Shown here piece after piece: positions 1 to 64,000 of a DNA stretch of 64,000 nt. The DNA comes from a virus. Taxonomy: Duplodnaviria; Caudoviricetes. The notes beneath the pieces were generated by a model that ran no database searches, was not told the origin of the DNA, and worked only from the letters and a program-made list of their open reading frames with translations. The stretch covers positions 1,416 through 65,415 of IMG/VR virus record IMGVR_UViG_3300021961_000085, one strand, 5' to 3'. The position numbers and the translations under genes are program-made. Position 1 is the first letter of the stretch, and every line of letters begins with the position of its first letter.

Positions 1-168
1 ATGCATTACTCCGTAGGCCAAGAGGTTTACGGAGGGCATGTCATTTGCGATATAGTTGAAGACGAAACCAAGTACAGCATATACATAAAAAAAGACGAAG
101 AGGTTTTACCTTGGAAAGATTTTAATAAAAATATGGCTGTATCAGTTGAGTACAATCTAGAATACTAA
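1..168 (+). CDS. Phage hypothetical protein, probably 5'-truncated by the window edge
   Basis: Open frame MHYSVGQEVYGGH...VEYNLEY*; its TAA overlaps the next ATG (TAATG). Confidence 0.75.
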   Translation: MHYSVGQEVYGGHVICDIVEDETKYSIYIKKDEEVLPWKDFNKNMAVSVEYNLEY

Positions 169-713
169 TGAGAAGTACGTTTTATTATTTAATAAAACCT
201 AAAGGCGAAAGATACAACAACACAAAGAAAATAGGTGATAAGGAGCTGATACTAAACACCGAGATATTTAATCATCAGTATATTAGTAGACAAGCTATAG
301 TCGTTGGACTACCTACGGAATTTGATACACCAATAAAGAAAGGTGACGAAATAATCGTTCACCATAACCTATTTAGAAGATGGCACAATGCTAGAGGCAA
401 AGAGAAAAATAGCACTGGCTATATAAATGAAGATCTTTATAAAGCTAGTGACGATCAAGTTTATGCATACAAAAGAGATGGTGTATGGAAATCTTTACCA
501 GGTTATACATTTGTAAAGCCAGTAGGAGATTTAATAGGAGAAGTTGTTCACTCAGATATTTACAACGAAGGAGATATAGTAGGCTATAGGCCTGTAGGTG
601 AATACGAGTTTACCATAGACGAAGAAAAACTATATAGACTTAAAACAGAATTTATTACAATTAAATATGAATATCAAGGAGAAGAAAAGCAACATAATAG
701 AAGCTGGATATAA
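168..713 (+). CDS. GroES-like (co-chaperonin fold) protein, about twice normal length
   Basis: Two GroES-like beta-rich segments (IKKGDEIIVHH; YNEGDIVGYR...EFTIDEEKLYRL); lies just upstream of packaging genes. Confidence 0.55.
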   Translation: MRSTFYYLIKPKGERYNNTKKIGDKELILNTEIFNHQYISRQAIVVGLPTEFDTPIKKGDEIIVHHNLFRRWHNARGKEKNSTGYINEDLYKASDDQVYAYKRDGVWKSLPGYTFVKPVGDLIGEVVHSDIYNEGDIVGYRPVGEYEFTIDEEKLYRLKTEFITIKYEYQGEEKQHNRSWI

Positions 714-942
714 AGCAGTTGAAGAATTAATTAAAGTTGCTGAAGAAAAGATTATAACTAACACAGAAGACGACGTATCTGCCGATAGATTAAAGAATGC
801 AGCCGCTACAAAGAAATTAGCAATTTTTGACGCATTTGAAATACTAACAAGGATTGAGGAAGAAAAAGCCTTATTAGAAAATAAAACTGTTGAAAAAACT
901 AAAACTGCTTTTACTGGCTTTGCAGAAAGAAAGAGTAGATAA
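667..942 (+). CDS. Small helical protein, candidate terminase small subunit
   Basis: 91 aa, coupled to TerL (TAATG); call based on position only. Confidence 0.4.
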   Translation: MNIKEKKSNIIEAGYKAVEELIKVAEEKIITNTEDDVSADRLKNAAATKKLAIFDAFEILTRIEEEKALLENKTVEKTKTAFTGFAERKSR

Positions 943-3155
943 TGTACGAGCAAAGTTTAGTTAAAACCATAGAGCCAATACGTATAAACACGCTCAAAAG
1001 ACTTAATAAGTCTAAAAGTTGGGAGTATGGTTATAATAAAGAGCACGACATTGTTGTTATAAGTAAAACTGGTCAGATAGGTGAAGTAATAGAAATACAA
1101 AATCTAAAGATCGCATTGCCACCAGTGCCTAAGGAGGTTAAACGCTGGGATAATAACAAATGGAACGTAGAGGATCTTCCTAAAGACTTAGCAAATATTA
1201 AGACTATATTTGACTGGAGAAACCTGCCTGATAATTTCAAAGAACAATGGGTTGATTATATTGAAGGCGAGTTTAGAAAAAGAGAGGAAGGCTTTTGGTT
1301 TTACAATAATAGCAAGCCAACGTATATAACAGGTAGCCACTATATGTATTTGCAGTGGTCCAAAATTGACGTAGGCAAGCCAGATTATAGAGAAGCAAAT
1401 AGATTGTTCTTTATCTTTTGGGAAGCATGTAAAGCTGATAACAGATCTTATGGTATGTGCTATCTTAAGAATCGACGCTCAGGATTTTCGTTCATGGCTT
1501 CCAGTGAAACAGTTAGTTTAGCTACAATAACATCAGACTCTAGATATGGCATACTGTCTAAGTCTGGTAGTGACGCTAAAAAGATGTTCACCGACAAGGT
1601 AGTTCCAATATCAATTAACTACCCTTTCTTCTTTAAACCGATACAAGATGGTATGGATAGGCCAAAGACAGAATTAGCTTATCGTGTGCCAGCAAGTAAA
1701 ATAACTAGAAAAAGAATGTCATCATCTGAGCAGCTCGAAGAGATGCAAGGACTTGACACAACAATAGACTGGAAAAACACAGGTGATAACTCGTATGACG
1801 GTGAAAAGCTTTCACTATTAATTCATGATGAGGCCGGTAAGTGGGAGAAACCAGAAAACATATTGAATAACTGGAGGGTAACAAAAACAACCCTCAGGCT
1901 TGGTAGCAGAGTAGTAGGTAAGTGCATGATGGGTTCAACATCAAACGCTTTAGATAAAGGAGGATCAAACTTCAAAAAGCTCTACAACGAATCAGACGTT
2001 ACCAAGAGAAATAAAAATGGACAAACAAGCTCAGGCTTGTATTCTTTGTTTATACCAATGGAGTGGAACTATGAAGGTTTCATGGACGAATATGGTTATC
2101 CTGTATTTGACACTCCAGATAAACCAGTCAAAGCACCAGATGGTGGAGAGATAGAGGTTGGAGTTATTGAGCATTGGGTTAATGAGGCCGATGGTTTAAG
2201 AAATGATCCAGATTCATTAAATGAATTTTACAGACAGTTTCCTAGATCAGAAGAGCATGCATTTAGAGATGAAACAAAGAACAGTATATTTAACTTAACT
2301 AAAATATACGAACAGATAGATTACAACGAGGAGATGGCAAGACCTATTAAAGGTAACTTTCAATGGGTTAATGGCGTAAAAGATACAAAAGTATTATTTG
2401 TGCCTGATAATAGTAGTGGACGATTTAACGTATCATGGGTGCCGAGCGTGCACTTGCAAAACAAAATGATTACGAAAAATGGTTTAAAATATCCTAGCAA
2501 CGAACATATAGGAGCTTTTGGATGTGACTCATACGATATATCAGGAACAGTAGATGGTAGAGGTTCTAAAGGCGCGTTGCACGGTCTTACTAAGTTTAGT
2601 ATGGAAGATGCACCGCCAAATACATTCTTTTTAGAATATATAGCTAGACCTCAAACATCAGAGATATTCTTTGAAGACGTATTAATGGCATTAGTGTTTT
2701 ACGGCATGCCACTATTAGCAGAGAATAATAAACCAAGATTATTGTACTATTTAAAGAGAAGAGGATATAGAGGCTACTCAATGAATAGGCCAGATAAGAC
2801 TTGGAACAAACTTTCAGTTGCAGAAAAAGAAATTGGTGGTATACCAAACTCAAGTGAGGATATTAAGCAAGCTCACGCATCAGCAATTGAAAGCTATATC
2901 ACTAGCTACGTAGGTTTACAAGAAAATGGAGACTACGGCAATATAAGTTTTAATAGAACGCTAAATGATTGGGCTAGATTTGACATAAACAAAAGAACGC
3001 AGTTTGACGCTACTATTAGCTCAGGACTTGCGATCATGGCTTGCAATAGGCACATGTATGAGCCGAAGGCACAAAAGACAACTACAACTTTAAATTTTGG
3101 ATTTACTAAATACAATAACAAAGGAACACTATCAAAAATAATTGACAATGATTAA
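942..3155 (+). CDS. terL: Terminase large subunit
   Basis: Walker A-like LKNRRSGFS, Walker B LLIHDEAGK, motif III GSTS, nuclease GCDSYD...FDATISSGLA; precedes portal. Confidence 0.9.
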   Translation: MYEQSLVKTIEPIRINTLKRLNKSKSWEYGYNKEHDIVVISKTGQIGEVIEIQNLKIALPPVPKEVKRWDNNKWNVEDLPKDLANIKTIFDWRNLPDNFKEQWVDYIEGEFRKREEGFWFYNNSKPTYITGSHYMYLQWSKIDVGKPDYREANRLFFIFWEACKADNRSYGMCYLKNRRSGFSFMASSETVSLATITSDSRYGILSKSGSDAKKMFTDKVVPISINYPFFFKPIQDGMDRPKTELAYRVPASKITRKRMSSSEQLEEMQGLDTTIDWKNTGDNSYDGEKLSLLIHDEAGKWEKPENILNNWRVTKTTLRLGSRVVGKCMMGSTSNALDKGGSNFKKLYNESDVTKRNKNGQTSSGLYSLFIPMEWNYEGFMDEYGYPVFDTPDKPVKAPDGGEIEVGVIEHWVNEADGLRNDPDSLNEFYRQFPRSEEHAFRDETKNSIFNLTKIYEQIDYNEEMARPIKGNFQWVNGVKDTKVLFVPDNSSGRFNVSWVPSVHLQNKMITKNGLKYPSNEHIGAFGCDSYDISGTVDGRGSKGALHGLTKFSMEDAPPNTFFLEYIARPQTSEIFFEDVLMALVFYGMPLLAENNKPRLLYYLKRRGYRGYSMNRPDKTWNKLSVAEKEIGGIPNSSEDIKQAHASAIESYITSYVGLQENGDYGNISFNRTLNDWARFDINKRTQFDATISSGLAIMACNRHMYEPKAQKTTTTLNFGFTKYNNKGTLSKIIDND

Positions 3156-5565
3156 AACTAAAACTAAATCCGTTTTTCCTAGTCAGGCAGTGCCTGATGA
3201 AGAGAAGTCAAGCTTAGACTACGGACTTCAGGTTGCTAAAGCAATCGAGGCGGAGTGGTTAAATAGAGATGGTGGTACTTCTAGATATTACGACGCTAAG
3301 AATAGATTTCACGAGCTCAGGTTATATGCTAGGGGCGAACAATCTATACAAAAGTATAAAGATGAATTATCTATAAATGGTGACTTGTCTTATTTAAACT
3401 TAGACTGGAAACCAGTACCTATTATTCCTAAATTTGTAGATATTGTAGTTAATGGTATTTCAGAAAGACTATACAAAGTAAAAGCTTTTTCTCAAGATCC
3501 GGGTTCTATAAAGAAAAGAACAGACTACGTTGAGGCAATGCTTGAGGATATGCAGTTTAAGACATTTAAACAAACTGTACAACAAGAGGTTGGTGTTAAT
3601 ACATTTAATAACGATCCTGACAAACTGCCTCAAGATGAAGACGAGCTTTCTGTGCACATGCAACTAGAGTATAAGCAAGGTATAGAGATAGCTCAGGAAG
3701 AGGCATTAGATAATATATTTAACTTAAATAAATATAGTTTAATAAAGAAAAGATTAGATTATGACTTAACAGTCCTTGGTATTGCTTGCGTGAAAAACGG
3801 ATTTAATACTGCTGAAGGAATTACAATCGAATATGTTGATCCTTCTAATATTGTATATTCGTATAGCGAATCTCCTTATTTTGATGACATGTACTATGTA
3901 GGAGAAGTAAGAAGAATAACTGTTACACAGCTAAAGAAGCAATTTCCTGATTTGACGATAGAGCAAATAGAAGAAATAGAAAGCAAGTATGAGTCTTCCA
4001 ATAATGATAGATTTAATTATTATCCAGAGCATCGCCAAGATAAAGATTACGTAAATGTTTTGTTTTTCGAATATAAAACGTTTAACAATCAAGTATATAA
4101 AATTAAAGAAACTGCCACTGGAGCCGAGAAGGTTATACAAAAGGCAGATACGTTTAATCCACCAAAAGATCAAAGATCTAGATTCGATAGAGTATCAAGA
4201 TCTATTGAAGTGTTATACAGTGGTGCTAAATTATTAGGGCACGACATAATGTTGGATTGGAGATTAAACGAGAATATGACTAGACCAAAGTCTGACATTA
4301 CTAAAGTAGCTATGAGCTACAGTATAGTAGCTCCGAGAATATATAAAGGAAGACCTGAGTCACTCGTTAGCAGAATGATGACATTTGCTGACATGATTCA
4401 ATTAACGCATTTAAAGCTACAACAGGTAATGTCTCGCATGGTACCAGACGGAGTTTATTTAGACGCCGACGGTATTGCTGAAATAGATCTAGGTAATGGA
4501 ACAAACTACAATCCGCAAGAAGCATTAAACATGTACTTCCAAACTGGTAGCATCATTGGTAGATCAATGACTCAGGACGGAGATTTTAACAATGCTCGTA
4601 TACCTATTCAAGAGCTACAGACAAGCGGAGGTAATGCCAAAATCAGTGCGTTGATTAACTCTTATAACTACTATCTACAGATGATAAGAGATGTGACAGG
4701 ACTGAACGAAGCAAGAGATGGTAGCAAGCCAAATGAGACATCGTTGGTAGGACTACAAAAGCTAGCTGCTGCAAATTCAAACGTAGCTACAAAGCATATC
4801 CAAGATGGCGGCTTGTACTTGACATTGAAAACTGCAGAAGCTTGCTCGCTTAGAATATCTGACGTTTTAGAATTCTCAAACTCTCAAAATCAATTTATAC
4901 AATCTTTAGGTAGATTTAACGTTGGAACGCTTACTGAAGTTGCACAACTACACCTACACGACTTTGGCATATTCTTAGAGATAGAACCAGACGAAGAAGA
5001 TAGAAGTAGATTAGAGAACAACATACAAATGGCGCTGCAACAGCAAGCAATAAATCTTGAAGACGCTATTGATATTAGGGAGGTTAGAAATACTAAGCTA
5101 GCTAATCAAGTACTTAAAGTGCGCAAAATCAAGAAGTTAGCGCTTGATCAGCAGATGAAAGAAAGAAACATTCAAATGCAAGCTCAAGCAAATCAACAGT
5201 CTTCAAGAGTAGCAGCAGAAGCAGAAATGCAGAAACAACAAGCACTAGCATCTACTGAAGTTCAGATTGAAGAAGCAAAAGCTCAGTTTGAAATAATGAA
5301 GATGGAAAGACAAGCAGCAATTAAGTTTGATTTGATGGAAAAAGAATTTGCATTAAACATGCAACTTAAAGATGCGGAAAGTCGAGTGATTAATGATAAA
5401 GAGAAATACAAAGAAGATCGCAAAGATGAAAGAACAAAAATTCAAGCATCTCAGCAGTCTGAATTAATAGAACAAAGAAAAAATAATCTACCGCCAAAAA
5501 AGTTTGAGTCAGCAGGATTTGACAATTTAGGTGGATTTGACTTGGAACAATTTGAACCAAGATAA
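3142..5565 (+). CDS. Portal protein
   Basis: 807 aa directly after TerL; PVPIIPKFVDIVVN and IRDVTGLNEARDG segments; Q-rich coiled-coil C-terminus typical of podovirus portals. Confidence 0.85.
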   Translation: MTMIKTKTKSVFPSQAVPDEEKSSLDYGLQVAKAIEAEWLNRDGGTSRYYDAKNRFHELRLYARGEQSIQKYKDELSINGDLSYLNLDWKPVPIIPKFVDIVVNGISERLYKVKAFSQDPGSIKKRTDYVEAMLEDMQFKTFKQTVQQEVGVNTFNNDPDKLPQDEDELSVHMQLEYKQGIEIAQEEALDNIFNLNKYSLIKKRLDYDLTVLGIACVKNGFNTAEGITIEYVDPSNIVYSYSESPYFDDMYYVGEVRRITVTQLKKQFPDLTIEQIEEIESKYESSNNDRFNYYPEHRQDKDYVNVLFFEYKTFNNQVYKIKETATGAEKVIQKADTFNPPKDQRSRFDRVSRSIEVLYSGAKLLGHDIMLDWRLNENMTRPKSDITKVAMSYSIVAPRIYKGRPESLVSRMMTFADMIQLTHLKLQQVMSRMVPDGVYLDADGIAEIDLGNGTNYNPQEALNMYFQTGSIIGRSMTQDGDFNNARIPIQELQTSGGNAKISALINSYNYYLQMIRDVTGLNEARDGSKPNETSLVGLQKLAAANSNVATKHIQDGGLYLTLKTAEACSLRISDVLEFSNSQNQFIQSLGRFNVGTLTEVAQLHLHDFGIFLEIEPDEEDRSRLENNIQMALQQQAINLEDAIDIREVRNTKLANQVLKVRKIKKLALDQQMKERNIQMQAQANQQSSRVAAEAEMQKQQALASTEVQIEEAKAQFEIMKMERQAAIKFDLMEKEFALNMQLKDAESRVINDKEKYKEDRKDERTKIQASQQSELIEQRKNNLPPKKFESAGFDNLGGFDLEQFEPR

Positions 5566-5597
5566 TTTTTAAACAATCATTTTTATAGTATTTTATT

Positions 5598-6743
5598 ATG
5601 GAAGAAAACATAGAAGAACAAGTTGTTGATAACCAAGAGTTAACAAACGAAGTTCAAGAAGAACAACCAAAAACAACGCAGGTTTTAGAAGATGGTACTT
5701 ATAGAGTAGATCTATCTATAGCAAGCGAAGAGCCGACTGAGGCAGTACAACCAGAACCAGAAGTTGAAGCAGTTCAAGAGCAACCAGAAGAACAGGATGT
5801 TCCTGTCGTTGAGGAAGTTATTGACGAGCCTGAGACTGAAGTTCAAGTAGAGCAAACAATCGAAGAACCTCAACGTGAAGAGGTTATTGAAACATCTAGC
5901 CAGCCACAATTAAGCGTGCCAGAGGGAATTCAAAAGTTAATTGACTTTATGGATGAGACTGGTGGAACTATTGAGGACTACGCTAGATTAAATGCTGATT
6001 ACAGTGGAGTAGACGATAAAGCTTTACTAGCAGAGTACTACAAGTCGACTAAGCCTCACTTAACCCGTGACGAAATCGATTTTATTATTGAAGATAAATT
6101 TCAATACGATGAAGACATGGATGACGAGAGGGATATAAGAAGAAAGCAACTCGCTTACAAAGAAGAAATCGCACACGCTAAAAGCCACTTAGAGGGCATG
6201 AAGTCTAAGTACTACCAGGAACTTAAGTTAGGTTCTAAGTTAACTAAAGACCAACAACAAGCTATCGAATTCTTTAATAGATATAACGAGGAGCAAAAAC
6301 AGGTAGAAGAACTAACTACCAAGCAGCAGCAACACTTCAACGAACAAACGAACAAAGTGTTTAACCAAGATTTCAAAGGTTTTGATTTTAAAGTTGGTGA
6401 CAGAAAATTTCGTTATAATGTTAAAGATGTAGCTGAGACAAAAGAAGCTCAAAGCAACGTATTCAACGCTTTTAGTAAGTATGTTGACAATAACAATTTG
6501 TTAAGCGATGCTAAAGGCTATCATAAGTCTCTATATGCTGCAAGAAACCCAGATGCTCTAGCGAATCATTTTTATGAGCAAGGCAAAGCCGATGCAATAA
6601 AAGAAATGACATCACAGGCCAAGAATATTAATGTCGACAATAGAAAAACAACTGACGGATTTATTCAAGCTGGTGGTGCTAAGGTTAGAGTAGTTAGTGG
6701 TGAAAATAGTTCAAGCACAAAATTAAGATTAAAAAACTATTAA
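5598..6743 (+). CDS. Capsid scaffolding protein
   Basis: Very acidic disordered N-terminus plus coiled coil; between portal and capsid genes. Confidence 0.7.
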   Translation: MEENIEEQVVDNQELTNEVQEEQPKTTQVLEDGTYRVDLSIASEEPTEAVQPEPEVEAVQEQPEEQDVPVVEEVIDEPETEVQVEQTIEEPQREEVIETSSQPQLSVPEGIQKLIDFMDETGGTIEDYARLNADYSGVDDKALLAEYYKSTKPHLTRDEIDFIIEDKFQYDEDMDDERDIRRKQLAYKEEIAHAKSHLEGMKSKYYQELKLGSKLTKDQQQAIEFFNRYNEEQKQVEELTTKQQQHFNEQTNKVFNQDFKGFDFKVGDRKFRYNVKDVAETKEAQSNVFNAFSKYVDNNNLLSDAKGYHKSLYAARNPDALANHFYEQGKADAIKEMTSQAKNINVDNRKTTDGFIQAGGAKVRVVSGENSSSTKLRLKNY

Positions 6744-6761
6744 AACTAAAAACAAAAAATT

Positions 6762-8225
6762 ATGGCAACTAATGTAAGTTTTGCAGGACCAGCAGCCGCT
6801 GGCGTAGTAAGCCCTGCATACAAAAAAATGACCCTAGCGTCTAACTATTTAGACTTTACTTCTAGTGATGTCTTTGGAGACAGCACAAGCGTATCTGGCT
6901 GGGCGCAGCAATATCTACCAGATCTTTATGCTGAAGAGGTAGATCGTTACGGAAATAGAACCATCTCTGGGTTCTTGGCAATGTTAAGCGCAGAAATGCC
7001 TTTGCAGTCTGATCAAGTTATTTGGTCTGAGCAAGGCCGCTTGCACTTAGCTTATACTGCAACAGTAGCTACTGCTACCGGTGCGGTTAGTGCGTGTAAG
7101 AATATAGATACTGCAGCTTCTGAAACGCACGCAGTACGTGTTGGAGCAACAGTAGTATGTGAAGTTAGTGGAACAGCAGCTTCTACACCAGTTGTATTTA
7201 AAGGTTTAGTAACTGTGGCTGACTCTTCAGCTAATACTCTTACTATTCGTCCTTATGGCGCTGAGCACATGGACGATCTTACTGGTGTTTCTGCCGTGAC
7301 TGATGGTACTATTAAGTTCTTCGTATATGGTTCTGAATTTGGAAAAGGAACTGACACTATGGCTGAATCAATTGAGCCTAGCTTCAAGACTTTTACAAAT
7401 CGCCCAATGATAATTAAAGATCACTTCCAAGTTAACGGTTCTGACACTGCTCAGATTGGATGGGTTGAAGTAGCTGGTGAGTCTGGTAACGGTGGTTACT
7501 TATGGTATTTGAAGGCTGCTGGCGATACTCGCACTCGCTTCAATGATTACTTAGAAATGACTATGGTTGAAGCTGAAGAAGCTGCTGCGTCTTCAGGAGT
7601 TGGAGTTGCAGGAACTGAAGGTTTATTCTCTGCAATTGAGAACCGTGGTATCGTGGCTACTAATTTATTAGATACTGCTACTCCTATAGCAGATCAATTA
7701 GATGAATTTGATTCATTATTATCTGAATTAGATAAGCAAGGTGCTATTGAAGAAAATATGCTTTTCTTGAACAGAACAGCTAATCTTCAATTCGACGACA
7801 TGCTTGCTGGTGTTTCTTTAGGATCTCAAGGTGGTACTGCTTATGGAGTATTTGAAAACTCTGAAGATATGGCCTTGAACTTAGGATTCAGTGGTTTCCG
7901 TCGTGGTTCTTACGACTTCTACAAGACTGATTGGAAGTATTTGAACGATGCGTCTACTCGTGGACTTACTGGAGGTATTGATGGTGTATTAGTTCCTGCT
8001 GGTACTTCTTCAGTTTATGATCAAATGGTTGGAGCTAATGTTCGTCGTCCATTCTTGCACGTACGTTATAGAGCTTCTCAAGCTGACGATCGCAAGCTTA
8101 AATCTTGGGTTACTGGTTCAGTTGGAGGTGCAATGTCATCTGGTATAGATAAAATGGAAATCCATTACTTATCTGAAAGATGTCTAGTAGTTCAAGCTGC
8201 TAATAACTTCGTATTACTTAAGTAA
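6762..8225 (+). CDS. Major capsid protein
   Basis: 487 aa after the scaffold, strongly biased codon usage, followed by a strong hairpin. Confidence 0.85.
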   Translation: MATNVSFAGPAAAGVVSPAYKKMTLASNYLDFTSSDVFGDSTSVSGWAQQYLPDLYAEEVDRYGNRTISGFLAMLSAEMPLQSDQVIWSEQGRLHLAYTATVATATGAVSACKNIDTAASETHAVRVGATVVCEVSGTAASTPVVFKGLVTVADSSANTLTIRPYGAEHMDDLTGVSAVTDGTIKFFVYGSEFGKGTDTMAESIEPSFKTFTNRPMIIKDHFQVNGSDTAQIGWVEVAGESGNGGYLWYLKAAGDTRTRFNDYLEMTMVEAEEAAASSGVGVAGTEGLFSAIENRGIVATNLLDTATPIADQLDEFDSLLSELDKQGAIEENMLFLNRTANLQFDDMLAGVSLGSQGGTAYGVFENSEDMALNLGFSGFRRGSYDFYKTDWKYLNDASTRGLTGGIDGVLVPAGTSSVYDQMVGANVRRPFLHVRYRASQADDRKLKSWVTGSVGGAMSSGIDKMEIHYLSERCLVVQAANNFVLLK

Positions 8226-8242
8226 TGCAATAGTAAAGATAA

Positions 8243-8268
8243 AGGCGCCTTCGGGCGCCTACGTCTTT
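8243..8268 (+). terminator. Intrinsic terminator / stabilising hairpin after the capsid gene
   Basis: AGGCGCC-TTCG-GGCGCCT stem with UUCG tetraloop, then GTCTTT. Confidence 0.75.
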
Positions 8269-8297
8269 ATAATTTTAAATTATTATTATATATTATT

Positions 8298-9047
8298 ATG
8301 AAACAAACACAAAAAAAATCCACAAATACGTGGCAAGCAAAAGATAGATTGTATGAATTAGTTGGTAATAAAATACCACCTGTATACATATTGAAATCTA
8401 GAGGCCTGTACTGGTTTGACGAAGAACTAGGCATGGAAAGAGAAATAAAATATTGTAGAAACCAACAAACGGTATTCGTAGATGAAATGAAAGGCCCTCA
8501 AAGAATGGGGCACATAGTATTTAGAAATGGAAAATTGTTTGTTGGAAAAGAGCAAGCAATACTTCAAAGGTTTTTATCTATTTATCATCCAAGCAATAAC
8601 TCAGCATACAAAGAGCATAACGCTGAACAAATCGCGGAACAAGATATTGATATTTTAGAATTTAGACTAGACGCAATGAATGCTGCTAAGAACTTAGAAG
8701 TAGACAGAGCTGAAGCAATATTAAGAACAGAGCTTGGTAATGCTGTGTCTAAGATGACTTCTAAAGAACTTAAACGCGATGTATTATTATTTGCTCAAAA
8801 CAATCCTGTTTTATTCTTAGAGCTTGTTAATGACGAAAACATTAACATTAGAAATGTAGGAATCAAAGCAGTTGAAGCAGGCATTATTAAATTGTCTGAA
8901 GATCAAAGAACATTTAAATGGGGAAGCACTGACAGAAAGTTAATGACAGTACCATTCGATGAAAACCCTTATTCGGCACTCGCCGCATATTTCAAAACTG
9001 ATGACGGTATCGAAGTATACCAAACAGTTGAGAAAAAACTAAAATAA
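8298..9047 (+). CDS. Conserved phage protein of the head module, function unknown
   Basis: 249 aa ORF with A-rich leader, after the capsid gene. Confidence 0.6.
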   Translation: MKQTQKKSTNTWQAKDRLYELVGNKIPPVYILKSRGLYWFDEELGMEREIKYCRNQQTVFVDEMKGPQRMGHIVFRNGKLFVGKEQAILQRFLSIYHPSNNSAYKEHNAEQIAEQDIDILEFRLDAMNAAKNLEVDRAEAILRTELGNAVSKMTSKELKRDVLLFAQNNPVLFLELVNDENINIRNVGIKAVEAGIIKLSEDQRTFKWGSTDRKLMTVPFDENPYSALAAYFKTDDGIEVYQTVEKKLK

Positions 9048-9051
9048 CAGA

Positions 9052-9088
9052 TATAGTCAAGGGCGGGGCAACCCGCTCTTAGGCTATA
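9052..9088 (+). terminator. Extended hairpin (terminator or RNA processing site)
   Basis: TATAGTC-AA-GGGCGGG-GCAA-CCCGCTC-TTA-GGCTATA; GNRA loop; weak U tract. Confidence 0.55.
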
Positions 9089-9102
9089 ATTAAAAAGAAA
9101 TT

Positions 9103-10143
9103 ATGGCTATCAACGTAAATAAAGTTTATAAATCAGTCCTATCTATACTTAATAAAGAACAGAGAGGTTATTTAACGCCTTATGAGTTTAACAACTTGGC
9201 TAGGCAAGCTCAATTAGAAATGCTTGATGGATTATTCTATCAGTATAATCAGTTTTTAAACATTGAAAATTTTAATAGAACAAACGAAGGTTACGCTGAT
9301 TTAGCCGAAAAAATCCACGAGCAAATTGACGTGCACTATAAAGATCACGCATTTGTTGTTTCAAGTGATTACAATACTACGACGGGAGTTGCTAACTTAC
9401 CGTCTGATGTTTATAAAGTATTAGACATAACATCTAAGTCAAAGAGCATACAGTTAGAAAAGGTTAATAAAAATAGAATACCTTATTTAACATCTTCAAA
9501 GCTAACTGCTCCAAGCTCTACATTTCCTATTTATTACGAAACTGGTGCATCAGGTTCTGTTGCTTCAACTATTGTTACTAATCCAGCGAATCTGAGTGGA
9601 CTAGAAATATCTTATGTTGCTAAGCCTGAAGACCCAAGGTTTGGTTACACTGTAGACACTAACTATGGTGTAGAAATATATGACGCTAGTCCATATGTCG
9701 AAGGTGGTATCATACTAGGTTCTAAGAACATTAGTATAGTTAGCACTAATGTTACTAACCTAGAACATGGCACGTACAGTAGATCTTCTGGTGGAGCTAC
9801 ATTTAGTATAACCGTACAAGAGCTTAGTAGTGCCGCTGATCAAACAGTGTCTAGTGTATCGGTGACATCTGCAGGTAGTGGGTTTGAAGTGGGAGACACT
9901 ATCGATTTTAACATACCTGATAATAGCGCCGTAGATCAAACAATAACTCTAACACTCAGAGTGCAAGATTTATATGCGTCTACAAATCAAGGTTCAACCA
10001 ACTTTACTCTACATCCTTCATTAGAACACGAATTGATATTGACTATACTAGGTTACGCTGGATTGATCATTAAAGATCCATCGGTTGTATCTGGAGTTAC
10101 ACAAATAGCATCAGCTAATGCAATGAATAAAAAACAACAATAA
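9103..10143 (+). CDS. Head-tail adaptor / tail ring protein
   Basis: Position; NKEQRGYLTP N-terminus and FTLHPSLEHEL C-terminus enclose a beta-rich insert. Confidence 0.55.
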   Translation: MAINVNKVYKSVLSILNKEQRGYLTPYEFNNLARQAQLEMLDGLFYQYNQFLNIENFNRTNEGYADLAEKIHEQIDVHYKDHAFVVSSDYNTTTGVANLPSDVYKVLDITSKSKSIQLEKVNKNRIPYLTSSKLTAPSSTFPIYYETGASGSVASTIVTNPANLSGLEISYVAKPEDPRFGYTVDTNYGVEIYDASPYVEGGIILGSKNISIVSTNVTNLEHGTYSRSSGGATFSITVQELSSAADQTVSSVSVTSAGSGFEVGDTIDFNIPDNSAVDQTITLTLRVQDLYASTNQGSTNFTLHPSLEHELILTILGYAGLIIKDPSVVSGVTQIASANAMNKKQQ

Positions 10144-10149
10144 TAAAAC

Positions 10150-11271
10150 ATGGGACTATTAGGAACAACTACAGCGGAACAATATTATAGCCTTGGACAA
10201 AGATTTGAAACCACAGCAGCGCAAGCTACTAGTGGAGAATACCAATTAACAGTTCAAGAGTTACCATTAAATATAGATAGTTTTATTATTGAAGATGATG
10301 GACTTGAAGTAAATCAAAGTAATTACTCTTACAATACTGCTACGGGGTTAATAACTTTTAGCTCTAATCTACCTGCTGAAAATTCAGTCGTGCAGGTTAG
10401 TTTTATTGATAGATCTTTAGGTGACTATAGGTATATAAAGTTTGAAGATATTATAAATAACTTTGTATATGGATATACTGGTGAAGGCAAAGTAATAAAC
10501 AAAATAAAAAGATCTGAAGTTATATTTCACGCTAAGCGCGGTATTCAAGAGTTTGCATATGATATTTCTAAGGTTGAAAAGATCCAAGAATTAGATGTAC
10601 CACCAAACTTGACATTGCCAATGCCTCAAGACTACATTAAGTATACGTTGTTGTCTTGGGTTGATGAAGTTGGACTTGAGCATCCAATATTTCCAGCAAA
10701 CACATTGACAAATAGACCATCTCAGTCTATTGCTCAAGATAATAACGGTAATTATTTATTCGACTCTGACGAAGCAGTGACAGAAATATCACCATCAATA
10801 ACTCAAGGTAGATTTGCCAATTTCAATTTAAACGTATTTTCAAACAATGTTAACAATGATGATTATTGGTTGTACACGCATTATATAAGCGGCCAATCAT
10901 TTAATAGTGGCACTAGATATGGACTTGATCCATCTAAGGCTAATTTCAATGGTTACTTCATTATCGACGAAGCCAACGGTCAATTTGGCTTTAGCAGTGA
11001 CATGGCTGGAAGAACTATATTGTTAAAATATATATCTGATGGATTAGCTACTGATGCTGAAATGAAAGTATCTAAGCTAGCAGAAGAAGCATTGTATAAA
11101 TATATTTATCATGCTATAGTTTCTACCAAGATAGGAATACCTGAATATCAAATAGCAAGAGCTAAAAAAGAAAGAAGAGCAGCAATGCGAAACGCAAAAT
11201 TAAGATTGTATAATCTTAGTACAAATGAAATGATAAACGCATTTAGAGGTAAAAGTAAAATTATAAAATAA
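10150..11271 (+). CDS. Virion structural (tail ring) protein
   Basis: Position in tail module; LPMPQDYIKY motif. Confidence 0.5.
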   Translation: MGLLGTTTAEQYYSLGQRFETTAAQATSGEYQLTVQELPLNIDSFIIEDDGLEVNQSNYSYNTATGLITFSSNLPAENSVVQVSFIDRSLGDYRYIKFEDIINNFVYGYTGEGKVINKIKRSEVIFHAKRGIQEFAYDISKVEKIQELDVPPNLTLPMPQDYIKYTLLSWVDEVGLEHPIFPANTLTNRPSQSIAQDNNGNYLFDSDEAVTEISPSITQGRFANFNLNVFSNNVNNDDYWLYTHYISGQSFNSGTRYGLDPSKANFNGYFIIDEANGQFGFSSDMAGRTILLKYISDGLATDAEMKVSKLAEEALYKYIYHAIVSTKIGIPEYQIARAKKERRAAMRNAKLRLYNLSTNEMINAFRGKSKIIK

Positions 11272-11277
11272 AATTAA

Positions 11278-14200
11278 ATGCCTGAAATTAAACAAAACTT
11301 CATTCAAGGTAAAATGAACAAAGACCTCGATGAGAGGTTATTACCAAAAGGCGAGTATAGAGAAGCTCAGAATATACATATAACAGAATCAGAAGGATCT
11401 GATGTTGGTGCTATTGAAAATGTACTAGGTACACTAAGCTTGACAACAATAGTTAATTCACCAAGCAGTTCTGAAGCGTACGAAGTTATAGGGTATTGCA
11501 AAGATTTAAACAAGAAAAGAATAGTATATTTTGTAACTAACTTCAGAAGCGAATCTAACACTGATGATATAAGAAATATATCTAGAACGAATAAAATGGG
11601 ATCACCTGATTATGGTGATTATCGGCATTGGTGTTATATAATTTTATACGATATAGAAAGTAATTCTCAAGACATTCTTGTTTCAGGTGCTTATTTAAAC
11701 TTAAGTAAAAACCATCTAATAACAGGCGCTAAAATAATAGAAGACATGCTATTCTGGACTGATAATTTAAACCAGCCTAGAAAAATAAATATAAACAAAG
11801 CTTTAGATAACTATATATCAAATAGCAATCAATATTACGATTGTGAAGAAACAATAAGTGTCGCAAAATATGCGCCATATAAAGCAATAATGCTACATAA
11901 TGACGCAGCTAGTAGTGACTCATTGCCTACGTTAGATTCAACAATTAAGTCTAACTATATTAAAGAAAGGTTTGTAAGGTTTTCTTACAGATATAAATAT
12001 GACGATGGAGAATACTCGTTGATAGCACCATTTACGCAATCTGTATTTGAACCGCTAAACTCAGGATTAATAACCAATAATGATAGCAGCATAAATCCAG
12101 ATGACGAGAGAAACTCAGGAATAAACGGAGAGCCCGAAGTGTCAACGGGCAAAAAAGAAGTCTATAAAAAAGGTCTTGTAGACATAATGCAGAACAGGAT
12201 AAATAAAATTCAACTTAGAATACCTTTGCCAAATAAAAATGAATTCTCAAGTAATAATCCTGGTAGTGTTTACTCAAACCCTTATCATATAAAAGAAATA
12301 GATATACTACTTAAAGAGTCAGACGGCGTAAGCTTTAAGCTTGTGAAAACAATAAAAGTAGACGAAATAGAAAGTTCCAATATAGAGTCCTATACTGTCC
12401 AGAACAGATCTGACGCCGGATGGCCAATATATTATAGACAAGCGTACAAATACACATATAGATCATCTGAACCATCAAGTGTCTTGCCAGAGTCAGAAGT
12501 AAGTAGGGTTTATGATCAAGTCCCATTGATGGCTAAAACCTTAGAAATAGTAGGCAATAGGGTTGTATTTGGAAATTACGTAGAAAATTATGCATATCCA
12601 GTAGATGCGAATAATAAAAAAGGCATGAATTTTGTCGTATCTAGTGCAACAAAAGGATCAATTGATCAATCCGGGGGCGTATTGCAAGATTCGCCATACC
12701 TTTACGGATTAAAGCAATGGATGCATAAGACTTACAAATATCACACATTAAAGCAGAGAAGAACATATCAAGTTGGAATAGTATTTGCTGATATATTTGG
12801 TAGACAGTCACCAGTTATATTGTCTTCTAATGAAGGTAATTCTGTCAATCAGAATCCAGACACACTTACTTTGCCAGAGGTCGTAAGCTCTTTTGGAGAT
12901 AATACAGATGCGGTTTGGGACACAACAAACAATTCTTATGGTAAATCCTTGGTAATAGAATTTAGAGACAACTCAATAAGTATAGATAGCAAATTTATTG
13001 CTAACATGGCTACATCAGCGGGCTATAACCCGCATGGATGGTACTCTTATAGAATAGTAGTAAAACAAAAAGAGCAAGAGTATTACAACATATATGCGCC
13101 GCATACTTTCGATGGATGGGACAATATAGAAGAAATTGAAAACACGACACTGAGTGGAGGTAGAAGCTGGTTGTTTTTACATGGAGACAATATCAATAAG
13201 GTGCCAAGATCTCTTAATGATACAGACTTAAACAGAGACGGAACCATGGGATCTAACGTTAGATTATATCCAAAAGTTGTATTTGACACGGATGGCGAGT
13301 CTAAAATGAATAACGCATATCACGAACTTGTTGATGTGATAAGTTTGGGTACTGCTTATGAGCAAAATTTGTTTATATCTGGAGACGACAATAAGTCTGG
13401 GACAGGCGGTTTTAGTATTCTGAATTTTGTATATGGCAAAAACAAAAACCCACTAGTTGCAGAGCTACAAAACATGAAGGTGTACACTGGAGGTACGGGC
13501 AATAGCAAAGCTAAAGTTCACTATATACATACTAGTGGCTCTAGCGATACTATTAAGCTAGCAGAAGACGCTAGTGGCACTGCTGCAACTAATTTCTCAG
13601 ATAACGCCTATGATGGATGGAGCGTAAACTTAAGTATTATTGAGCATGACGATGAAGTCAAAGTTGTAAGTACTGCTGGTACTGACCCAAATGATCACGA
13701 AATAGTAGTAACTTCAACTCAGTCTCAATACGCCGTAGGTGATAAGATCATACTTTCAAACTATCATGAAGGCTTATCTGTTTTTGAAACAGAGCCTTTT
13801 GTCTCTAAAATAGACATATACTACGAAACCTCAACTAGTGGACTAGTCAAAGACTTATCAGAGGAAATTATTTCAGACCCTAATACATTTCCTACCGCAT
13901 TGAGAATAAAACAATCATACGATCCTTTAAGTAATCCAAATAATTATCCTGATTACGATTTCGGTGCTGATCAACCTGTTGTACCTTATTTTGAAGAAAC
14001 TAATATTAATGGCACTGTAGCGTATCTATATGAAAATCTAAACACAAGTAGTGGTAGAGTGGCTATTGGCGATTTGTCTGCTACGCAATCTCAAGACTCA
14101 ATAAACGCTTCATTAACTGAGGACTTATCGTTTTCGTTATCAAGAGTAATAAGAGTTGGAGACAACTCTGATGCAACAAGTCAGTTTGAGGTAGACGTTG

Positions 14201-15120
14201 AGGAATATGACGCAAATAATTATCCTGGAGTAGAGATTCCTAGGTTATTTGCAAATTCTTCTTTTGTATATAGAGGAAACAGCTATGATGAATATATCGT
14301 ATACATTAGAGTAATCGACGAAAACATAGGCGATACAAGTGCTGTAGATCTTACAGTAGGTGTTCATGTTAGAAATTCTAAACCTACTATATCTACTATA
14401 TTAAGCCCAATAGAAGTGATAGCTGCGGTAGGCGAAGGTAGTAGGGTGCTAACTAGCGACAACGACGTAACAAATGGCGGAATGCTTGCTGGCGGCGTTA
14501 TTAATAAGTACTACGATATAAGAGTTACGCACACATTTTCTGCTAATCCTCAATTTGATAAATTGTTCGAGATAACTAGACCAACAAAAGAGACTTATGA
14601 GCTCGAAACGACAAGCGAGTGGACCCAAGCTAATGCTGAAGATTTTTTTAATAGTAGCAACTCTGGCAGGCAAATAACAATAACAGCGACTGACTCTGGT
14701 GGTCTTTCAACTAGCACTACGGCAATTGTAGTGGAAAAACAAGTAACAGTGTTAACGTTGACTAATTTGGCTACTTCGCCAGCTAAAATACTAAGTAAAG
14801 GTGAGCTAGGTGATTTGTTTTATAATAACACATATGAACAAAGAGGATCTATAGGTGCGTATGTCACCGCTGGAGATTCTGGCGATGATCCAATTAAACA
14901 TGTATTTCCATCTAGCTACGAGCCAAGTTACAAAGTAGAAATAAAACAAGGTAATATATTATGGACGAAAAGCGATTTAAGCGAAAAAATGCCGCAAGGT
15001 TATTATGCAATAGAAACTAGGTACAATGGTGATACCTGGGACGGTTTAAGTTTTCACTTAGATGAGAATGGCGTCGTAGATGAGGCATATTTGTATACAG
15101 GTTATCCATGGCAAGCATAA
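11278..15120 (+). CDS. Tail stabilisation / nozzle protein
   Basis: N-terminal FIQGKMNKDLDERLLPKGEYREAQN typical of P22 gp10-like tail proteins; LFWTDNLNQPRKINI; RFSYRYKYDDGEYS. Confidence 0.7.
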   Translation: MPEIKQNFIQGKMNKDLDERLLPKGEYREAQNIHITESEGSDVGAIENVLGTLSLTTIVNSPSSSEAYEVIGYCKDLNKKRIVYFVTNFRSESNTDDIRNISRTNKMGSPDYGDYRHWCYIILYDIESNSQDILVSGAYLNLSKNHLITGAKIIEDMLFWTDNLNQPRKININKALDNYISNSNQYYDCEETISVAKYAPYKAIMLHNDAASSDSLPTLDSTIKSNYIKERFVRFSYRYKYDDGEYSLIAPFTQSVFEPLNSGLITNNDSSINPDDERNSGINGEPEVSTGKKEVYKKGLVDIMQNRINKIQLRIPLPNKNEFSSNNPGSVYSNPYHIKEIDILLKESDGVSFKLVKTIKVDEIESSNIESYTVQNRSDAGWPIYYRQAYKYTYRSSEPSSVLPESEVSRVYDQVPLMAKTLEIVGNRVVFGNYVENYAYPVDANNKKGMNFVVSSATKGSIDQSGGVLQDSPYLYGLKQWMHKTYKYHTLKQRRTYQVGIVFADIFGRQSPVILSSNEGNSVNQNPDTLTLPEVVSSFGDNTDAVWDTTNNSYGKSLVIEFRDNSISIDSKFIANMATSAGYNPHGWYSYRIVVKQKEQEYYNIYAPHTFDGWDNIEEIENTTLSGGRSWLFLHGDNINKVPRSLNDTDLNRDGTMGSNVRLYPKVVFDTDGESKMNNAYHELVDVISLGTAYEQNLFISGDDNKSGTGGFSILNFVYGKNKNPLVAELQNMKVYTGGTGNSKAKVHYIHTSGSSDTIKLAEDASGTAATNFSDNAYDGWSVNLSIIEHDDEVKVVSTAGTDPNDHEIVVTSTQSQYAVGDKIILSNYHEGLSVFETEPFVSKIDIYYETSTSGLVKDLSEEIISDPNTFPTALRIKQSYDPLSNPNNYPDYDFGADQPVVPYFEETNINGTVAYLYENLNTSSGRVAIGDLSATQSQDSINASLTEDLSFSLSRVIRVGDNSDATSQFEVDVEEYDANNYPGVEIPRLFANSSFVYRGNSYDEYIVYIRVIDENIGDTSAVDLTVGVHVRNSKPTISTILSPIEVIAAVGEGSRVLTSDNDVTNGGMLAGGVINKYYDIRVTHTFSANPQFDKLFEITRPTKETYELETTSEWTQANAEDFFNSSNSGRQITITATDSGGLSTSTTAIVVEKQVTVLTLTNLATSPAKILSKGELGDLFYNNTYEQRGSIGAYVTAGDSGDDPIKHVFPSSYEPSYKVEIKQGNILWTKSDLSEKMPQGYYAIETRYNGDTWDGLSFHLDENGVVDEAYLYTGYPWQA

Positions 15121-15140
15121 TAAAATAAATAAATAAACAA

Positions 15141-16532
15141 ATGTCATTACAATTAGAAATAAGTTACTATAACGCATTTATACTCACCGGCGGGAGAGAC
15201 ATAGGAACACAGTCAGGGGTTAGTTGGCATGTTGAAGAATCTAGAATAAAAGGAGACTTTAACGGAGTCAGCACTGATTACGGCGCTAGAGCATATACAA
15301 CAGATAATGAATATGGCATTAGACGTAGGCCTAATGCTATGATGTATTCAGGTGTTTACAACTCTAAAACAAAAACAAATAATACTAATAAGTTTTCTAT
15401 AGCGGAATCTATCACTAGAGCTACAGATATAGCTTATGGCAGCATACAGCATTTACACGCAGAAGATAGCAATTTAAATGTATTTCAGCAGCATAAAGTT
15501 AGCAAAGCGCTGATAGACAAAGACGCAGTATATACTGCTGAAGGAATTGGTATTACGACAACTGGTAACCAAGTGATAGGGCAAATAGTGCCATACACAG
15601 GAAAATATGGAATATCAGATAATCCAGAAAGCTTTGCCTTTTTTGGTAATAGAAAATACTTTGTAGACAGAGATAGAGGCTCTGTTATGAGGTTGTCTCA
15701 GAATGGACTTGAAGAGATCTCAAAATATGGAATGAATGATTTTTTTAGAGATAACTTAAAGAAAATCAAAACATTAGAACTGTCTGGAGTGGCTGAAAAA
15801 GGCAGGGTATATGGAATGTATGACGAACGACATGGGGAGTACGTGGTATCATTGCAAAGAAGTGATATTGTAGGAGGCAAGAAAACAACCGCCACGTCAC
15901 CGACTACGATCGATAATAACGGATTTCTAACACTTGGATTTTCAGAAGCTTCTAACGGTTGGGTCAGCTTTTATTCTTTTAAACCAAGCTTTGGATTTAG
16001 TATGCTTAATAGCTTTTACACCTTTAACGGCAGCCAGCTGTATGCACATTATGAAGGATCTTCCTATAATAATTTCTATAATAGTACATATAACGATCCA
16101 TCGTATATAACCCTAATAATGAACGATGGCTCTAGCCAAATAAAAGCATTCACTACTATAAACTATGAAGGATCCGGCGGTTGGAGTATGGACAGAGCAG
16201 AAGCTGAAAATGTCTCTAGAGAAGGATATACGTATAGTTTGCAAAAAGAAGAAGCATATAAAATACCTAAGAAAGGTGTAACTATAATAGATAATAGAGG
16301 CATATCAGTAGATGTAGGTTTCAAGCTTAGAGAGAGTAAATACTATGCCGAATTGAAGCAGAAAGTTCCTTACGCTTCTTCAGATTACAATTCAACATTT
16401 AACGCTAACACATTCAATACTACTTTAGGAATAAAAGGTTATCACGCTGAGATAGATATGTTATATCATGAACCAACTGGTAACGGAAAAAGAGTAGAAT
16501 TGTTTGCAGTATCAAACGAAATAAAAATATAA
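15141..16532 (+). CDS. Tail stabilisation-like beta-propeller protein
   Basis: YGISDNPESFAFFGNRKYFVDRDRGSVMRLS; GWVSFYSFKP. Confidence 0.6.
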   Translation: MSLQLEISYYNAFILTGGRDIGTQSGVSWHVEESRIKGDFNGVSTDYGARAYTTDNEYGIRRRPNAMMYSGVYNSKTKTNNTNKFSIAESITRATDIAYGSIQHLHAEDSNLNVFQQHKVSKALIDKDAVYTAEGIGITTTGNQVIGQIVPYTGKYGISDNPESFAFFGNRKYFVDRDRGSVMRLSQNGLEEISKYGMNDFFRDNLKKIKTLELSGVAEKGRVYGMYDERHGEYVVSLQRSDIVGGKKTTATSPTTIDNNGFLTLGFSEASNGWVSFYSFKPSFGFSMLNSFYTFNGSQLYAHYEGSSYNNFYNSTYNDPSYITLIMNDGSSQIKAFTTINYEGSGGWSMDRAEAENVSREGYTYSLQKEEAYKIPKKGVTIIDNRGISVDVGFKLRESKYYAELKQKVPYASSDYNSTFNANTFNTTLGIKGYHAEIDMLYHEPTGNGKRVELFAVSNEIKI

Positions 16533-16537
16533 ATAAT

Positions 16538-17590
16538 ATGGCAGCATTTTTAGCAATGGCAGCAGCGCAAGTAGTCGGCGGTGCTATTACGGCAATATCA
16601 TCTGCTAGCGCAGCAAAACGCGCTAGAGAAGACGCGGCTAGAGCTCAAAAAGAGCTTGATGCACTCGAGGCTAATAGGCAGGCTATACCTAACCTATCTG
16701 GTCAAATACAAAACCAATATGCGAATCTTCAAGTAGCAACGCAGGGAGCAAAGTTTCAAGCTGAAGAGTCTGATATATCGCTAGCTAACACATTAGATAC
16801 ATTGAGAGCCACTGGCATGGGCGCTGGTGGTGCGACCGCATTGGCTCAAGCGGCATTGAGAAGTAAGAGAGATATCGGTCAAAGCATAGAAAAGCAAGAA
16901 GCTGCTAATGCACAGCTAAGAGCTAGCGGCGCTGCTAGTGCTCAACAGCAAAGAATAGCACAACAAAATTTTGAGTTTGGGGCTAGAGAAGCTAGAGAGG
17001 TTGCTAAACTAGATAGAGTAGCTAATCAATTAGATCAAGCTAGAGCAGCTGAAGCCGCCAACAAGCAAGCAATGTGGTCTGGTATATCTAGCGCAATTGG
17101 TGCAGCCGCTGGTACTGCAGCAGGTTTTGCATCTGGTGAAGTGAAGTTTGGCAATGAAGAAGAAACCGTGATAGACCCAAATGCGCCTACAAATCAACAA
17201 GTCATAGATAACCTAAAAACAAAATCACCGTTTAATAACAGCAATACTCAGTCTACCATGCCAGGAGGAAACGTTGGTCCAATTGACTTTAAACAGCCAA
17301 GTCGATATACTGAATCTAGTCAGCCATTAGAATCAGGTATGATGAGCAATATAAACCAATCAAGCGGATTAGCAGATAGCTTAAATCCAATGCCATCTGT
17401 TAATTACGGTTTTTCTGGCGCTGGACTTAGTCAGACGGCGACTCCAGGAATTGGTGGTATGCCAGCTTCATTGTTTACATCAGGAATGACAAATTACGCG
17501 CCTTCTTTTCCTGGCGCATTAGGCGTTCAACCTGGCATGTACTTTACTAATGATTATTATCGATCGTCTCCAGTGATATTAAATAATTAA
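16538..17590 (+). CDS. Internal virion (ejection) protein
   Basis: Ala/Gly-rich hydrophobic segments and coiled coils; first of three large ORFs after the tail genes. Confidence 0.6.
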   Translation: MAAFLAMAAAQVVGGAITAISSASAAKRAREDAARAQKELDALEANRQAIPNLSGQIQNQYANLQVATQGAKFQAEESDISLANTLDTLRATGMGAGGATALAQAALRSKRDIGQSIEKQEAANAQLRASGAASAQQQRIAQQNFEFGAREAREVAKLDRVANQLDQARAAEAANKQAMWSGISSAIGAAAGTAAGFASGEVKFGNEEETVIDPNAPTNQQVIDNLKTKSPFNNSNTQSTMPGGNVGPIDFKQPSRYTESSQPLESGMMSNINQSSGLADSLNPMPSVNYGFSGAGLSQTATPGIGGMPASLFTSGMTNYAPSFPGALGVQPGMYFTNDYYRSSPVILNN

Positions 17591-17595
17591 TAAAA

Positions 17596-19413
17596 ATGAG
17601 TTATAGTAATCCAACGTGGTATAATGTAGCTAACCCTTATAAAATTCAAGAGAGTTTTGAGAAAGCATTTACTACTACATATAGCACGATTGAAGAGCAT
17701 TTCAATCAGATAGATAAGCAATTAAAAGATTCACAAATAGAACTTCAAGAGCAAGCTAACGATCTTAGAAAGCAGCTAAACAGCATGAAAGATGTTGTAC
17801 CAGGCTTGAAGAATAGGATCGACGACATGGTTAGGCAGTTTTACAAAGATAATGAACCTTCTATATCTCGTGAAGGTTCTAATTTTATTTCTAGAGGTTT
17901 AAATACTAGAGTAGATGCAACATCAAAAGCAGCATTAGAAGAAGCAACTTCTAATTTTAAAACCATGTCTGGATATTTAAATGATGCGTCTGCTAAATTT
18001 CTTGATCCAACTATTAAAGACAAAATAGATAAAGGTGATCCATTCTATTTAGATTTCATAACAATGCAGCAGGCGTTTATGAATGATCCTGAGAGTGTTA
18101 AGTTCAAAAGAGATGGACTAAACTTTTCATTTAGCATGGAAATAGACGATCAAAAAAACGGTGGTAAAAAAACCATAGGTATGGAAGAGATGGCCATGAG
18201 TATGGCCAGCTTAAATGAAGATGTACTTAAAACAAAGAAAGAAACCTTTGACAGCAATCAAAAAACTATAAATACTTTTGTTAAAACACAGTATGATAAT
18301 GAGTACGCTAGATTAAAGCAGGCTGCGCAAGGCGGAGAAAGCGCTATAATAACAGCTACTGATATAGCAGATAAAGCTACAGAAGAATTTGTCAGAGGTA
18401 GAATGAGTGAAGAAAGCATAAGAGATGCTTACAATAATTTTATAGATGGGTCAACTATTAACTTTGGTACAAAGCAAAATATATTTTCAGACTCTTCTCT
18501 ACTAGAAGGAAAAGGTCTTTCTGGTGCTATGATGATTGAAGCTATAAACAATGTAAAAAGCGACGAAGATAGATTAATCAAGCAAGATGCTTTGTCTAAG
18601 ATTTTAGACATGCCTATCAATGACAAAAAAGCAATATCAAGACTATTAAGACAATCAAATATAATACCAGAAGGTCATACAGAAGATCAGTTTTTTGATT
18701 TGTTAGAAGAATATCAAATCAAGGTGGTATCTAGAAACTTTGCAGACAACGCACTCGGTAGCGGTGTTAACAGTAAGTTTATACCTGGCAAAAAGCAAAG
18801 ACAAGCAATGTCTAGGCAAAGGAGTATATCAACAAGCAAGCTAACCAAAGAAGAAAAATCAACAGATCAAATGGTTCGAGCTGGTAATGCTATGAGGTTC
18901 TTGTACGATAGTGTAGGTGGATTTGAAACAAAAGTTGGTGCTACTTTGAATCAGATAGGTAAGTACATAAGAGTTGATAGATATAAGAGAAATATAGCTC
19001 AAACTTCCTATAACAACGGAGTAGTTACTATGACTTATACTTACGGTAAGCCAGATAAAAATGGAGAATATGAAAACGCTGATATATCTTTCGATATGAA
19101 AGACCCTAATGCGGCATTCGACTTTTACGTAGCAACTGGTGGTCCATCAAATGGTAAAGGTTTCTCTAGAGAAATGATGAAACAGTTTGACAAACCTCAA
19201 GGCATGAGAATGCTAGACGATCCATCTATGTACGCATGGGTTGAATGGTTAGAAGGACAGCCAGGTGGAGTAGAAAAAATAGCTCAGCACATAGCCAATA
19301 GTGGATTAAGAGGCAAGTACGAGCAATACGTACAATTTGAAAAAAGAAATAGAAAAGCTTTAAACAAAGCAATGATTGAAGCAGCTCAAAACAAAAACAA
19401 TAGCAAAAAATAA
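17596..19413 (+). CDS. Internal virion (ejection) protein
   Basis: 605 aa helical protein between ejection-like ORFs. Confidence 0.5.
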   Translation: MSYSNPTWYNVANPYKIQESFEKAFTTTYSTIEEHFNQIDKQLKDSQIELQEQANDLRKQLNSMKDVVPGLKNRIDDMVRQFYKDNEPSISREGSNFISRGLNTRVDATSKAALEEATSNFKTMSGYLNDASAKFLDPTIKDKIDKGDPFYLDFITMQQAFMNDPESVKFKRDGLNFSFSMEIDDQKNGGKKTIGMEEMAMSMASLNEDVLKTKKETFDSNQKTINTFVKTQYDNEYARLKQAAQGGESAIITATDIADKATEEFVRGRMSEESIRDAYNNFIDGSTINFGTKQNIFSDSSLLEGKGLSGAMMIEAINNVKSDEDRLIKQDALSKILDMPINDKKAISRLLRQSNIIPEGHTEDQFFDLLEEYQIKVVSRNFADNALGSGVNSKFIPGKKQRQAMSRQRSISTSKLTKEEKSTDQMVRAGNAMRFLYDSVGGFETKVGATLNQIGKYIRVDRYKRNIAQTSYNNGVVTMTYTYGKPDKNGEYENADISFDMKDPNAAFDFYVATGGPSNGKGFSREMMKQFDKPQGMRMLDDPSMYAWVEWLEGQPGGVEKIAQHIANSGLRGKYEQYVQFEKRNRKALNKAMIEAAQNKNNSKK

Positions 19414-19424
19414 AATATAATAAA

Positions 19425-22400
19425 ATGGATAAAGAAGAATACATACAGTATTTAGTTGATAAAGGCCTTAGTTCCGATGAAATCATGGCTATGCTGGACA
19501 AGGTTGAAGATCCAGATAATGCACCGAAAGAAAATACTACTGATCTGCCAAAAAAGAAACAAGATCCCGTGAAGTCGGAGACAAGCTCGGGATCGTTCTT
19601 AGATATGGTCTCCAAGTCGGAAAGTGGTTCTTCGGATTTACCAGATTGGTATAAAGAACCTAGCGATGAACAGCTACCTGATTTTGTTAAAGAGGATAAG
19701 AGAAGAAAATATCAAGCAAAGATAGAAGATATATTAGGTAGAAAAACAAAAGTAGATTATACTATAGAAGGCGCTGCTGCTAAAAAAATACAAGAAGACA
19801 TAGACAATAGTGAAGCTCTTAGAGAGCAACAAGCTAGAAACGCAAAAATAGTATTTGATAGATTTACAGTTAAACCCAGAGAGGTAACAGAAATTTCAAG
19901 CTCTATAACAAACACGAGGTTAGGAACAAGCATTAAGACAAAGAAAAAACTAAAAAATAAAATGTCTGACGAGGCTATTGATATGCTAAAAGAAGCCAAG
20001 TTAGACTTAATGAAAGACAACAAAGGCAAACCTCCTAGTCAAGATGAAATAACTCAAAGAGCTAAAGAAATGATGCTTAATGAGCTTGATGAAAAGTCAA
20101 GAAATGAAGAGTTTAAAAAAATAGCTGAAAGCATGGAGGGTGATGAGGTTACTCAATTTGCAAATCTGTGGTTGAGTTCTGTGACTCAAGGAGCTAGTGG
20201 TGTTGACGTTATAGAAAAATCAGGTGAAAGGGCTGACTTTGCAAAAAGCCTTGAAAGCGCAAATATAAAGCAAAAGCAAGTAGCACAAGCCGCTAAAGAC
20301 ATTGAGCGAGCTATGCGCAATATAAGCAGTCAAGAAGTTGAAATAGAAAAAATACGCAAAAAAAACGGAAAAGACACGTCTAAGTGGAGTAAAGAGGATG
20401 TAGACATATATAATAATCTAGTAACAGGGTATAAAAAAAATATAAAATCACTACAACAAAACGCTTTTGAATGGCAAGCAGATATAGAGAACTATAAAGA
20501 TCTTACCGAAGAGATAGATATTTTTAAGAAAGAATATGGACTCATAGTTGAAGCTGCTACAAATCTAAGAGCATCTGTACTTGATCTTGAAGGAGGGGCT
20601 TTGTATGCCTTAGAGATGGCTGGTGACATATTAACAGAAGCTGCCACTATTGGGTATGCCGATACTAGGGACAAGTCTTTATTTGCCTATGTTGGCGATT
20701 TAGCATTTGAGGAATCTAAAGCTATAAGATCTACAGTTGATGATCCAGTTAAGCTAGAAAATGTAAATACGTTTGACGATTTTATAGATTTTGCTGCTAA
20801 TGGTTTAGCCAATAACGCGCCGCAATTAGCAGTTACACTCGCTACAGGCGGTGGGTACGCTGGCCTAACTGCTGTGTCTTCAATAGCAGCTGGTAGTCAA
20901 TATAAAGAAAGCCTAAAATTTAAAGACACAAATCAATTTAATAGATTCATAACTTCGATAGGTATAGGCGCTATAGAGTTTGCTTCAGAAAGAGTAACAC
21001 AAAAAATATTTGCAGGCAATATGCCTGGGTCCAGAGTAGTTAGATCTGGTTTTAGTAGTTTAAAGCAAGAAGCAAAAAATGAAGCACTCAATGTATTTAC
21101 GCGTAGCCTTAACAATGCAATAAAGAAAACCCCAAAGTTTATAGCCGCAAATAGCGTAGCTACAATAGAAGAGTCATTATCAGAAGGACTGGCTCAAATT
21201 GGTGGCAATGCGATGAATAGATATGTTCTTGGAGACAAAAGCGTTTCTATCATGGATGGGGTTGCCGAGTCTGCTATAATGGGTGGTATAATAGGAGCTG
21301 GTATATCTTTAACACCTAGCATTGCACAGTACGCTGTGGCTCCTTTCGTTTCAAATAGTAATAATACTTTACAGAAAAATATAGACTTAATAAATAAATT
21401 AAGATCACAATTAGTAGAAACTCAAGATATAAGAATAGCAGAGCAGATAGATAAAAAGATAAAGTCGCTAGAAGATGAAAACGCAAGCATAGTACTAGAT
21501 GGTGTAAGAGCAACATATGGATTAACTGCGTCAGAGATAAATGAAGCACATCAAATACACGATGAAATGGCGGATGCTAGAACTATGTTTAACGATATAA
21601 CAAGCGACAATAGTATATCTAGCGATCAAAAGCAAATGCTTCTAGATCAATTAAGCGAGAACTACAAAGACTTACAAAAAAGAAAAAGCGATCTAATCCA
21701 AAAAGGAAATAGAGTGGTTGATTCTGTTACTGCGTATTCGAAAAAGATAAACGCTGTAAAAAATCTATTATCTCAGTTTGACAGTAAAATAGAATTTATT
21801 GTAGCAAAAGATGCTGCTGAAGCTAAACAGTATGCTGATAAGTACAGATCTGAAGATACAGAATCAGCACTAGAAGAAGATGGTTATATAATTAGAAACT
21901 CTACAACAGGTGAACAAACTATAATAATAAACGAGCAAGTTGCATTGGCTAGAGAAGCTGTCAATGTTGCTGGTCACGAGTTATTGCATGGAATATTGTT
22001 TGCATCGGTGAGAAATAACTTAGGTGACGCTCAACTAAAAGGCTTGTCTGATGCACTACTAGGTGAATTAAAAAAGATAGATCCAAAATCTTTAGAAGAA
22101 GGCGAGTTTAAAGAAAGATTAGAGTTTTATCAAAAAGATGAGAATTTAAGATCTGGTATAAACGAAGAGACATTAACATTGTTTTTCGATGCTTATTCAA
22201 AAGGCTTAATAAACTTAAATGAAGGATCAATGCAAAATGTAAAAGATGGTTTCAGGAGAGTATTTCAAAGAGCTGGATTTGGTAAAATAGAATTTAACAG
22301 TGGGCAGGATGTAATAAACTTTATAAAAGACTTTGATAATAGCGTAAATAGAGGCAGGCTAACCAAAGCGCAAGAGAGACTAGCTAAAGAAGGCGCTAAA

Positions 22401-25400
22401 GGTGACTTAGCAAAAACTCAAGCTCAGATGACAGTAGAAAAAGGCACTGAAACTGAGACAGCAAGAGTCGCAGCTTCTACTGCAAAAGTTAGATCATCTA
22501 AGTCGACTGTATTAGAAGAGATAAACGATTTAATACCAGAAGGTATTGAAACTAAAGAGCAGTTCTTAAGCGATAGATCTTTTACTGATGTTTACAATTC
22601 ATTAATGATGCCTGGCGGTGCTATTAATAATTACGTCAAATCTAGGACCACTAGTGCGATGGAAGCTGAGCTAGCAATCGACTCAGTTTTAGATAGATTA
22701 ATGAACTTCGACCCTCAAGCTAAGCGTAAAGACGGTTCAACAATCGGTAGAGAAGGTTTTGGCGAATTTATATTTGCTAACACTGCGTTTGGAAAACTTG
22801 ATGCTAAAAAGAAGTTATACGAAGAGTCACAAAGAAAAGCAAAAGAAACTACAATAGATGAATCAACGAAACAAATCGCTGATGTTGAAACAGAGATAGA
22901 AGTTGATGAACAAACCGCAAAAGAAAAGCCATCTATAGATCCATTAAAGTTAATTGGAGTTCCAGAGGTTATATTATCTGATAAGCCTGGCGAAGGATTA
23001 ACATTTAAAAAAGTTGGTAGTCAATATGCTGGTGAAGTTGGTGAACAAATATTAGGTATTCCAGCTAAAAAGATTACTGATGCATCGGCAAATCTTGGAT
23101 CTGTAAATGAAGCTAGAGCAATACAACAATTCTTTTTTAAAGGAGACAATCTAGAGAAGTTTGTAAAGATACTTCCTGGGTATAGCTTTGTGCCAACTGA
23201 AACTAAGATTGGTACAGAAAAGTTAGATGTACCTAAAGATGTATTTGGTACTGGACTCGGTATGCCAAAGCGAGTTATAGATTATTTCTACGAACCATTT
23301 ACAGATGTTACTGGTAAGCTAACAAGTCCAAAAGGTAGGACAAAAGGTTTAACAAGTCAGACACCAGCTAAAAGATTAAAGCCAGAGTTTAGAGGCGTTA
23401 TTTCTACAGAAACTATCAACAAGTTAAAGCTTGATCTTGGTATAACTCCAAAAGGAGAATTAAATATACTTCCAAAAGGAGAACTACGCAGTCCTATAGG
23501 GCAACTTCTTAAAGGTGTTGCCAAAACATATAGCACACTGGCTGCCAACAGAGCTGTTAGACTTGAGATGGAAAAAGCTGGAGCTCCTAAAGAAGCAATA
23601 ACAAAGGTTGCATCTGGTAAGAGAGATGTTATGGCTTCTAAGGGCACATCCAAACCAAAGATAACAAATATAAAAAATATAGACGTAGATGCTATAATTG
23701 CTTTATCTGGAGTAGCTAGTGTTAACGACGCGGCTAAGTATTTAGGAATTAAAAATAAAATAACTGTAGACGAAAATAATAGAGAGCAAAAGCTAAAAGA
23801 GGCTAATGATTTAATAGAAAAAGGCAAAATAACAACAGCACAACTTGAGGCTGTTAAGCTCTTTAATTTTGGCAGATTATATGAAAGGCGTGACGGTATA
23901 AAATATTACAAAACAAAAGATGGTAGCTTTGTTAAAGCTGGTAGCAAAGAGTATACTAATGCAGAACGCCAAGGATTATTCGTTGCCGCAAGAGGCTCTT
24001 TATACTATGGTAAGTCAGACCCTGCTTATAGACTTGCATTCGAGCTAGCGCAGAAGAATGATAGCGATTTAAAAATACCAAAAGCAAAAAGAGTGTCAGC
24101 CAAAGACGCTTTTTCTGAAAAGGCAAATGATCAATTCTCTATAAACATGGATGTCTTAGAAGGACTTATAGAGTCATTAGCTAATGCAGTTCATATTTAT
24201 GGGCTACCTATAGAAACGGCGGCTTTATTTATAACGTCTTCATATCAGGCCACGACTGGATTAATCAAAATATCAGGTAAATTCAAATATGAAAGCAACA
24301 ATGCAAAGTATGCTGGACCATTAGGTAAGCCTAACCAAAACTCAGGAGAAACATTTATAGAAGAACATTCAGTTCCAGCATCAACAATCGGAGCCGTATT
24401 AATGTATGCTATAAGCGAAAACGCGTCTAAGCCAGTTATGCAGTTAGTTAGAAAATCTTTCATACAGGTCAAATTAGGTAAGCAATATGACATGCTAGTA
24501 GATAAAGCTGGACTTGCTGCCAAGCTACCAGATGGTTTTTCTATAATTGATAATAATGCTTTAAGGTATATAATGGCAGGCATAATAACTAAAGACATGC
24601 CAGGCATGCCATCTATGGACATGAACGCTCAAGTAGATCCTACGACTGGAAAAACATGGGCTCAAGAACTTGGAATAGATTTACCACTAGAGTATAGAAC
24701 TAAGGATAATTTAGATTTACAAAACGAACTGCTATTAGATCTGCTAACAAATGGTGGAAAATATAACAATCATCAGCAATATTTAAATGAAGCCATAAAG
24801 CTAGACAATACCAAGGCGGCTACGCCAAATAATAAAATAGCTACTAACGCTGGCGTAATGGCTAGCAAATCAAACAAGCAAGTAGTAAACAACTTAAATA
24901 ACTACGATAAGGCCTTAAGAAATGCTAGAAATCCTAATGCTCCTACTAAAGGTATAACTGTATTCGACTTTGATGATACACTAGCTATTTCAAATAGCTT
25001 GGTTGGTGTAACAATGCCAGATGGTGATTCGTTTAAAATCGATGCAACCGAGTTTGCTCAACGCGGCGACGCGCTATTAGCACAAGGCGCAGAGTTTGAC
25101 TTTAGTGACTTTAGCAAGGTGGTCGATGGCAAGCCTGGTCCACTGATTTCTAAACTAGAAAAAGCAATAGAAAAATTTGGAAACAAAGATATATATGTAT
25201 TAACTGCTAGGCCAGTCAATTCTGCGTTAGCAATATATGAATTTTTAAAATCAATTGGCTACGAAATACCACTAGAAAACATCACTGGCTTGCAAAATAG
25301 TTCTCCAGAAGCTAAAGCACAATGGATGGTGAATAAAGCAGCCGAGGGTTATAATGACTTTTATTTTGTAGACGATGCTTACAAGAATGTTAAAGCAGTT

Positions 25401-27533
25401 CAAGATGCTATGAGCGTATTAGATGTTAAATCTAAAGAGCGTATAGCGTATAAAGACAGATTTGAAAAGCTTGACAAAGAGTTTAACGACATAATAGAAA
25501 ATAAAACTGGTATTGCTTCTGAGAAGGAATACAGCGATGCTAAAGCAGAAGTTGTTGGAGTTGACAAAGGTAGGTTTAATTTCTTTATATCACCATCAGC
25601 TGAAGACTTTGTAGGGTTATTGTATTCTACATTAGGCAAAGGAAAGCTTGGCGAAAACCAAATGGCTTGGTATAAAAAGAATCTACTTGATCCATATACT
25701 AGAGCGATGAACAATATAGCTAGTGAAAGAATGACGCTAGCTGCTGATTACAAAGCACTTAAAAAGCAATTAGGTGTTGTGCCAAATAAGCTTAAAAATA
25801 AAATCAAAGGAGAAGGTTTTACGCAAGAGCAAGCTGTACGTATCTATATATGGAACAAGCAAGGAATGGACGTGCCTGGATTAAGTAAGACCGACTTAGC
25901 TGAAATGACTAAGTACGTTGAGAACAATCCAAAGTTAAATGTATTTGCTGATCAGTTAATCGAGATTACTAAAGGTGATGGCTATGCAATGCCATTTGAA
26001 AATTGGATGACAGGTAGTATTACTACAGATCTATTAAGTACACTTCAAATAACTAAAAGGGCTAAGCACTTAGAAGAATGGCAAAGAAATGTAGACGTAA
26101 TATTTTCTAATAAAAACTTAAACAAACTAGAAGCAGCATACGGATCTACTTATAGAAAAGCGATGGATAATATCCTCCAGAGAATGAAGACGGGTAAAAA
26201 TAGAGGCTATGACACTGATTCACTCACTGGTAGATTCCTTGATTGGATAAACGGTAGTACTGGTGCAATAATGTTCTTTAACACTAGATCTGCCATACTA
26301 CAGACTATATCAGCTGTTAACTTTATAAACTGGTCAGATAATAACATATTTAAAGCATCGGCAGCTTTTGCCAATCAGCCTCAATACTGGAAAGACTTTA
26401 AAGAATTGTTTATGTCAGATTTCTTAAAAGAACGTAGAGATAATCTTACTATTAACATTAATGAGTCTGACATTGCAGAAATGGCTAACAAAGGCGGAGT
26501 AAGAGGCGCTATTGGTTACATACTGCAAAAAGGATTTTTACCGACGCAGTTTGCTGACGGATTTGCTATTGCTTCAGGTGGAGCGACGTTCTATAGAAAT
26601 AGAATCAACACATACATAAAAGAAGGTCTATCCGAGAAAGAAGCGAAAGAAAAAGCATTTAATGATTTCAGAGAACTCACAGAAGAATCTCAGCAGTCAA
26701 GTAGACCTGATAGAATATCTCAACAGCAAGCTGGACCACTAGGTAGAATAGTACTTGCGTTTGCTAACACGCCTTCGCAGTATGCTAGAATAATAAAGAA
26801 AGCTACCCTTGATCTTAAGAACAATAGAGGCGATTGGAAAACTAACTTGTCGAAAATAATGTACTACAGCGTAGTGCAGGGCTTTATATTTAATGCGCTA
26901 CAATCTGCGTTATTTGCGGCGGACTTTGACGATGAAGAGGAGATGGAGGAAAAGATGTTCAAGATGGGTAATAGTATCACTGATGGTATATTGAGAGGTA
27001 TGGGCGTACAAGGTGCTATAACAAGTGTTGTTAAAAATACTACATTAAAAGCGTTAGAGGAATCAGAAAAAGATAGACCTAAATACGACAAAGTAGTTAA
27101 TGAAATATTAAGAATATCTCCACCAGTTTCGTCTAAAATTTCTAAGTTGCAACAAGCAGCTAGAGAGGTTGAATGGAATAAAAAAGAAATGAAGAGCATG
27201 GGCTGGAGTTTAGAAAATCCAGCGTGGATAGCTAGCGCTAATGTATTGTCCGCTACAACGAACATACCAGCTGATCGCGTTATAAAGAAAATAAACAACA
27301 TAACGTATGCATCTACACAAGACATAGAATTGTATGAAAGACTAGCATTACTAGGAGGTTGGCAAAAATGGGAGCTTGGCTTAGCACAAAAAGAAAAAAC
27401 AAAAAAACAAGCTGAAGAGAAAGCTGCAAAAAAGAAAGCAGAAGAAGATAGAAAAAGAGGTATAATAAGATTAAAAAATAACAGCGATGATAGAATAAAG
27501 CTAAAGTCTAAATCTAAAATCAAATTAAAATAA
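19425..27533 (+). CDS. Giant internal virion / polyvalent protein with zincin-like and HAD-like domains
   Basis: 2702 aa; GHELLH (HExxH) near 21970; HAD motifs VFDFDDT near 24960, LTAR and FVDD near 25365; hydrophobic Gly/Ala stretches. Confidence 0.75.
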   Translation: MDKEEYIQYLVDKGLSSDEIMAMLDKVEDPDNAPKENTTDLPKKKQDPVKSETSSGSFLDMVSKSESGSSDLPDWYKEPSDEQLPDFVKEDKRRKYQAKIEDILGRKTKVDYTIEGAAAKKIQEDIDNSEALREQQARNAKIVFDRFTVKPREVTEISSSITNTRLGTSIKTKKKLKNKMSDEAIDMLKEAKLDLMKDNKGKPPSQDEITQRAKEMMLNELDEKSRNEEFKKIAESMEGDEVTQFANLWLSSVTQGASGVDVIEKSGERADFAKSLESANIKQKQVAQAAKDIERAMRNISSQEVEIEKIRKKNGKDTSKWSKEDVDIYNNLVTGYKKNIKSLQQNAFEWQADIENYKDLTEEIDIFKKEYGLIVEAATNLRASVLDLEGGALYALEMAGDILTEAATIGYADTRDKSLFAYVGDLAFEESKAIRSTVDDPVKLENVNTFDDFIDFAANGLANNAPQLAVTLATGGGYAGLTAVSSIAAGSQYKESLKFKDTNQFNRFITSIGIGAIEFASERVTQKIFAGNMPGSRVVRSGFSSLKQEAKNEALNVFTRSLNNAIKKTPKFIAANSVATIEESLSEGLAQIGGNAMNRYVLGDKSVSIMDGVAESAIMGGIIGAGISLTPSIAQYAVAPFVSNSNNTLQKNIDLINKLRSQLVETQDIRIAEQIDKKIKSLEDENASIVLDGVRATYGLTASEINEAHQIHDEMADARTMFNDITSDNSISSDQKQMLLDQLSENYKDLQKRKSDLIQKGNRVVDSVTAYSKKINAVKNLLSQFDSKIEFIVAKDAAEAKQYADKYRSEDTESALEEDGYIIRNSTTGEQTIIINEQVALAREAVNVAGHELLHGILFASVRNNLGDAQLKGLSDALLGELKKIDPKSLEEGEFKERLEFYQKDENLRSGINEETLTLFFDAYSKGLINLNEGSMQNVKDGFRRVFQRAGFGKIEFNSGQDVINFIKDFDNSVNRGRLTKAQERLAKEGAKGDLAKTQAQMTVEKGTETETARVAASTAKVRSSKSTVLEEINDLIPEGIETKEQFLSDRSFTDVYNSLMMPGGAINNYVKSRTTSAMEAELAIDSVLDRLMNFDPQAKRKDGSTIGREGFGEFIFANTAFGKLDAKKKLYEESQRKAKETTIDESTKQIADVETEIEVDEQTAKEKPSIDPLKLIGVPEVILSDKPGEGLTFKKVGSQYAGEVGEQILGIPAKKITDASANLGSVNEARAIQQFFFKGDNLEKFVKILPGYSFVPTETKIGTEKLDVPKDVFGTGLGMPKRVIDYFYEPFTDVTGKLTSPKGRTKGLTSQTPAKRLKPEFRGVISTETINKLKLDLGITPKGELNILPKGELRSPIGQLLKGVAKTYSTLAANRAVRLEMEKAGAPKEAITKVASGKRDVMASKGTSKPKITNIKNIDVDAIIALSGVASVNDAAKYLGIKNKITVDENNREQKLKEANDLIEKGKITTAQLEAVKLFNFGRLYERRDGIKYYKTKDGSFVKAGSKEYTNAERQGLFVAARGSLYYGKSDPAYRLAFELAQKNDSDLKIPKAKRVSAKDAFSEKANDQFSINMDVLEGLIESLANAVHIYGLPIETAALFITSSYQATTGLIKISGKFKYESNNAKYAGPLGKPNQNSGETFIEEHSVPASTIGAVLMYAISENASKPVMQLVRKSFIQVKLGKQYDMLVDKAGLAAKLPDGFSIIDNNALRYIMAGIITKDMPGMPSMDMNAQVDPTTGKTWAQELGIDLPLEYRTKDNLDLQNELLLDLLTNGGKYNNHQQYLNEAIKLDNTKAATPNNKIATNAGVMASKSNKQVVNNLNNYDKALRNARNPNAPTKGITVFDFDDTLAISNSLVGVTMPDGDSFKIDATEFAQRGDALLAQGAEFDFSDFSKVVDGKPGPLISKLEKAIEKFGNKDIYVLTARPVNSALAIYEFLKSIGYEIPLENITGLQNSSPEAKAQWMVNKAAEGYNDFYFVDDAYKNVKAVQDAMSVLDVKSKERIAYKDRFEKLDKEFNDIIENKTGIASEKEYSDAKAEVVGVDKGRFNFFISPSAEDFVGLLYSTLGKGKLGENQMAWYKKNLLDPYTRAMNNIASERMTLAADYKALKKQLGVVPNKLKNKIKGEGFTQEQAVRIYIWNKQGMDVPGLSKTDLAEMTKYVENNPKLNVFADQLIEITKGDGYAMPFENWMTGSITTDLLSTLQITKRAKHLEEWQRNVDVIFSNKNLNKLEAAYGSTYRKAMDNILQRMKTGKNRGYDTDSLTGRFLDWINGSTGAIMFFNTRSAILQTISAVNFINWSDNNIFKASAAFANQPQYWKDFKELFMSDFLKERRDNLTININESDIAEMANKGGVRGAIGYILQKGFLPTQFADGFAIASGGATFYRNRINTYIKEGLSEKEAKEKAFNDFRELTEESQQSSRPDRISQQQAGPLGRIVLAFANTPSQYARIIKKATLDLKNNRGDWKTNLSKIMYYSVVQGFIFNALQSALFAADFDDEEEMEEKMFKMGNSITDGILRGMGVQGAITSVVKNTTLKALEESEKDRPKYDKVVNEILRISPPVSSKISKLQQAAREVEWNKKEMKSMGWSLENPAWIASANVLSATTNIPADRVIKKINNITYASTQDIELYERLALLGGWQKWELGLAQKEKTKKQAEEKAAKKKAEEDRKRGIIRLKNNSDDRIKLKSKSKIKLK
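19550..19613 (+). other. Candidate -1 ribosomal frameshift signal
   Basis: In-phase A_AAA_AAG, 6-nt spacer, stem GATCCCG/CGGGATC, loop GGAGAC complementary to downstream GTCTCC. Confidence 0.55.
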
Positions 27534-27550
27534 AACAAAAGCAAGTAATT
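27526..27550 (+). promoter_or_regulatory. Class-2 promoter-like motif TAAA-N15-GTAATT
   Basis: Same spacing at 40492-40516(-) and 50861-50885(+); AAAAGCAAGTAATT shared with 52417-52430. Confidence 0.5.
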
Positions 27551-27560
27551 AATATACTAT

Positions 27561-28223
27561 ATGAATCCTATCAAATTAGAAGACTTGAACTTAGTCCAAC
27601 ATCCACTAGACCAAAACCAATACATAGCTCAAGAGCATCCTAAAAAGCAAATATATCTTCACCACACAGTTGGTGGTGCTGATGGAAAACGTGATATTGA
27701 TAATTGGAACGCTAATAAAGCAAGAGTAGGTACTGCAGTTTGTATATCAAGAGATGGTACAATTGTTCAAGCGTTTTCATCTAAGCATTGGGCGTATCAC
27801 TTAGGATTAAAAGAGTCTGCATTTGATAGTAAAGGATTACCTTATGTGTCTTTAGACAAAGTTAGCATCGGAATTGAGCTTTGCTCTTACGGTCCGCTAA
27901 AGCTAGATAAAGACGGCATATTCAGAACTGTATATAACAATGTCATTGACGAGTCTGAAGTAGAGGTACTAGACAAGCCATTTAGAGGTTGGGATAAGTA
28001 CTGGCACAGATATACAGACGCGCAGATAGAAAGCGTACGTAAACTTTTATTATTCTGGGGGCATAGATATAATATACCTTTGGAATACAACGAAGATGTT
28101 TGGGACGTAACAATGCGAGCATTAATGGCAGAGCCTGGAGTTTATACTCACTGCTCAGTGCGCTATGATAAATCAGACATATATCCAGATCCACGACTAA
28201 TAGAAATGTGGAAAAATTTATAA
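27561..28223 (+). CDS. Endolysin, N-acetylmuramoyl-L-alanine amidase (Amidase_2 type)
   Basis: IYLHHT, AYHLG, SIGIEL and YTHCSVRYDKSDIYP zinc-amidase motifs. Confidence 0.85.
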   Translation: MNPIKLEDLNLVQHPLDQNQYIAQEHPKKQIYLHHTVGGADGKRDIDNWNANKARVGTAVCISRDGTIVQAFSSKHWAYHLGLKESAFDSKGLPYVSLDKVSIGIELCSYGPLKLDKDGIFRTVYNNVIDESEVEVLDKPFRGWDKYWHRYTDAQIESVRKLLLFWGHRYNIPLEYNEDVWDVTMRALMAEPGVYTHCSVRYDKSDIYPDPRLIEMWKNL

Positions 28224-28227
28224 CAAT

Positions 28228-28518
28228 ATGCTAGATAAATCTAAAATGAAATGCAACGTGCCGCGTTCTTCTCCAAAAGCTGGTAAGAAGAAGGTAGTTA
28301 AAGCTTGCGCTAATGGAAAAGAAAAGATTATCCATTACGGAGCCGAAGGCTATGGCCACAACTATAGCACTGCTGCAAGAAAAAGTTTTAGAGCTAGACA
28401 TAGATGTGACGCAGCCAAAGATAAACTAAGCGCAAGATATTGGGCTTGTAAAGATTTGTGGGCTGGTAAAGGTGGTAGCACTGAGTCATCGCCAAAAAAT
28501 ATTAAAGGAAAATATTAA
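28228..28518 (+). CDS. Small basic protein
   Basis: IIHYGAEGY...RKSFRARHRC...SARYWA; recalled as a widespread viral basic protein family. Confidence 0.7.
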   Translation: MLDKSKMKCNVPRSSPKAGKKKVVKACANGKEKIIHYGAEGYGHNYSTAARKSFRARHRCDAAKDKLSARYWACKDLWAGKGGSTESSPKNIKGKY

Positions 28519-28519
28519 A

Positions 28520-28702
28520 ATGAAATCTAAAGGATTAGGAGATACAATACAAAAATTCACCAAAGCCACAGGTATTGAGCAGACGGTTAAGTTTATTTCA
28601 GAAGGACTTAATATTCCATGTGGATGTCAAGGGAGACAAGAGGCTATGAATAAATTATTTCCTTATTCCCACGGAGGAAAACAAGACAACAAAAAGAAAT
28701 GA
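28520..28702 (+). CDS. Small CGC-motif phage protein
   Basis: MKSKGLGDTI...PCGCQGRQEAMNKLFPY; ATG at 28520 preferred over the track start. Confidence 0.7.
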   Translation: MKSKGLGDTIQKFTKATGIEQTVKFISEGLNIPCGCQGRQEAMNKLFPYSHGGKQDNKKK

Positions 28703-28980
28703 AAACTTTTTTAGACGAGATTGGAATAAACATAATGCAAAGTATTGCAGGACTGTTTGGAAGCTTACTGCTGCTAGGTAAAGGTGCTGCTGTAAATTGG
28801 AAGCAGTCTTTCTTTTCCATAGTGGCTGGAGTAGCTAGTGCAAACTATATAACACCTGTTGTTTCTCATATGCTGAGTATTAACGAGGTTAAATATGAGA
28901 ACGGTATTGCATTTGTGTTAGGCTTTTTAGGATTAAAAGGTGTAGAGGCTGTGTCTAAAAAATTCTTAAACAAAGTATAA
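28699..28980 (+). CDS. Putative holin
   Basis: 93 aa, 2-3 hydrophobic helices, basic C-terminus, near the endolysin. Confidence 0.55.
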   Translation: MKTFLDEIGINIMQSIAGLFGSLLLLGKGAAVNWKQSFFSIVAGVASANYITPVVSHMLSINEVKYENGIAFVLGFLGLKGVEAVSKKFLNKV

Positions 28981-29273
28981 TGGAATTACTACAAGCTATA
29001 AACGAGTTAGCAAACCTGTTAATCTTTATTAATGCGACTTTGTTTTACATATTCGTATTTGGCAGAGAGGTAAAAGCGTTAGCGAGATTAAATGTATTCG
29101 AAAGAATATTACTAAGAGTAGGACTAGCTGTACCGTCACTTGGCGCGCTATGGAATGTACTGTCTGCTCAATATCCACTAGACGTAGAAATAATAATAAA
29201 CGTAGGATATGCTGCTCTATTCACTTGGGCTAGTATTTTCCATTATAAAACATTCGTAAGAAATAAATCATGA
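28980..29273 (+). CDS. Membrane protein (three predicted TM helices)
   Basis: Hydrophobic segments; coupled to the putative holin. Confidence 0.55.
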   Translation: MELLQAINELANLLIFINATLFYIFVFGREVKALARLNVFERILLRVGLAVPSLGALWNVLSAQYPLDVEIIINVGYAALFTWASIFHYKTFVRNKS

Positions 29274-29728
29274 AAAAATTAACTATATTATTAACCGTAT
29301 TATTTGTATCTGTAGCTGCGATGGCACAGATGGCAATTCCAGGAGCTGCGTTTGCAGACAATCCATCACGTTTTAACGGGCGCAAAGTAACCGTAAAGGG
29401 CGTTTCGTTTGATTTTTCAAGCACTACGCTTGCTGTTAATGCTGCACCTTTGGTTGGTGTTAACACGGCATTGGCAGCACCAGTTGCTGCGCCAACTGCT
29501 AATGGAGCTAATACTCCTACAGTGCGCTGTAACCCACCAAGAGGATTTAAACAAGTAGATGTAAACTTTTATTCATCACCAAACTATAAAGGATGTTTCT
29601 TTATGGCGGATCAAATGTTCACTCAACTTGAGCGTGAGGTTGGAGGACAATCAATCGAAGCTGAAATTACATTTCGTGGTGATGCACGTACTGGTTATAA
29701 CTTGACTTTCTACAGGCTTAAGTTCTAA
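29270..29728 (+). CDS. Exported protein with signal peptide
   Basis: MKK + hydrophobic core + AMA|Q cleavage site; PSRFNGRKVTVKG resembles an OB-fold start. Confidence 0.6.
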   Translation: MKKLTILLTVLFVSVAAMAQMAIPGAAFADNPSRFNGRKVTVKGVSFDFSSTTLAVNAAPLVGVNTALAAPVAAPTANGANTPTVRCNPPRGFKQVDVNFYSSPNYKGCFFMADQMFTQLEREVGGQSIEAEITFRGDARTGYNLTFYRLKF

Positions 29729-29730
29729 TC

Positions 29731-29874
29731 ATGGGCAAGATAAGTCCAGCTTGTAAAGCTGCCGCTAAAAAGAAGTTCAAAGTATGGCCTAGCGCCTATG
29801 CCTCTGGATGGGGAGTACGTTGTACTAAAGCCGGCGGACCTGGCAATATAAATAAAAAGAAACCTAAAAAATAA
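29731..29874 (+). CDS. Small basic protein with WPSAYASG motif (not in ORF track)
   Basis: MGKISPACKAAAKKKFKVWPSAYASGWGVRCTKAGGPGNINKKKPKK*; fills the intergenic gap. Confidence 0.7.
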   Translation: MGKISPACKAAAKKKFKVWPSAYASGWGVRCTKAGGPGNINKKKPKK

Positions 29875-29880
29875 GGGTTT

Positions 29881-30564
29881 ATGACAGATAGCAATGATGA
29901 AGTATTCAAAGCTAAGAGAAGACCTAAAAACCCTATAAAATACAAGATCCAGTTAAACGACGAACAAAAAGTAGCGAAGACCATTATTTTGGACAATGCA
30001 GTTACTGTTGTTACTGGTGCAGCTGGATCTGGTAAAACACTACTAGCTACTGCAGTTGGTTTAGATTTGTTATTTAGAAAAGAAATAGATAAAATAATAA
30101 TTACTAGACCAGCGGTGTTAGCGGGTGAAGATCTTGGCTTTTTACCTGGAGATGTAGCAGAGAAAATGGATCCGTGGTTACAGCCGATCTATCAGAACTT
30201 TTATAGCTTATATGATAAAGGAAAGATAGACAAAGAGATGAAAGAGGGAAACATACAAATACTGCCATTGGGTTATGTAAGAGGTTTGACTTTTACTAAT
30301 ACGTTCTTAATAGCAGATGAGGTTCAGAATCTCACGCATGATCAAACCGAAGCGTTACTTGGTAGATTAGGCCATGGCTCTAAAATGGTGTTATGCGGTG
30401 ACATAGCACAAATCGATTTAAAAAATAAAAAGACTAGTGGTTTATCATTTCTTAGAAGAGTAGAAGAACAAGTTGATGGTTTTAACTTTGTTACACTTCA
30501 AAAGAATCATAGGCATAGTATTGTTCAAGATATACTTGACGTGTATAAAATGTTTGCAGATTAA
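29881..30564 (+). CDS. phoH: PhoH-family ATPase
   Basis: GAAGSGKT, IIITRP, LGFLPGD, YVRGLTF, DEVQN, RLG, GDIAQID, HRH. Confidence 0.93.
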   Translation: MTDSNDEVFKAKRRPKNPIKYKIQLNDEQKVAKTIILDNAVTVVTGAAGSGKTLLATAVGLDLLFRKEIDKIIITRPAVLAGEDLGFLPGDVAEKMDPWLQPIYQNFYSLYDKGKIDKEMKEGNIQILPLGYVRGLTFTNTFLIADEVQNLTHDQTEALLGRLGHGSKMVLCGDIAQIDLKNKKTSGLSFLRRVEEQVDGFNFVTLQKNHRHSIVQDILDVYKMFAD

Positions 30565-30566
30565 TT

Positions 30567-30965
30567 ATGGCGTTTAAACTTAAAACTAAAAACGAATTAC
30601 TTGGTTTACATGAGACCTCTAATAGTCTCAATAATGTAATCAAAGAAGTTGAGATGCCGGAAAAAACTATGTGGGGTTTTATTGATGAGCATAAGACTAT
30701 ACATATAAATAAAGATTTATCTGATAATGAAAAAGACTTAGTTATTGCTCACGAGACTGTTCATAAAAGACAGATGGAAGATGGCAAGTTAAAGTTTGAT
30801 TCTATAAGTTATTCTTGGAAGAACAAACCTGGTATGGCTGAGAGAAGATACCCAACAATGAGTATTAATCCTAAGGACAAAAGTCTACCATGGGAAAATG
30901 AAGCTTACGCCAGTATGTATGAAATCAAAAGAGAAATAAAAAGAAAACGTAATGCCGAAAAGTAA
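30567..30965 (+). CDS. Zincin-like metallopeptidase-domain protein
   Basis: AHETVH (HExxH) plus LPWENEAY. Confidence 0.6.
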   Translation: MAFKLKTKNELLGLHETSNSLNNVIKEVEMPEKTMWGFIDEHKTIHINKDLSDNEKDLVIAHETVHKRQMEDGKLKFDSISYSWKNKPGMAERRYPTMSINPKDKSLPWENEAYASMYEIKREIKRKRNAEK

Positions 30966-31209
30966 AGTTAAAGGAGCAGGCACAACTAAGAAAGTTTGTT
31001 TACCCTATAAAAAATATAAAGCATTATCACCAGAAGAGAGACAAAAGCTAATTAACGCTAAGCGCTCTGCTTCCTCAAAGGGTGAATATAAAAGATCCAG
31101 TAGCACTAATGTTAAAGGAGCTCGCGAAAAAGGAGCTACATTAAGAGACTGGTTTCAAAAAGAAAAATGGGTTAACATCGCCAACGGAAAACCTTGTGGC
31201 GAAGATTAA
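30952..31209 (+). CDS. Small basic Cys-containing protein
   Basis: KVCLP...LRDWFQKEKWVNIANGKPCG. Confidence 0.65.
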   Translation: MPKSKVKGAGTTKKVCLPYKKYKALSPEERQKLINAKRSASSKGEYKRSSSTNVKGAREKGATLRDWFQKEKWVNIANGKPCGED

Positions 31210-31210
31210 T

Positions 31211-31241
31211 AAAAAAAGGGGCTTAATTGCCCCTTTCTTTT
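31211..31241. terminator. Bidirectional intrinsic terminator between convergent blocks
   Basis: AAAAAAAGGGGC-TTAATT-GCCCCTTTCTTTT. Confidence 0.85.
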
Positions 31242-32938
31242 TATCCGTCGCAGCTCATACAGGTTTCGTCTGTAGCACTTTTGGCTATGTCTCCTCGTAG
31301 TACTGATTCGGTTCGCATATAGTACAAAGTTTTTATTCCCTTCTTCCAGGCTTCCATATGAACTTTGTTGATCCATTTTGGAGATGCCTCGTTTGGAAAT
31401 GCTAGATTTAAACTAACGCTTTGGTCTATGTATTGCTGTCGTATACCAGCTTGATTGACTAACTCCAATTGATTAATCTCTTTAAAAGTTTTAAATACAT
31501 CTTTCTCATCGCTAGTTAAAAAATCTAAGTCTTGAACTGAGCCACCATCGCGAAGTATTTTATCCCACGTTTCTTTGTTGTTTCTACCTTTTTCGTCTAG
31601 TAGTTTCTCTAGCGTAGGGTTCTTTCTAATGAACGTACCTTTTGCAGATTGTTCTGTGAATACGTTAGCAGCCCAAGGCTCAATTCCAGGTGATACGTTA
31701 CCTGATAATTTACTATTACTAACTGTTGGTGCGATAGATCTTAAATGCGTGTTACGCATACCGCTACCAGCGCACCATAATGGTTCGCCAAATATCTCGG
31801 CGAGATCCATACTAGCTCTTTCAGATTCAATCTTTATTTGAGAGAATATCTTACGCGTTTCATACTGTGCAAATAATCCTTCAAATGGTATCATTTTTTC
31901 TTGAAGATACGTATGCCAGCCTAAAACTCCAAGTCCAAGCGCTCTGCCTTTCTCAGCAGATCTTACAGCATTGGCAAATCCAACTTTACCTTTTGCTTTC
32001 TGAATAAACTCTTCAAGCACACCATCTAGAAACCATATTGAATCATAGATAATGTTAGTGTCTTTCCATTCGTCGTATTTCGCTAGATTTAAAGATGATA
32101 AACAACAAACAAAACTATGAGACTCATCTGTGTGTAGTACAATCTCACTGCATATGTTTGTCATATGTACTTTTAATCCATTGTTTTTATACGCTGCTGG
32201 ATTTGCTTTGTTAGTGTTTCCCTTAAATAATATATAAGGCTCTCCAGTTGCTTTTCGTTTTCTGATAAGCTTACTCCATTTAGATCTTGCATGCTCATCT
32301 CCTTGTTCAAGCTTTCGCATAAACTTATCACCAACAACTGCGCATTGATGTAAGTTAAGGCTTTGTCTGTTAACATCTCCTTTAGGTTCTCGTATTTCAA
32401 GCCACTCTTCGAAATCATCGTGGTCAATGTTGATATTAACTGAAGCAGCTCCGCGTCGAACAGCTCCTTGGTTGGTTGCAAGGATTGTTGAATCATAGAT
32501 CTTGCAGAAGGGTACGACTCCGTCTGATGTTCCATTTTGTTTTATTTTACTGCCGGCGGGTCTGATCATGTTAACTCCGATACCAACTCCACCGCCGTGC
32601 TTTGCGAGTAGCATCATCTCTAAATTTTTATTTCCTATCTCGTATATACTATCTCCGACATCTATGCCAAAGCAACTAATTGGTAAACCACGTTCTGTGC
32701 CTGTATTAGACAACACAGGGGACGCTAAACACAACCAACCTTTCCATATATACTCATAAAAAGTTTCGGTCAATTCTGGACGCCCTAGACGCATGGCTAC
32801 AGTTTTACAGACGCGCATATACGCATCAGCTGGAGACTCACCTTCAAGTAAGTATTGCCCACCAATTGTTTTTTTGTATATTTCGTTGTCACCCCATTCA
32901 GGGTAATCAACACCTCTTATCCATTGTTCATTCCACAT
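31241..32938 (-). CDS. nrdA: Ribonucleotide reductase class I alpha subunit, no ATP cone
   Basis: ISCF, TNICSEI, CCLSSLNL, IAPT, TLYYMR and C-terminal CMSCDG. Confidence 0.93.
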   Translation of the reverse strand: MWNEQWIRGVDYPEWGDNEIYKKTIGGQYLLEGESPADAYMRVCKTVAMRLGRPELTETFYEYIWKGWLCLASPVLSNTGTERGLPISCFGIDVGDSIYEIGNKNLEMMLLAKHGGGVGIGVNMIRPAGSKIKQNGTSDGVVPFCKIYDSTILATNQGAVRRGAASVNINIDHDDFEEWLEIREPKGDVNRQSLNLHQCAVVGDKFMRKLEQGDEHARSKWSKLIRKRKATGEPYILFKGNTNKANPAAYKNNGLKVHMTNICSEIVLHTDESHSFVCCLSSLNLAKYDEWKDTNIIYDSIWFLDGVLEEFIQKAKGKVGFANAVRSAEKGRALGLGVLGWHTYLQEKMIPFEGLFAQYETRKIFSQIKIESERASMDLAEIFGEPLWCAGSGMRNTHLRSIAPTVSNSKLSGNVSPGIEPWAANVFTEQSAKGTFIRKNPTLEKLLDEKGRNNKETWDKILRDGGSVQDLDFLTSDEKDVFKTFKEINQLELVNQAGIRQQYIDQSVSLNLAFPNEASPKWINKVHMEAWKKGIKTLYYMRTESVLRGDIAKSATDETCMSCDG

Positions 32939-32941
32939 ATT

Positions 32942-33190
32942 TTAAAATAATAAATGATTAAGCCAAGCTAATAATCCGTTGATATAAAGTGCTACTAAGT
33001 TCCATTGTCTACGCGCTACAACTTGAGTTATGACTAAGACAAATCCTATGACAAACATCGTTGGGTGTAGTGTCCACTGCCCTGCTATTAGAAAGCCAGT
33101 ACCCATATATCCTAGTCGTCTTGCTAGTCTTTGAAATGGCGATAAGCCTTTTTCGTCTAGCAGTTTTTTAATCCATGTCTTCCCTACCAT
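32942..33190 (-). CDS. Small membrane protein between nrdB and nrdA
   Basis: 82 aa with about three hydrophobic segments; fills the gap and overlaps the nrdB stop. Confidence 0.6.
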   Translation of the reverse strand: MVGKTWIKKLLDEKGLSPFQRLARRLGYMGTGFLIAGQWTLHPTMFVIGFVLVITQVVARRQWNLVALYINGLLAWLNHLLF

Positions 33191-34143
33191 ATATCCTCAA
33201 AATCCTCTCCTTCGTTAGCTTTCGAATAATCTGTCGGCCGCATTGCGAAAAAATCAGTATGAGTGTGCCCGCCGGTAAGATGATAGAACCAATCAAGATT
33301 ATTTGCTGCCTCCTCGTCAAATCCGAAAACCTCAATATAACCGAGTTCATTAATTTTTTCATTTGCTCTTTTTCTTATAAACTGTTTTAAATCGTAAGAC
33401 TTTAAGTTCTCGATGTCACCCATCTCAAACATTTTATCAATATACTTCTCCTCTAGATCAACCATAGTTCTTGCTGCTTCAATTACATCTTCCCTACATT
33501 GATCTTTAAGTCCTGGTATTTCAGCGCACATGTGATTAAATAGTCTGCAACCCATTTTACTATGTAATGATTCGTCGCGTACAGACCATTTCATTTGTTG
33601 CCCAATACCTTTTAGTTTATTTCGCAGTTGAAAGCTGTACAAAACTGCAAACGCAGAATATAGTGAAACTCCTTCTGCAAATGCACTAAATATAGCCAAT
33701 GATCTACCAATACCAATTGGGTCATTGCCATTATATGCAACTAGGTTTTCAAATCGTTCTGCAGTTGCTGGTTCATGTAAAAAAGCTTCAAAGTTTTCAA
33801 GACCTAGAGTTTCATTTAAGTAACTATATGCTACTGCATGTATTGTCTCTTGACTACCAAACATCATGGCCATTTGTTGTATCTCGTGTTTTGGAAACCA
33901 CTTGACAACCTTCTGAGTCCAATAGTCTGATACTGCGCACTCTGTCTGAGCAAAACCTAGCAGGATGTTTCCTACTAGGTTCTTTTCATTTTGAGTTAAG
34001 TTTTCATTCCAGTCTTTGACATCGCCTTGCATTGGTATTTCTGTATGCAACCAAAATGCTTGTGCTTGTTTTAACCAGCCTTCAGTATAGTACTCTGGAT
34101 ATTCAAATGGTTTATATGGCAACCTTTGTTTAAATAAACTCAT
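33184..34143 (-). CDS. nrdB: Ribonucleotide reductase class I beta subunit
   Basis: Ferritin-like ligands QTE68, E99TIH102AVAY106, AEGV, DESLH; C-terminal TDFFAMRPTDY. Confidence 0.92.
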   Translation of the reverse strand: MSLFKQRLPYKPFEYPEYYTEGWLKQAQAFWLHTEIPMQGDVKDWNENLTQNEKNLVGNILLGFAQTECAVSDYWTQKVVKWFPKHEIQQMAMMFGSQETIHAVAYSYLNETLGLENFEAFLHEPATAERFENLVAYNGNDPIGIGRSLAIFSAFAEGVSLYSAFAVLYSFQLRNKLKGIGQQMKWSVRDESLHSKMGCRLFNHMCAEIPGLKDQCREDVIEAARTMVDLEEKYIDKMFEMGDIENLKSYDLKQFIRKRANEKINELGYIEVFGFDEEAANNLDWFYHLTGGHTHTDFFAMRPTDYSKANEGEDFEDIW

Positions 34144-34274
34144 CGTCCTTGTCCTTTGTATTTTTTAATATAGTTTGTACTTCCTTTTATCCTTGATGTT
34201 TTTGTTTTAGCGTGGACACCAGGTCTTTTTATTTTTACACGCTTGTGATTAGAATTTAAACTTAATCCTTTCAT
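34140..34274 (-). CDS. Small basic protein (not in track)
   Basis: MKGLSLNSNHKRVKIKRPGVHAKTKTSRIKGSTNYIKKYKGQGR*; ATGA overlap with nrdB. Confidence 0.7.
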   Translation of the reverse strand: MKGLSLNSNHKRVKIKRPGVHAKTKTSRIKGSTNYIKKYKGQGR

Positions 34275-34423
34275 TATTCTTCTTCTAAATCTTTTTCGAT
34301 TTCAAAAGCAAAGTCTACAAAAGGCAAGTATAAAACTGTTACTGATCTTTGATCTTCACTGTATGTTCTAATTCCCAATAATATTCCTGGGTAAAACCCA
34401 ATACTAATACTCCATTTTTTCAT
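34274..34423 (-). CDS. Small hypothetical protein (not in track)
   Basis: MKKWSISIGFYPGILLGIRTY...EEE*; coupled on both sides. Confidence 0.65.
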   Translation of the reverse strand: MKKWSISIGFYPGILLGIRTYSEDQRSVTVLYLPFVDFAFEIEKDLEEE

Positions 34424-34581
34424 AATTTATATTTTTTACATTGTTCTAATAATTCTTTAAATGGTATATGCCCGAAGTTTTCCCAGCGCCATTTAATCCA
34501 TTTGTCTAATCGCCTTTCAGCGTACTTTTGTCGAGCTAACTGTTTCTGTTGCTCAATATTAAGCTTACTACTTGATCGCAT
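34420..34581 (-). CDS. Small hypothetical protein (not in track)
   Basis: MRSSSKLNIEQQKQLARQKYAERRLDKWIKWRW...YKL*; ATGA overlap with next gene. Confidence 0.55.
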   Translation of the reverse strand: MRSSSKLNIEQQKQLARQKYAERRLDKWIKWRWENFGHIPFKELLEQCKKYKL

Positions 34582-34988
34582 TCCTTTTGATTTTGAGGTT
34601 TATACAACGTGTAAGGACCTAACTTTCTTTCTTTGATTAATCGTTTGAAGAGTTTCCATCTCAGTGGGAAGGACTCGTTTGCCCTACCTTTGCATTCAAT
34701 TACAAAGCCTTTACCAATAAAATCCGGCGTGTACTTTATATTTAATACTTTAGTTTTACCTCTGTCTTTAAATTCTCCTTTACCATTGCCACATCTTTCA
34801 TAGCATTCAAATGGAAAATAAAATCCTTCAGACAATTCAAACGTTTCTCCTTCATACAAGGCATCAATGCCTGCGTCTTTCAGAGCAGTATACATATACT
34901 TCTCAAGGCCAGACGCAAACTGAATGCCATCATGTATTACTTTTTTAGATATTACAGGTCCTTTTGTTTTCCTACTACGAGTCTTCAT
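34536..34988 (-). CDS. T7 endonuclease I-like PD-(D/E)XK Holliday junction resolvase
   Basis: FASGLE, YE, YTPDF, VIECKG. Confidence 0.8.
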   Translation of the reverse strand: MKTRSRKTKGPVISKKVIHDGIQFASGLEKYMYTALKDAGIDALYEGETFELSEGFYFPFECYERCGNGKGEFKDRGKTKVLNIKYTPDFIGKGFVIECKGRANESFPLRWKLFKRLIKERKLGPYTLYKPQNQKECDQVVSLILSNRNS

Positions 34989-35271
34989 ACTCAGAGTATT
35001 GTTGATCTGCGAATGGATCCATGCGTTTTAACATGGCTTCTTCTATCTCTATCTGTAAGCACCTCTTTGCAGACTCAAGATACAATAAAGCATCCATTAG
35101 TTCTTCTTGTACGTCAACGATAAAAGCATTTAAATCTTTTTCTCCATTCATTACTTCTTCAATCATTGCCTTGCCGTACTTTTTCATGCCAACTTCACTG
35201 CGTGCATCGATCTTCTTGATTACATCTTGAACGATCGTGTCTGTTGTTTTAATTCTATAATCACTTTTCAT
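34975..35271 (-). CDS. All-alpha NTP pyrophosphohydrolase-like protein
   Basis: GMKKYG...QEELMDALLYL. Confidence 0.5.
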   Translation of the reverse strand: MKSDYRIKTTDTIVQDVIKKIDARSEVGMKKYGKAMIEEVMNGEKDLNAFIVDVQEELMDALLYLESAKRCLQIEIEEAMLKRMDPFADQQYSEYEDS

Positions 35272-36040
35272 CTTTCACAAATGTTCCGTTAATCATTTTA
35301 CCTGTACGTTGCTTTATCACGTTGTAAGCTGCTTCAATACAGTTTTCTATAGTCGTGTCTTCTAAGTGTGCTAGGTTTGTTAATACTACTATCATATCTC
35401 CAATAGCATCTATTGTTTCAATACGATCTTTATTTAGCAATGCTTTGCCTAACTCTCCAAACTCTTCAGATAGTTTTAAATACTGCGTTTTTGAGTCTCC
35501 TTTTTCGTATATACCACGCTCTTGAGCCCAATCTCTTATGGCAGGAAACAATGTACCATACTTAAAGTCTTCAATTTCTTTTACTGGTTTTTCATCGTTT
35601 AAGAACTCCTCGGCATATGCTTTGTTGTATATGTAACAACGCTCGTTTGTATACGATGAAGCTCTTGCATTTTCTAATATCCATTGAATCGTATTTGCTG
35701 TTACTTCAAACTGTCCTAGAGGTGTTTGCCATTTATGATTGGTATTATCCATTAACTGACCTTTTAGTTTGTTTAATGGACATGGGAATGTGGATGTTTG
35801 GTCTGTTACGTTTATTCTCATTATTCTTTTTACTAGTTGTTTATAGGTTATTATGTCTTTTTCGTAGCCGTATGCTTGTTGATATTCTGCTTCTAGCTCA
35901 GATATAGAATTAAGACTATTTGATTGCGCTAGTATTTCATACTCGCCTTCTCTATAGCCTTGTCTTTTTATCAATCTATGCTGTATATCTTTTGTCACAC
36001 CGATCTTTTTTCCTGGTATATGATATAAGTAGTACGTCAT
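35261..36040 (-). CDS. GIY-YIG-like N-terminal domain fused to MazG-like pyrophosphohydrolase
   Basis: YYLYHIPGKKIGVTKDIQHR; KLSEEFGEL...DAIGDMIVVLTNLA. Confidence 0.75.
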   Translation of the reverse strand: MTYYLYHIPGKKIGVTKDIQHRLIKRQGYREGEYEILAQSNSLNSISELEAEYQQAYGYEKDIITYKQLVKRIMRINVTDQTSTFPCPLNKLKGQLMDNTNHKWQTPLGQFEVTANTIQWILENARASSYTNERCYIYNKAYAEEFLNDEKPVKEIEDFKYGTLFPAIRDWAQERGIYEKGDSKTQYLKLSEEFGELGKALLNKDRIETIDAIGDMIVVLTNLAHLEDTTIENCIEAAYNVIKQRTGKMINGTFVKDEK

Positions 36041-36678
36041 ATCTTGTCTTTATACAAATGCATGTTATGTGCATGATGATAATACCAACCTGTTTCAAGA
36101 TGTATCTCATCAGCGACTAGTTTTTGCAAATTACTAAACTGATATTGGTCATTACAAAAGCCGTACCATAAGTCATTAGATCTCATATATACAGACATGT
36201 TTAATTTTTTGTCTAAAATAGTAAACTGAACTGCATACGTGCATGGCGTATCGTGTTTATATTGATCTATTTCTTTACCGTCATATATACTGATTGCCGC
36301 ATGCCTAGTATTAGGATTTGCCTTCAGCTTTTTAATGACTTCGTATAGTTGATGGTTGCGTTTCCATTGCCAACCATAGTTAGAATTTACTTCGCGGTCA
36401 TGGTTTGCCATACGTTCCCATATTTCAGGTATCTTGCCGTATATCTTTCCTAACTTGTCGATACTTTTATCTCCTGTTAGATACCATTTCCATTCTGCTT
36501 CTGCATACTCTTTGCTCCATTTCCTAAAGCCTGATTTTATATTGTTAGATTTTGGATCACTAATATAAAAACCTACATTGAATAAAGCTTTAGTATTATC
36601 AAACTCCTGGCCTTTGTCTTTGATTGTAATGTAGAAATAATCAAAGGCTTCACTGGCGTTTTTAAATCTTGTCCGCAT
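36037..36678 (-). CDS. Thymidylate-synthase-fold enzyme, dCMP (hydroxy)methylase type
   Basis: DTPCT catalytic Cys, MRSNDLWYGFCND with Asp at the specificity position, HNMHLY. Confidence 0.8.
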   Translation of the reverse strand: MRTRFKNASEAFDYFYITIKDKGQEFDNTKALFNVGFYISDPKSNNIKSGFRKWSKEYAEAEWKWYLTGDKSIDKLGKIYGKIPEIWERMANHDREVNSNYGWQWKRNHQLYEVIKKLKANPNTRHAAISIYDGKEIDQYKHDTPCTYAVQFTILDKKLNMSVYMRSNDLWYGFCNDQYQFSNLQKLVADEIHLETGWYYHHAHNMHLYKDKI

Positions 36679-36931
36679 ATTTTTTATAATAATACATTCT
36701 GTATTCTGCTAATTTCTTTTGATACTCTGGATGAGGATATGAATCTGGAGATACGCCTAGTAATTTGCGTGGATGCTTATGACCTTTTTCAATATCAATA
36801 AACCATCTTGGCACACCATATTCAGCTTGCCTTGCTGTAATACATATTCCATTTATAACACACCATTCAGAAGCTTTTAGTTCTTCAGCCGTCATTGTGT
36901 AGTCTGGCTTTTTGTTCTTTTTTACTCCCAT
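36662..36931 (-). CDS. Hypothetical protein
   Basis: Overlaps both neighbours in the operon. Confidence 0.6.
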   Translation of the reverse strand: MGVKKNKKPDYTMTAEELKASEWCVINGICITARQAEYGVPRWFIDIEKGHKHPRKLLGVSPDSYPHPEYQKKLAEYRMYYYKKYADKI

Positions 36932-38637
36932 GGTAGAGCCTCCTCATTTTTAATGGTATCAACGCTTGGCACAAATCTTCCAGACTTAGGCTCCCATGTG
37001 AAGTAAGCTTCAGCTCCATTCTCACCTAAGTTTTGGAATTTAACTTTTAATACTTTAACTTTTGTAGTCTTAGCTTCGTAGTCCCTATGCACTAACAAGC
37101 CGTGATAACTAGCGTCATACCATTCACCACCGCCTTTAATATTATACATTGTAGGTTCTTCGATTTTACCATCTCTATCTTTTAACATCTTAGTTGGATG
37201 AGCCACGATAAATACTAGTGCATCGTATTTCTTTGCAAACGTTTCGATCTTCATTAAGTAATCCATAGTATAACGGTTCACATCATCAGATGCTGCGTTG
37301 ATGTCTCTTACTTTATTGTAAGGATCTATAACTAAGCATTTAATACCCTTGCGTTTAACTAATTCAGCACCTTTTCTAAGGACTGAGTCAAGGTCATATT
37401 TATCCATATCAATGAAAAAGAAATTATCATTGACGTGCTCTGCAACCTGTGTCCATTTGCTACCGCCAATGTCATTTGGACTTGGCATATCTCCCCATAC
37501 TTTTCGCATTAACTTATGTGCGTGCAAATATGTAGGCTGATTTTCTGGTGATGCAAATGCTGCTTTCCATCCATACTTTTGGTTGTAACCAACCACCATC
37601 TGATCAACAAAATCTGACTTACCTGAAGAAGGTATGCCTGTGACTGTTATAAATTGACCTGTGTATGTTGAGAATATATTGTCGAAGTTATGCAATCCTA
37701 CTTGAAAGCCAGGCTTGAAGCCGTGCCTAACAAAGTCTGTGACTTCTGATTCTATATCTTTAAACGTTGTTACATTCTCTAATGGATATGGTCGAGCTTT
37801 TAATATACAATCGTTAAGTTTTTTAGTGCCATACTTAAGCAAGTATTCGTTTGCGTCTTTGCAATCATCAAAGTCAACTAAGAAACAAGTCTCAGCTCCA
37901 AGCCTACGTACAAACTCTTGTTGCAGCATTTGGCCTGGCTCGTCCTTGTCTAATGCTAGGATTATTCTTTCTTTATCTTCAAAATAATCGATGCAATTGT
38001 CTAGATAATCTAGGTTGTTATTTGTCAGTGTTGCACCATTAGGTACGGATATAGCGTTCTTGATTCCTGCTTCATGTAACGCCAATACATCCATTTCGCC
38101 TTCGGTTATAATGCAATTGTCATACCCGATTATACTGTTGATATTGTAAAATACTTTTTCAGCTCCTTTGTATAGCTTGAAATTTTTACGACCATCTCTA
38201 TACTTAACATTTATGAGTTGATCGCCCATCCAATAATTAAAATTGATGGTATTCTCGGTTTTGCCGGTTTGCGGCATGAACTCAGAACTCTCAGTGACTT
38301 TTAAATCATTGAGAGTTTTCTGAGATATGCCTCTTGTTTCAAACCATTCAACTACTTTGGTACTAGCTTGCTTGATTAACTGTTCGTTTATTTGAGGACG
38401 AACATATACTCTTTCGCTAGAACCTTTACGTTGATACGTGTGTAGTTGAAACGTGGTGTTACAGTTGTGACAAGTTCCGAGACCCCGTTCCCAATCATAA
38501 GACGCGCATTGTGCATTCTTATTTTTAGGTTGCCTATCGTGTGAACAAAGCGGGCAAATGCCCTGGTTTTTCTTTGTGTCTAGGCCGTACTGATTGAATT
38601 CATCAATCAAAAATCCATTGATCTCTGTTGCCTGCAT
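36922..38637 (-). CDS. Primase-helicase (T7 gp4 / Twinkle type)
   Basis: CPLC...CHNC zinc finger, TOPRIM ITEGEMD / LALDKD / KDANEYL, Walker A GIPSSGKS, VIDP, VAHP. Confidence 0.92.
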   Translation of the reverse strand: MQATEINGFLIDEFNQYGLDTKKNQGICPLCSHDRQPKNKNAQCASYDWERGLGTCHNCNTTFQLHTYQRKGSSERVYVRPQINEQLIKQASTKVVEWFETRGISQKTLNDLKVTESSEFMPQTGKTENTINFNYWMGDQLINVKYRDGRKNFKLYKGAEKVFYNINSIIGYDNCIITEGEMDVLALHEAGIKNAISVPNGATLTNNNLDYLDNCIDYFEDKERIILALDKDEPGQMLQQEFVRRLGAETCFLVDFDDCKDANEYLLKYGTKKLNDCILKARPYPLENVTTFKDIESEVTDFVRHGFKPGFQVGLHNFDNIFSTYTGQFITVTGIPSSGKSDFVDQMVVGYNQKYGWKAAFASPENQPTYLHAHKLMRKVWGDMPSPNDIGGSKWTQVAEHVNDNFFFIDMDKYDLDSVLRKGAELVKRKGIKCLVIDPYNKVRDINAASDDVNRYTMDYLMKIETFAKKYDALVFIVAHPTKMLKDRDGKIEEPTMYNIKGGGEWYDASYHGLLVHRDYEAKTTKVKVLKVKFQNLGENGAEAYFTWEPKSGRFVPSVDTIKNEEALPWE

Positions 38638-38651
38638 TTAATTTAACTGTA

Positions 38652-38972
38652 TTAAAATGGTAGATCATCGTCCACCATCGAGACTGCTTGAGGAGGCGCC
38701 GTCATCATTGCGTCTCCAGCGTCACGTGGTGCTGCATCTACATTGTTTCCATTGGTCCACACAACCTTAACGTTGCCAAGGTAAATCTTGTCTGATTTAG
38801 CTTCGCGTTCTTCTTTAGATTGTTGAACTGTTACTGGTCCGTTGTTTCCAAAGTTGTCTAACTCATCATTGATTGTAATCGTGATGGGTAGATACTTACC
38901 CTTTTTTCCATTAATGACCTTGTCTTTTGGGATTTTAGTAAGGTCAATACTTGTTGCAATAATACTAGCCAT
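38652..38972 (-). CDS. Putative single-stranded DNA-binding protein
   Basis: Beta-rich 106 aa with acidic SSB-type tail DDDLPF. Confidence 0.65.
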   Translation of the reverse strand: MASIIATSIDLTKIPKDKVINGKKGKYLPITITINDELDNFGNNGPVTVQQSKEEREAKSDKIYLGNVKVVWTNGNNVDAAPRDAGDAMMTAPPQAVSMVDDDLPF

Positions 38973-39159
38973 TTGTTACTTGTTCTAATTGATTAAACAT
39001 TCGAATAAGCTGTTTTTTAGTAGCGCCTGTGTTGCGCCGCAGATTGTCTACAGCTTTCAAATGATTTTGATTTTTGTAAAACTCTGTAGCTGGTGCTTTA
39101 ATACCTGTTACTGAGCATGTTCTTGTTACTGGTTTTTTGGTTCTTTTAAATTTAATCAT
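38965..39159 (-). CDS. Small basic hypothetical protein
   Basis: 64 aa, directly downstream of a class-1 motif. Confidence 0.6.
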   Translation of the reverse strand: MIKFKRTKKPVTRTCSVTGIKAPATEFYKNQNHLKAVDNLRRNTGATKKQLIRMFNQLEQVTNG

Positions 39160-39166
39160 ACTGTTT

Positions 39167-39196
39167 TAATATCAAATTGGTTTTGTAGTTTGTTTG
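39167..39196 (-). promoter_or_regulatory. Class-1 promoter-like motif, degenerate copy
   Basis: CAA-N8-CAA-N8-TGATATTA. Confidence 0.5.
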
Positions 39197-39928
39197 TCAA
39201 AGAGTTTTGTTTATAAAGTATTGAGATGGATCAAAGTTTTCTGTTTTGTAAAATAAATCATAAACCTCTGATGCTCTTTTAACTTTCTTTGCCCCTCTTT
39301 CGTAAAAATCTGTCGAACAATCGAACAGTCCTAACTGATGGGTATTTTTGTCTATAACTATAAATATCATTTCATAACCAAATAGCTTGCTATATATGTA
39401 TGCTTGACTGTCATAGTTATATTTCCAAGCAGAATTTTTAAAGGCGTCAATATCACTTGTTGTTTTAAGATCTATTATAAGACCTTCACTGTGGTTTATT
39501 ATATCTGCTTTGCCTTTCCAAAGATTGCCTTCAATCTCTTTAACGCCAGGTTCTTCGTATGTTACATCTCCATTTTTTATGAGATCACTACATATTTTAT
39601 TGCTCAATATTCTATCTGTTAGCAATTCTATGTTATCGACCTCTTGCTGCAGTAGACATAACTCTCCACCTGACATCTCTTTATAAGCCTTCGTGTTTCT
39701 AGAGGTAGACTGTATCACTTTGTATTTCTTAAGCTTGTGCGGCTCAAGTATTGCAGTGTGAAAATATCCACCAACTAGAAACGCTGATGTTGGCTTGCTA
39801 GACTCACCTAGCGCTAAAGGATTACTGAGTAATGTTTTGATGTCACTATTACTTAGATATTGTTTTCCATATTCTCCATAGTAGTTTTCATCATCACGTA
39901 GCTTGTTTATTACTTCTTGTTTATCCAT
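39197..39928 (-). CDS. RecE / exonuclease VIII-like PD-(D/E)XK exonuclease
   Basis: YLSNSDIK, GGYFHTAILEP, KGKADII, IIDLKTT, YDSQAYIY. Confidence 0.85.
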   Translation of the reverse strand: MDKQEVINKLRDDENYYGEYGKQYLSNSDIKTLLSNPLALGESSKPTSAFLVGGYFHTAILEPHKLKKYKVIQSTSRNTKAYKEMSGGELCLLQQEVDNIELLTDRILSNKICSDLIKNGDVTYEEPGVKEIEGNLWKGKADIINHSEGLIIDLKTTSDIDAFKNSAWKYNYDSQAYIYSKLFGYEMIFIVIDKNTHQLGLFDCSTDFYERGAKKVKRASEVYDLFYKTENFDPSQYFINKTL

Positions 39929-40475
39929 TTAATTTTTTGAGAGCAAGTTCTTGACCACTAGTCAATTTGTACTTTGCTCTAATTGAATCCATAGATCCTC
40001 CAGAACTGATATACTTTTTTGCTTTTTCAAGCGCAGCATCTGTCATTTCAAGCTTATCCTCACTGGATTTTCCATGATTGTTTGTTGCGTCAGAGTCTTG
40101 CGTGTCATCTATTAGAAATAAATTACCTAATGCATATTTCTTTCCATAGCTAGACGCAGCTCCGTATTGTTGAGGAACTTGCATTCCTTTTTGATTCAAG
40201 TCTACTCCAACTATAGCTTGAGCTGTTATGCTAAAGTCTCCATCATTTAAAGAGGCCACTGTCTTTATTATTGGTTGATTACTATCACTGATTAACTCTT
40301 CGTTTATTGTGACTGTTACTCCAAGCTCTTTTAAAAAGGGTTTAACTGCTTCAAGGATGTCTTCGGCCGCTCTGAAATAATACTTGCCGAATGAATTGAA
40401 TCTAGATTTTTTAGACTTAAACCTAGTTTGAATCTCTATTAATTTTTGGTTTAAATTTAGGTCTGTTGGTTTCAT
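39921..40475 (-). CDS. ERF-family single-strand annealing protein
   Basis: FNSFGKYYFRAAEDILEAVKP; QQYGAASSYGKKYALGNLFLIDD. Confidence 0.88.
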   Translation of the reverse strand: MKPTDLNLNQKLIEIQTRFKSKKSRFNSFGKYYFRAAEDILEAVKPFLKELGVTVTINEELISDSNQPIIKTVASLNDGDFSITAQAIVGVDLNQKGMQVPQQYGAASSYGKKYALGNLFLIDDTQDSDATNNHGKSSEDKLEMTDAALEKAKKYISSGGSMDSIRAKYKLTSGQELALKKLNG

Positions 40476-40491
40476 GGTTGGTTATATATAT

Positions 40492-40516
40492 AATTACACA
40501 TAATTTAATTTATTTA
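40492..40516 (-). promoter_or_regulatory. Class-2 promoter-like motif
   Basis: TAAATA-N13-GTAATT upstream of the ERF gene. Confidence 0.5.
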
Positions 40517-40525
40517 ATGTTCAAC

Positions 40526-41284
40526 TTAAAGAAAGTCAAGCACTTGATCATGATCGACGTTCTCAATTAATTTATTTACTGCCTGTCTTTTTAGCTGCGA
40601 TACACGCACGTATGCCGAGTCTCCTTTTATACCTATTTTTTCTGCAATCTTTATCGCTGGCAATTTATCACAATCAAGGCCGTAGGACAGTCGAAGAACT
40701 TCATACTCTTTTTCGTCTAGATGTTTCTTCAATAAGCTCTTCAGGTATATGTTTAGTATTTCCTGATTATATTCATCTGAATCATCTGGTATGTCAAACA
40801 CAGGATCATCTGGTTCTCTATCATCTATGCTAAGGAATATAGAGTTAAAGAACATTGCCACCATCTTTTCATCTTTGCCAAACGATTTTCGTATATCGTT
40901 TAATTTGTGCTCTGGTATGCGTATATCTCCTCTGTTTATATCGATTGCCCTACGTATAGCGCCTTTGATGCGTTTAGTTAGAAACGATTTCATCGTCTGC
41001 TCTTTGTTTTCTGACTTGTTGAATACATCCCAATTAAGTCTATCAACAGCACTAACTAAACCTATGTGCCCGAACTGAATCAAATCAAGCACGCTCAATG
41101 TGCCCACGGCTTGCTGAGATGTCGGGAATTTCTTTGCTATATTTTCTACTAGTGGTAAGAACTTAATGATCAACTCGTCGCGTGTGTATTTGGAATAGTT
41201 GTCGTCATAGTCTGGAAGTCTAGCCACAGAGCTGATCACGTCGTTCTTATATCTATTGTAGTTTTGTAAGTTATACTTCTTCAT
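40526..41284 (-). CDS. Phage sigma70-family sigma factor
   Basis: Region 2 (LPLVENIAKKF, DLIQFGHIGLVSAVDR, IRIP) and region 4 (LDEKEYEVLRLSYGL, RVSQLKRQA). Confidence 0.88.
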   Translation of the reverse strand: MKKYNLQNYNRYKNDVISSVARLPDYDDNYSKYTRDELIIKFLPLVENIAKKFPTSQQAVGTLSVLDLIQFGHIGLVSAVDRLNWDVFNKSENKEQTMKSFLTKRIKGAIRRAIDINRGDIRIPEHKLNDIRKSFGKDEKMVAMFFNSIFLSIDDREPDDPVFDIPDDSDEYNQEILNIYLKSLLKKHLDEKEYEVLRLSYGLDCDKLPAIKIAEKIGIKGDSAYVRVSQLKRQAVNKLIENVDHDQVLDFL

Positions 41285-41885
41285 TTAATCTTTCTTTTTC
41301 TTGTTTTAGTTGACTAGACATGTTGCGATGCAATGTCCTGACTGTACAATGCAAGGCGCTAGCTAGTTTATCCATAGTTATTTTTTCTCCTTCATGATTT
41401 ATTTCTAACATACTAGTATAAATTAGATCTTCTGTTATTTTGCTACGACCTATTAATTTACCTACAATTCTAAGCTTTTCGCTGATCGTAAGAATAATAC
41501 CTGGTTTAAAAATAACTTTCCTGATTTTATTAACTGGTGGTTCGATGCTACCTGTTATAACTTCATCGATCATTTCGTTTAATACTTTCTGTTTTATAAA
41601 GAATGTAACAAATCCGTTTTCTTTATTTGCTATAAATCTAAACACATGTTCCATAACTTCTGGTGTTTCATTTTCATTTAGAAACTGCAGTACTAGTAAA
41701 TGCCATTTGAGAGATTTATAGGTTGTGATCTTTGCCTTACTCGTAAACAATGTGTAGCATTGGTGTGTACCATTTTCATAGTACATGTACACATCGGTCT
41801 CAGACGTAGGCTGATCACTCCAAGGCAAACACCTTGTTACGATTCTTCTATCATGCAACCATTTTATTTTTCTGTTATGTGACAT
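41271..41885 (-). CDS. DNA-binding protein with C-terminal HTH (Rep- or regulator-like)
   Basis: KITMDKLASALHCTVRTLHRNM HTH; start is 41885 (MSHNRK) or 41924, both inside the 46-bp site. Confidence 0.6.
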   Translation of the reverse strand: MSHNRKIKWLHDRRIVTRCLPWSDQPTSETDVYMYYENGTHQCYTLFTSKAKITTYKSLKWHLLVLQFLNENETPEVMEHVFRFIANKENGFVTFFIKQKVLNEMIDEVITGSIEPPVNKIRKVIFKPGIILTISEKLRIVGKLIGRSKITEDLIYTSMLEINHEGEKITMDKLASALHCTVRTLHRNMSSQLKQEKERLNEEV

Positions 41886-41924
41886 TTGCCCCTTACTTGT
41901 TATAGTCTTATAGGCTATTGTCAT
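41879..41924. repeat. 46-bp imperfect palindromic site, copy 1
   Basis: GTGACATTTGCC...GGCTATTGTCAT; reverse complement aligns to 50807-50852. Confidence 0.75.
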
Positions 41925-41934
41925 AGCCCTGTGT

Positions 41935-42282
41935 TTAATCTTCTAAAAATTCTGTTGTTATTACTCTATCAACAAAAAACTCTTGCTTTTTATATATAGT
42001 TTCATTTTTCATAAAAACAATTAAATCTGCTCCTTCATAATTACAAAAATATATTGCTTCGTTTTTCGATGGTTTATTCACTCGTCCTCTTAGTAATACC
42101 CCGTAGTCCTCTTGGCCTCTTAAATTATGCATCATGAATGAATCTATGTCTGATAACTTAAACTTAGAATCGATAGTCATTTGTACTTTACCAGTGGTAT
42201 CACCATTGTAAAGCTCTTCGTCTTGTGCGTGCAATACAGATACAATTGGTATTGCTAACGCGATTAATAATAATTTCTTCAT
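41935..42282 (-). CDS. Exported protein with signal peptide
   Basis: MKKLLLIALAIPIVSVLHA|Q. Confidence 0.6.
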   Translation of the reverse strand: MKKLLLIALAIPIVSVLHAQDEELYNGDTTGKVQMTIDSKFKLSDIDSFMMHNLRGQEDYGVLLRGRVNKPSKNEAIYFCNYEGADLIVFMKNETIYKKQEFFVDRVITTEFLED

Positions 42283-42283
42283 T

Positions 42284-42739
42284 TTATTTATATATATATT
42301 CTGTTTTGTTTGCTACTGTGTGTTTTTCTCCAATATAATAGTTCCAATAAGCTATAACACTGTCACTATGTTTGTATTGATCAGGCATAGCTTGTGGTGG
42401 CTGTTTAAAACCACGCTTAGGTATTCTTGGTGGTAGTTTGTGTAATACATCTTTGCACTTCTGAATAACTAAATGATCTTTGCCATACCTATTTTTATAT
42501 TCCTGTCCTAATGCTAGCATGTGGATGTATAACCATTCGTAATGCTCATTGCTTTCTCTAACCCACTTACTTGATGGGTGGTTTACATGCGTCATTTTGT
42601 ATGGCACATCGTCATTTCCAAAGTAATGATGCGCTGTGCATAGCATTTGTGCTGATTCGAGCACCATCTTAACAACGTGCTTGTTGTACTGCTTTTCTGC
42701 TGCCTTAACTGGGCATTCGTCTAGATAAAATATATTCAT
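42284..42739 (-). CDS. Pyrimidine-dimer DNA glycosylase (DenV-like)
   Basis: MNIFYLD, KHVVKMVLESAQML, THVNHPSSKWVRES, PPQAMPDQYK. Confidence 0.8.
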   Translation of the reverse strand: MNIFYLDECPVKAAEKQYNKHVVKMVLESAQMLCTAHHYFGNDDVPYKMTHVNHPSSKWVRESNEHYEWLYIHMLALGQEYKNRYGKDHLVIQKCKDVLHKLPPRIPKRGFKQPPQAMPDQYKHSDSVIAYWNYYIGEKHTVANKTEYIYK

Positions 42740-43245
42740 TTAATTTTCTTTATTTGTTTTATATAACCCTTTGCCTCGGCATACTTACCATCTATGTTTT
42801 TAAGATACTTATTCTGTACCCTTACGTAGTCTTTAAGACAGTTTTTATACGTCGCATATACATTATGCCCACGATTTTTTCCTATGCTCAGAGGGGACCT
42901 AGAATTGCGTATACCTGCTAAGTTTTTATTCTCACGGCATATCGCAGACTTATAGTGTCCTGTTTCTATTTTAAACTGTGCAATAGCCACATTTGGTAGT
43001 ACGCACCCAAGCTTTACAAGCTCTGCGGTTATTGCTGAGTCTGTTAGCTTTATGTCTGTTTCTTTGATCATGATAGTATCAGTTGTAGTTATAGTTTTAA
43101 CTTTTCTAATAATTTCAGGATCGCGCGATAGTAGAACAGCTATTGTCACCGTACTTACTACTAGCAACGCAAAGAATGGTATTCGATAATCTACGCATTC
43201 TTCTGGTTCTAATGTCTCTTTATCTACTTTGTATATTCTTTTCAT
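42736..43245 (-). CDS. Membrane-anchored glucosaminidase (GH73 / FlgJ-like)
   Basis: N-terminal TM helix; IAQFKIETG, NKNLAGI, KYAEAKGY. Confidence 0.7.
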   Translation of the reverse strand: MKRIYKVDKETLEPEECVDYRIPFFALLVVSTVTIAVLLSRDPEIIRKVKTITTTDTIMIKETDIKLTDSAITAELVKLGCVLPNVAIAQFKIETGHYKSAICRENKNLAGIRNSRSPLSIGKNRGHNVYATYKNCLKDYVRVQNKYLKNIDGKYAEAKGYIKQIKKIK

Positions 43246-43256
43246 GACTTAGTTAT

Positions 43257-44099
43257 TCATTCGTAATCTCGTATTGCTTTAAACTGTGGATGCCTGTAAC
43301 TGCCTGCATTTGTGCGCTGAAAGTATGTAAACGTAGCGCTTTTACCAATGAAAAGGTCTACATTAGCTAACATCCATGCCAAATGTTTGTGTTTAAAGCC
43401 TTTGCCTGGAGGACAGCCGAACTTGACACCTTTAGAATCTATCATTATGAACTTACCTATAGTGCCTTCGCGCTTTCCTTTACCTGGCACGTAGTCGATA
43501 ATTGTTGCTTCGTCGTCAGAAAAGTCTTTGAATTTCATTAAGTGAAAAGATCTTCTGTTAACATATGGTCTGTTTAGACGCAATATTGAGCCTTCGTAGC
43601 CGCGTTTTAAGAACTTTTTATGTAAATCTACAGATACGTCATGACTTTCAGTTATATGTGTCTCTATGAGCTTTATGTGGCTGTTGAATATGTCTAAGCC
43701 AGACAACATAGCCATGCGTTTGTCGTAGTCTATTGACAATGGACCCATGAAGTCATAGATATGATATTGCACTAGCTGTTTTGCTTCAGCCTTGTGCTCT
43801 TTAGTTGGTTTAGTTTTGCGCACTAAAGATATTATCTTTTCGAAGTCGTGCTTTAAATCGTGGTTGTACAACTCGCCATCAAGAGTAATAAACGGATAGT
43901 CTTTGAAGAAATTTTTAAGATCTTTTTCAATGTGATCTACATTCATAAATCTTTTACCTGTTCTAGAAAACGCACCGTCTTTAGTGAACAAGCAACGTAC
44001 GCCGTCAAGTTTTGGTTGCATAAATACTACGTCATCTGTGTAATCTACACGGCTATTGTCATATTTTTGCGCGAGCATTGGTTTTAATTGTTTATTCAT
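43257..44099 (-). CDS. lig: ATP-dependent DNA ligase
   Basis: PKLDGVR (KxDG), LDGELY, YHIYD, YEGSILR, LMKFK, YRHP. Confidence 0.92.
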   Translation of the reverse strand: MNKQLKPMLAQKYDNSRVDYTDDVVFMQPKLDGVRCLFTKDGAFSRTGKRFMNVDHIEKDLKNFFKDYPFITLDGELYNHDLKHDFEKIISLVRKTKPTKEHKAEAKQLVQYHIYDFMGPLSIDYDKRMAMLSGLDIFNSHIKLIETHITESHDVSVDLHKKFLKRGYEGSILRLNRPYVNRRSFHLMKFKDFSDDEATIIDYVPGKGKREGTIGKFIMIDSKGVKFGCPPGKGFKHKHLAWMLANVDLFIGKSATFTYFQRTNAGSYRHPQFKAIRDYE

Positions 44100-44106
44100 A
44101 TATTAT

Positions 44107-44136
44107 TATTATCGTGTGGTGTTCGTTGTTTGTTTG
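44107..44136 (-). promoter_or_regulatory. Class-1 promoter-like motif
   Basis: CAA-N8-CGA-N8-CGATAATA, 7 nt before the ligase ATG. Confidence 0.7.
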
Positions 44137-44331
44137 TTATAATATTACATTTGTGACTGCGTCCATTATTATTTTCTCTTGAAGCTTTATGAAGTCTTCA
44201 TCATTTAATGTGTCCACCCATACAAACTCATCACCTTCTAAAACCTCTTGTGCAGCAACTATAATTCTCACTGCTAATTCTTTTTCAGCATTTTTCAACT
44301 GATCTTTTTCTTCTTGACTTAATTTTAACAT
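44137..44331 (-). CDS. Hypothetical protein
   Basis: Fits the tightly packed operon. Confidence 0.55.
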   Translation of the reverse strand: MLKLSQEEKDQLKNAEKELAVRIIVAAQEVLEGDEFVWVDTLNDEDFIKLQEKIIMDAVTNVIL

Positions 44332-44334
44332 TTT

Positions 44335-44748
44335 TTATTTTTTTATTTGTTCTACTTGTATTTTATTCATTTTTAATAAGTTAAGACCTTTTGTAGATCC
44401 TTCATAAATCTCATCAAACACAACTCGTTTAATTCCTGCTTGTACTATTAGTTTCGAGCACTCGTCACATGGAGATAGCGTAGTATACATTGTTGCACCG
44501 TCTGACGATGACGTACTTTTTGCCACCTTAACTATAGCGTTTGATTCAGCATGAAGCACTATCCATCTAGTTTTGCCGCTAAACTCACATTTATTCGACA
44601 TTCCAGATGGCGTACCATTATAACCGAAAGATAATATGTTGTTATCTTTCACTATAATAGCACCAACCTGCTTGCGTTGGCAATAGCTTAACGAGCTAAT
44701 TTCATGCGCTATGCTCATATATATTGCATCAATCCGATCCGACTTCAT
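44335..44748 (-). CDS. dCMP deaminase
   Basis: VGAIIV, GYNGTPSG, HAESNAI, SPCDEC. Confidence 0.92.
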   Translation of the reverse strand: MKSDRIDAIYMSIAHEISSLSYCQRKQVGAIIVKDNNILSFGYNGTPSGMSNKCEFSGKTRWIVLHAESNAIVKVAKSTSSSDGATMYTTLSPCDECSKLIVQAGIKRVVFDEIYEGSTKGLNLLKMNKIQVEQIKK

Positions 44749-45148
44749 CTATTAATTCATTTAGCTTTGTGTTGTACATTTCTTCATATAATCTTTCTAC
44801 TGCTTCAGCTATGTTCCAATTACCCATTTCGTATTCATCTATGTATATGTATAAACCAGACTTCATAGCGTCTATTAATTTGTCAAATCTATCTGACTCG
44901 TAGTAATAAACATTCTCTCCAATATTTATGCGATTTGGATCTTCTGTTGTTATATACACTGAATAACCATCAACTGTTGTTTCTTCATAGAAAAATATGT
45001 CTGCTACTGCCGAAAATGTATGCACAAATTCAAAATTATACTCTAATTGTACCCAGTGCAGCATTTCGTCTGTATCTAGATCATCTATACTTTTGAGACC
45101 TCGAGATTCCAACTTTTCTGTAAGTTCTTTCATTTTATCCTCTGTCAT
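44729..45148 (-). CDS. Acidic hypothetical protein
   Basis: 139 aa, overlaps neighbours. Confidence 0.6.
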   Translation of the reverse strand: MTEDKMKELTEKLESRGLKSIDDLDTDEMLHWVQLEYNFEFVHTFSAVADIFFYEETTVDGYSVYITTEDPNRINIGENVYYYESDRFDKLIDAMKSGLYIYIDEYEMGNWNIAEAVERLYEEMYNTKLNELIDEVGSD

Positions 45149-45384
45149 AGTTCCTCCTTATCAAAAAAGCAATCACCAAATTTAATGTCCATCACTGAAA
45201 TATCAGACGTTAAAACTTCTGAAAATACTTGCAATGCTGTTACTTGTGCGATAGTAAGATCACTATAAACGTACTTGTCTTTTAGTGATTCATAAATAAG
45301 ATCAACAGAAAACTTCCATCGATCACGGTTTCGCTCTAGATTTAACTTGAGCTCTGGCTTTAGTCTTTCTAATAATGTTTTCAT
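45145..45384 (-). CDS. Hypothetical protein
   Basis: Downstream of a class-1 motif. Confidence 0.6.
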   Translation of the reverse strand: MKTLLERLKPELKLNLERNRDRWKFSVDLIYESLKDKYVYSDLTIAQVTALQVFSEVLTSDISVMDIKFGDCFFDKEEL

Positions 45385-45402
45385 ATAATTTAATTTTTTA
45401 TT

Positions 45403-45432
45403 TAATATCCTATTGTCATCGTAAATGCTTTG
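45403..45432 (-). promoter_or_regulatory. Class-1 promoter-like motif
   Basis: CAA-N8-CGA-N8-GGATATTA. Confidence 0.6.
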
Positions 45433-45640
45433 AAACGTCTTTAACAGCCATATTAAATTGCCTTATAAACATTAATTTTACTGTTTCATCCATGATAGCG
45501 TTGCCAACTTCGTCCAATGGTAAGCCTTCAAATATGTGCGAATAGTCTTTAATTACTCTATCTATTATATCGTAACGCATGATTTCAAACATATCCTCAG
45601 CTAGATTGCTAGCTATATTATCTACAATTTCTTTATTCAT
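45416..45640 (-). CDS. Hypothetical protein
   Basis: Operon packing. Confidence 0.55.
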   Translation of the reverse strand: MNKEIVDNIASNLAEDMFEIMRYDIIDRVIKDYSHIFEGLPLDEVGNAIMDETVKLMFIRQFNMAVKDVSKHLR

Positions 45641-45641
45641 A

Positions 45642-45911
45642 TCAATTTCCTTTTTCTATTGTGCCTTCTTTTGTGACCATAAAAGCTATTTGATCTAATT
45701 TATGACCTGCCGTGGCAAGAAATACCCGAACTTGAAAAGTTATGTCGCGATCGGTGCCATTGAGCTTTAGCGAAGAAACATCGTATTTGTACACTTTGCC
45801 ATCGCTCTGATCAAGAACCCAAACGTATTGTCTAGTTTTCTTGACTTTAGCATTAAACAACATATCTTCTATGTTTTCTAAGAAATCTTGCCAGTCTTTG
45901 TCATTTTTCAT
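45642..45911 (-). CDS. Hypothetical protein
   Basis: Directly downstream of a class-1 motif. Confidence 0.6.
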   Translation of the reverse strand: MKNDKDWQDFLENIEDMLFNAKVKKTRQYVWVLDQSDGKVYKYDVSSLKLNGTDRDITFQVRVFLATAGHKLDQIAFMVTKEGTIEKGN

Positions 45912-45917
45912 TTGTTA

Positions 45918-45947
45918 TATTATCGTTAAGTGTTCGTTTTTTGTTTG
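45918..45947 (-). promoter_or_regulatory. Class-1 promoter-like motif
   Basis: CAA-N8-CGA-N8-CGATAATA. Confidence 0.7.
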
Positions 45948-46396
45948 TATTGCTCTGGTTGCGTAAGATATTTTCTTACTTCGTGCCAATCTTCAAATGG
46001 TTTTTGACCAAAATGTATGTGCTTGCCCTTGAATTCACCTGCACCATTAGCTGTTCTATCGTCAATTAAGAAATCACCGATCATAAGATCTTTACGATGC
46101 GATAAGATTAGACGTTTATAAGCTAACTTACGCAAGTTTGTAGCACACCAAATACGCTTATCCGTCCAAGCATTTACGTTATTCCATGGAGCGGTTGATA
46201 AAAAATATACTTCATAATAAGTTTGAAGTACTGCTATAGATGATAAAGCATTTTCCATCATTGGTGGATCAAGGAATAGTTCCTTGTCAAATGATGTTGC
46301 TGCACCTATATTTACGTTTTCACCGTGTCTTTTCTTTGCGTGTGATTCAAGATCAACTACAACACCGTCAAGATCTATATATAGTATTTTTTTCAT
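45926..46396 (-). CDS. HAD-family 5'(3')-deoxyribonucleotidase
   Basis: YIDLDGVVVD, LSTAPW, K, LIDDR. Confidence 0.85.
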   Translation of the reverse strand: MKKILYIDLDGVVVDLESHAKKRHGENVNIGAATSFDKELFLDPPMMENALSSIAVLQTYYEVYFLSTAPWNNVNAWTDKRIWCATNLRKLAYKRLILSHRKDLMIGDFLIDDRTANGAGEFKGKHIHFGQKPFEDWHEVRKYLTQPEQYKQKTNT

Positions 46397-46818
46397 AATT
46401 TTATAAGTTTGTAAACCTCTTTTGCTTCTTCTTCTGCCCAGGTTATTATTTCTTCTTCTTTGTTTATGTCGTAGTTATGTCTTGAAAATGATTGATGTGT
46501 TAACTCGTGCATTACTAATGCAAAAAGCTCTATGTCATCATTAGCTCTTGACATATTTATAAAAACAAACTCATGAGTTTTATCAGGCGCGATATTAGAC
46601 CACCCTGCTATATAAGCTTGTTTGCTGGAATTTACATGACACTTACAGTCTTTTTTGCTTAATCCATGCATACTGTCTACTTTGTAGTAGTCAAATATTT
46701 CGCATGGATTATTACTTAGCAGTAAAGTATAGCCATTTCTTTGTATTGTTTTCATCTGAGAGAATAAAAAGGTATTAAAACTTATCAAACCTAAAGCGGT
46801 TAACATTATTTTCTTCAT
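46393..46818 (-). CDS. Signal-peptide-bearing zincin-like protein
   Basis: MKKIMLTALGLISFNTFLFS|Q; MHELTH...EEEII. Confidence 0.6.
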   Translation of the reverse strand: MKKIMLTALGLISFNTFLFSQMKTIQRNGYTLLLSNNPCEIFDYYKVDSMHGLSKKDCKCHVNSSKQAYIAGWSNIAPDKTHEFVFINMSRANDDIELFALVMHELTHQSFSRHNYDINKEEEIITWAEEEAKEVYKLIKL

Positions 46819-46822
46819 AATG

Positions 46823-47032
46823 CTAATCCTCTTCGCCTTCTTCGTACCATTCTGTCATTCTTTCTAAGACTTCCTCGTTGTCTACTATTTGCTGCGCTAT
46901 AGCAAACACTCTTTTAAATCCTGCTAATTCATAAGGGGTGAAGTCATACAGATCTCCATCTTCGATTGCATTTAAGCAATCCATCATTGCTTTGGCCGTA
47001 TTTTCAAAACGGCAATAACTCATATTCATCAT
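46823..47032 (-). CDS. Conserved small phage protein
   Basis: NMSYCRFENT motif. Confidence 0.65.
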   Translation of the reverse strand: MMNMSYCRFENTAKAMMDCLNAIEDGDLYDFTPYELAGFKRVFAIAQQIVDNEEVLERMTEWYEEGEED

Positions 47033-47046
47033 ATTTCTTTTAATTA

Positions 47047-47313
47047 TTAATAAAAACTGTTAACCCAATTTGTAAATTCTGTAGCTGAAGTAATGCCATC
47101 TACATCATCTCCTAAAGGAAAAGGATGTGTTAAGTCTTCGAAGTAAGCTCGACATTCAACAAGATCCCATGTGTAAACTGCTGCAAAACTGTGATCTTCT
47201 TCAAAATCATGTATAGAAATAGAATAATTCTTTTCATTTATTTCTATCTTGTCAAAAGATCTTAACAATTTCATTGCTTCAAGCTTTGTTTTTGTTGCTT
47301 TAATATCTATCAT
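47047..47313 (-). CDS. Hypothetical protein
   Basis: Coupled (TAATG) to the upstream gene. Confidence 0.6.
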   Translation of the reverse strand: MIDIKATKTKLEAMKLLRSFDKIEINEKNYSISIHDFEEDHSFAAVYTWDLVECRAYFEDLTHPFPLGDDVDGITSATEFTNWVNSFY

Positions 47314-47630
47314 TATTTTTTTAAATTTAATATATTAAAAAATTGAACTCCTTTCTCGATTAAACTCTCGGCTCGAGCCAATCGTCTATTACTATCATGT
47401 ATGTAACTGCTCTTGTTAGGTGTTACTCCTAAATCTATCATTGAGAAGTTAAATTCCCACTTACCACCCACGAATCGTTCACCCGTAAATCGCTCAACAG
47501 CATTGTAGCATTCATAAGTCATTTTTAACTTGCATCCACTTGCTTCTATCGTGTCTTGGATGATCACTACATCGTGAGATCTTTCTTGATCATGCAGTTT
47601 ACTTCGATAAAGTTCTTTTATTTTTTTCAT
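47313..47630 (-). CDS. Hypothetical protein
   Basis: Operon packing. Confidence 0.6.
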   Translation of the reverse strand: MKKIKELYRSKLHDQERSHDVVIIQDTIEASGCKLKMTYECYNAVERFTGERFVGGKWEFNFSMIDLGVTPNKSSYIHDSNRRLARAESLIEKGVQFFNILNLKK

Positions 47631-47635
47631 TAGAT

Positions 47636-47827
47636 TTATTTTTTATCGGTTAATTTAATTCTTCTTGTCCTTGGAAATCCTTTTGCCTTTCCCGTTGGAG
47701 TAGCAAACGTTGGTTCTAACGTATAGTAAACATTCCAACCATAAAAATTTACATAAAAAACCTTCGTCTTATTTCCTTTTTTTCTGATGTAATTTTGTGC
47801 CTCTTTAAGTGAATATTCTTTTACCAT
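47636..47827 (-). CDS. Small basic hypothetical protein
   Basis: Coupled to the upstream gene. Confidence 0.55.
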   Translation of the reverse strand: MVKEYSLKEAQNYIRKKGNKTKVFYVNFYGWNVYYTLEPTFATPTGKAKGFPRTRRIKLTDKK

Positions 47828-48276
47828 TATATGTTTTTATATCTTTTTTCTAATCTTACTTGCAATAATTCACTGTGTTGACGTATCATTGTGTCTCTAG
47901 TCCACTTACTAATTGTCATTTTTGGCTTTTGTACGTGGTTTTTAAGTATAAACTTAGCTAAAAACTCTTCACGCTGTTCTTGCAATTTGATGAGAACACG
48001 CTGGTAAGCTTTGTTTATTACTACTTTCTTTTGCAAATGACTCCACTCTGCTGTTTCAACAAGTCTCACTGGATTTATTTGATAGATCTGGCGAGGAGAT
48101 ATTTTCCTCACATAGCCTGTCGCATAAGTTGCAAACATCATTGGTCTTGTCTTACCGCTTGCTAGCACATCACGCTCTGGTAGAGCAAATACTTTAGTGC
48201 CGTTAGCTTTTTGCCTTGCTGTAGTTACTTCTTTCACTCCAAGCAAATCAAGTATTTCTAATGGTTTTAAATTCAT
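47827..48276 (-). CDS. Basic hypothetical protein
   Basis: Start reassigned to ATG 48276, directly after the tRNA-like element. Confidence 0.65.
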   Translation of the reverse strand: MNLKPLEILDLLGVKEVTTARQKANGTKVFALPERDVLASGKTRPMMFATYATGYVRKISPRQIYQINPVRLVETAEWSHLQKKVVINKAYQRVLIKLQEQREEFLAKFILKNHVQKPKMTISKWTRDTMIRQHSELLQVRLEKRYKNI

Positions 48277-48278
48277 AG

Positions 48279-48363
48279 TGGACGTGGCAGGAATCGAACC
48301 TGCGTCTGAGATACTGTCTTGCCGCAATTGGCGAAGATACTGTCTCGCTCACCTTTCACGCCC
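48279..48363 (-). ncRNA. tmRNA tRNA-like-domain (TLD) mimic A, 85 nt
   Basis: Acceptor GGGCGUG/CACGUCC-A with G3.U70; unpaired D-loop AAAGGUGAGC; T-arm GCAGG-UUCGAUU-CCUGC; no anticodon arm. Confidence 0.7.
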
Positions 48364-48370
48364 ATATTAG

Positions 48371-48589
48371 TTATAATGGATATATATCTTCCCACCCATC
48401 TACGGCATTATTATTATAATACCTAGCCTTTTTAGGTTCTACATACTCATCAGGCCAAATTGAATATTGCTCATTTGGAAACATCTCCTCTAAACTACTT
48501 AACAACTCATTAGCTTCCTCTAGTGAAAGTTGAGTTGTATGTTCTTCAGGATAATTTGTTTCATTCATTATCTTATATAATTCTTTCAT
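48371..48589 (-). CDS. Acidic hypothetical protein between the two TLD-like elements
   Basis: Start reassigned to ATG 48589. Confidence 0.65.
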   Translation of the reverse strand: MKELYKIMNETNYPEEHTTQLSLEEANELLSSLEEMFPNEQYSIWPDEYVEPKKARYYNNNAVDGWEDIYPL

Positions 48590-48591
48590 AG

Positions 48592-48694
48592 TGGACGTGG
48601 CAGGAGTCGAACCTGCGTTACAACACACTCGTACGTTTTTCGGTCGAATTACAGCATCACACTCATGCCTGTGTTGTCTGAACCTTTCACGCCC
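48592..48694 (-). ncRNA. tmRNA TLD mimic B, 103 nt
   Basis: Same acceptor stem; D-loop AAAGGUUCAGA; P2-like helix CAACACA/UGUGUUG; UAAC linker; T-arm GCAGG-UUCGACU-CCUGC. Confidence 0.7.
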
Positions 48695-48701
48695 ATGTAG
48701 G

Positions 48702-48914
48702 TTATCTTAGGCAAGTGCCATAACCTTTGCGTTTTGCAGATTTATTTATCTCGTCTGCGAGAGATTTTGGTAAGAATTGTACTTCATTACCTGTTTTATG
48801 GTTTACAATTTGCACTGCGCCATATTTTTCTGTCTTAGAGCAATCTACGCATGTAGTATAACTATACTTTATACGCACAGGGTGGATCGCATTACCGCAT
48901 CTACATATTTTCAT
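48702..48914 (-). CDS. DksA/TraR-type C4 zinc-finger protein
   Basis: CRCGNAIHPVRIKYSYTTCVDCS. Confidence 0.6.
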   Translation of the reverse strand: MKICRCGNAIHPVRIKYSYTTCVDCSKTEKYGAVQIVNHKTGNEVQFLPKSLADEINKSAKRKGYGTCLR

Positions 48915-48923
48915 AATCAAACA

Positions 48924-48953
48924 TATTATCGATCACTATCCGTTTTTCGATTG
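48924..48953 (-). promoter_or_regulatory. Class-1 promoter-like motif
   Basis: CAA-N8-CGG-N8-CGATAATA. Confidence 0.65.
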
Positions 48954-49132
48954 TCATCTATTAATCCATTTTCTATCAAGTCTCTTGCAGTTCTACCGAA
49001 CCACCCTTGTAGTTGATACGCTAATCCAGTATCATGAAGATACTGCCATGCTTCAATGATTTGATCTTCTGACTCGGCCTCTATGAAGCCTTCCGCCAGT
49101 CCTACTGCTGTGTAATTATCCATTTTATTCAT
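48926..49132 (-). CDS. Conserved small phage protein
   Basis: WQYLHDTGLAYQLQGWFGRTARDLIENG. Confidence 0.7.
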   Translation of the reverse strand: MNKMDNYTAVGLAEGFIEAESEDQIIEAWQYLHDTGLAYQLQGWFGRTARDLIENGLIDDNRKTDSDR

Positions 49133-49214
49133 TTTTCTATTTCTTTTGGTACAAAAAAACCATCCTCAACTATGTTTTCTTTTCTTCATTACTAAATTTC
49201 ATAGGTACTCTAGC

Positions 49215-49361
49215 TTATCCATTTGCCGCATGTTGTTTATTCACTGATACGTCAGATCTTCTACCACCGACTGAAGTTAATTTCTTTTTGTACGCTAAGA
49301 AAAGATCATTCTCTTTCAAGATCTCGTCTAATTTCTTTGGATTTCTCTTGTTATTTTTCAT
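49215..49361 (-). CDS. Small basic hypothetical protein (not in track)
   Basis: MKNNKRNPKKLDEILKENDL...HAANG*; ATGA overlap with upstream gene. Confidence 0.5.
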   Translation of the reverse strand: MKNNKRNPKKLDEILKENDLFLAYKKKLTSVGGRRSDVSVNKQHAANG

Positions 49362-49627
49362 CGCTTTGGATTATTAAAACTGTTCCACTTATTGATTAAC
49401 TCTTGATTCCAACCACCTAGCTTGGCAACTTTGTCTTTGATGATCGCTAATTCACGCTCACCCTTTAACCATACTCTGTGATCGTCACTCATTTCGTACC
49501 ACCCGTCATGCTTTTCGAACATTTCTTCGATCGAAAGATCTTCAAAACGATCTTCATACTCGTAAAAGTAAACACTCGCTGCTGGGCACTGTGGCACACG
49601 TCTTCTGTATTTTTTCATGTAACTCAT
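49358..49627 (-). CDS. Hypothetical protein
   Basis: HDGWYEMSDDHRVWLKG; start reassigned to the ATG after the minimal tRNA-like element. Confidence 0.65.
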   Translation of the reverse strand: MSYMKKYRRRVPQCPAASVYFYEYEDRFEDLSIEEMFEKHDGWYEMSDDHRVWLKGERELAIIKDKVAKLGGWNQELINKWNSFNNPKR

Positions 49628-49629
49628 AG

Positions 49630-49676
49630 AACCTTGAGTGAGGATCGCACTCACACACGCAAACTATTGCAAGGTT
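49630..49676 (-). ncRNA. Minimal tRNA-like element C, 47 nt
   Basis: AACCUUG/CAAGGUU 7-bp stem plus GUGAG-UGCGAUC-CUCAC T-arm, then CU-AUG. Confidence 0.55.
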
Positions 49677-49684
49677 GTTATATA

Positions 49685-49714
49685 TATTATCGAGCACTGT
49701 TCGTGCTTCATTTG
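49685..49714 (-). promoter_or_regulatory. Class-1 promoter-like motif
   Basis: CAA-N8-CGA-N8-CGATAATA. Confidence 0.7.
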
Positions 49715-49819
49715 CTAGCTTCCACCAAACACATAGTATATGAAGTTAACAAAGAATAGGATCGCTATTATTGCAATAACTGTTCCGATTGCATCGATTA
49801 TTTCTTCTTTTTTGTTCAT
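49715..49819 (-). CDS. Single-TM micropeptide (not in track)
   Basis: MNKKEEIIDAIGTVIAIIAILFFVNFIYYVFGGS*. Confidence 0.55.
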   Translation of the reverse strand: MNKKEEIIDAIGTVIAIIAILFFVNFIYYVFGGS

Positions 49820-49998
49820 ATTCCGCCTCCTAACGCTATGTCTAACTTGTACACCAACTTAGGCGCTACATTTAATGCTACTATGATAGCGAAACCGATC
49901 GCACCTACAAGTGCTGTTACTGCCGCGCCTGCTAGTGCTTTTACTGTTACACTTGATATTGTAACAATTGCTTTGTGTTGAAATTTTACTTTGTTCAT
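49816..49998 (-). CDS. Small membrane protein
   Basis: One long TM helix; start reassigned to ATG 49998. Confidence 0.6.
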   Translation of the reverse strand: MNKVKFQHKAIVTISSVTVKALAGAAVTALVGAIGFAIIVALNVAPKLVYKLDIALGGGI

Positions 49999-50000
49999 AG

Positions 50001-50042
50001 AAGTCACCGTAAGAATCGAACTTACACTAACCATTGTGACTT
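50001..50042 (-). ncRNA. Minimal tRNA-like element D, 42 nt
   Basis: AAGUCAC/GUGACUU 7-bp stem, loop AAUGGUUAGU, T-arm GUAAG-UUCGAUU-CUUAC, then CU-AUG. Confidence 0.6.
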
Positions 50043-50050
50043 GGTATATA

Positions 50051-50080
50051 TACTATCCAGACACCATCGCAATAGCGTTG
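50051..50080 (-). promoter_or_regulatory. Class-1 promoter-like motif
   Basis: CAA-N8-CGA-N8-GGATAGTA. Confidence 0.6.
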
Positions 50081-50106
50081 TAAAGTATATTGTTTGTTTG
50101 AGTGAT

Positions 50107-50140
50107 CAGAAATGGTGAGAGATGTAGTTCACCACTTCTG
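50107..50140. other. Intergenic hairpin
   Basis: CAGAAATGGTGA...TCACCACTTCTG; no U tract. Confidence 0.45.
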
Positions 50141-50156
50141 TGCAAGAATTTAAATA

Positions 50157-50387
50157 TTATTTCAAATTTTCTTGTAACACTCGTGGAATTGAAGTACTTG
50201 AAGTATAACTTTTGTACTTTTGGAAACACTCCATTGCTTCTAATTTTTCTTTCATTAGAGCAAATGCATCGTCGTGATTGTACTCGAAAGTTTTACCACT
50301 TTTGAAAGTAACTTTGATAATTGCATTTTTACCAACAAGTGATTGACGAATAACGAATCTTTTCATTTCTAATTTTTCTTTTGACAT
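50157..50387 (-). CDS. Hypothetical early protein
   Basis: A-rich leader behind a class-1 motif. Confidence 0.7.
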   Translation of the reverse strand: MSKEKLEMKRFVIRQSLVGKNAIIKVTFKSGKTFEYNHDDAFALMKEKLEAMECFQKYKSYTSSTSIPRVLQENLK

Positions 50388-50425
50388 AACTTTTTTTATA
50401 TTTAATTGTTTAACTTAATTTACTA

Positions 50426-50455
50426 TATTATCGATCGTGCATCGTAATTTATTTG
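50426..50455 (-). promoter_or_regulatory. Class-1 promoter-like motif
   Basis: CAA-N8-CGA-N8-CGATAATA. Confidence 0.7.
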
Positions 50456-50463
50456 TGAGTGAA

Positions 50464-50574
50464 TTACCAAACTTGCAAACAAATGTATATTAACAAGAAT
50501 GGCGAGAGGATCATGGCAAGCACAAGCGCAAGATCGATCAATCTGCTTACTTGTATGTTCTTATTGTTTTTCAT
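50464..50574 (-). CDS. Single-TM micropeptide
   Basis: MKNNKNIQVSRLIDLALVLAMILSPFLLIYICLQVW*; ATG lies 9 nt after a class-1 motif. Confidence 0.5.
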   Translation of the reverse strand: MKNNKNIQVSRLIDLALVLAMILSPFLLIYICLQVW

Positions 50575-50583
50575 ATTCGTATA

Positions 50584-50613
50584 TACTATCGAAAGGATCT
50601 CGTAAAAGTGTTG
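50584..50613 (-). promoter_or_regulatory. Class-1 promoter-like motif, first of the leftward block
   Basis: CAA-N8-CGA-N8-CGATAGTA. Confidence 0.65.
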
Positions 50614-50806
50614 CGCCAAAATGTAAAATGTAAATAGAAAATAACAAATAAGTATTAGTGTTAGTGTAAAAACAAAAAGGTGAAATGTTTTAAAGAAAAT
50701 GGCAAAAATAGGGGCCGGTGGGTTTTTAAAATTGACTTTTAATTTACAAAGCGAAGACGAGAGAGGCGGGGGCAATACCTTACTTCTATATATCTAATCA
50801 CAAATA

Positions 50807-50852
50807 GTGACATTAGCCTTATAAGTTATAATAAGTAAGTACCTATTGTCAC
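50807..50852. repeat. 46-bp imperfect palindromic site, copy 2
   Basis: GTGACATTAGCCTTATAAGTTATAATAAGTAAGTACCTATTGTCAC. Confidence 0.75.
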
Positions 50853-50860
50853 CCTATAAT

Positions 50861-50885
50861 TAAATACACTTTTTTACCTGTAATT
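50861..50885 (+). promoter_or_regulatory. Class-2 promoter-like motif
   Basis: TAAATA-N13-GTAATT at the head of the rightward block. Confidence 0.5.
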
Positions 50886-50887
50886 AT

Positions 50888-52063
50888 ATGGTGGAGATGC
50901 CAAAGATACATACTATAGCAACAGACAATACAATTACTGGTACCGATAAGTTATTAGGATCAGATGGAGCAGTTGGCTCAGCTAACGCTACTAAGAACTA
51001 TACCATGTCTGGTATTAGCAGTTACGTGTTGAGTCAAACAGACACAAACACGTTTAAGACTATAGAAGTAGCTGGGCAGGCAGATATTGTTGCTGACGTG
51101 AATGCAGATACGCTTACTTTGGTGGCGGGTGATTATATCAGTATAGCAACAGACGCATCGACAGACACTATCACTATAACAGGTACTAACACTCCATATA
51201 CAGCAGGTGCTGGTTTGGACCTGACTGGTACTACGTTGTCAGTTGATTCAACGGTGGTTGTTACATCTGGTGCTCAAACAATAGCTGGTGTTAAGACATT
51301 CAGCGACACTATAACTGGTAGCATAGATGGAAATGCAGCTACAGTAACGAACGGAGTTTACACTATAGGTGATCAAACAATTTACGGGGTTAAAACTTTC
51401 GACGATGTTATATCTGGAGATATTGACGGTAATGCTGTTACTGTTACTAATGGTGTTTATACTACGGGGAATCAAACGATAGGAGGCACCAAGACATTTA
51501 GTGATACTATTATTGGTAGTATTGATGGAAACGCTGGAACAGTTACCAATGGTGTATATACCACTGGCAATCAAAGCATATACGGTGTTAAGTCTTTTCC
51601 AGACGGCATAGCTGTACCTGGTTTTGATTTTACGACATCATTTGGCTCTATAAAAGAAGCTAAAGTGATAGTTACTACCGCTAATTTGATTTCATTAAAC
51701 GGTGGTGGAGATTATACGTTAATATCTTCTCCTGGATCAAACAAAATGATCGTACCTATATCTATTATAGCATTCTTGGATTACAATTCTACTACGTACA
51801 ACTTTAGCGAGGATTTGTATATTGGACTAGAGGGACTGGTTGGTTCAAATCCAGAAGAGTATTTTACGAAGATTAGATCACAGCTAGTAAACAGTACTGT
51901 TAATAAATTTGAGTATGCGCCACAGGTATTTGCCACTGATCACATAGAAGTAGGCACTGATACGGCATTAGTGTTGCATGCGACAACTGGAAACAGTGTA
52001 AATACAGGTAATTCTGATTTAGTACTTAATATACTATACAGGGTAGTAGACCTTACAACATAA
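50888..52063 (+). CDS. Fibre / decoration-type structural protein (likely start 50897)
   Basis: Thr/Gly-rich, YTAGAGLDLTGTT motif, tandem 33-aa repeats. Confidence 0.65.
   Translation: MVEMPKIHTIATDNTITGTDKLLGSDGAVGSANATKNYTMSGISSYVLSQTDTNTFKTIEVAGQADIVADVNADTLTLVAGDYISIATDASTDTITITGTNTPYTAGAGLDLTGTTLSVDSTVVVTSGAQTIAGVKTFSDTITGSIDGNAATVTNGVYTIGDQTIYGVKTFDDVISGDIDGNAVTVTNGVYTTGNQTIGGTKTFSDTIIGSIDGNAGTVTNGVYTTGNQSIYGVKSFPDGIAVPGFDFTTSFGSIKEAKVIVTTANLISLNGGGDYTLISSPGSNKMIVPISIIAFLDYNSTTYNFSEDLYIGLEGLVGSNPEEYFTKIRSQLVNSTVNKFEYAPQVFATDHIEVGTDTALVLHATTGNSVNTGNSDLVLNILYRVVDLTT
51275..51598 (+). repeat. Tandem 99-bp (33-aa) coding repeat, about 3.3 copies
   Basis: QTIxGxKTFxDxIxGxIDGNAxTVTNGVYTxG units start at 51275, 51374, 51473, 51572. 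Confidence 0.9.
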
Positions 52064-52098
52064 AACCATAGCTCTAACCGAGCTTAAATAATAAAACC

Positions 52099-52413
52099 AT
52101 GACATATTATTATTACAAAACCAACACTTGGTCTGGCAGTTCTAGACCAACGGAGGAAATCATCGAAGCTATGAAATTCCTTTCGGAAAAAAAGAACTGG
52201 AGAATTGTTAAGCTACCAAACGGGTATTACCAAACAGAGCATAAGCACGTAGGTTGCGGATGCAAGCCAGATGGAAATTGTGACAGATGGCAAGACATTA
52301 CTCGTAGAGAAACCATTGAAGCCGCAGAAGAAGCTATTGACAGTAGCATCGACTACTACAAGAAGAGGTTAAACTTAGTAGAAGGCCCTAAAGTAGTTAA
52401 AACTTTCGAATAA
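52099..52413 (+). CDS. Conserved hypothetical protein
   Basis: KKNWRIVKLPNGYYQTE...ITRRETIEAAE. Confidence 0.65.
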   Translation: MTYYYYKTNTWSGSSRPTEEIIEAMKFLSEKKNWRIVKLPNGYYQTEHKHVGCGCKPDGNCDRWQDITRRETIEAAEEAIDSSIDYYKKRLNLVEGPKVVKTFE

Positions 52414-52437
52414 CCAAAAAGCAAGTAATTTAATTAA

Positions 52438-54006
52438 ATGGAATATAATCAACCAAGTCAAATCGTCAAGCATTTAAACTTCGGCGGTGAGGCAAGAGAA
52501 CAAATCATGGCAGGGGTTAATAAATTAACCAATGCAGTAAAATCGACACTTGGCGCTTCAGGTAGATGTGTAATCTACGAAGACGCTTTGGGTAAGCCGG
52601 TGATTACAAAAGATGGTGTAACCGTTGCGGAAAGCGTAGTCTTATATGATCCGGTTGAAAACATAGGTGCAACACTCATCAAAGAGGCTGCAAAAAATAC
52701 AGTGAAGGAAGCAGGTGACGGTACCACCACGGCAACCGTCCTTGCTCAATCACTATTAGAACAAGTAACAAATGCGCAAAACAGTGGAGCAAATGTTAGA
52801 GAAATTAAAAACGGAATCAAAACGGGTCTTGAAAAAGTCAATAAATATCTTGAAGAAAAAACTATCAAGGTTGATGAGGCTATGCTTAGACACGTTGCTG
52901 CTATCAGTTGCAATAACGATAGCGAGCTTGGAGGCATTATATCAGAAGCTTACATCAAAGTAGGATCTGATGGCGTGGTACTAATGGAGGAAAGCGCAAC
53001 TAATGAAACATACGTTGACATTGTTGATGGTGTACAAATAGATTGCGGACTCAAGTCGAACTACTTAATAACTGATAAAGATAGAAATGTAGCTGAACTA
53101 GAGAACCCTTATATACTGATCAGCAAGTCTCCAATACCCAATATACGCAAAATACAAAACATATTAGAGTTTGTTATTAAGAAGAACAGGGCGTTACTTA
53201 TTGTTGGTAACCTAGAGCAACAACCAACTGCAGCATTACTCACAAACAAAGTAAAAGGTAATATTAAAGTGAACTTCATTGATCTTCCTGGTTTTGGTCC
53301 TACCAAAGACGATGCTATTGAAGATCTGGCAATTATCACAGGAGCTAAAGTTATATCAGAGGAACTAGGCGATGACTTTGACTTGATCGACACTAATTGC
53401 TTGGGCGAAGCTAATAAAGTTGTAACTGATAATAAATACACTGTGTTTACAGTAGATAAATCAGGCAAAGACTTAAAAGAGCGCATAAAGCAGGTGAAAG
53501 ATCTTATAGGCAAAGAAGATAAAAATCCTTATCTAAAGAAAAAGCTAGAAGAAAGATTAGCAATACTAGCGGGTAGCGTTGGAGTTGTTCGCGTTGGTGC
53601 TGATTCTAAAATCGAACTTAAAGAAAAGAAAGATAGAGTTGAAGATGCTATATATGCAACTAAAGCCGCACTAAGAGAAGGTATTGTACCTGGCGGAGGC
53701 GTAGCATTAATGAACGCATCGACAGACTTGATCGCAGATAATATTGGAGAAGAATTATTACTAGAAGCAATTAGAAGACCATTTGAGACTATATTATTAA
53801 ACGCTGACATGTCTGCAGAAGATGATCCGTTGGAAGGTCAAGGTATTAATGTAGTGGATGGCTCTGTTGTTAACATGGTAGAAGCTGGAATAATAGATCC
53901 AGTATTAGTAACTAAGGCAGCTTTGAAAAATGCAGCATCTGTAGTTACTACTATTATGTCTGCTGATTGTGTAATCAATAATATGAGGACAAATGAAGGC
54001 AGTTAG
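52438..54006 (+). CDS. groEL: Chaperonin GroEL (Cpn60)
   Basis: [42 protein letters not shown]; no GGM tail. Confidence 0.95.
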
Positions 54007-54250
54007 TTACTATTTGGTTATAGCCAAGATAAAAGAAAAACCTAAATCAACAAGTGGCTTTATTTTATCCGAGACGCAAAGTGAGGACATTAGGTACTTA
54101 AAGGGAGAAGTTATTAGCGTAGGAGAGGCTATAGGTAATATAAAAGAAGGAGACATAGTCTGGTATGATAAGCATGCTGGGCACGGCATAGAGTTCAATG
54201 ATAAATACTACTATGTCATAAAATATAGTGATGTTGTTATTTTAGAATGA
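53993..54250 (+). CDS. groES: Co-chaperonin GroES (Cpn10)
   Basis: TSGFILS mobile loop, GEVISVG, IKEGDIVWY; overlaps groEL. Confidence 0.85.
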   Translation: MKAVSYYLVIAKIKEKPKSTSGFILSETQSEDIRYLKGEVISVGEAIGNIKEGDIVWYDKHAGHGIEFNDKYYYVIKYSDVVILE

Positions 54251-54687
54251 GGGTAAGTGCATCTGATCTTAGAGAAATGCAGTTGTTCAGGTACTACAGG
54301 CTCGTTAGAAAATGGGCCTGTAAAACCTATGGATTAACTGATGCAGATCTTGAGCTACTCATAAGCCTTGATTGTATTGGACGCTTCACTAGAAAAGAGT
54401 TTCAAGACGGTGAATACATAATGTCTTGGGATAAACTAAGGTGGGATAGATTAAGAAGAGAGGGCTGGATAGAGGTGTGGAGGCAGAGGAATAGAACAAC
54501 TATCAAGTACACTATATACAAAACATCGTTCAAGTGCTCTCAACTAATCAGTCGCATGTACCGAATACTGCTAGGGGAAGAAGATGTACCAACGGGCGAA
54601 AGAAACGTATTCTATAAAAACAAAACATATACGGACAAAGTATTTAATAAAGCCGTAGATGATATGATAAAAGATAACAACAGATAA
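54247..54687 (+). CDS. Conserved hypothetical protein, possible winged helix
   Basis: YGLTDADLELL...LRREGWIEVWR pattern. Confidence 0.5.
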   Translation: MRVSASDLREMQLFRYYRLVRKWACKTYGLTDADLELLISLDCIGRFTRKEFQDGEYIMSWDKLRWDRLRREGWIEVWRQRNRTTIKYTIYKTSFKCSQLISRMYRILLGEEDVPTGERNVFYKNKTYTDKVFNKAVDDMIKDNNR

Positions 54688-54691
54688 CACT

Positions 54692-54907
54692 ATGAAAGAC
54701 AGAACTAAAACTTCAGCAAAGTTTAATTTAGAACCTAAGCCGTCTAAAAACACAGATACGTGCTTTTCAGAAAAAACAAAAGCAGCAATGTACGCTAAGC
54801 CCGCAATGTGCGGACCAAAACATGGACCTAAAATGATGATCAACACTAATGATCTACCAACAGGGGCTAAGAAGTTGGTAGAAGGTGTAGCTAACAAATA
54901 TAAATAA
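54692..54907 (+). CDS. Small basic protein
   Basis: AAMYAKPAM motif shared with the next ORF. Confidence 0.55.
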   Translation: MKDRTKTSAKFNLEPKPSKNTDTCFSEKTKAAMYAKPAMCGPKHGPKMMINTNDLPTGAKKLVEGVANKYK

Positions 54908-54940
54908 ACATAACAACAAACTATATAAAACAAAAAAATT

Positions 54941-55459
54941 ATGGCTTACAAAGTAGGTGGCAAAAAGCCACAAATGAACAACGCTAGTAGCATAAAGACT
55001 AATGCTGCTATGTATGCAAGTAAAACATCTATGTATGGAAAACCGATGATGAATGGTGGCCCTGGAGATGACGAAAAGAAGAAAGCGCAAGAAGCACAAA
55101 GAGCTGCTCAACAACGAGCAAAAGAAGCAACCGCATTTAGACAATCAATGTATAGTTCTGACTTCGGGAATTTATCTAAAGACGTAGCTAAAGACCAAGG
55201 AAAGCAAGATTTTTACTACGGAGACAACTCAGATAAAGGTAAAAGTCTTAAATCTTTGTATGCTTCAAAGGAGTACTCAAAATTTGCTCAATCTCAAGGT
55301 GGAGATAGTGAAGAATTACGCAAGAAAGTTGCAGGCGAATTTGCGTTTGCTACGAAACTTGGTAAAAGCCAGTTTGCAAAGTCTTCCGAGGGTAGAGAGG
55401 CTAAGCTTCGCGAAGGCATAGCTATTGCTGAGTCTCTTGGTAGAAAAAGAAAAAACTAA
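54941..55459 (+). CDS. Basic low-complexity protein
   Basis: AAMYASKTSMYGKPMM repeats; A-rich leader. Confidence 0.6.
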   Translation: MAYKVGGKKPQMNNASSIKTNAAMYASKTSMYGKPMMNGGPGDDEKKKAQEAQRAAQQRAKEATAFRQSMYSSDFGNLSKDVAKDQGKQDFYYGDNSDKGKSLKSLYASKEYSKFAQSQGGDSEELRKKVAGEFAFATKLGKSQFAKSSEGREAKLREGIAIAESLGRKRKN

Positions 55460-55462
55460 ATA

Positions 55463-55921
55463 ATGCAAGAAGGCAATAAAAAGTTCAAAGACACAAAAGT
55501 CGGTAAATTCTTATCTGAGAAGGCACCAGGTATTCTAGAGTCTGTGGGTGACGTATTGCCGGACAAAGGTATATTAGGTATTGTAAAAAACCTAATAGAA
55601 AAAGATAAGAGCTTGCCGCCTCAAGATAAAGAGACGGCTTTAGCTCTATTAAATCAAGATACAATTGAGATGCAAGAGGTAACCGAAAGATGGTCTAGTG
55701 ATATGACGTCAGATTCGTGGCTGTCAAAAAACACTAGGCCTCTTGCTCTTATCTATCTAACAATTATAACTACGCTAATGATAATAGTAGATAGCACGGC
55801 TATAGACTTTGACGTTAAACCTAGTTGGGTTACTTTATTAGAAACATTATTAGTAACAGTTTACATAGCTTACTTCGGCTCACGAGGTGTAGAAAAATAC
55901 AAATCAATATCAAACAAATAA
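55463..55921 (+). CDS. Holin-like membrane protein
   Basis: RWSSDMTSDSWLSKNTRP, two TM helices, AYFGSRGVEK. Confidence 0.7.
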   Translation: MQEGNKKFKDTKVGKFLSEKAPGILESVGDVLPDKGILGIVKNLIEKDKSLPPQDKETALALLNQDTIEMQEVTERWSSDMTSDSWLSKNTRPLALIYLTIITTLMIIVDSTAIDFDVKPSWVTLLETLLVTVYIAYFGSRGVEKYKSISNK

Positions 55922-55924
55922 AAT

Positions 55925-56632
55925 ATGCCAAGAATAAGTAACATAGCAGTAGATCAATCGGTAGACAAAAATGACAAGCTGCTTGGGACAAACTCTGGCG
56001 GTGGAACTAAAAATTATCGATTAGAAGATATAACTAGTTTCATTAGAGACACTGGAGCTGCCGGAGTAATCGGGCAGTTTTCTTATATATTTTATAATTC
56101 TAGTTTTGGCGGATCTAGTACTAGACCTGCTGGATCTATGACTATTAGTACTTATTATAAGAGTGTACTTTTCAGCGATGTTACCACTATAAAAGTGAGT
56201 GACAAGATGTATCAATCAAGTGGTGTTGTACCTAATGCCATAGATTCATTTACTGATAAACAAGTGATAATAGCAAAGAACACGGATCAAAACGTGTTTG
56301 GTGTATTTACTTGCACCGCTGTAACGCAAGATCCAGTAGAGACTAATTTCTACGATTTGACATTGCGTTACGAAAAAGGCAATGGAAGCCTTGAAGTAGA
56401 ACAATTTTATTCAATTATGTTATATGCTGGTGCCCAAGACAAAGAATATAGGCACGATCAAAACTCTGCTAGTTCAACATGGACTATTAACCACAATTTA
56501 AACAAGTTTCCTGCGGTTATCGTATTTGATTCTGCTGGTAGCCAGGCTGTTGGTGCAATAACTCATGATAGCAAAAATCAATTAACAATAACATTTTCTG
56601 CTTCATTTAGCGGAATAGCATACCTAAACTAA
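55925..56632 (+). CDS. Structural protein
   Basis: N-terminus like that of 50897 (DKLLG...TKNY); C-terminal WTINHNLNKFPAV domain. Confidence 0.6.
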   Translation: MPRISNIAVDQSVDKNDKLLGTNSGGGTKNYRLEDITSFIRDTGAAGVIGQFSYIFYNSSFGGSSTRPAGSMTISTYYKSVLFSDVTTIKVSDKMYQSSGVVPNAIDSFTDKQVIIAKNTDQNVFGVFTCTAVTQDPVETNFYDLTLRYEKGNGSLEVEQFYSIMLYAGAQDKEYRHDQNSASSTWTINHNLNKFPAVIVFDSAGSQAVGAITHDSKNQLTITFSASFSGIAYLN

Positions 56633-56652
56633 AAGAATAAAAACTATAAATT

Positions 56653-58455
56653 ATGGCATTAGAATACTACGCTAGTATTGATCTTAACAAGAACGAACTA
56701 CAAAATGCGGTTATCCACCCATTGGGGTCGGCACCAAGCTCACCAACAGAGGGACAAATCTATTACGACAGCACTAGTGGTGATAAACAAATCTATTTGT
56801 ACAATGGAAGTGCTTGGACTTCTCTAGGCGGTAGTAATTTTACTACTATAGCGGTATCTGGTCAAACAGACGTAGTAGCTGACACCAACAGCGATACGTT
56901 GACTCTTGCTGCGGGTTCTAATGTTACTATAACGACCAACGCTACAACAGATACAATTACTATTGCTTCTACTAATACAACTTATAGTGCTGCTACTTCT
57001 AGTACACTTGGTTTAATTAAGCTTGGATCTGATACTGTTCAATCTACTGCAGCGAACGGCGTAACATCAACTGCTAGTAAGACATACGCAATACAAGTAG
57101 ACTCAAGTGGAAGAGCTGTAGTAAACGTTCCATGGACGGATCAATTAACGCAAGAGCAAATTGAAGACTACGTTGGAGCGATGGTTTCTACTAATACAGA
57201 AACTGGAATTACAGTCACTTATGACGATATAAATGGTAAGTTAGACTTTGTAGTATCTGACACAACGGTAGCTGGCGACACTGGCTCATCTGCTATTACG
57301 CCTGGTGATACTTTAACTATTGCCGGTGGCGAAGGTATTGATACCTCAATGACTGGTGGTACGGTGACAATTTCTGGAGAAGACGCAAGCTCTACAAACA
57401 AAGGTATTGCTTCGTTTAGCTCTTCAGACTTCTCTGTGTCATCTGGAGCTGTTTCTATTGCATCTGGCGGAGTTTCTAACTCTCAGTTAGCAAATAGCAG
57501 CATTACGATTGGTGATAGCACTATCGCGCTTGGAGGAACCGATACAACATTAACAGGTTTAACCGACATTGATTTGACGGCTGGTGCTAAAACAATCTTT
57601 GATGGAGTTGGTGCTAATAACCTTACGATCGGTGCTAGTGGAACAACGATTATAATTCCTGGTGATCTTCAGGTTACTGGTACTGTTACTACAAATAACG
57701 TAGAAACAATATCAACATCTAACGGTGTAGTATTTGAAGGTAATGCAGCTGACGCTAATGAGGTTACTTTATTAGCTGCCACTGTTACTGCAGATAGAAC
57801 TGCTACTTTACCAGACTTGTCTGGTTATATTGCGCTATTCTCTGCGACACCAACAACAACAATAACAGCTACACCAACAGAACTTAATTATGTTGACGGT
57901 GTAACTTCTAATATTCAAACTCAGTTAGACAACAAAGCTGGAAGTTTATCAGACCTTGGTATCACTGCTACAGCCGCTGAAATAAATACATTAGATGGTA
58001 TAACGTCTACTACTACTGAGTTAAACTTATTAAGTGGTATCACCACTCTCAGCGGTTCAAATACTGGTGATGAGCCTGATGCAAGTACAACTACAAAAGG
58101 TATTATTGAAATAGCAACCAATACCGAAACTCAAACTGGTACTGATACATCTAGAGCAGTAACCCCTGCTGGTATTGGTAGCAGATCTGTAACCGCAACT
58201 ATTACTCCAACTTCTATGACTAATGGATATGCAGAGATTACTCATAACCTAGGAACAGAGGACGTTATAGTTGAGGTATTTGACGCAACCACAAAACAAA
58301 CAATATTTGTAGACATAGCTAGAACAGATAAACTAGGCGTTGCATCTACTAGTAAGATAAAGCTTACTATAGGAGCGGTGGTTCCACCAAACGACATAGA
58401 AGTTATAATTACTTCTGCTAAAGGCGCTAGCTCTGGAACAGTGGCTTATTCTTAA
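56653..58455 (+). CDS. Tail fibre-like structural protein
   Basis: Thr/Ser-rich; ASTTTKGIIEIAT and ELNYVDGVTSNIQTQLD fibre motifs. Confidence 0.7.
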   Translation: MALEYYASIDLNKNELQNAVIHPLGSAPSSPTEGQIYYDSTSGDKQIYLYNGSAWTSLGGSNFTTIAVSGQTDVVADTNSDTLTLAAGSNVTITTNATTDTITIASTNTTYSAATSSTLGLIKLGSDTVQSTAANGVTSTASKTYAIQVDSSGRAVVNVPWTDQLTQEQIEDYVGAMVSTNTETGITVTYDDINGKLDFVVSDTTVAGDTGSSAITPGDTLTIAGGEGIDTSMTGGTVTISGEDASSTNKGIASFSSSDFSVSSGAVSIASGGVSNSQLANSSITIGDSTIALGGTDTTLTGLTDIDLTAGAKTIFDGVGANNLTIGASGTTIIIPGDLQVTGTVTTNNVETISTSNGVVFEGNAADANEVTLLAATVTADRTATLPDLSGYIALFSATPTTTITATPTELNYVDGVTSNIQTQLDNKAGSLSDLGITATAAEINTLDGITSTTTELNLLSGITTLSGSNTGDEPDASTTTKGIIEIATNTETQTGTDTSRAVTPAGIGSRSVTATITPTSMTNGYAEITHNLGTEDVIVEVFDATTKQTIFVDIARTDKLGVASTSKIKLTIGAVVPPNDIEVIITSAKGASSGTVAYS

Positions 58456-58478
58456 TAATAAAATCAAATTAAATGTAA

Positions 58479-61400
58479 ATGTCAATTAAAATTTACGCAC
58501 CCTTAGAGCTCGCCGATACCTCGGCAGGATTGACAGTTAATGGAGATCTTACAATAGATGGTAGTTCTAGCAATTATTTAAACTTAGATATTTCTGGTGC
58601 GACTAAAGGCTATTTATACTCAACCGCTTCTGAAGTACAATTGTACGGCGGAGGCAGTTATTTAAGGCTTACAGCTAACGACTTTATTAGGTTTGATAAA
58701 AACTCTGCTAATTCGTTCGCTGAAGCAATGAGGTTAGATGGAGAAGGAAGACTAGGTATTGGAACTAGTAGTCCGTATGGAAAGTTACACGTAACATCAA
58801 ACAGTTCTGGAGCTACACCTATAAGCCAACAGCAGTTAATTCTAGAAAACAATACAGCTACTGGAATAGCTATACTAACGCCAAGTACAACATCTGGATA
58901 TTTATTTTTTGGAGATAATAACGATGCTCAAAGAGGGTACATAGCTTATAATCATGCCGCTGATGAGATGAAATTTAAAGTGGCTGGTTCTGAAAGAGTA
59001 TTTATTAATAGTTCCGGCAACGTAGGTATAGGTACAACGAGCCCATCTCAGAAATTATCCGTTAGTGGTAATGTTGAGATAGAAGGTGGTGACTATAATG
59101 GGTTATATTTTACAAACTCTGCTAACACTACAAAAAGTCTTTTATATCAACATGCAAACTATGATGCTCTTGTAATTAAAGACATTGTAAACAATTCCGA
59201 TAGGTTTGTGTTTAAAAACAACGGCAACTTGTTAATTGGCACAACGACTGATAGTGGTTATAAGTTGGATGTTGGCGGTGCGGCTCAAGTAAGTCACACG
59301 TTAAATGAAATCGTTAATTTAAATACCACTCAAGCAAACGGAGGATATACTACATATCGGTCTTCGGGTTCTGCAAAAGGTTATGTAGGGTTTGGTTCTA
59401 CATTATTTACTGGCTTAGATATTAATAACTTTGGTATTAGATCACAAGGTGGATTAGCTCTTGCTAGTGGCGGTGGTAGTACTCGGATGTATATCAACTC
59501 CTCCGGCAACGTAGGCATTGGAACTAGCAGTCCAAATCATAGGGTTGACATTTACTCTAGTGAGAATGTACCGTTAAGAATACACAGACCTAGTAATGCT
59601 AATCTGAATTCATCAGGTGCCTGGGGTATTGGGTTCTCTACAAGAGGTGATGCGAATACAAGCACTACAGACACTAGAGCGGGTATATTTAGTTATTACA
59701 ATGGTAACTTATTTATAGCCACTAGTACGTCAGACGTTGTAGCAGATCCAGATGCATCTGCTAGATTAACAATTCTTAGTGGTGGCAACGTAGGTATAGG
59801 AACGATGAGTCCGGAAACACACTTGCATATACACGGCATCGGCTCATCAGTATCAGGATACCAGTACCACTTAATACTTCGAGATGATAGCGCATACGGT
59901 ATTAATAAAGGATCAGGGTTAGTGTTTAGAGGAAACTACAACTCTTCAGGATCACAAGCTAACTTCGGTGCTATTAGAACCGGCAAAGCAAACGCTAACG
60001 ATGGTAATGCAAATGCTTACTTAGCATTTTTATACGGAGCATCAGGTACCTTAACTGAAGGTATGCGCTTAGATTATAACGGCAACGTAGGTATTGGTAC
60101 TGCTAGTCCTGGTGATAAGCTAACTGTAAATGGTGATATTAGCGTATTTGGAAATAAGATATATAATGGATCAGCATCTAATTCTGCTGGAATAGACTTC
60201 AGTGACTCTCAAGTAGACTTACATGGATATTACGGAATTAGATTTTTTGCTAGCACTGCTGGTATAGGATCTATGACCGAGAGAATGCGTATTGCCAATA
60301 CTGGCAACGTCCTAATCGGTACTACAACCGATAATGGCAGTGAACTGCAAGTTAATGGATATGCAAGATCAAGTAACAGTATTTCTGAAGGTATTGCTTA
60401 TGCTGGTACTGGGTTTGAACATTGGGGAGACGGTGGAACAGGTGTTAACTTTCCAAGCGATGATGTTGTTAGTTTAAAGACAGCCAGCACTGATAGGTTA
60501 TATATAAACTCCTCTGGCAACGTAGGTATAGGTACTGCCGATTTTGGATTAAGCTCTTTTTCTAATTGGAACAACTTAAGATTAGGGAAAACGGCAAATT
60601 TATTTTTTCATACGTCTACAAATACTTTTGGATTTAACATTGGAAGAAACTTTTATTTTGCAAGTGACGCATCTTACAAATATTTGACTAGTGATGAGGC
60701 AGAAACAATAATTTTTTCAGGAGGGAATATAGACTTTAATAACGCTACTTCTGGAACAGAGGATGCTTCATTGACTTGGAACACAAGAATGCGCATTACC
60801 AGTAGTGGCAACGTAGGTATTGGTACGACTAGTCCTACAGCCAAATTGGACGTTAAAGGAGATGGAGCGGATTTCTTTTTACAGTCTAATGATTTTAAAA
60901 TAGCTCGTATTCAACCAAGGGGTACTGGGGCTGATTTAGACAAGGGCCTATTATCACTATTTAACGGCATTACGGAAGACGTAAGAATAGATACATCTGG
61001 TAGTTCTTGGTTTAATGGTGGCAACGTAGGTATAGGTATTACTAACCCATTGGCAAACCTTCACATAAATGGAACTTATTTTCAAAATGCTCCAAATCCA
61101 GGCGTTGGTACAAACATAGTGTCTTCCATAAGACACGGTTCAGATACAAACTATCGTTTAGACTACAAACAAATTGTTACTAGCGGTTTGATAAAGCATT
61201 CATATACCGTTGTTAATGATGGAACTGCATATGCTGATAACCTCGTGTTAGATAGAGGCAACGTAGGTATTGGAGAAACTTCTATTGATGCTCGTCTTCA
61301 TATAACTTCATCAGGTGCCGTAGTGAACCAAAAGTTTGAATCAAATGGTGTAGCTGCTTGGAGATTGGGTATACCAAATGGTCAAACATATTTTGCTTTT

Positions 61401-64000
61401 GATAATACTGCCGATGCTCTTACCTCTCCAAAAGTGGCAATAGCGTCTACTGGCAACGTCCTAATAGGTACTACTACTGACAACGGTTATAAACTACAAG
61501 TCAACGGAGATGCTACTATTAATGGGCATTGGGTTGGCTTAGGTGGAGGAAGTGTAAGTACAAATGTAGTATTAGGTCAATATAACTTAAACAACAACGT
61601 TAGCGGAGGTTCAAACACTGCAATAGGATATTCTGCTTTAAGTTATAATACTGCTTCAAACAATACCGCTGTAGGTAGACAAGCAGCATACAATAATACT
61701 ACCGGATCAATTGTAGCGGTAGGCTATCAGGCTGGGTATGGTAATACTACTGGAGGTAGCAATACATTTATAGGACATCAAGCTTTTCAAAACAATACAA
61801 CCGCATCAGGTAATACTGCACTTGGTCTTCAAGCTGGTAGAAATATAATAGGAAGTAACAATACGGTTTTAGGTGCTGGGGCTGTTTTGGTGGGTAGTGG
61901 TGGTAATAATCTTACGGTTGTCGGTAGGGAGGCATTGTATAACAATACACAAAGTAATAATACTGCTATTGGTTACAAGGCTGCTCGTAGTAATACAAGT
62001 GGATCAATTGTGGCGGTAGGGTACGAGGCTGGGTTTTCAAATACTACTTCTGTAGGTGTTACTGCAATAGGGTATAGTGCATTAAGGAGCAGTACTGGTT
62101 CTGATAATACATCAGTAGGATATGCATCATTGTTTAACAACACCACCGGAATAAGAAACACAGCTGTTGGTAAGGATGCATTAGTAACAAATTCTACTGG
62201 TCAAGACAATGTAGCAATTGGTGAGAGTGCTTTAAGGAACAATACATCTTCATTTAATACGGCTATTGGTCATAATGCTGGTGATGCCAATACAAGTGGT
62301 TCAAACAACATATTTATAGGTAAAGATTCTGACGGAGTAGCAGCAACAGATAGCAATAGGACATTTATAGGTAATGCATCTACTACATCTACTTGGGTGG
62401 GTGGTAATCTATTGGTGGGAACTACTACTGATAGTGGGGATAAGTTAAGAGTCAACGGAACTGTTTTGTTTGAGAATAGCTCTATGGAGCTTAAATTAAC
62501 AGATAACAACTCAACAGGTAATACAGCTAATACCAAGATACTATTTACTGACAATGGAACATTTGGTACTATTGGTACAATAGGATTTAATGGAGATGAT
62601 GATCTTTATATTCAAAACAATCATACTGGAAATGTATTAATTAGCGGAGGCAACGTAGGTATTGGTACTACTAGTCCTGGAGCTAAGTTACAAATATCAA
62701 GCGGAAATAATGTAGATACTCAATTGCTAGTTGGAGAAGGTTCTACTTATGGTGCACCTAGTATCAGGTTTAAAACTGCTAGTACAAATTATATGGGTAT
62801 TGGCTTTACAACTGGTTCTGTTGTAGGCAATGAAGTATTAGATGCAATAGCAATTCAAAGAACAGGCAACGTTGGTATTGGTACTACGAGTCCGACCTCA
62901 AAGACTCATGTATATTATGGCGGTGGTACGACAAATGGATTACACGTTCAAGCAAGTGCCAATAGAGGTAAAATAGCAGTTTCTGATAACGATACTGCTG
63001 CCTATATGATTGCAGAAAATTCTTTAGCATCATTTGGTAGACAAGATGCGTTAAGTGCTAATAACTTAAACATCACCAATGGTGGCAACGTCCTAATTGG
63101 TACTACTACTGACAGTGGTTATAAGCTTTCTGTTAATGGTGCTTCTAATTTCTCAGGTAGTTTAACTATAACTAACGGCTTAATTACGCTATCTGACGGC
63201 TACTCGTTGAGGTTTGGTGGAAACAATAATAGAATATATGGATATAACTCTGGAGATACTTCATTTGTTGTAGGCGGTTCAGAAAGAATCAGAATAAACT
63301 CTTCCTCTGGCAACGTAGGTATTGGTACTACGAGTCCTTCATACCCTTTAGAAGTTCAATCTGGTGGAGTGGGCACTGTACTTAGAGCTGGTACATCATT
63401 CATATCCATAGATCCTACTGGCTCAGCTTCCGCACCTTCTTTAATATTTAATGGAGATAGCAATACTGGAATTTGGCATCCTGCATCCGACACTCTGGCT
63501 ATTATTACGGCTGGCTCTGAGCGCATGCGTATCACTTCAGGTGGCAACGTCCTCATTGGTACTACGACTGATAGTGGTTATAAACTTGATGTTAGCGGTG
63601 CAGCTCAAGTAAGTCACACGTTAAATGAAATCGTTAATTTAAATACCACTCAAGCAAACGGTGGGTATACTGTATATCGGGCTTCAGGTTCTGCAAAAGG
63701 TTTTGTAGGGTTTGGTTCTACATTATTTACTGGTTTAAGTATTAATGACTTTGGTATTAGATCACAAGGTGGATTAGCTCTTGCCAGTGGCGGTGGGAGT
63801 ACTCGGATGTATATAAACTCCTCTGGCAACGTAGGTATTGGGACGACTAGCCCACAAGTTGAGCTTCATGTAAAAGGAAATAATGGTTGGGGAGAAATAA
63901 GAATAGAAGGTCAAACATTTGCTAGTGGACATGGTGGTTCATTAGAGTTTCGTTCTGAAGGAACAGCATTGGCTGATATATATGCTAACACCTCTAAAGA
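58479..64000 (+). CDS. Very long modular tail fibre, more than 1840 aa, 3'-truncated (not in track)
   Basis: ATG 58479 (MSIKIYAPLEL); GNVGIGTTSP / GNVLIGTTTD junctions stay in this frame through 63825; NTAxG solenoid repeats at about 61560-62390. Confidence 0.85.
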   Translation, partial: MSIKIYAPLELADTSAGLTVNGDLTIDGSSSNYLNLDISGATKGYLYSTASEVQLYGGGSYLRLTANDFIRFDKNSANSFAEAMRLDGEGRLGIGTSSPYGKLHVTSNSSGATPISQQQLILENNTATGIAILTPSTTSGYLFFGDNNDAQRGYIAYNHAADEMKFKVAGSERVFINSSGNVGIGTTSPSQKLSVSGNVEIEGGDYNGLYFTNSANTTKSLLYQHANYDALVIKDIVNNSDRFVFKNNGNLLIGTTTDSGYKLDVGGAAQVSHTLNEIVNLNTTQANGGYTTYRSSGSAKGYVGFGSTLFTGLDINNFGIRSQGGLALASGGGSTRMYINSSGNVGIGTSSPNHRVDIYSSENVPLRIHRPSNANLNSSGAWGIGFSTRGDANTSTTDTRAGIFSYYNGNLFIATSTSDVVADPDASARLTILSGGNVGIGTMSPETHLHIHGIGSSVSGYQYHLILRDDSAYGINKGSGLVFRGNYNSSGSQANFGAIRTGKANANDGNANAYLAFLYGASGTLTEGMRLDYNGNVGIGTASPGDKLTVNGDISVFGNKIYNGSASNSAGIDFSDSQVDLHGYYGIRFFASTAGIGSMTERMRIANTGNVLIGTTTDNGSELQVNGYARSSNSISEGIAYAGTGFEHWGDGGTGVNFPSDDVVSLKTASTDRLYINSSGNVGIGTADFGLSSFSNWNNLRLGKTANLFFHTSTNTFGFNIGRNFYFASDASYKYLTSDEAETIIFSGGNIDFNNATSGTEDASLTWNTRMRITSSGNVGIGTTSPTAKLDVKGDGADFFLQSNDFKIARIQPRGTGADLDKGLLSLFNGITEDVRIDTSGSSWFNGGNVGIGITNPLANLHINGTYFQNAPNPGVGTNIVSSIRHGSDTNYRLDYKQIVTSGLIKHSYTVVNDGTAYADNLVLDRGNVGIGETSIDARLHITSSGAVVNQKFESNGVAAWRLGIPNGQTYFAFDNTADALTSPKVAIASTGNVLIGTTTDNGYKLQVNGDATINGHWVGLGGGSVSTNVVLGQYNLNNNVSGGSNTAIGYSALSYNTASNNTAVGRQAAYNNTTGSIVAVGYQAGYGNTTGGSNTFIGHQAFQNNTTASGNTALGLQAGRNIIGSNNTVLGAGAVLVGSGGNNLTVVGREALYNNTQSNNTAIGYKAARSNTSGSIVAVGYEAGFSNTTSVGVTAIGYSALRSSTGSDNTSVGYASLFNNTTGIRNTAVGKDALVTNSTGQDNVAIGESALRNNTSSFNTAIGHNAGDANTSGSNNIFIGKDSDGVAATDSNRTFIGNASTTSTWVGGNLLVGTTTDSGDKLRVNGTVLFENSSMELKLTDNNSTGNTANTKILFTDNGTFGTIGTIGFNGDDDLYIQNNHTGNVLISGGNVGIGTTSPGAKLQISSGNNVDTQLLVGEGSTYGAPSIRFKTASTNYMGIGFTTGSVVGNEVLDAIAIQRTGNVGIGTTSPTSKTHVYYGGGTTNGLHVQASANRGKIAVSDNDTAAYMIAENSLASFGRQDALSANNLNITNGGNVLIGTTTDSGYKLSVNGASNFSGSLTITNGLITLSDGYSLRFGGNNNRIYGYNSGDTSFVVGGSERIRINSSSGNVGIGTTSPSYPLEVQSGGVGTVLRAGTSFISIDPTGSASAPSLIFNGDSNTGIWHPASDTLAIITAGSERMRITSGGNVLIGTTTDSGYKLDVSGAAQVSHTLNEIVNLNTTQANGGYTVYRASGSAKGFVGFGSTLFTGLSINDFGIRSQGGLALASGGGSTRMYINSSGNVGIGTTSPQVELHVKGNNGWGEIRIEGQTFASGHGGSLEFRSEGTALADIYANTSK
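59223..59522 (+). repeat. About 300-bp fibre module duplicated at 63543-63842
   Basis: Long identical runs such as CAAGTAAGTCACACGTTAAATGAAATCGTTAATTTAAATACCACTCAAGCAAACGG; offset 4320 bp. Confidence 0.9.

What the first reader, a model, noticed from the sequence alone, without database searches (positions are those of the whole stretch)
48279..48694. Two tag-less tmRNA tRNA-like-domain mimics, each abutting a start codon
Seen on the minus strand: 48363->48279 and 48694->48592 share the 5' end GGGCGUGAAAGGU and the 3' end ACGCAGGUUCGAYUCCUGCCACGUCCA-CU-AUG-AA, but their interiors are unrelated. Each folds into a 7-bp acceptor stem with G3.U70 and discriminator A, an unpaired GG-containing D-loop, a helix in place of the anticodon arm, a 4-nt linker (AGAC/UAAC) and a canonical T-arm. 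Established: G3.U70 is the AlaRS identity element, and this layout is that of the tmRNA TLD, which binds SmpB. Both RNAs (85 and 103 nt) lack the mRNA-like domain and any ALAA-type tag. Each starts 7 nt after the upstream stop codon. Inference: they are excised mini-tmRNAs acting as SmpB/AlaRS/EF-Tu decoys, tag-free rescue RNAs or decoys for tRNA-cutting defence nucleases; alternatively they are processing signals that leave near-leaderless mRNAs.
Basis: partly seen in the sequence, partly recalled or inferred. Interest (0 to 1): 0.88.

Follow-up and report, generated by a model that had tools for sequence, protein, structure and literature searches.

The report
Tag-less mini-tmRNA genes in a phage
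A marine flavobacterial phage carries two small RNA genes that keep only the tRNA-like end of the ribosome-rescue RNA tmRNA; they belong to a large, unnamed family in related uncultured phages that resembles one form known from a mycobacteriophage.

Summary
On the minus strand, 48694-48592 (103 nt) and 48363-48279 (85 nt) share their ends. Each folds into a 7-bp acceptor stem with G3.U70 and A73, a stemless GG loop, a central helix and a canonical T arm. Each starts 7 nt after a stop codon and is followed by CU-AUG.

They are not tRNAs. Their only Rfam match is tmRNA, below threshold and over the tRNA-like domain (TLD) only. The same ends occur in 69 IMG/VR stretches with mostly unrelated interiors, and the central helix covaries. 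Five of five sampled carrier genomes share only 72-75% TerL identity with this phage. Another set of five complete relatives holds one copy each.

The closest known thing is the 'TLD only' tmRNA of mycobacteriophage DS6A, which my model of this family recognises. Related cultured flavobacterial phages carry full tmRNAs.

My best reading (0.42) is that these are tag-less mini-tmRNA genes, cut out of an early operon like tRNAs and acting through the TLD's partners. Function is inferred; no RNA data exist. The rivals are pure processing signals and a scaffold for RNA modules. Sister subfamilies lack G3.U70. Real phage tRNAs share the CUA trailer. Copy A's interior is a separately conserved 60-nt motif.

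Verdict: a new variant of a known kind.

The parts
48592..48694 (-). Copy A: 103-nt TLD-only tmRNA-like RNA gene. It has acceptor GGGCGUG/CACGUCC with G3.U70 and A73, and T arm GCAGG-UUCGACU-CCUGC.
   Evidence: fold; RF00023 35.7 bits; R1 71.8 bits, E 2e-14.
48619..48678 (-). Interior of copy A, 'module X': a 60-nt three-helix motif with invariant loops GAGUGUG and AAAAC.UAC.
   Evidence: 10 distinct versions, 4 inside TLDs and 6 free-standing. 98.8% of cells are paired, 14 of 17 pairs show compensatory change, and covariation is 0.724 against 0.336 in shuffles (0/500).
48279..48363 (-). Copy B: 85-nt TLD-only tmRNA-like RNA gene with the same ends as copy A. Its interior is 'module Y': two GACAGUAUCU repeats flanking a small hairpin.
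   Evidence: RF00023 33.2 bits, E 2.3e-11; R1 65.4 bits; the same interior type in 4 distinct TLDs, never seen free-standing.
48276..48278 (-). CUA trailer of copy B (positions 74-76). Its A is the first base of the ATG of the 149-aa ORF.
   Evidence: C 76/76, U 69/76 and A 74/76 across the family; homologues begin at the same Met.
48589..48591 (-). CUA trailer of copy A. Its A is the first base of an ATG that opens a 72-aa ORF.
48702..48914 (-). Upstream 70-aa Cys-rich ORF whose stop codon lies 7 nt before copy A.
   Evidence: The same ORF end precedes the element in L022, L057 and L065. In MW202828.1 an 'A2L zinc ribbon' ORF is likewise followed by tRNA-like elements.
48371..48589 (-). 72-aa ORF between the two copies. 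Its stop codon lies 7 nt before copy B. No family match.
47827..48276 (-). 149-aa ORF downstream of copy B. It is conserved, of unknown function, and its start abuts the element.
   Evidence: 10 homologues, Met1 nearly invariant; no family.
50001..50042 (-). Third, minimal tRNA-like element of another subfamily: AAGUCAC/GUGACUU, loop AAUGGUUAGU, T arm GUAAG-UUCGAUU-CUUAC. It has no central helix and no G3.U70, and is followed by CUAUG.
   Evidence: R1 12.4 bits, E 0.85, weak; the same AGUCAC/GUGACU acceptor in L069:4007-4076; architecture scan. The MFE fold prefers another pairing.

Best explanation
The two elements are genes for tag-less mini-tmRNAs. [quoted passage not shown] Everything beyond helix 2 is replaced by a short structured insert.

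Shown: the architecture, its conservation, the covariation, and the kinship to DS6A's TLD-only form.

Inferred: they are transcribed inside the leftward early operon. RNase P cuts before G1 (U at -1). A 3' nuclease cuts at or just after A73, the CUA trailer not being a true CCA, and the host CCA-adding enzyme completes the end. The released RNA is then charged by AlaRS and bound by SmpB and EF-Tu. It competes with, or bypasses, the host's tagging tmRNA, so that stalled ribosomes on phage messages are either not rescued by tagging or receive alanine without a degradation tag. As a side effect, excision cuts the operon transcript and leaves the downstream cistrons with a 2-nt leader.
For: Architecture and Rfam: tmRNA is the only significant family, and only the TLD ends align. 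There is no tRNA or tmRNA call and no hit at gathering threshold. The folds give the TLD layout.

Family: 69 IMG/VR stretches hold the 25-nt 3' block. All 71 matches, the window's two included, have GG[GA]CGTG within 170 nt upstream, at lengths of 47-149 nt. The helix replacing the D and anticodon arms covaries: score 0.231 against 0.069 in shuffles (0/500) and at most 0.081 when slid.

Divergent copies keep the fold by compensatory change. L063:162 has A4:U69 with G3.U70 retained and T stem GGCGG/CCGCC; L024:825 has T stem GCGGG/CCCGC.

Selection: five of five sampled complete carriers share only 72-75% TerL identity with this phage. Yet the element's ends are essentially invariant, while interiors are mostly unrelated (34 of 1711 pairs linked).

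Gene-like copy number: one hit in each of 5 complete relatives, and 1-2 hits in each of three other carrier records, two of them incomplete.

Independence from the downstream gene: of 11 distant homologue loci of the 149-aa ORF, only 1 has a tRNA-like element directly upstream.

Kinship: the loop resembles that of Bacteroidota tmRNA. DS6A's TLD-only RNA scores 43.2 bits on RF00023 and 37.2 bits on my model. It also starts about 10 nt after a stop codon and is followed by CTA. Cultured relatives carry full tmRNAs: phi38:1 at 87.6 bits, ending A-CUA, and Panino a permuted form at 62.2 bits; Calle's tmRNA gene is noted in PMC8776804 (passage).

From the literature: a DS6A-like TLD inhibits tmRNA in E. 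coli (Mao et al. 2009, as cited in PMC4131195 and PMC11915505; I read passages, not the original). G3.U70 plus A73 suffice for AlaRS recognition, and SmpB binds the TLD elbow (PMC3968760, passages).
Against: There is no expression, end-mapping, charging or binding evidence of any kind.

CCA is not encoded (CUA instead), and the phage has no CCA-adding enzyme or SmpB of its own.

Seventy-one of the 77 family members counted (76 model hits in the loci, one of them a duplicate terminal-repeat copy, plus the window's two) were collected with a pattern that fixes U70 and A73, so their conservation there is partly by design. G3 lay outside that pattern and is G in 70 of 71. Among the 7 copies found only by the model, G3.U70 is present in 4 and G3.U70 with A73 in 3. 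Sister subfamilies have G3:C70 with U73, or U3:A70. Minimal forms lack helix 2 altogether (L045:7474; window 50042-50001). What is universal is therefore only the acceptor/T-arm 'top half' plus the CUA trailer, which is what RNase P and 3' nucleases need, not what AlaRS needs.

Real phage tRNAs in the same loci carry the same CUA trailer and AU-rich leader. Adjacency to start codons is thus generic to tRNA-type genes in these phages.

The conserved interior modules suggest that the insert, not the TLD, may carry the function.
Confidence: 0.42

Rival explanations
1. Cis-acting tRNA-like punctuation signals. The elements exist to be cut by RNase P and a 3' nuclease, as in the mitochondrial tRNA punctuation model. 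Cutting splits the early polycistronic RNA and gives the downstream genes defined, very short 5' leaders. The excised RNA is a by-product.
For: U at -1 in 51 of 76, with no G at -1 to -3. C74 in 76 of 76, U75 in 69 and A76 in 74.

An ATG-ORF of at least 35 codons starts 2-25 nt downstream in 47 of 77 hits (not de-duplicated), 10 of them at +2. An upstream stop codon lies within -1 to 9 nt in 19 of 77.

Bona fide phage tRNA-Met, -Gln and -Thr genes have the same CUA plus AU-rich leader, in two cases CUAUG or CUAUAUG. The full tmRNA of phi38:1 is also followed by CUA and an ORF about 23 nt on.

Subfamilies without G3.U70 and minimal top-half forms exist.

Other genes of this phage have A-rich unstructured leaders. 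A stable stem 2 nt before the AUG would block initiation unless it is removed.

No terminator-like site lies on the minus strand in 47000-51000.
Against: Five of five complete relatives have only one copy each, far too few for a general punctuation system. Ten of 11 distant homologues of the downstream ORF use an ordinary leader. Near-invariance of unpaired nucleotides and of G3.U70, across phages whose TerL is only 72-75% identical to this phage's, exceeds what structure-reading nucleases need. Some copies sit in tRNA arrays with no ORF after them (L063: two tandem copies, then tRNA-Met).
Confidence: 0.3
2. A tRNA-type scaffold for small RNA modules. The TLD supplies processing and stability, as engineered tRNA scaffolds do. 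The variable insert (module X in copy A, module Y in copy B) is the active part, for instance a protein-binding or regulatory RNA.
For: Module X is a conserved three-helix motif with invariant loops. It occurs free-standing in 6 of 10 versions and inside a TLD in 4. Module Y recurs in 4 TLDs, and its central hairpin differs in sequence among them while it can still pair, by eye and not counted. The 59 interiors fall into 34 sequence types on one constant frame.
Against: Minimal copies carry no insert at all (L013 47 nt, L045:7474 40 nt). This reading does not explain the retained G3.U70 and A73. No function is known for any module, and Rfam gives no match.
Confidence: 0.17
3. A decoy or sponge for host defence or toxin enzymes that act on tRNA acceptor ends or elbows, rather than for SmpB.
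For: The location is early in the operon and the tRNA top half is faithfully mimicked. This rests on inference only.
Against: There is no anticodon loop, so anticodon nucleases are excluded. No defence-related neighbour was found. The tmRNA-specific loop similarity is left unexplained.
Confidence: 0.06
4. A non-functional remnant: a degenerate tRNA gene, an attP core copied from a host tRNA or tmRNA gene, or a chance fold.
For: Phages often carry attP cores identical to tRNA or tmRNA 3' ends (general knowledge; PMC11590407 passage).
Against: Both halves are present. Zero matches are expected by chance. Covariation is present. The 25-mer occurs in only 6 stretches among 185,579 species' genomes, all of them MAG contigs and none matching the tmRNA genes found in those MAGs. 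The phage has no tyrosine integrase.
Confidence: 0.02

Closest known systems
'TLD only' tmRNA of Mycobacterium phage DS6A (tmRNA Website; PMC4131195 and PMC11915505, passages read)
   Same: It is phage-borne and 83 nt long. It has a 7-bp acceptor stem with G3.U70 and A73, a stemless GG loop, a short closed helix 2 and a canonical T arm, with no tag frame. It starts about 10 nt after the stop codon of the upstream gene and is followed by CTA, not CCA. My family model aligns to it end to end (37.2 bits). It scores below threshold on RF00023 as ours do (43.2 against 33-36 bits).
   Different: The host phylum differs (Actinomycetota, a temperate siphovirus) and the sequence is unrelated outside the generic TLD positions. 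DS6A is a single reported case. Here there are more than 70 instances, two copies in one genome, 34 interchangeable insert types, sister subfamilies without alanine identity, and a start codon 2 nt after the discriminator.
Full-length and permuted tmRNA genes of cultured flavobacterial phages (Cellulophaga phage phi38:1/Calle, Maribacter phage Panino)
   Same: They belong to the same wider phage group: TerL is 38-42% identical. The loop motif is the same and the trailer A-CUA is the same in phi38:1. They are also embedded among small ORFs, with an ORF starting about 23 nt downstream.
   Different: They are about 360 nt long and reach the Rfam threshold (87.6 and 62.2 bits). ARAGORN proposes a tag frame for them. 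Ours have 53- and 71-nt interiors and no tag.
CDS-less tmRNAs of organelles (jakobid mitochondria; Mallomonadaceae plastids, about 65 bp; PMC11915505 passage)
   Same: They are reduced to the tRNA-like domain with no tag reading frame.
   Different: They are organellar, single-copy and vertically inherited, with no variable structured insert. I did not examine their sequences.
tRNA punctuation and tRNA-like processing elements (mitochondrial mRNAs, plant mitochondrial t-elements, mascRNA): recalled, not tested here
   Same: A tRNA-shaped structure sits between cistrons, and its excision would define mRNA ends and leave near-leaderless messages.
   Different: Those systems use many elements per genome. 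Here there are one or two. The sequence-level conservation and alanine identity go beyond a processing signal.

Membership tests
tmRNA (ssrA; Rfam RF00023) | Acceptor stem formed by the 5' and 3' ends, a T arm, and a reduced D loop without a stem | tested here: met
   Folds; alignment to the model's TLD ends. Feature list taken from PMC3968760 (passages).
tmRNA (ssrA; Rfam RF00023) | G3.U70 wobble pair and A73 (alanine identity) | tested here: met
   Both window copies. In the family G3 is present in 70 of 71 pattern-collected copies. It is not met in sister subfamilies.
tmRNA (ssrA; Rfam RF00023) | mRNA-like domain with a resume codon and a tag frame ending in a stop codon | tested here: not met
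   ARAGORN finds no tmRNA. The interiors are 53 and 71 nt. The only mini-frame (5 codons, copy A) lies in a covarying stem.
tmRNA (ssrA; Rfam RF00023) | Pseudoknot ring (PK1-PK4) | tested here: not met
   More than 290 model positions are deleted in the alignments.
tmRNA (ssrA; Rfam RF00023) | Score at or above the curated gathering threshold (47 bits) | tested here: not met
   33.2 and 35.7 bits.
tmRNA (ssrA; Rfam RF00023) | 3'-terminal CCA, alanylation, and SmpB and EF-Tu binding | not testable with these tools
   The gene encodes CUA after A73. Whether CCA is added and whether the RNA is charged or bound needs experiment.
TLD-only tmRNA variant (phage DS6A type) | [quoted passage not shown] | tested here: met
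   the same layout, and reciprocal recognition by model R1 (37.2 bits, E 8.5e-8).
TLD-only tmRNA variant (phage DS6A type) | Inhibits endogenous tmRNA when expressed | not testable with these tools
   Reported for a DS6A-like molecule in E. coli (Mao et al. 2009, as cited in PMC4131195; the original was not read).
tRNA (Rfam RF00005) | D stem, and an anticodon stem-loop with a 7-nt loop | tested here: not met
   No ARAGORN call. There is no tRNA hit at the gathering score; at a loose E-value cut-off tmRNA was the best-scoring family of its clan, and 5 lower-scoring overlapping clan matches were not listed. The folds show neither arm.
tRNA-like RNase P / 3'-nuclease processing element | Coaxial acceptor/T-arm top half with a T-loop/GG-loop elbow, and a suitable -1 and trailer context | tested here: met
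   U(-1) in 51 of 76 and C74 in 76 of 76.
tRNA-like RNase P / 3'-nuclease processing element | Actual cleavage at G1 and after N73 | not testable with these tools
   No run listed for this stretch is on record as RNA.

The most novel reading that the evidence does not exclude
A clade of marine flavobacterial phages has turned the tmRNA tRNA-like domain into a modular RNA chassis. One invariant, alanine-chargeable TLD frame carries any of dozens of interchangeable structured RNA modules, some of which also exist free-standing. It is cut from early operons by the host's tRNA-processing enzymes. That cut does two things. It releases a tag-less rescue or decoy RNA that subverts SmpB-dependent trans-translation. 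It also punctuates the phage message into near-leaderless mRNAs, a bacterial-virus counterpart of mitochondrial tRNA punctuation.
Probability: 0.2. Interest if true: 0.85.

Novelty: new variant of a known kind. Interest (0 to 1): 0.64.

Why it matters
Phage-borne tmRNAs are known but unexplained. The only tag-less phage form in print is a single case, DS6A.

A family of more than 70 natural TLD-only RNAs, under strong sequence constraint and carrying swappable inserts, would give a comparative handle on three questions. What does a tag-less TLD do during infection: inhibit tagging, rescue without tagging, or merely process RNA? Which TLD positions matter for SmpB and AlaRS recognition in Bacteroidota? 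And how do phages of hosts that lack Shine-Dalgarno initiation organise the 5' ends of their mRNAs?

The family also flags a systematic annotation gap. ARAGORN and Rfam thresholds miss these genes. The full tmRNA of phi38:1 is unannotated and is overlaid by hypothetical CDSs in GenBank.

Tried and rejected
- **RNA evidence.** The look-up of sequencing runs on window 47000-50200 listed 24 holders, none on record as RNA. No RNA holder was listed.
- **Cultured phages.** blastn of copy B against 50,697 phage records gave only 29-32-nt T-arm and acceptor matches to unrelated tRNAs and tmRNAs, with 0 of 140 records covering at least 80% of the query. The 1.4-kb region gave no match at E 1e-5. Model R1 on 5 cultured relatives gave only hits of 25.7 bits or less; those I inspected were mostly real tRNAs. 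An elemovirus had none.
- **Relatives of the downstream ORF.** The search for related loci with the single 149-aa protein found no relatives. It succeeded with an alignment.
- **Known families near the elements.** Rfam at the gathering threshold on 18 related loci found only 5 tRNAs and nothing for the conserved upstream motifs. Those upstream motifs are absent from the window.
- **Neighbouring ORFs.** PHROGs and Pfam gave only one domain of unknown function.
- **Phage-encoded partners.** No SmpB, CCA-adding enzyme or integrase in the phage.
- **Promoters and terminators.** The sigma-70 promoter scan was no better than chance and does not model Bacteroidota promoters.
- **Permuted tmRNA.** Rfam's 'permuted tmRNA' hit joining copy A's 3' half to copy B's 5' half (16.8 bits, E 0.57) is an artefact of two tandem copies.
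- **Mini-frame as a tag.** I considered the mini-frame in module X as a tag. I rejected it because its residue changes track stem covariation and because the module also occurs outside TLDs.
- **Prior description.** Literature searches found no description of this family. Supplementary tables of PMC11915505, which list viral tmRNA entries, could not be seen and might contain members.
Full report
**1. The observation**

Read on the minus strand, 48694-48592 and 48363-48279 begin with the same 13 nt (GGGCGTGAAAGGT). They end with the same ACGCAGGTTCGAYTCCTGCCACGTCCA, followed by CT-ATG-AA. The 25-nt 3' block occurs twice in the window, against none in 100 shuffles.

Each has a 7-bp acceptor stem with G3.U70, ten unpaired bases with GG, a central helix domain, a 3-4-nt linker, a 5-bp T stem with loop UUCGAYU, and discriminator A. 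Each element begins 7 nt after a stop codon, and an ATG begins 2 nt after each element.

ARAGORN finds no tRNA or tmRNA in the window. No Rfam family reaches its threshold. At a loose threshold the only significant family is tmRNA: 33.2 bits for copy B and 35.7 bits for copy A in the whole-record search, against a gathering score of 47. Only the two ends of the model are aligned and about 300 positions are deleted.

**2. The genome**

The window is nearly all of a 65,415-bp IMG/VR virus record that CheckV rates complete. Its terminase is 64% identical to that of an uncultured podovirus. It is 46.5% identical to Flavobacterium elemoviruses, 42% to Maribacter phage Panino, 38-39% to Cellulophaga phages and 32% to a Tenacibaculum phage.

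Genes have A-rich leaders without Shine-Dalgarno motifs, as expected for a Bacteroidota host (an inference). The elements lie in the first 2 kb of a leftward block of small ORFs that runs on into replication genes. No terminator-like site lies on that strand nearby.

**3. A family, not a pair**

The 25-nt block occurs in 69 IMG/VR stretches. Every one of the 71 matches, the window's included, has GG[GA]CGTG within 170 nt upstream. That gives elements of 47-149 nt and 64 distinct sequences. In their alignment the first 17 and last 28 nt are nearly invariant, and the middle is not.

I imposed the 3' half through the search pattern. I did not impose the 5' half, which is GGGCGTG in 63 of 64 distinct sequences (one has A3). 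The helix that stands where the D and anticodon arms would be covaries strongly. Its score is 0.231 against 0.069 in shuffles (0 of 500), and at most 0.081 when the partners are slid.

A covariance model of the family (R1) scores the window copies at 71.8 and 65.4 bits. It finds 76 hits in the 69 loci. Seven of these were not found by the pattern, and they show compensatory change in the other helices: A4:U69 with G3.U70 kept, and T stems GGCGG/CCGCC and GCGGG/CCCGC.

Five of five sampled complete carrier genomes have a terminase only 72-75% identical to the window's. Interiors are mostly unrelated: 59 interiors fall into 34 clusters, and 34 of 1711 pairs are linked. Downstream flanks are similar in 169 of 1830 pairs. 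The near-identity of the element's ends therefore reflects constraint, not recent common descent.

The element is phage-specific. Among 185,579 species' genomes the block occurs in 6 stretches, all MAG contigs. The true tmRNA genes of two of those MAGs have different stems.

**4. What it resembles**

The stemless loop (AAAUGGUUAGAC in most members) resembles ACCGGUUUUGAC and ACUGGUUUUGAC of the two Bacteroidota tmRNAs. It also resembles CUGGUUUUGAC of the full tmRNA I found in Cellulophaga phage phi38:1. That RNA scores 87.6 bits on RF00023, is not annotated in the record, and ends A-CUA. Maribacter phage Panino has a permuted tmRNA at 62.2 bits. The tmRNA genes of Calle and Panino are mentioned in PMC8776804 and PMC11590407 (passages read).

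The closest published thing is the 'TLD only' tmRNA of mycobacteriophage DS6A (PMC4131195 and PMC11915505, passages). I located it at JN698994.1 28478-28560, where it scores 43.2 bits on RF00023. It is 83 nt long and has the same layout. It begins about 10 nt after the stop codon of gp33 and is followed by CTA. Model R1, built only from the flavobacterial family, aligns to it end to end at 37.2 bits, E 8.5e-8. The same model gives real tRNAs of related phages at most about 26 bits.

The window's elements are thus members of the 'tag-less TLD' kind. They fail the tests for full tmRNA (no tag frame, no pseudoknots, below threshold) and for tRNA (no D stem, no anticodon arm).

**5. Context rules**

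Across 76 distinct element-plus-flank sequences, the base before G1 is U in 51 and never G. The three bases after the discriminator are C (76 of 76), U (69) and A (74).

An ATG-ORF of at least 35 codons starts 2-25 nt downstream in 47 of 77 hits (not de-duplicated). Ten are at +2 (CUAUG) and most of the rest lie behind CUAAAUUAAAUU-type leaders. A stop codon lies within 9 nt upstream in 19 of 77.

The real tRNA genes of these same loci (Met, Gln, Thr) have the same trailer and leader. tRNAs of the Bacteroidota MAGs, by contrast, encode CCA. So 'N73-CUA, then leader, then AUG' is a property of tRNA-type genes in this phage clade and is not special to the TLDs.

The 149-aa ORF after copy B is real. 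Ten homologues all start at the same Met. In 11 distant homologue loci, however, only one has a tRNA-like element directly upstream; the rest have ordinary leaders.

Copy number is one in each of five complete relatives, and one or two hits in each of three other carrier records, two of them incomplete. The window's two copies are the exception. In some loci the TLDs sit in tRNA arrays, two in tandem before tRNA-Met in L063.

**6. What is not uniform**

Sister subfamilies share the loop, the T loop and the CUA trailer but have other acceptor stems. One is AGGCGUG/CACGCCU with G3:C70 and U73. Another is AGUCAC/GUGACU with U3:A70. Some members have no central helix at all (47 and 40 nt).

The window itself holds such a minimal element at 50042-50001. 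It is again followed by CUAUG, the start of a 60-aa ORF. It is weak on its own: 12.4 bits, and the MFE fold prefers another pairing.

Among the seven copies found only by the model, G3.U70 is present in four, and G3.U70 together with A73 in three.

**7. The interiors are not filler**

Copy A's interior is a 60-nt three-helix motif ('module X'). I found ten distinct versions, four inside TLDs and six free-standing. In them 98.8% of cells are paired and 14 of 17 pairs show compensatory change. Covariation is 0.724 against 0.336 in shuffles (0 of 500). The loops GAGUGUG and AAAAC.UAC are invariant.

Copy B's interior ('module Y') recurs in four TLDs. It has two GACAGUAUCU repeats around a small hairpin whose sequence differs among them while it can still pair (judged by eye, no pair count was run). 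Rfam knows neither module.

**8. Mechanism**

Shown: the fold, the family, the constraint, the kinship to DS6A, and the context rules.

Inferred: the elements are co-transcribed with the early ORFs. RNase P cuts before G1, and U at -1 suits it. The 3' end is made at or just after A73. CUA keeps C74 and A76 but is not CCA, which would otherwise block RNase Z-type cleavage (recalled enzymology, not tested). CCA is then added by the host, since the phage has no such enzyme.

With G3.U70 and A73 the RNA should be a substrate of AlaRS. With a tmRNA-type elbow it should be a ligand of SmpB; the criteria are from PMC3968760 (passages). A TLD of this kind inhibited tmRNA in E. coli (Mao et al. 2009, as cited; the original was not read).

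I therefore rank 'tag-less mini-tmRNA acting on the trans-translation machinery' first (0.42). The reasons are the one-per-genome distribution, the nucleotide-level constraint and the independence from the downstream gene.

'Pure processing signal' comes second (0.30). The universal features are exactly the tRNA top half plus trailer, and real tRNAs sit in the same position.

'Scaffold for RNA modules' comes third (0.17).

The three are not exclusive. Excision would in any case split the message and leave 2-nt leaders on the two downstream cistrons. With a stable stem 2 nt before the AUG, that seems necessary for their translation in a host that needs open, A-rich leaders (an inference).

**9. 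Novelty and limits**

Tag-less TLDs in phages are known from DS6A. tmRNAs in flavobacterial phages are also known. What is new:
- the size and constraint of this family;
- the interchangeable inserts, one of which is an independent motif;
- the sister subfamilies without alanine identity;
- the shared CUA trailer, present also in DS6A and in phi38:1's tmRNA;
- the tight packing between cistrons.

My literature searches found no description of the family.

No RNA data exist for this phage (see Tried and rejected), and no cultured phage in the collection has the mini form. Every functional statement above is therefore inference.

Noticed in passing
window 50001-50042 (-): A minimal tRNA-like element: 7-bp stem AAGUCAC/GUGACUU, loop AAUGGUUAGU, T arm GUAAG-UUCGAUU-CUUAC, no central helix and no G3.U70. 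It is followed by CUAUG, the start of a 60-aa ORF. The same acceptor sequence occurs in L069:4007-4076.
   Followed up: partly
window 48619-48678 (-); also L076:1438-1497, L035:574-633 (-), L038:6521-6580 (-), L045:7517-7576 (-), L060:677-736 (-), L134:1902-1961: 'Module X', a 60-nt three-helix RNA motif with invariant loops. It occurs both inside TLDs and free-standing, covaries strongly and is not in Rfam. Its second-helix loop could pair with 4 nt of the third-helix loop to form a pseudoknot (untested). It contains a 5-7-codon frame ending in UAA whose residues change with the stems.
   Followed up: partly
KC821614.1 (Cellulophaga phage phi38:1), about 26806-27165, minus strand (L111:1498-1859): A full-length tmRNA (RF00023 87.6 bits) that the GenBank record does not annotate. 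Hypothetical CDSs gp041 and gp042 overlap it. It ends A-CUA, and the next ORF (gp040) starts about 23 nt downstream.
   Followed up: partly
L010, L011, L016, L032, L035, L038, L056, L060: the roughly 70 nt upstream of the TLD: A conserved cloverleaf-like motif. An outer helix (UCCCUUAC/GUAAGGGA type) encloses three small hairpins and ends in GGUUGAAAACAAG, directly 5' of the TLD. It has no Rfam match and is absent from the window.
   Followed up: partly
L027, L045, L051, L052, L067, L069, L014, L030 and others: 60-150 nt upstream of the TLD: A second conserved non-coding block (GGCGGCAUACUGGUCACGUUAG ... AAAACAGAAAGAGCGGAUAAAUGACAAUACUAGUUAACUACCAGUCC ... CUGCUGCC) whose ends can pair. Many relatives appear to carry a variable array of RNA modules in this region.
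   Followed up: no
L004, L005, L009, L013-L015, L026, L027, L029, L031, L036, L038, L042, L044, L058, L062, L063 (tRNA genes found): The phage tRNA-Met and tRNA-Gln genes listed here are followed by C-U-A after the discriminator and then an AU-rich leader. The tRNA-Thr of L024 has CAA instead. tRNAs of Bacteroidota MAGs encode CCA. DS6A's TLD-only RNA and phi38:1's tmRNA also have CUA. The reason for U75 is unexplained.
   Followed up: partly
MW202828.1 532-690 (L074): In the nearest named relative, two tandem tRNA-like structures follow an 'A2L zinc ribbon' ORF. One has a D arm but a long helix in place of the anticodon arm. ARAGORN does not call them. Their position matches that of copy A, which follows a Cys-rich 70-aa ORF.
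   Followed up: partly
NC_062747.1 73061-73129; PP540027.1 4942-5031: More anticodon-less tRNA-like elements in cultured Tenacibaculum phage Gundel_1 and Maribacter phage Panino. They are not called by ARAGORN and score 19-26 bits on R1.
   Followed up: no
L007:499-582: A GC-rich contig holds a member with the same acceptor stem and T arm but with a D arm and a stem that ARAGORN reads as tRNA-Arg(CCG). It may be a tRNA-like intermediate form.
   Followed up: no
window 19425-27533 (+), 58479-63998 (+), 52438-54006 (+): Two giant ORFs (2702 aa, and more than 1840 aa running off the window) have no Pfam match. The phage also encodes a GroEL-type chaperonin (phrog_5725, E 5.7e-134).
   Followed up: no
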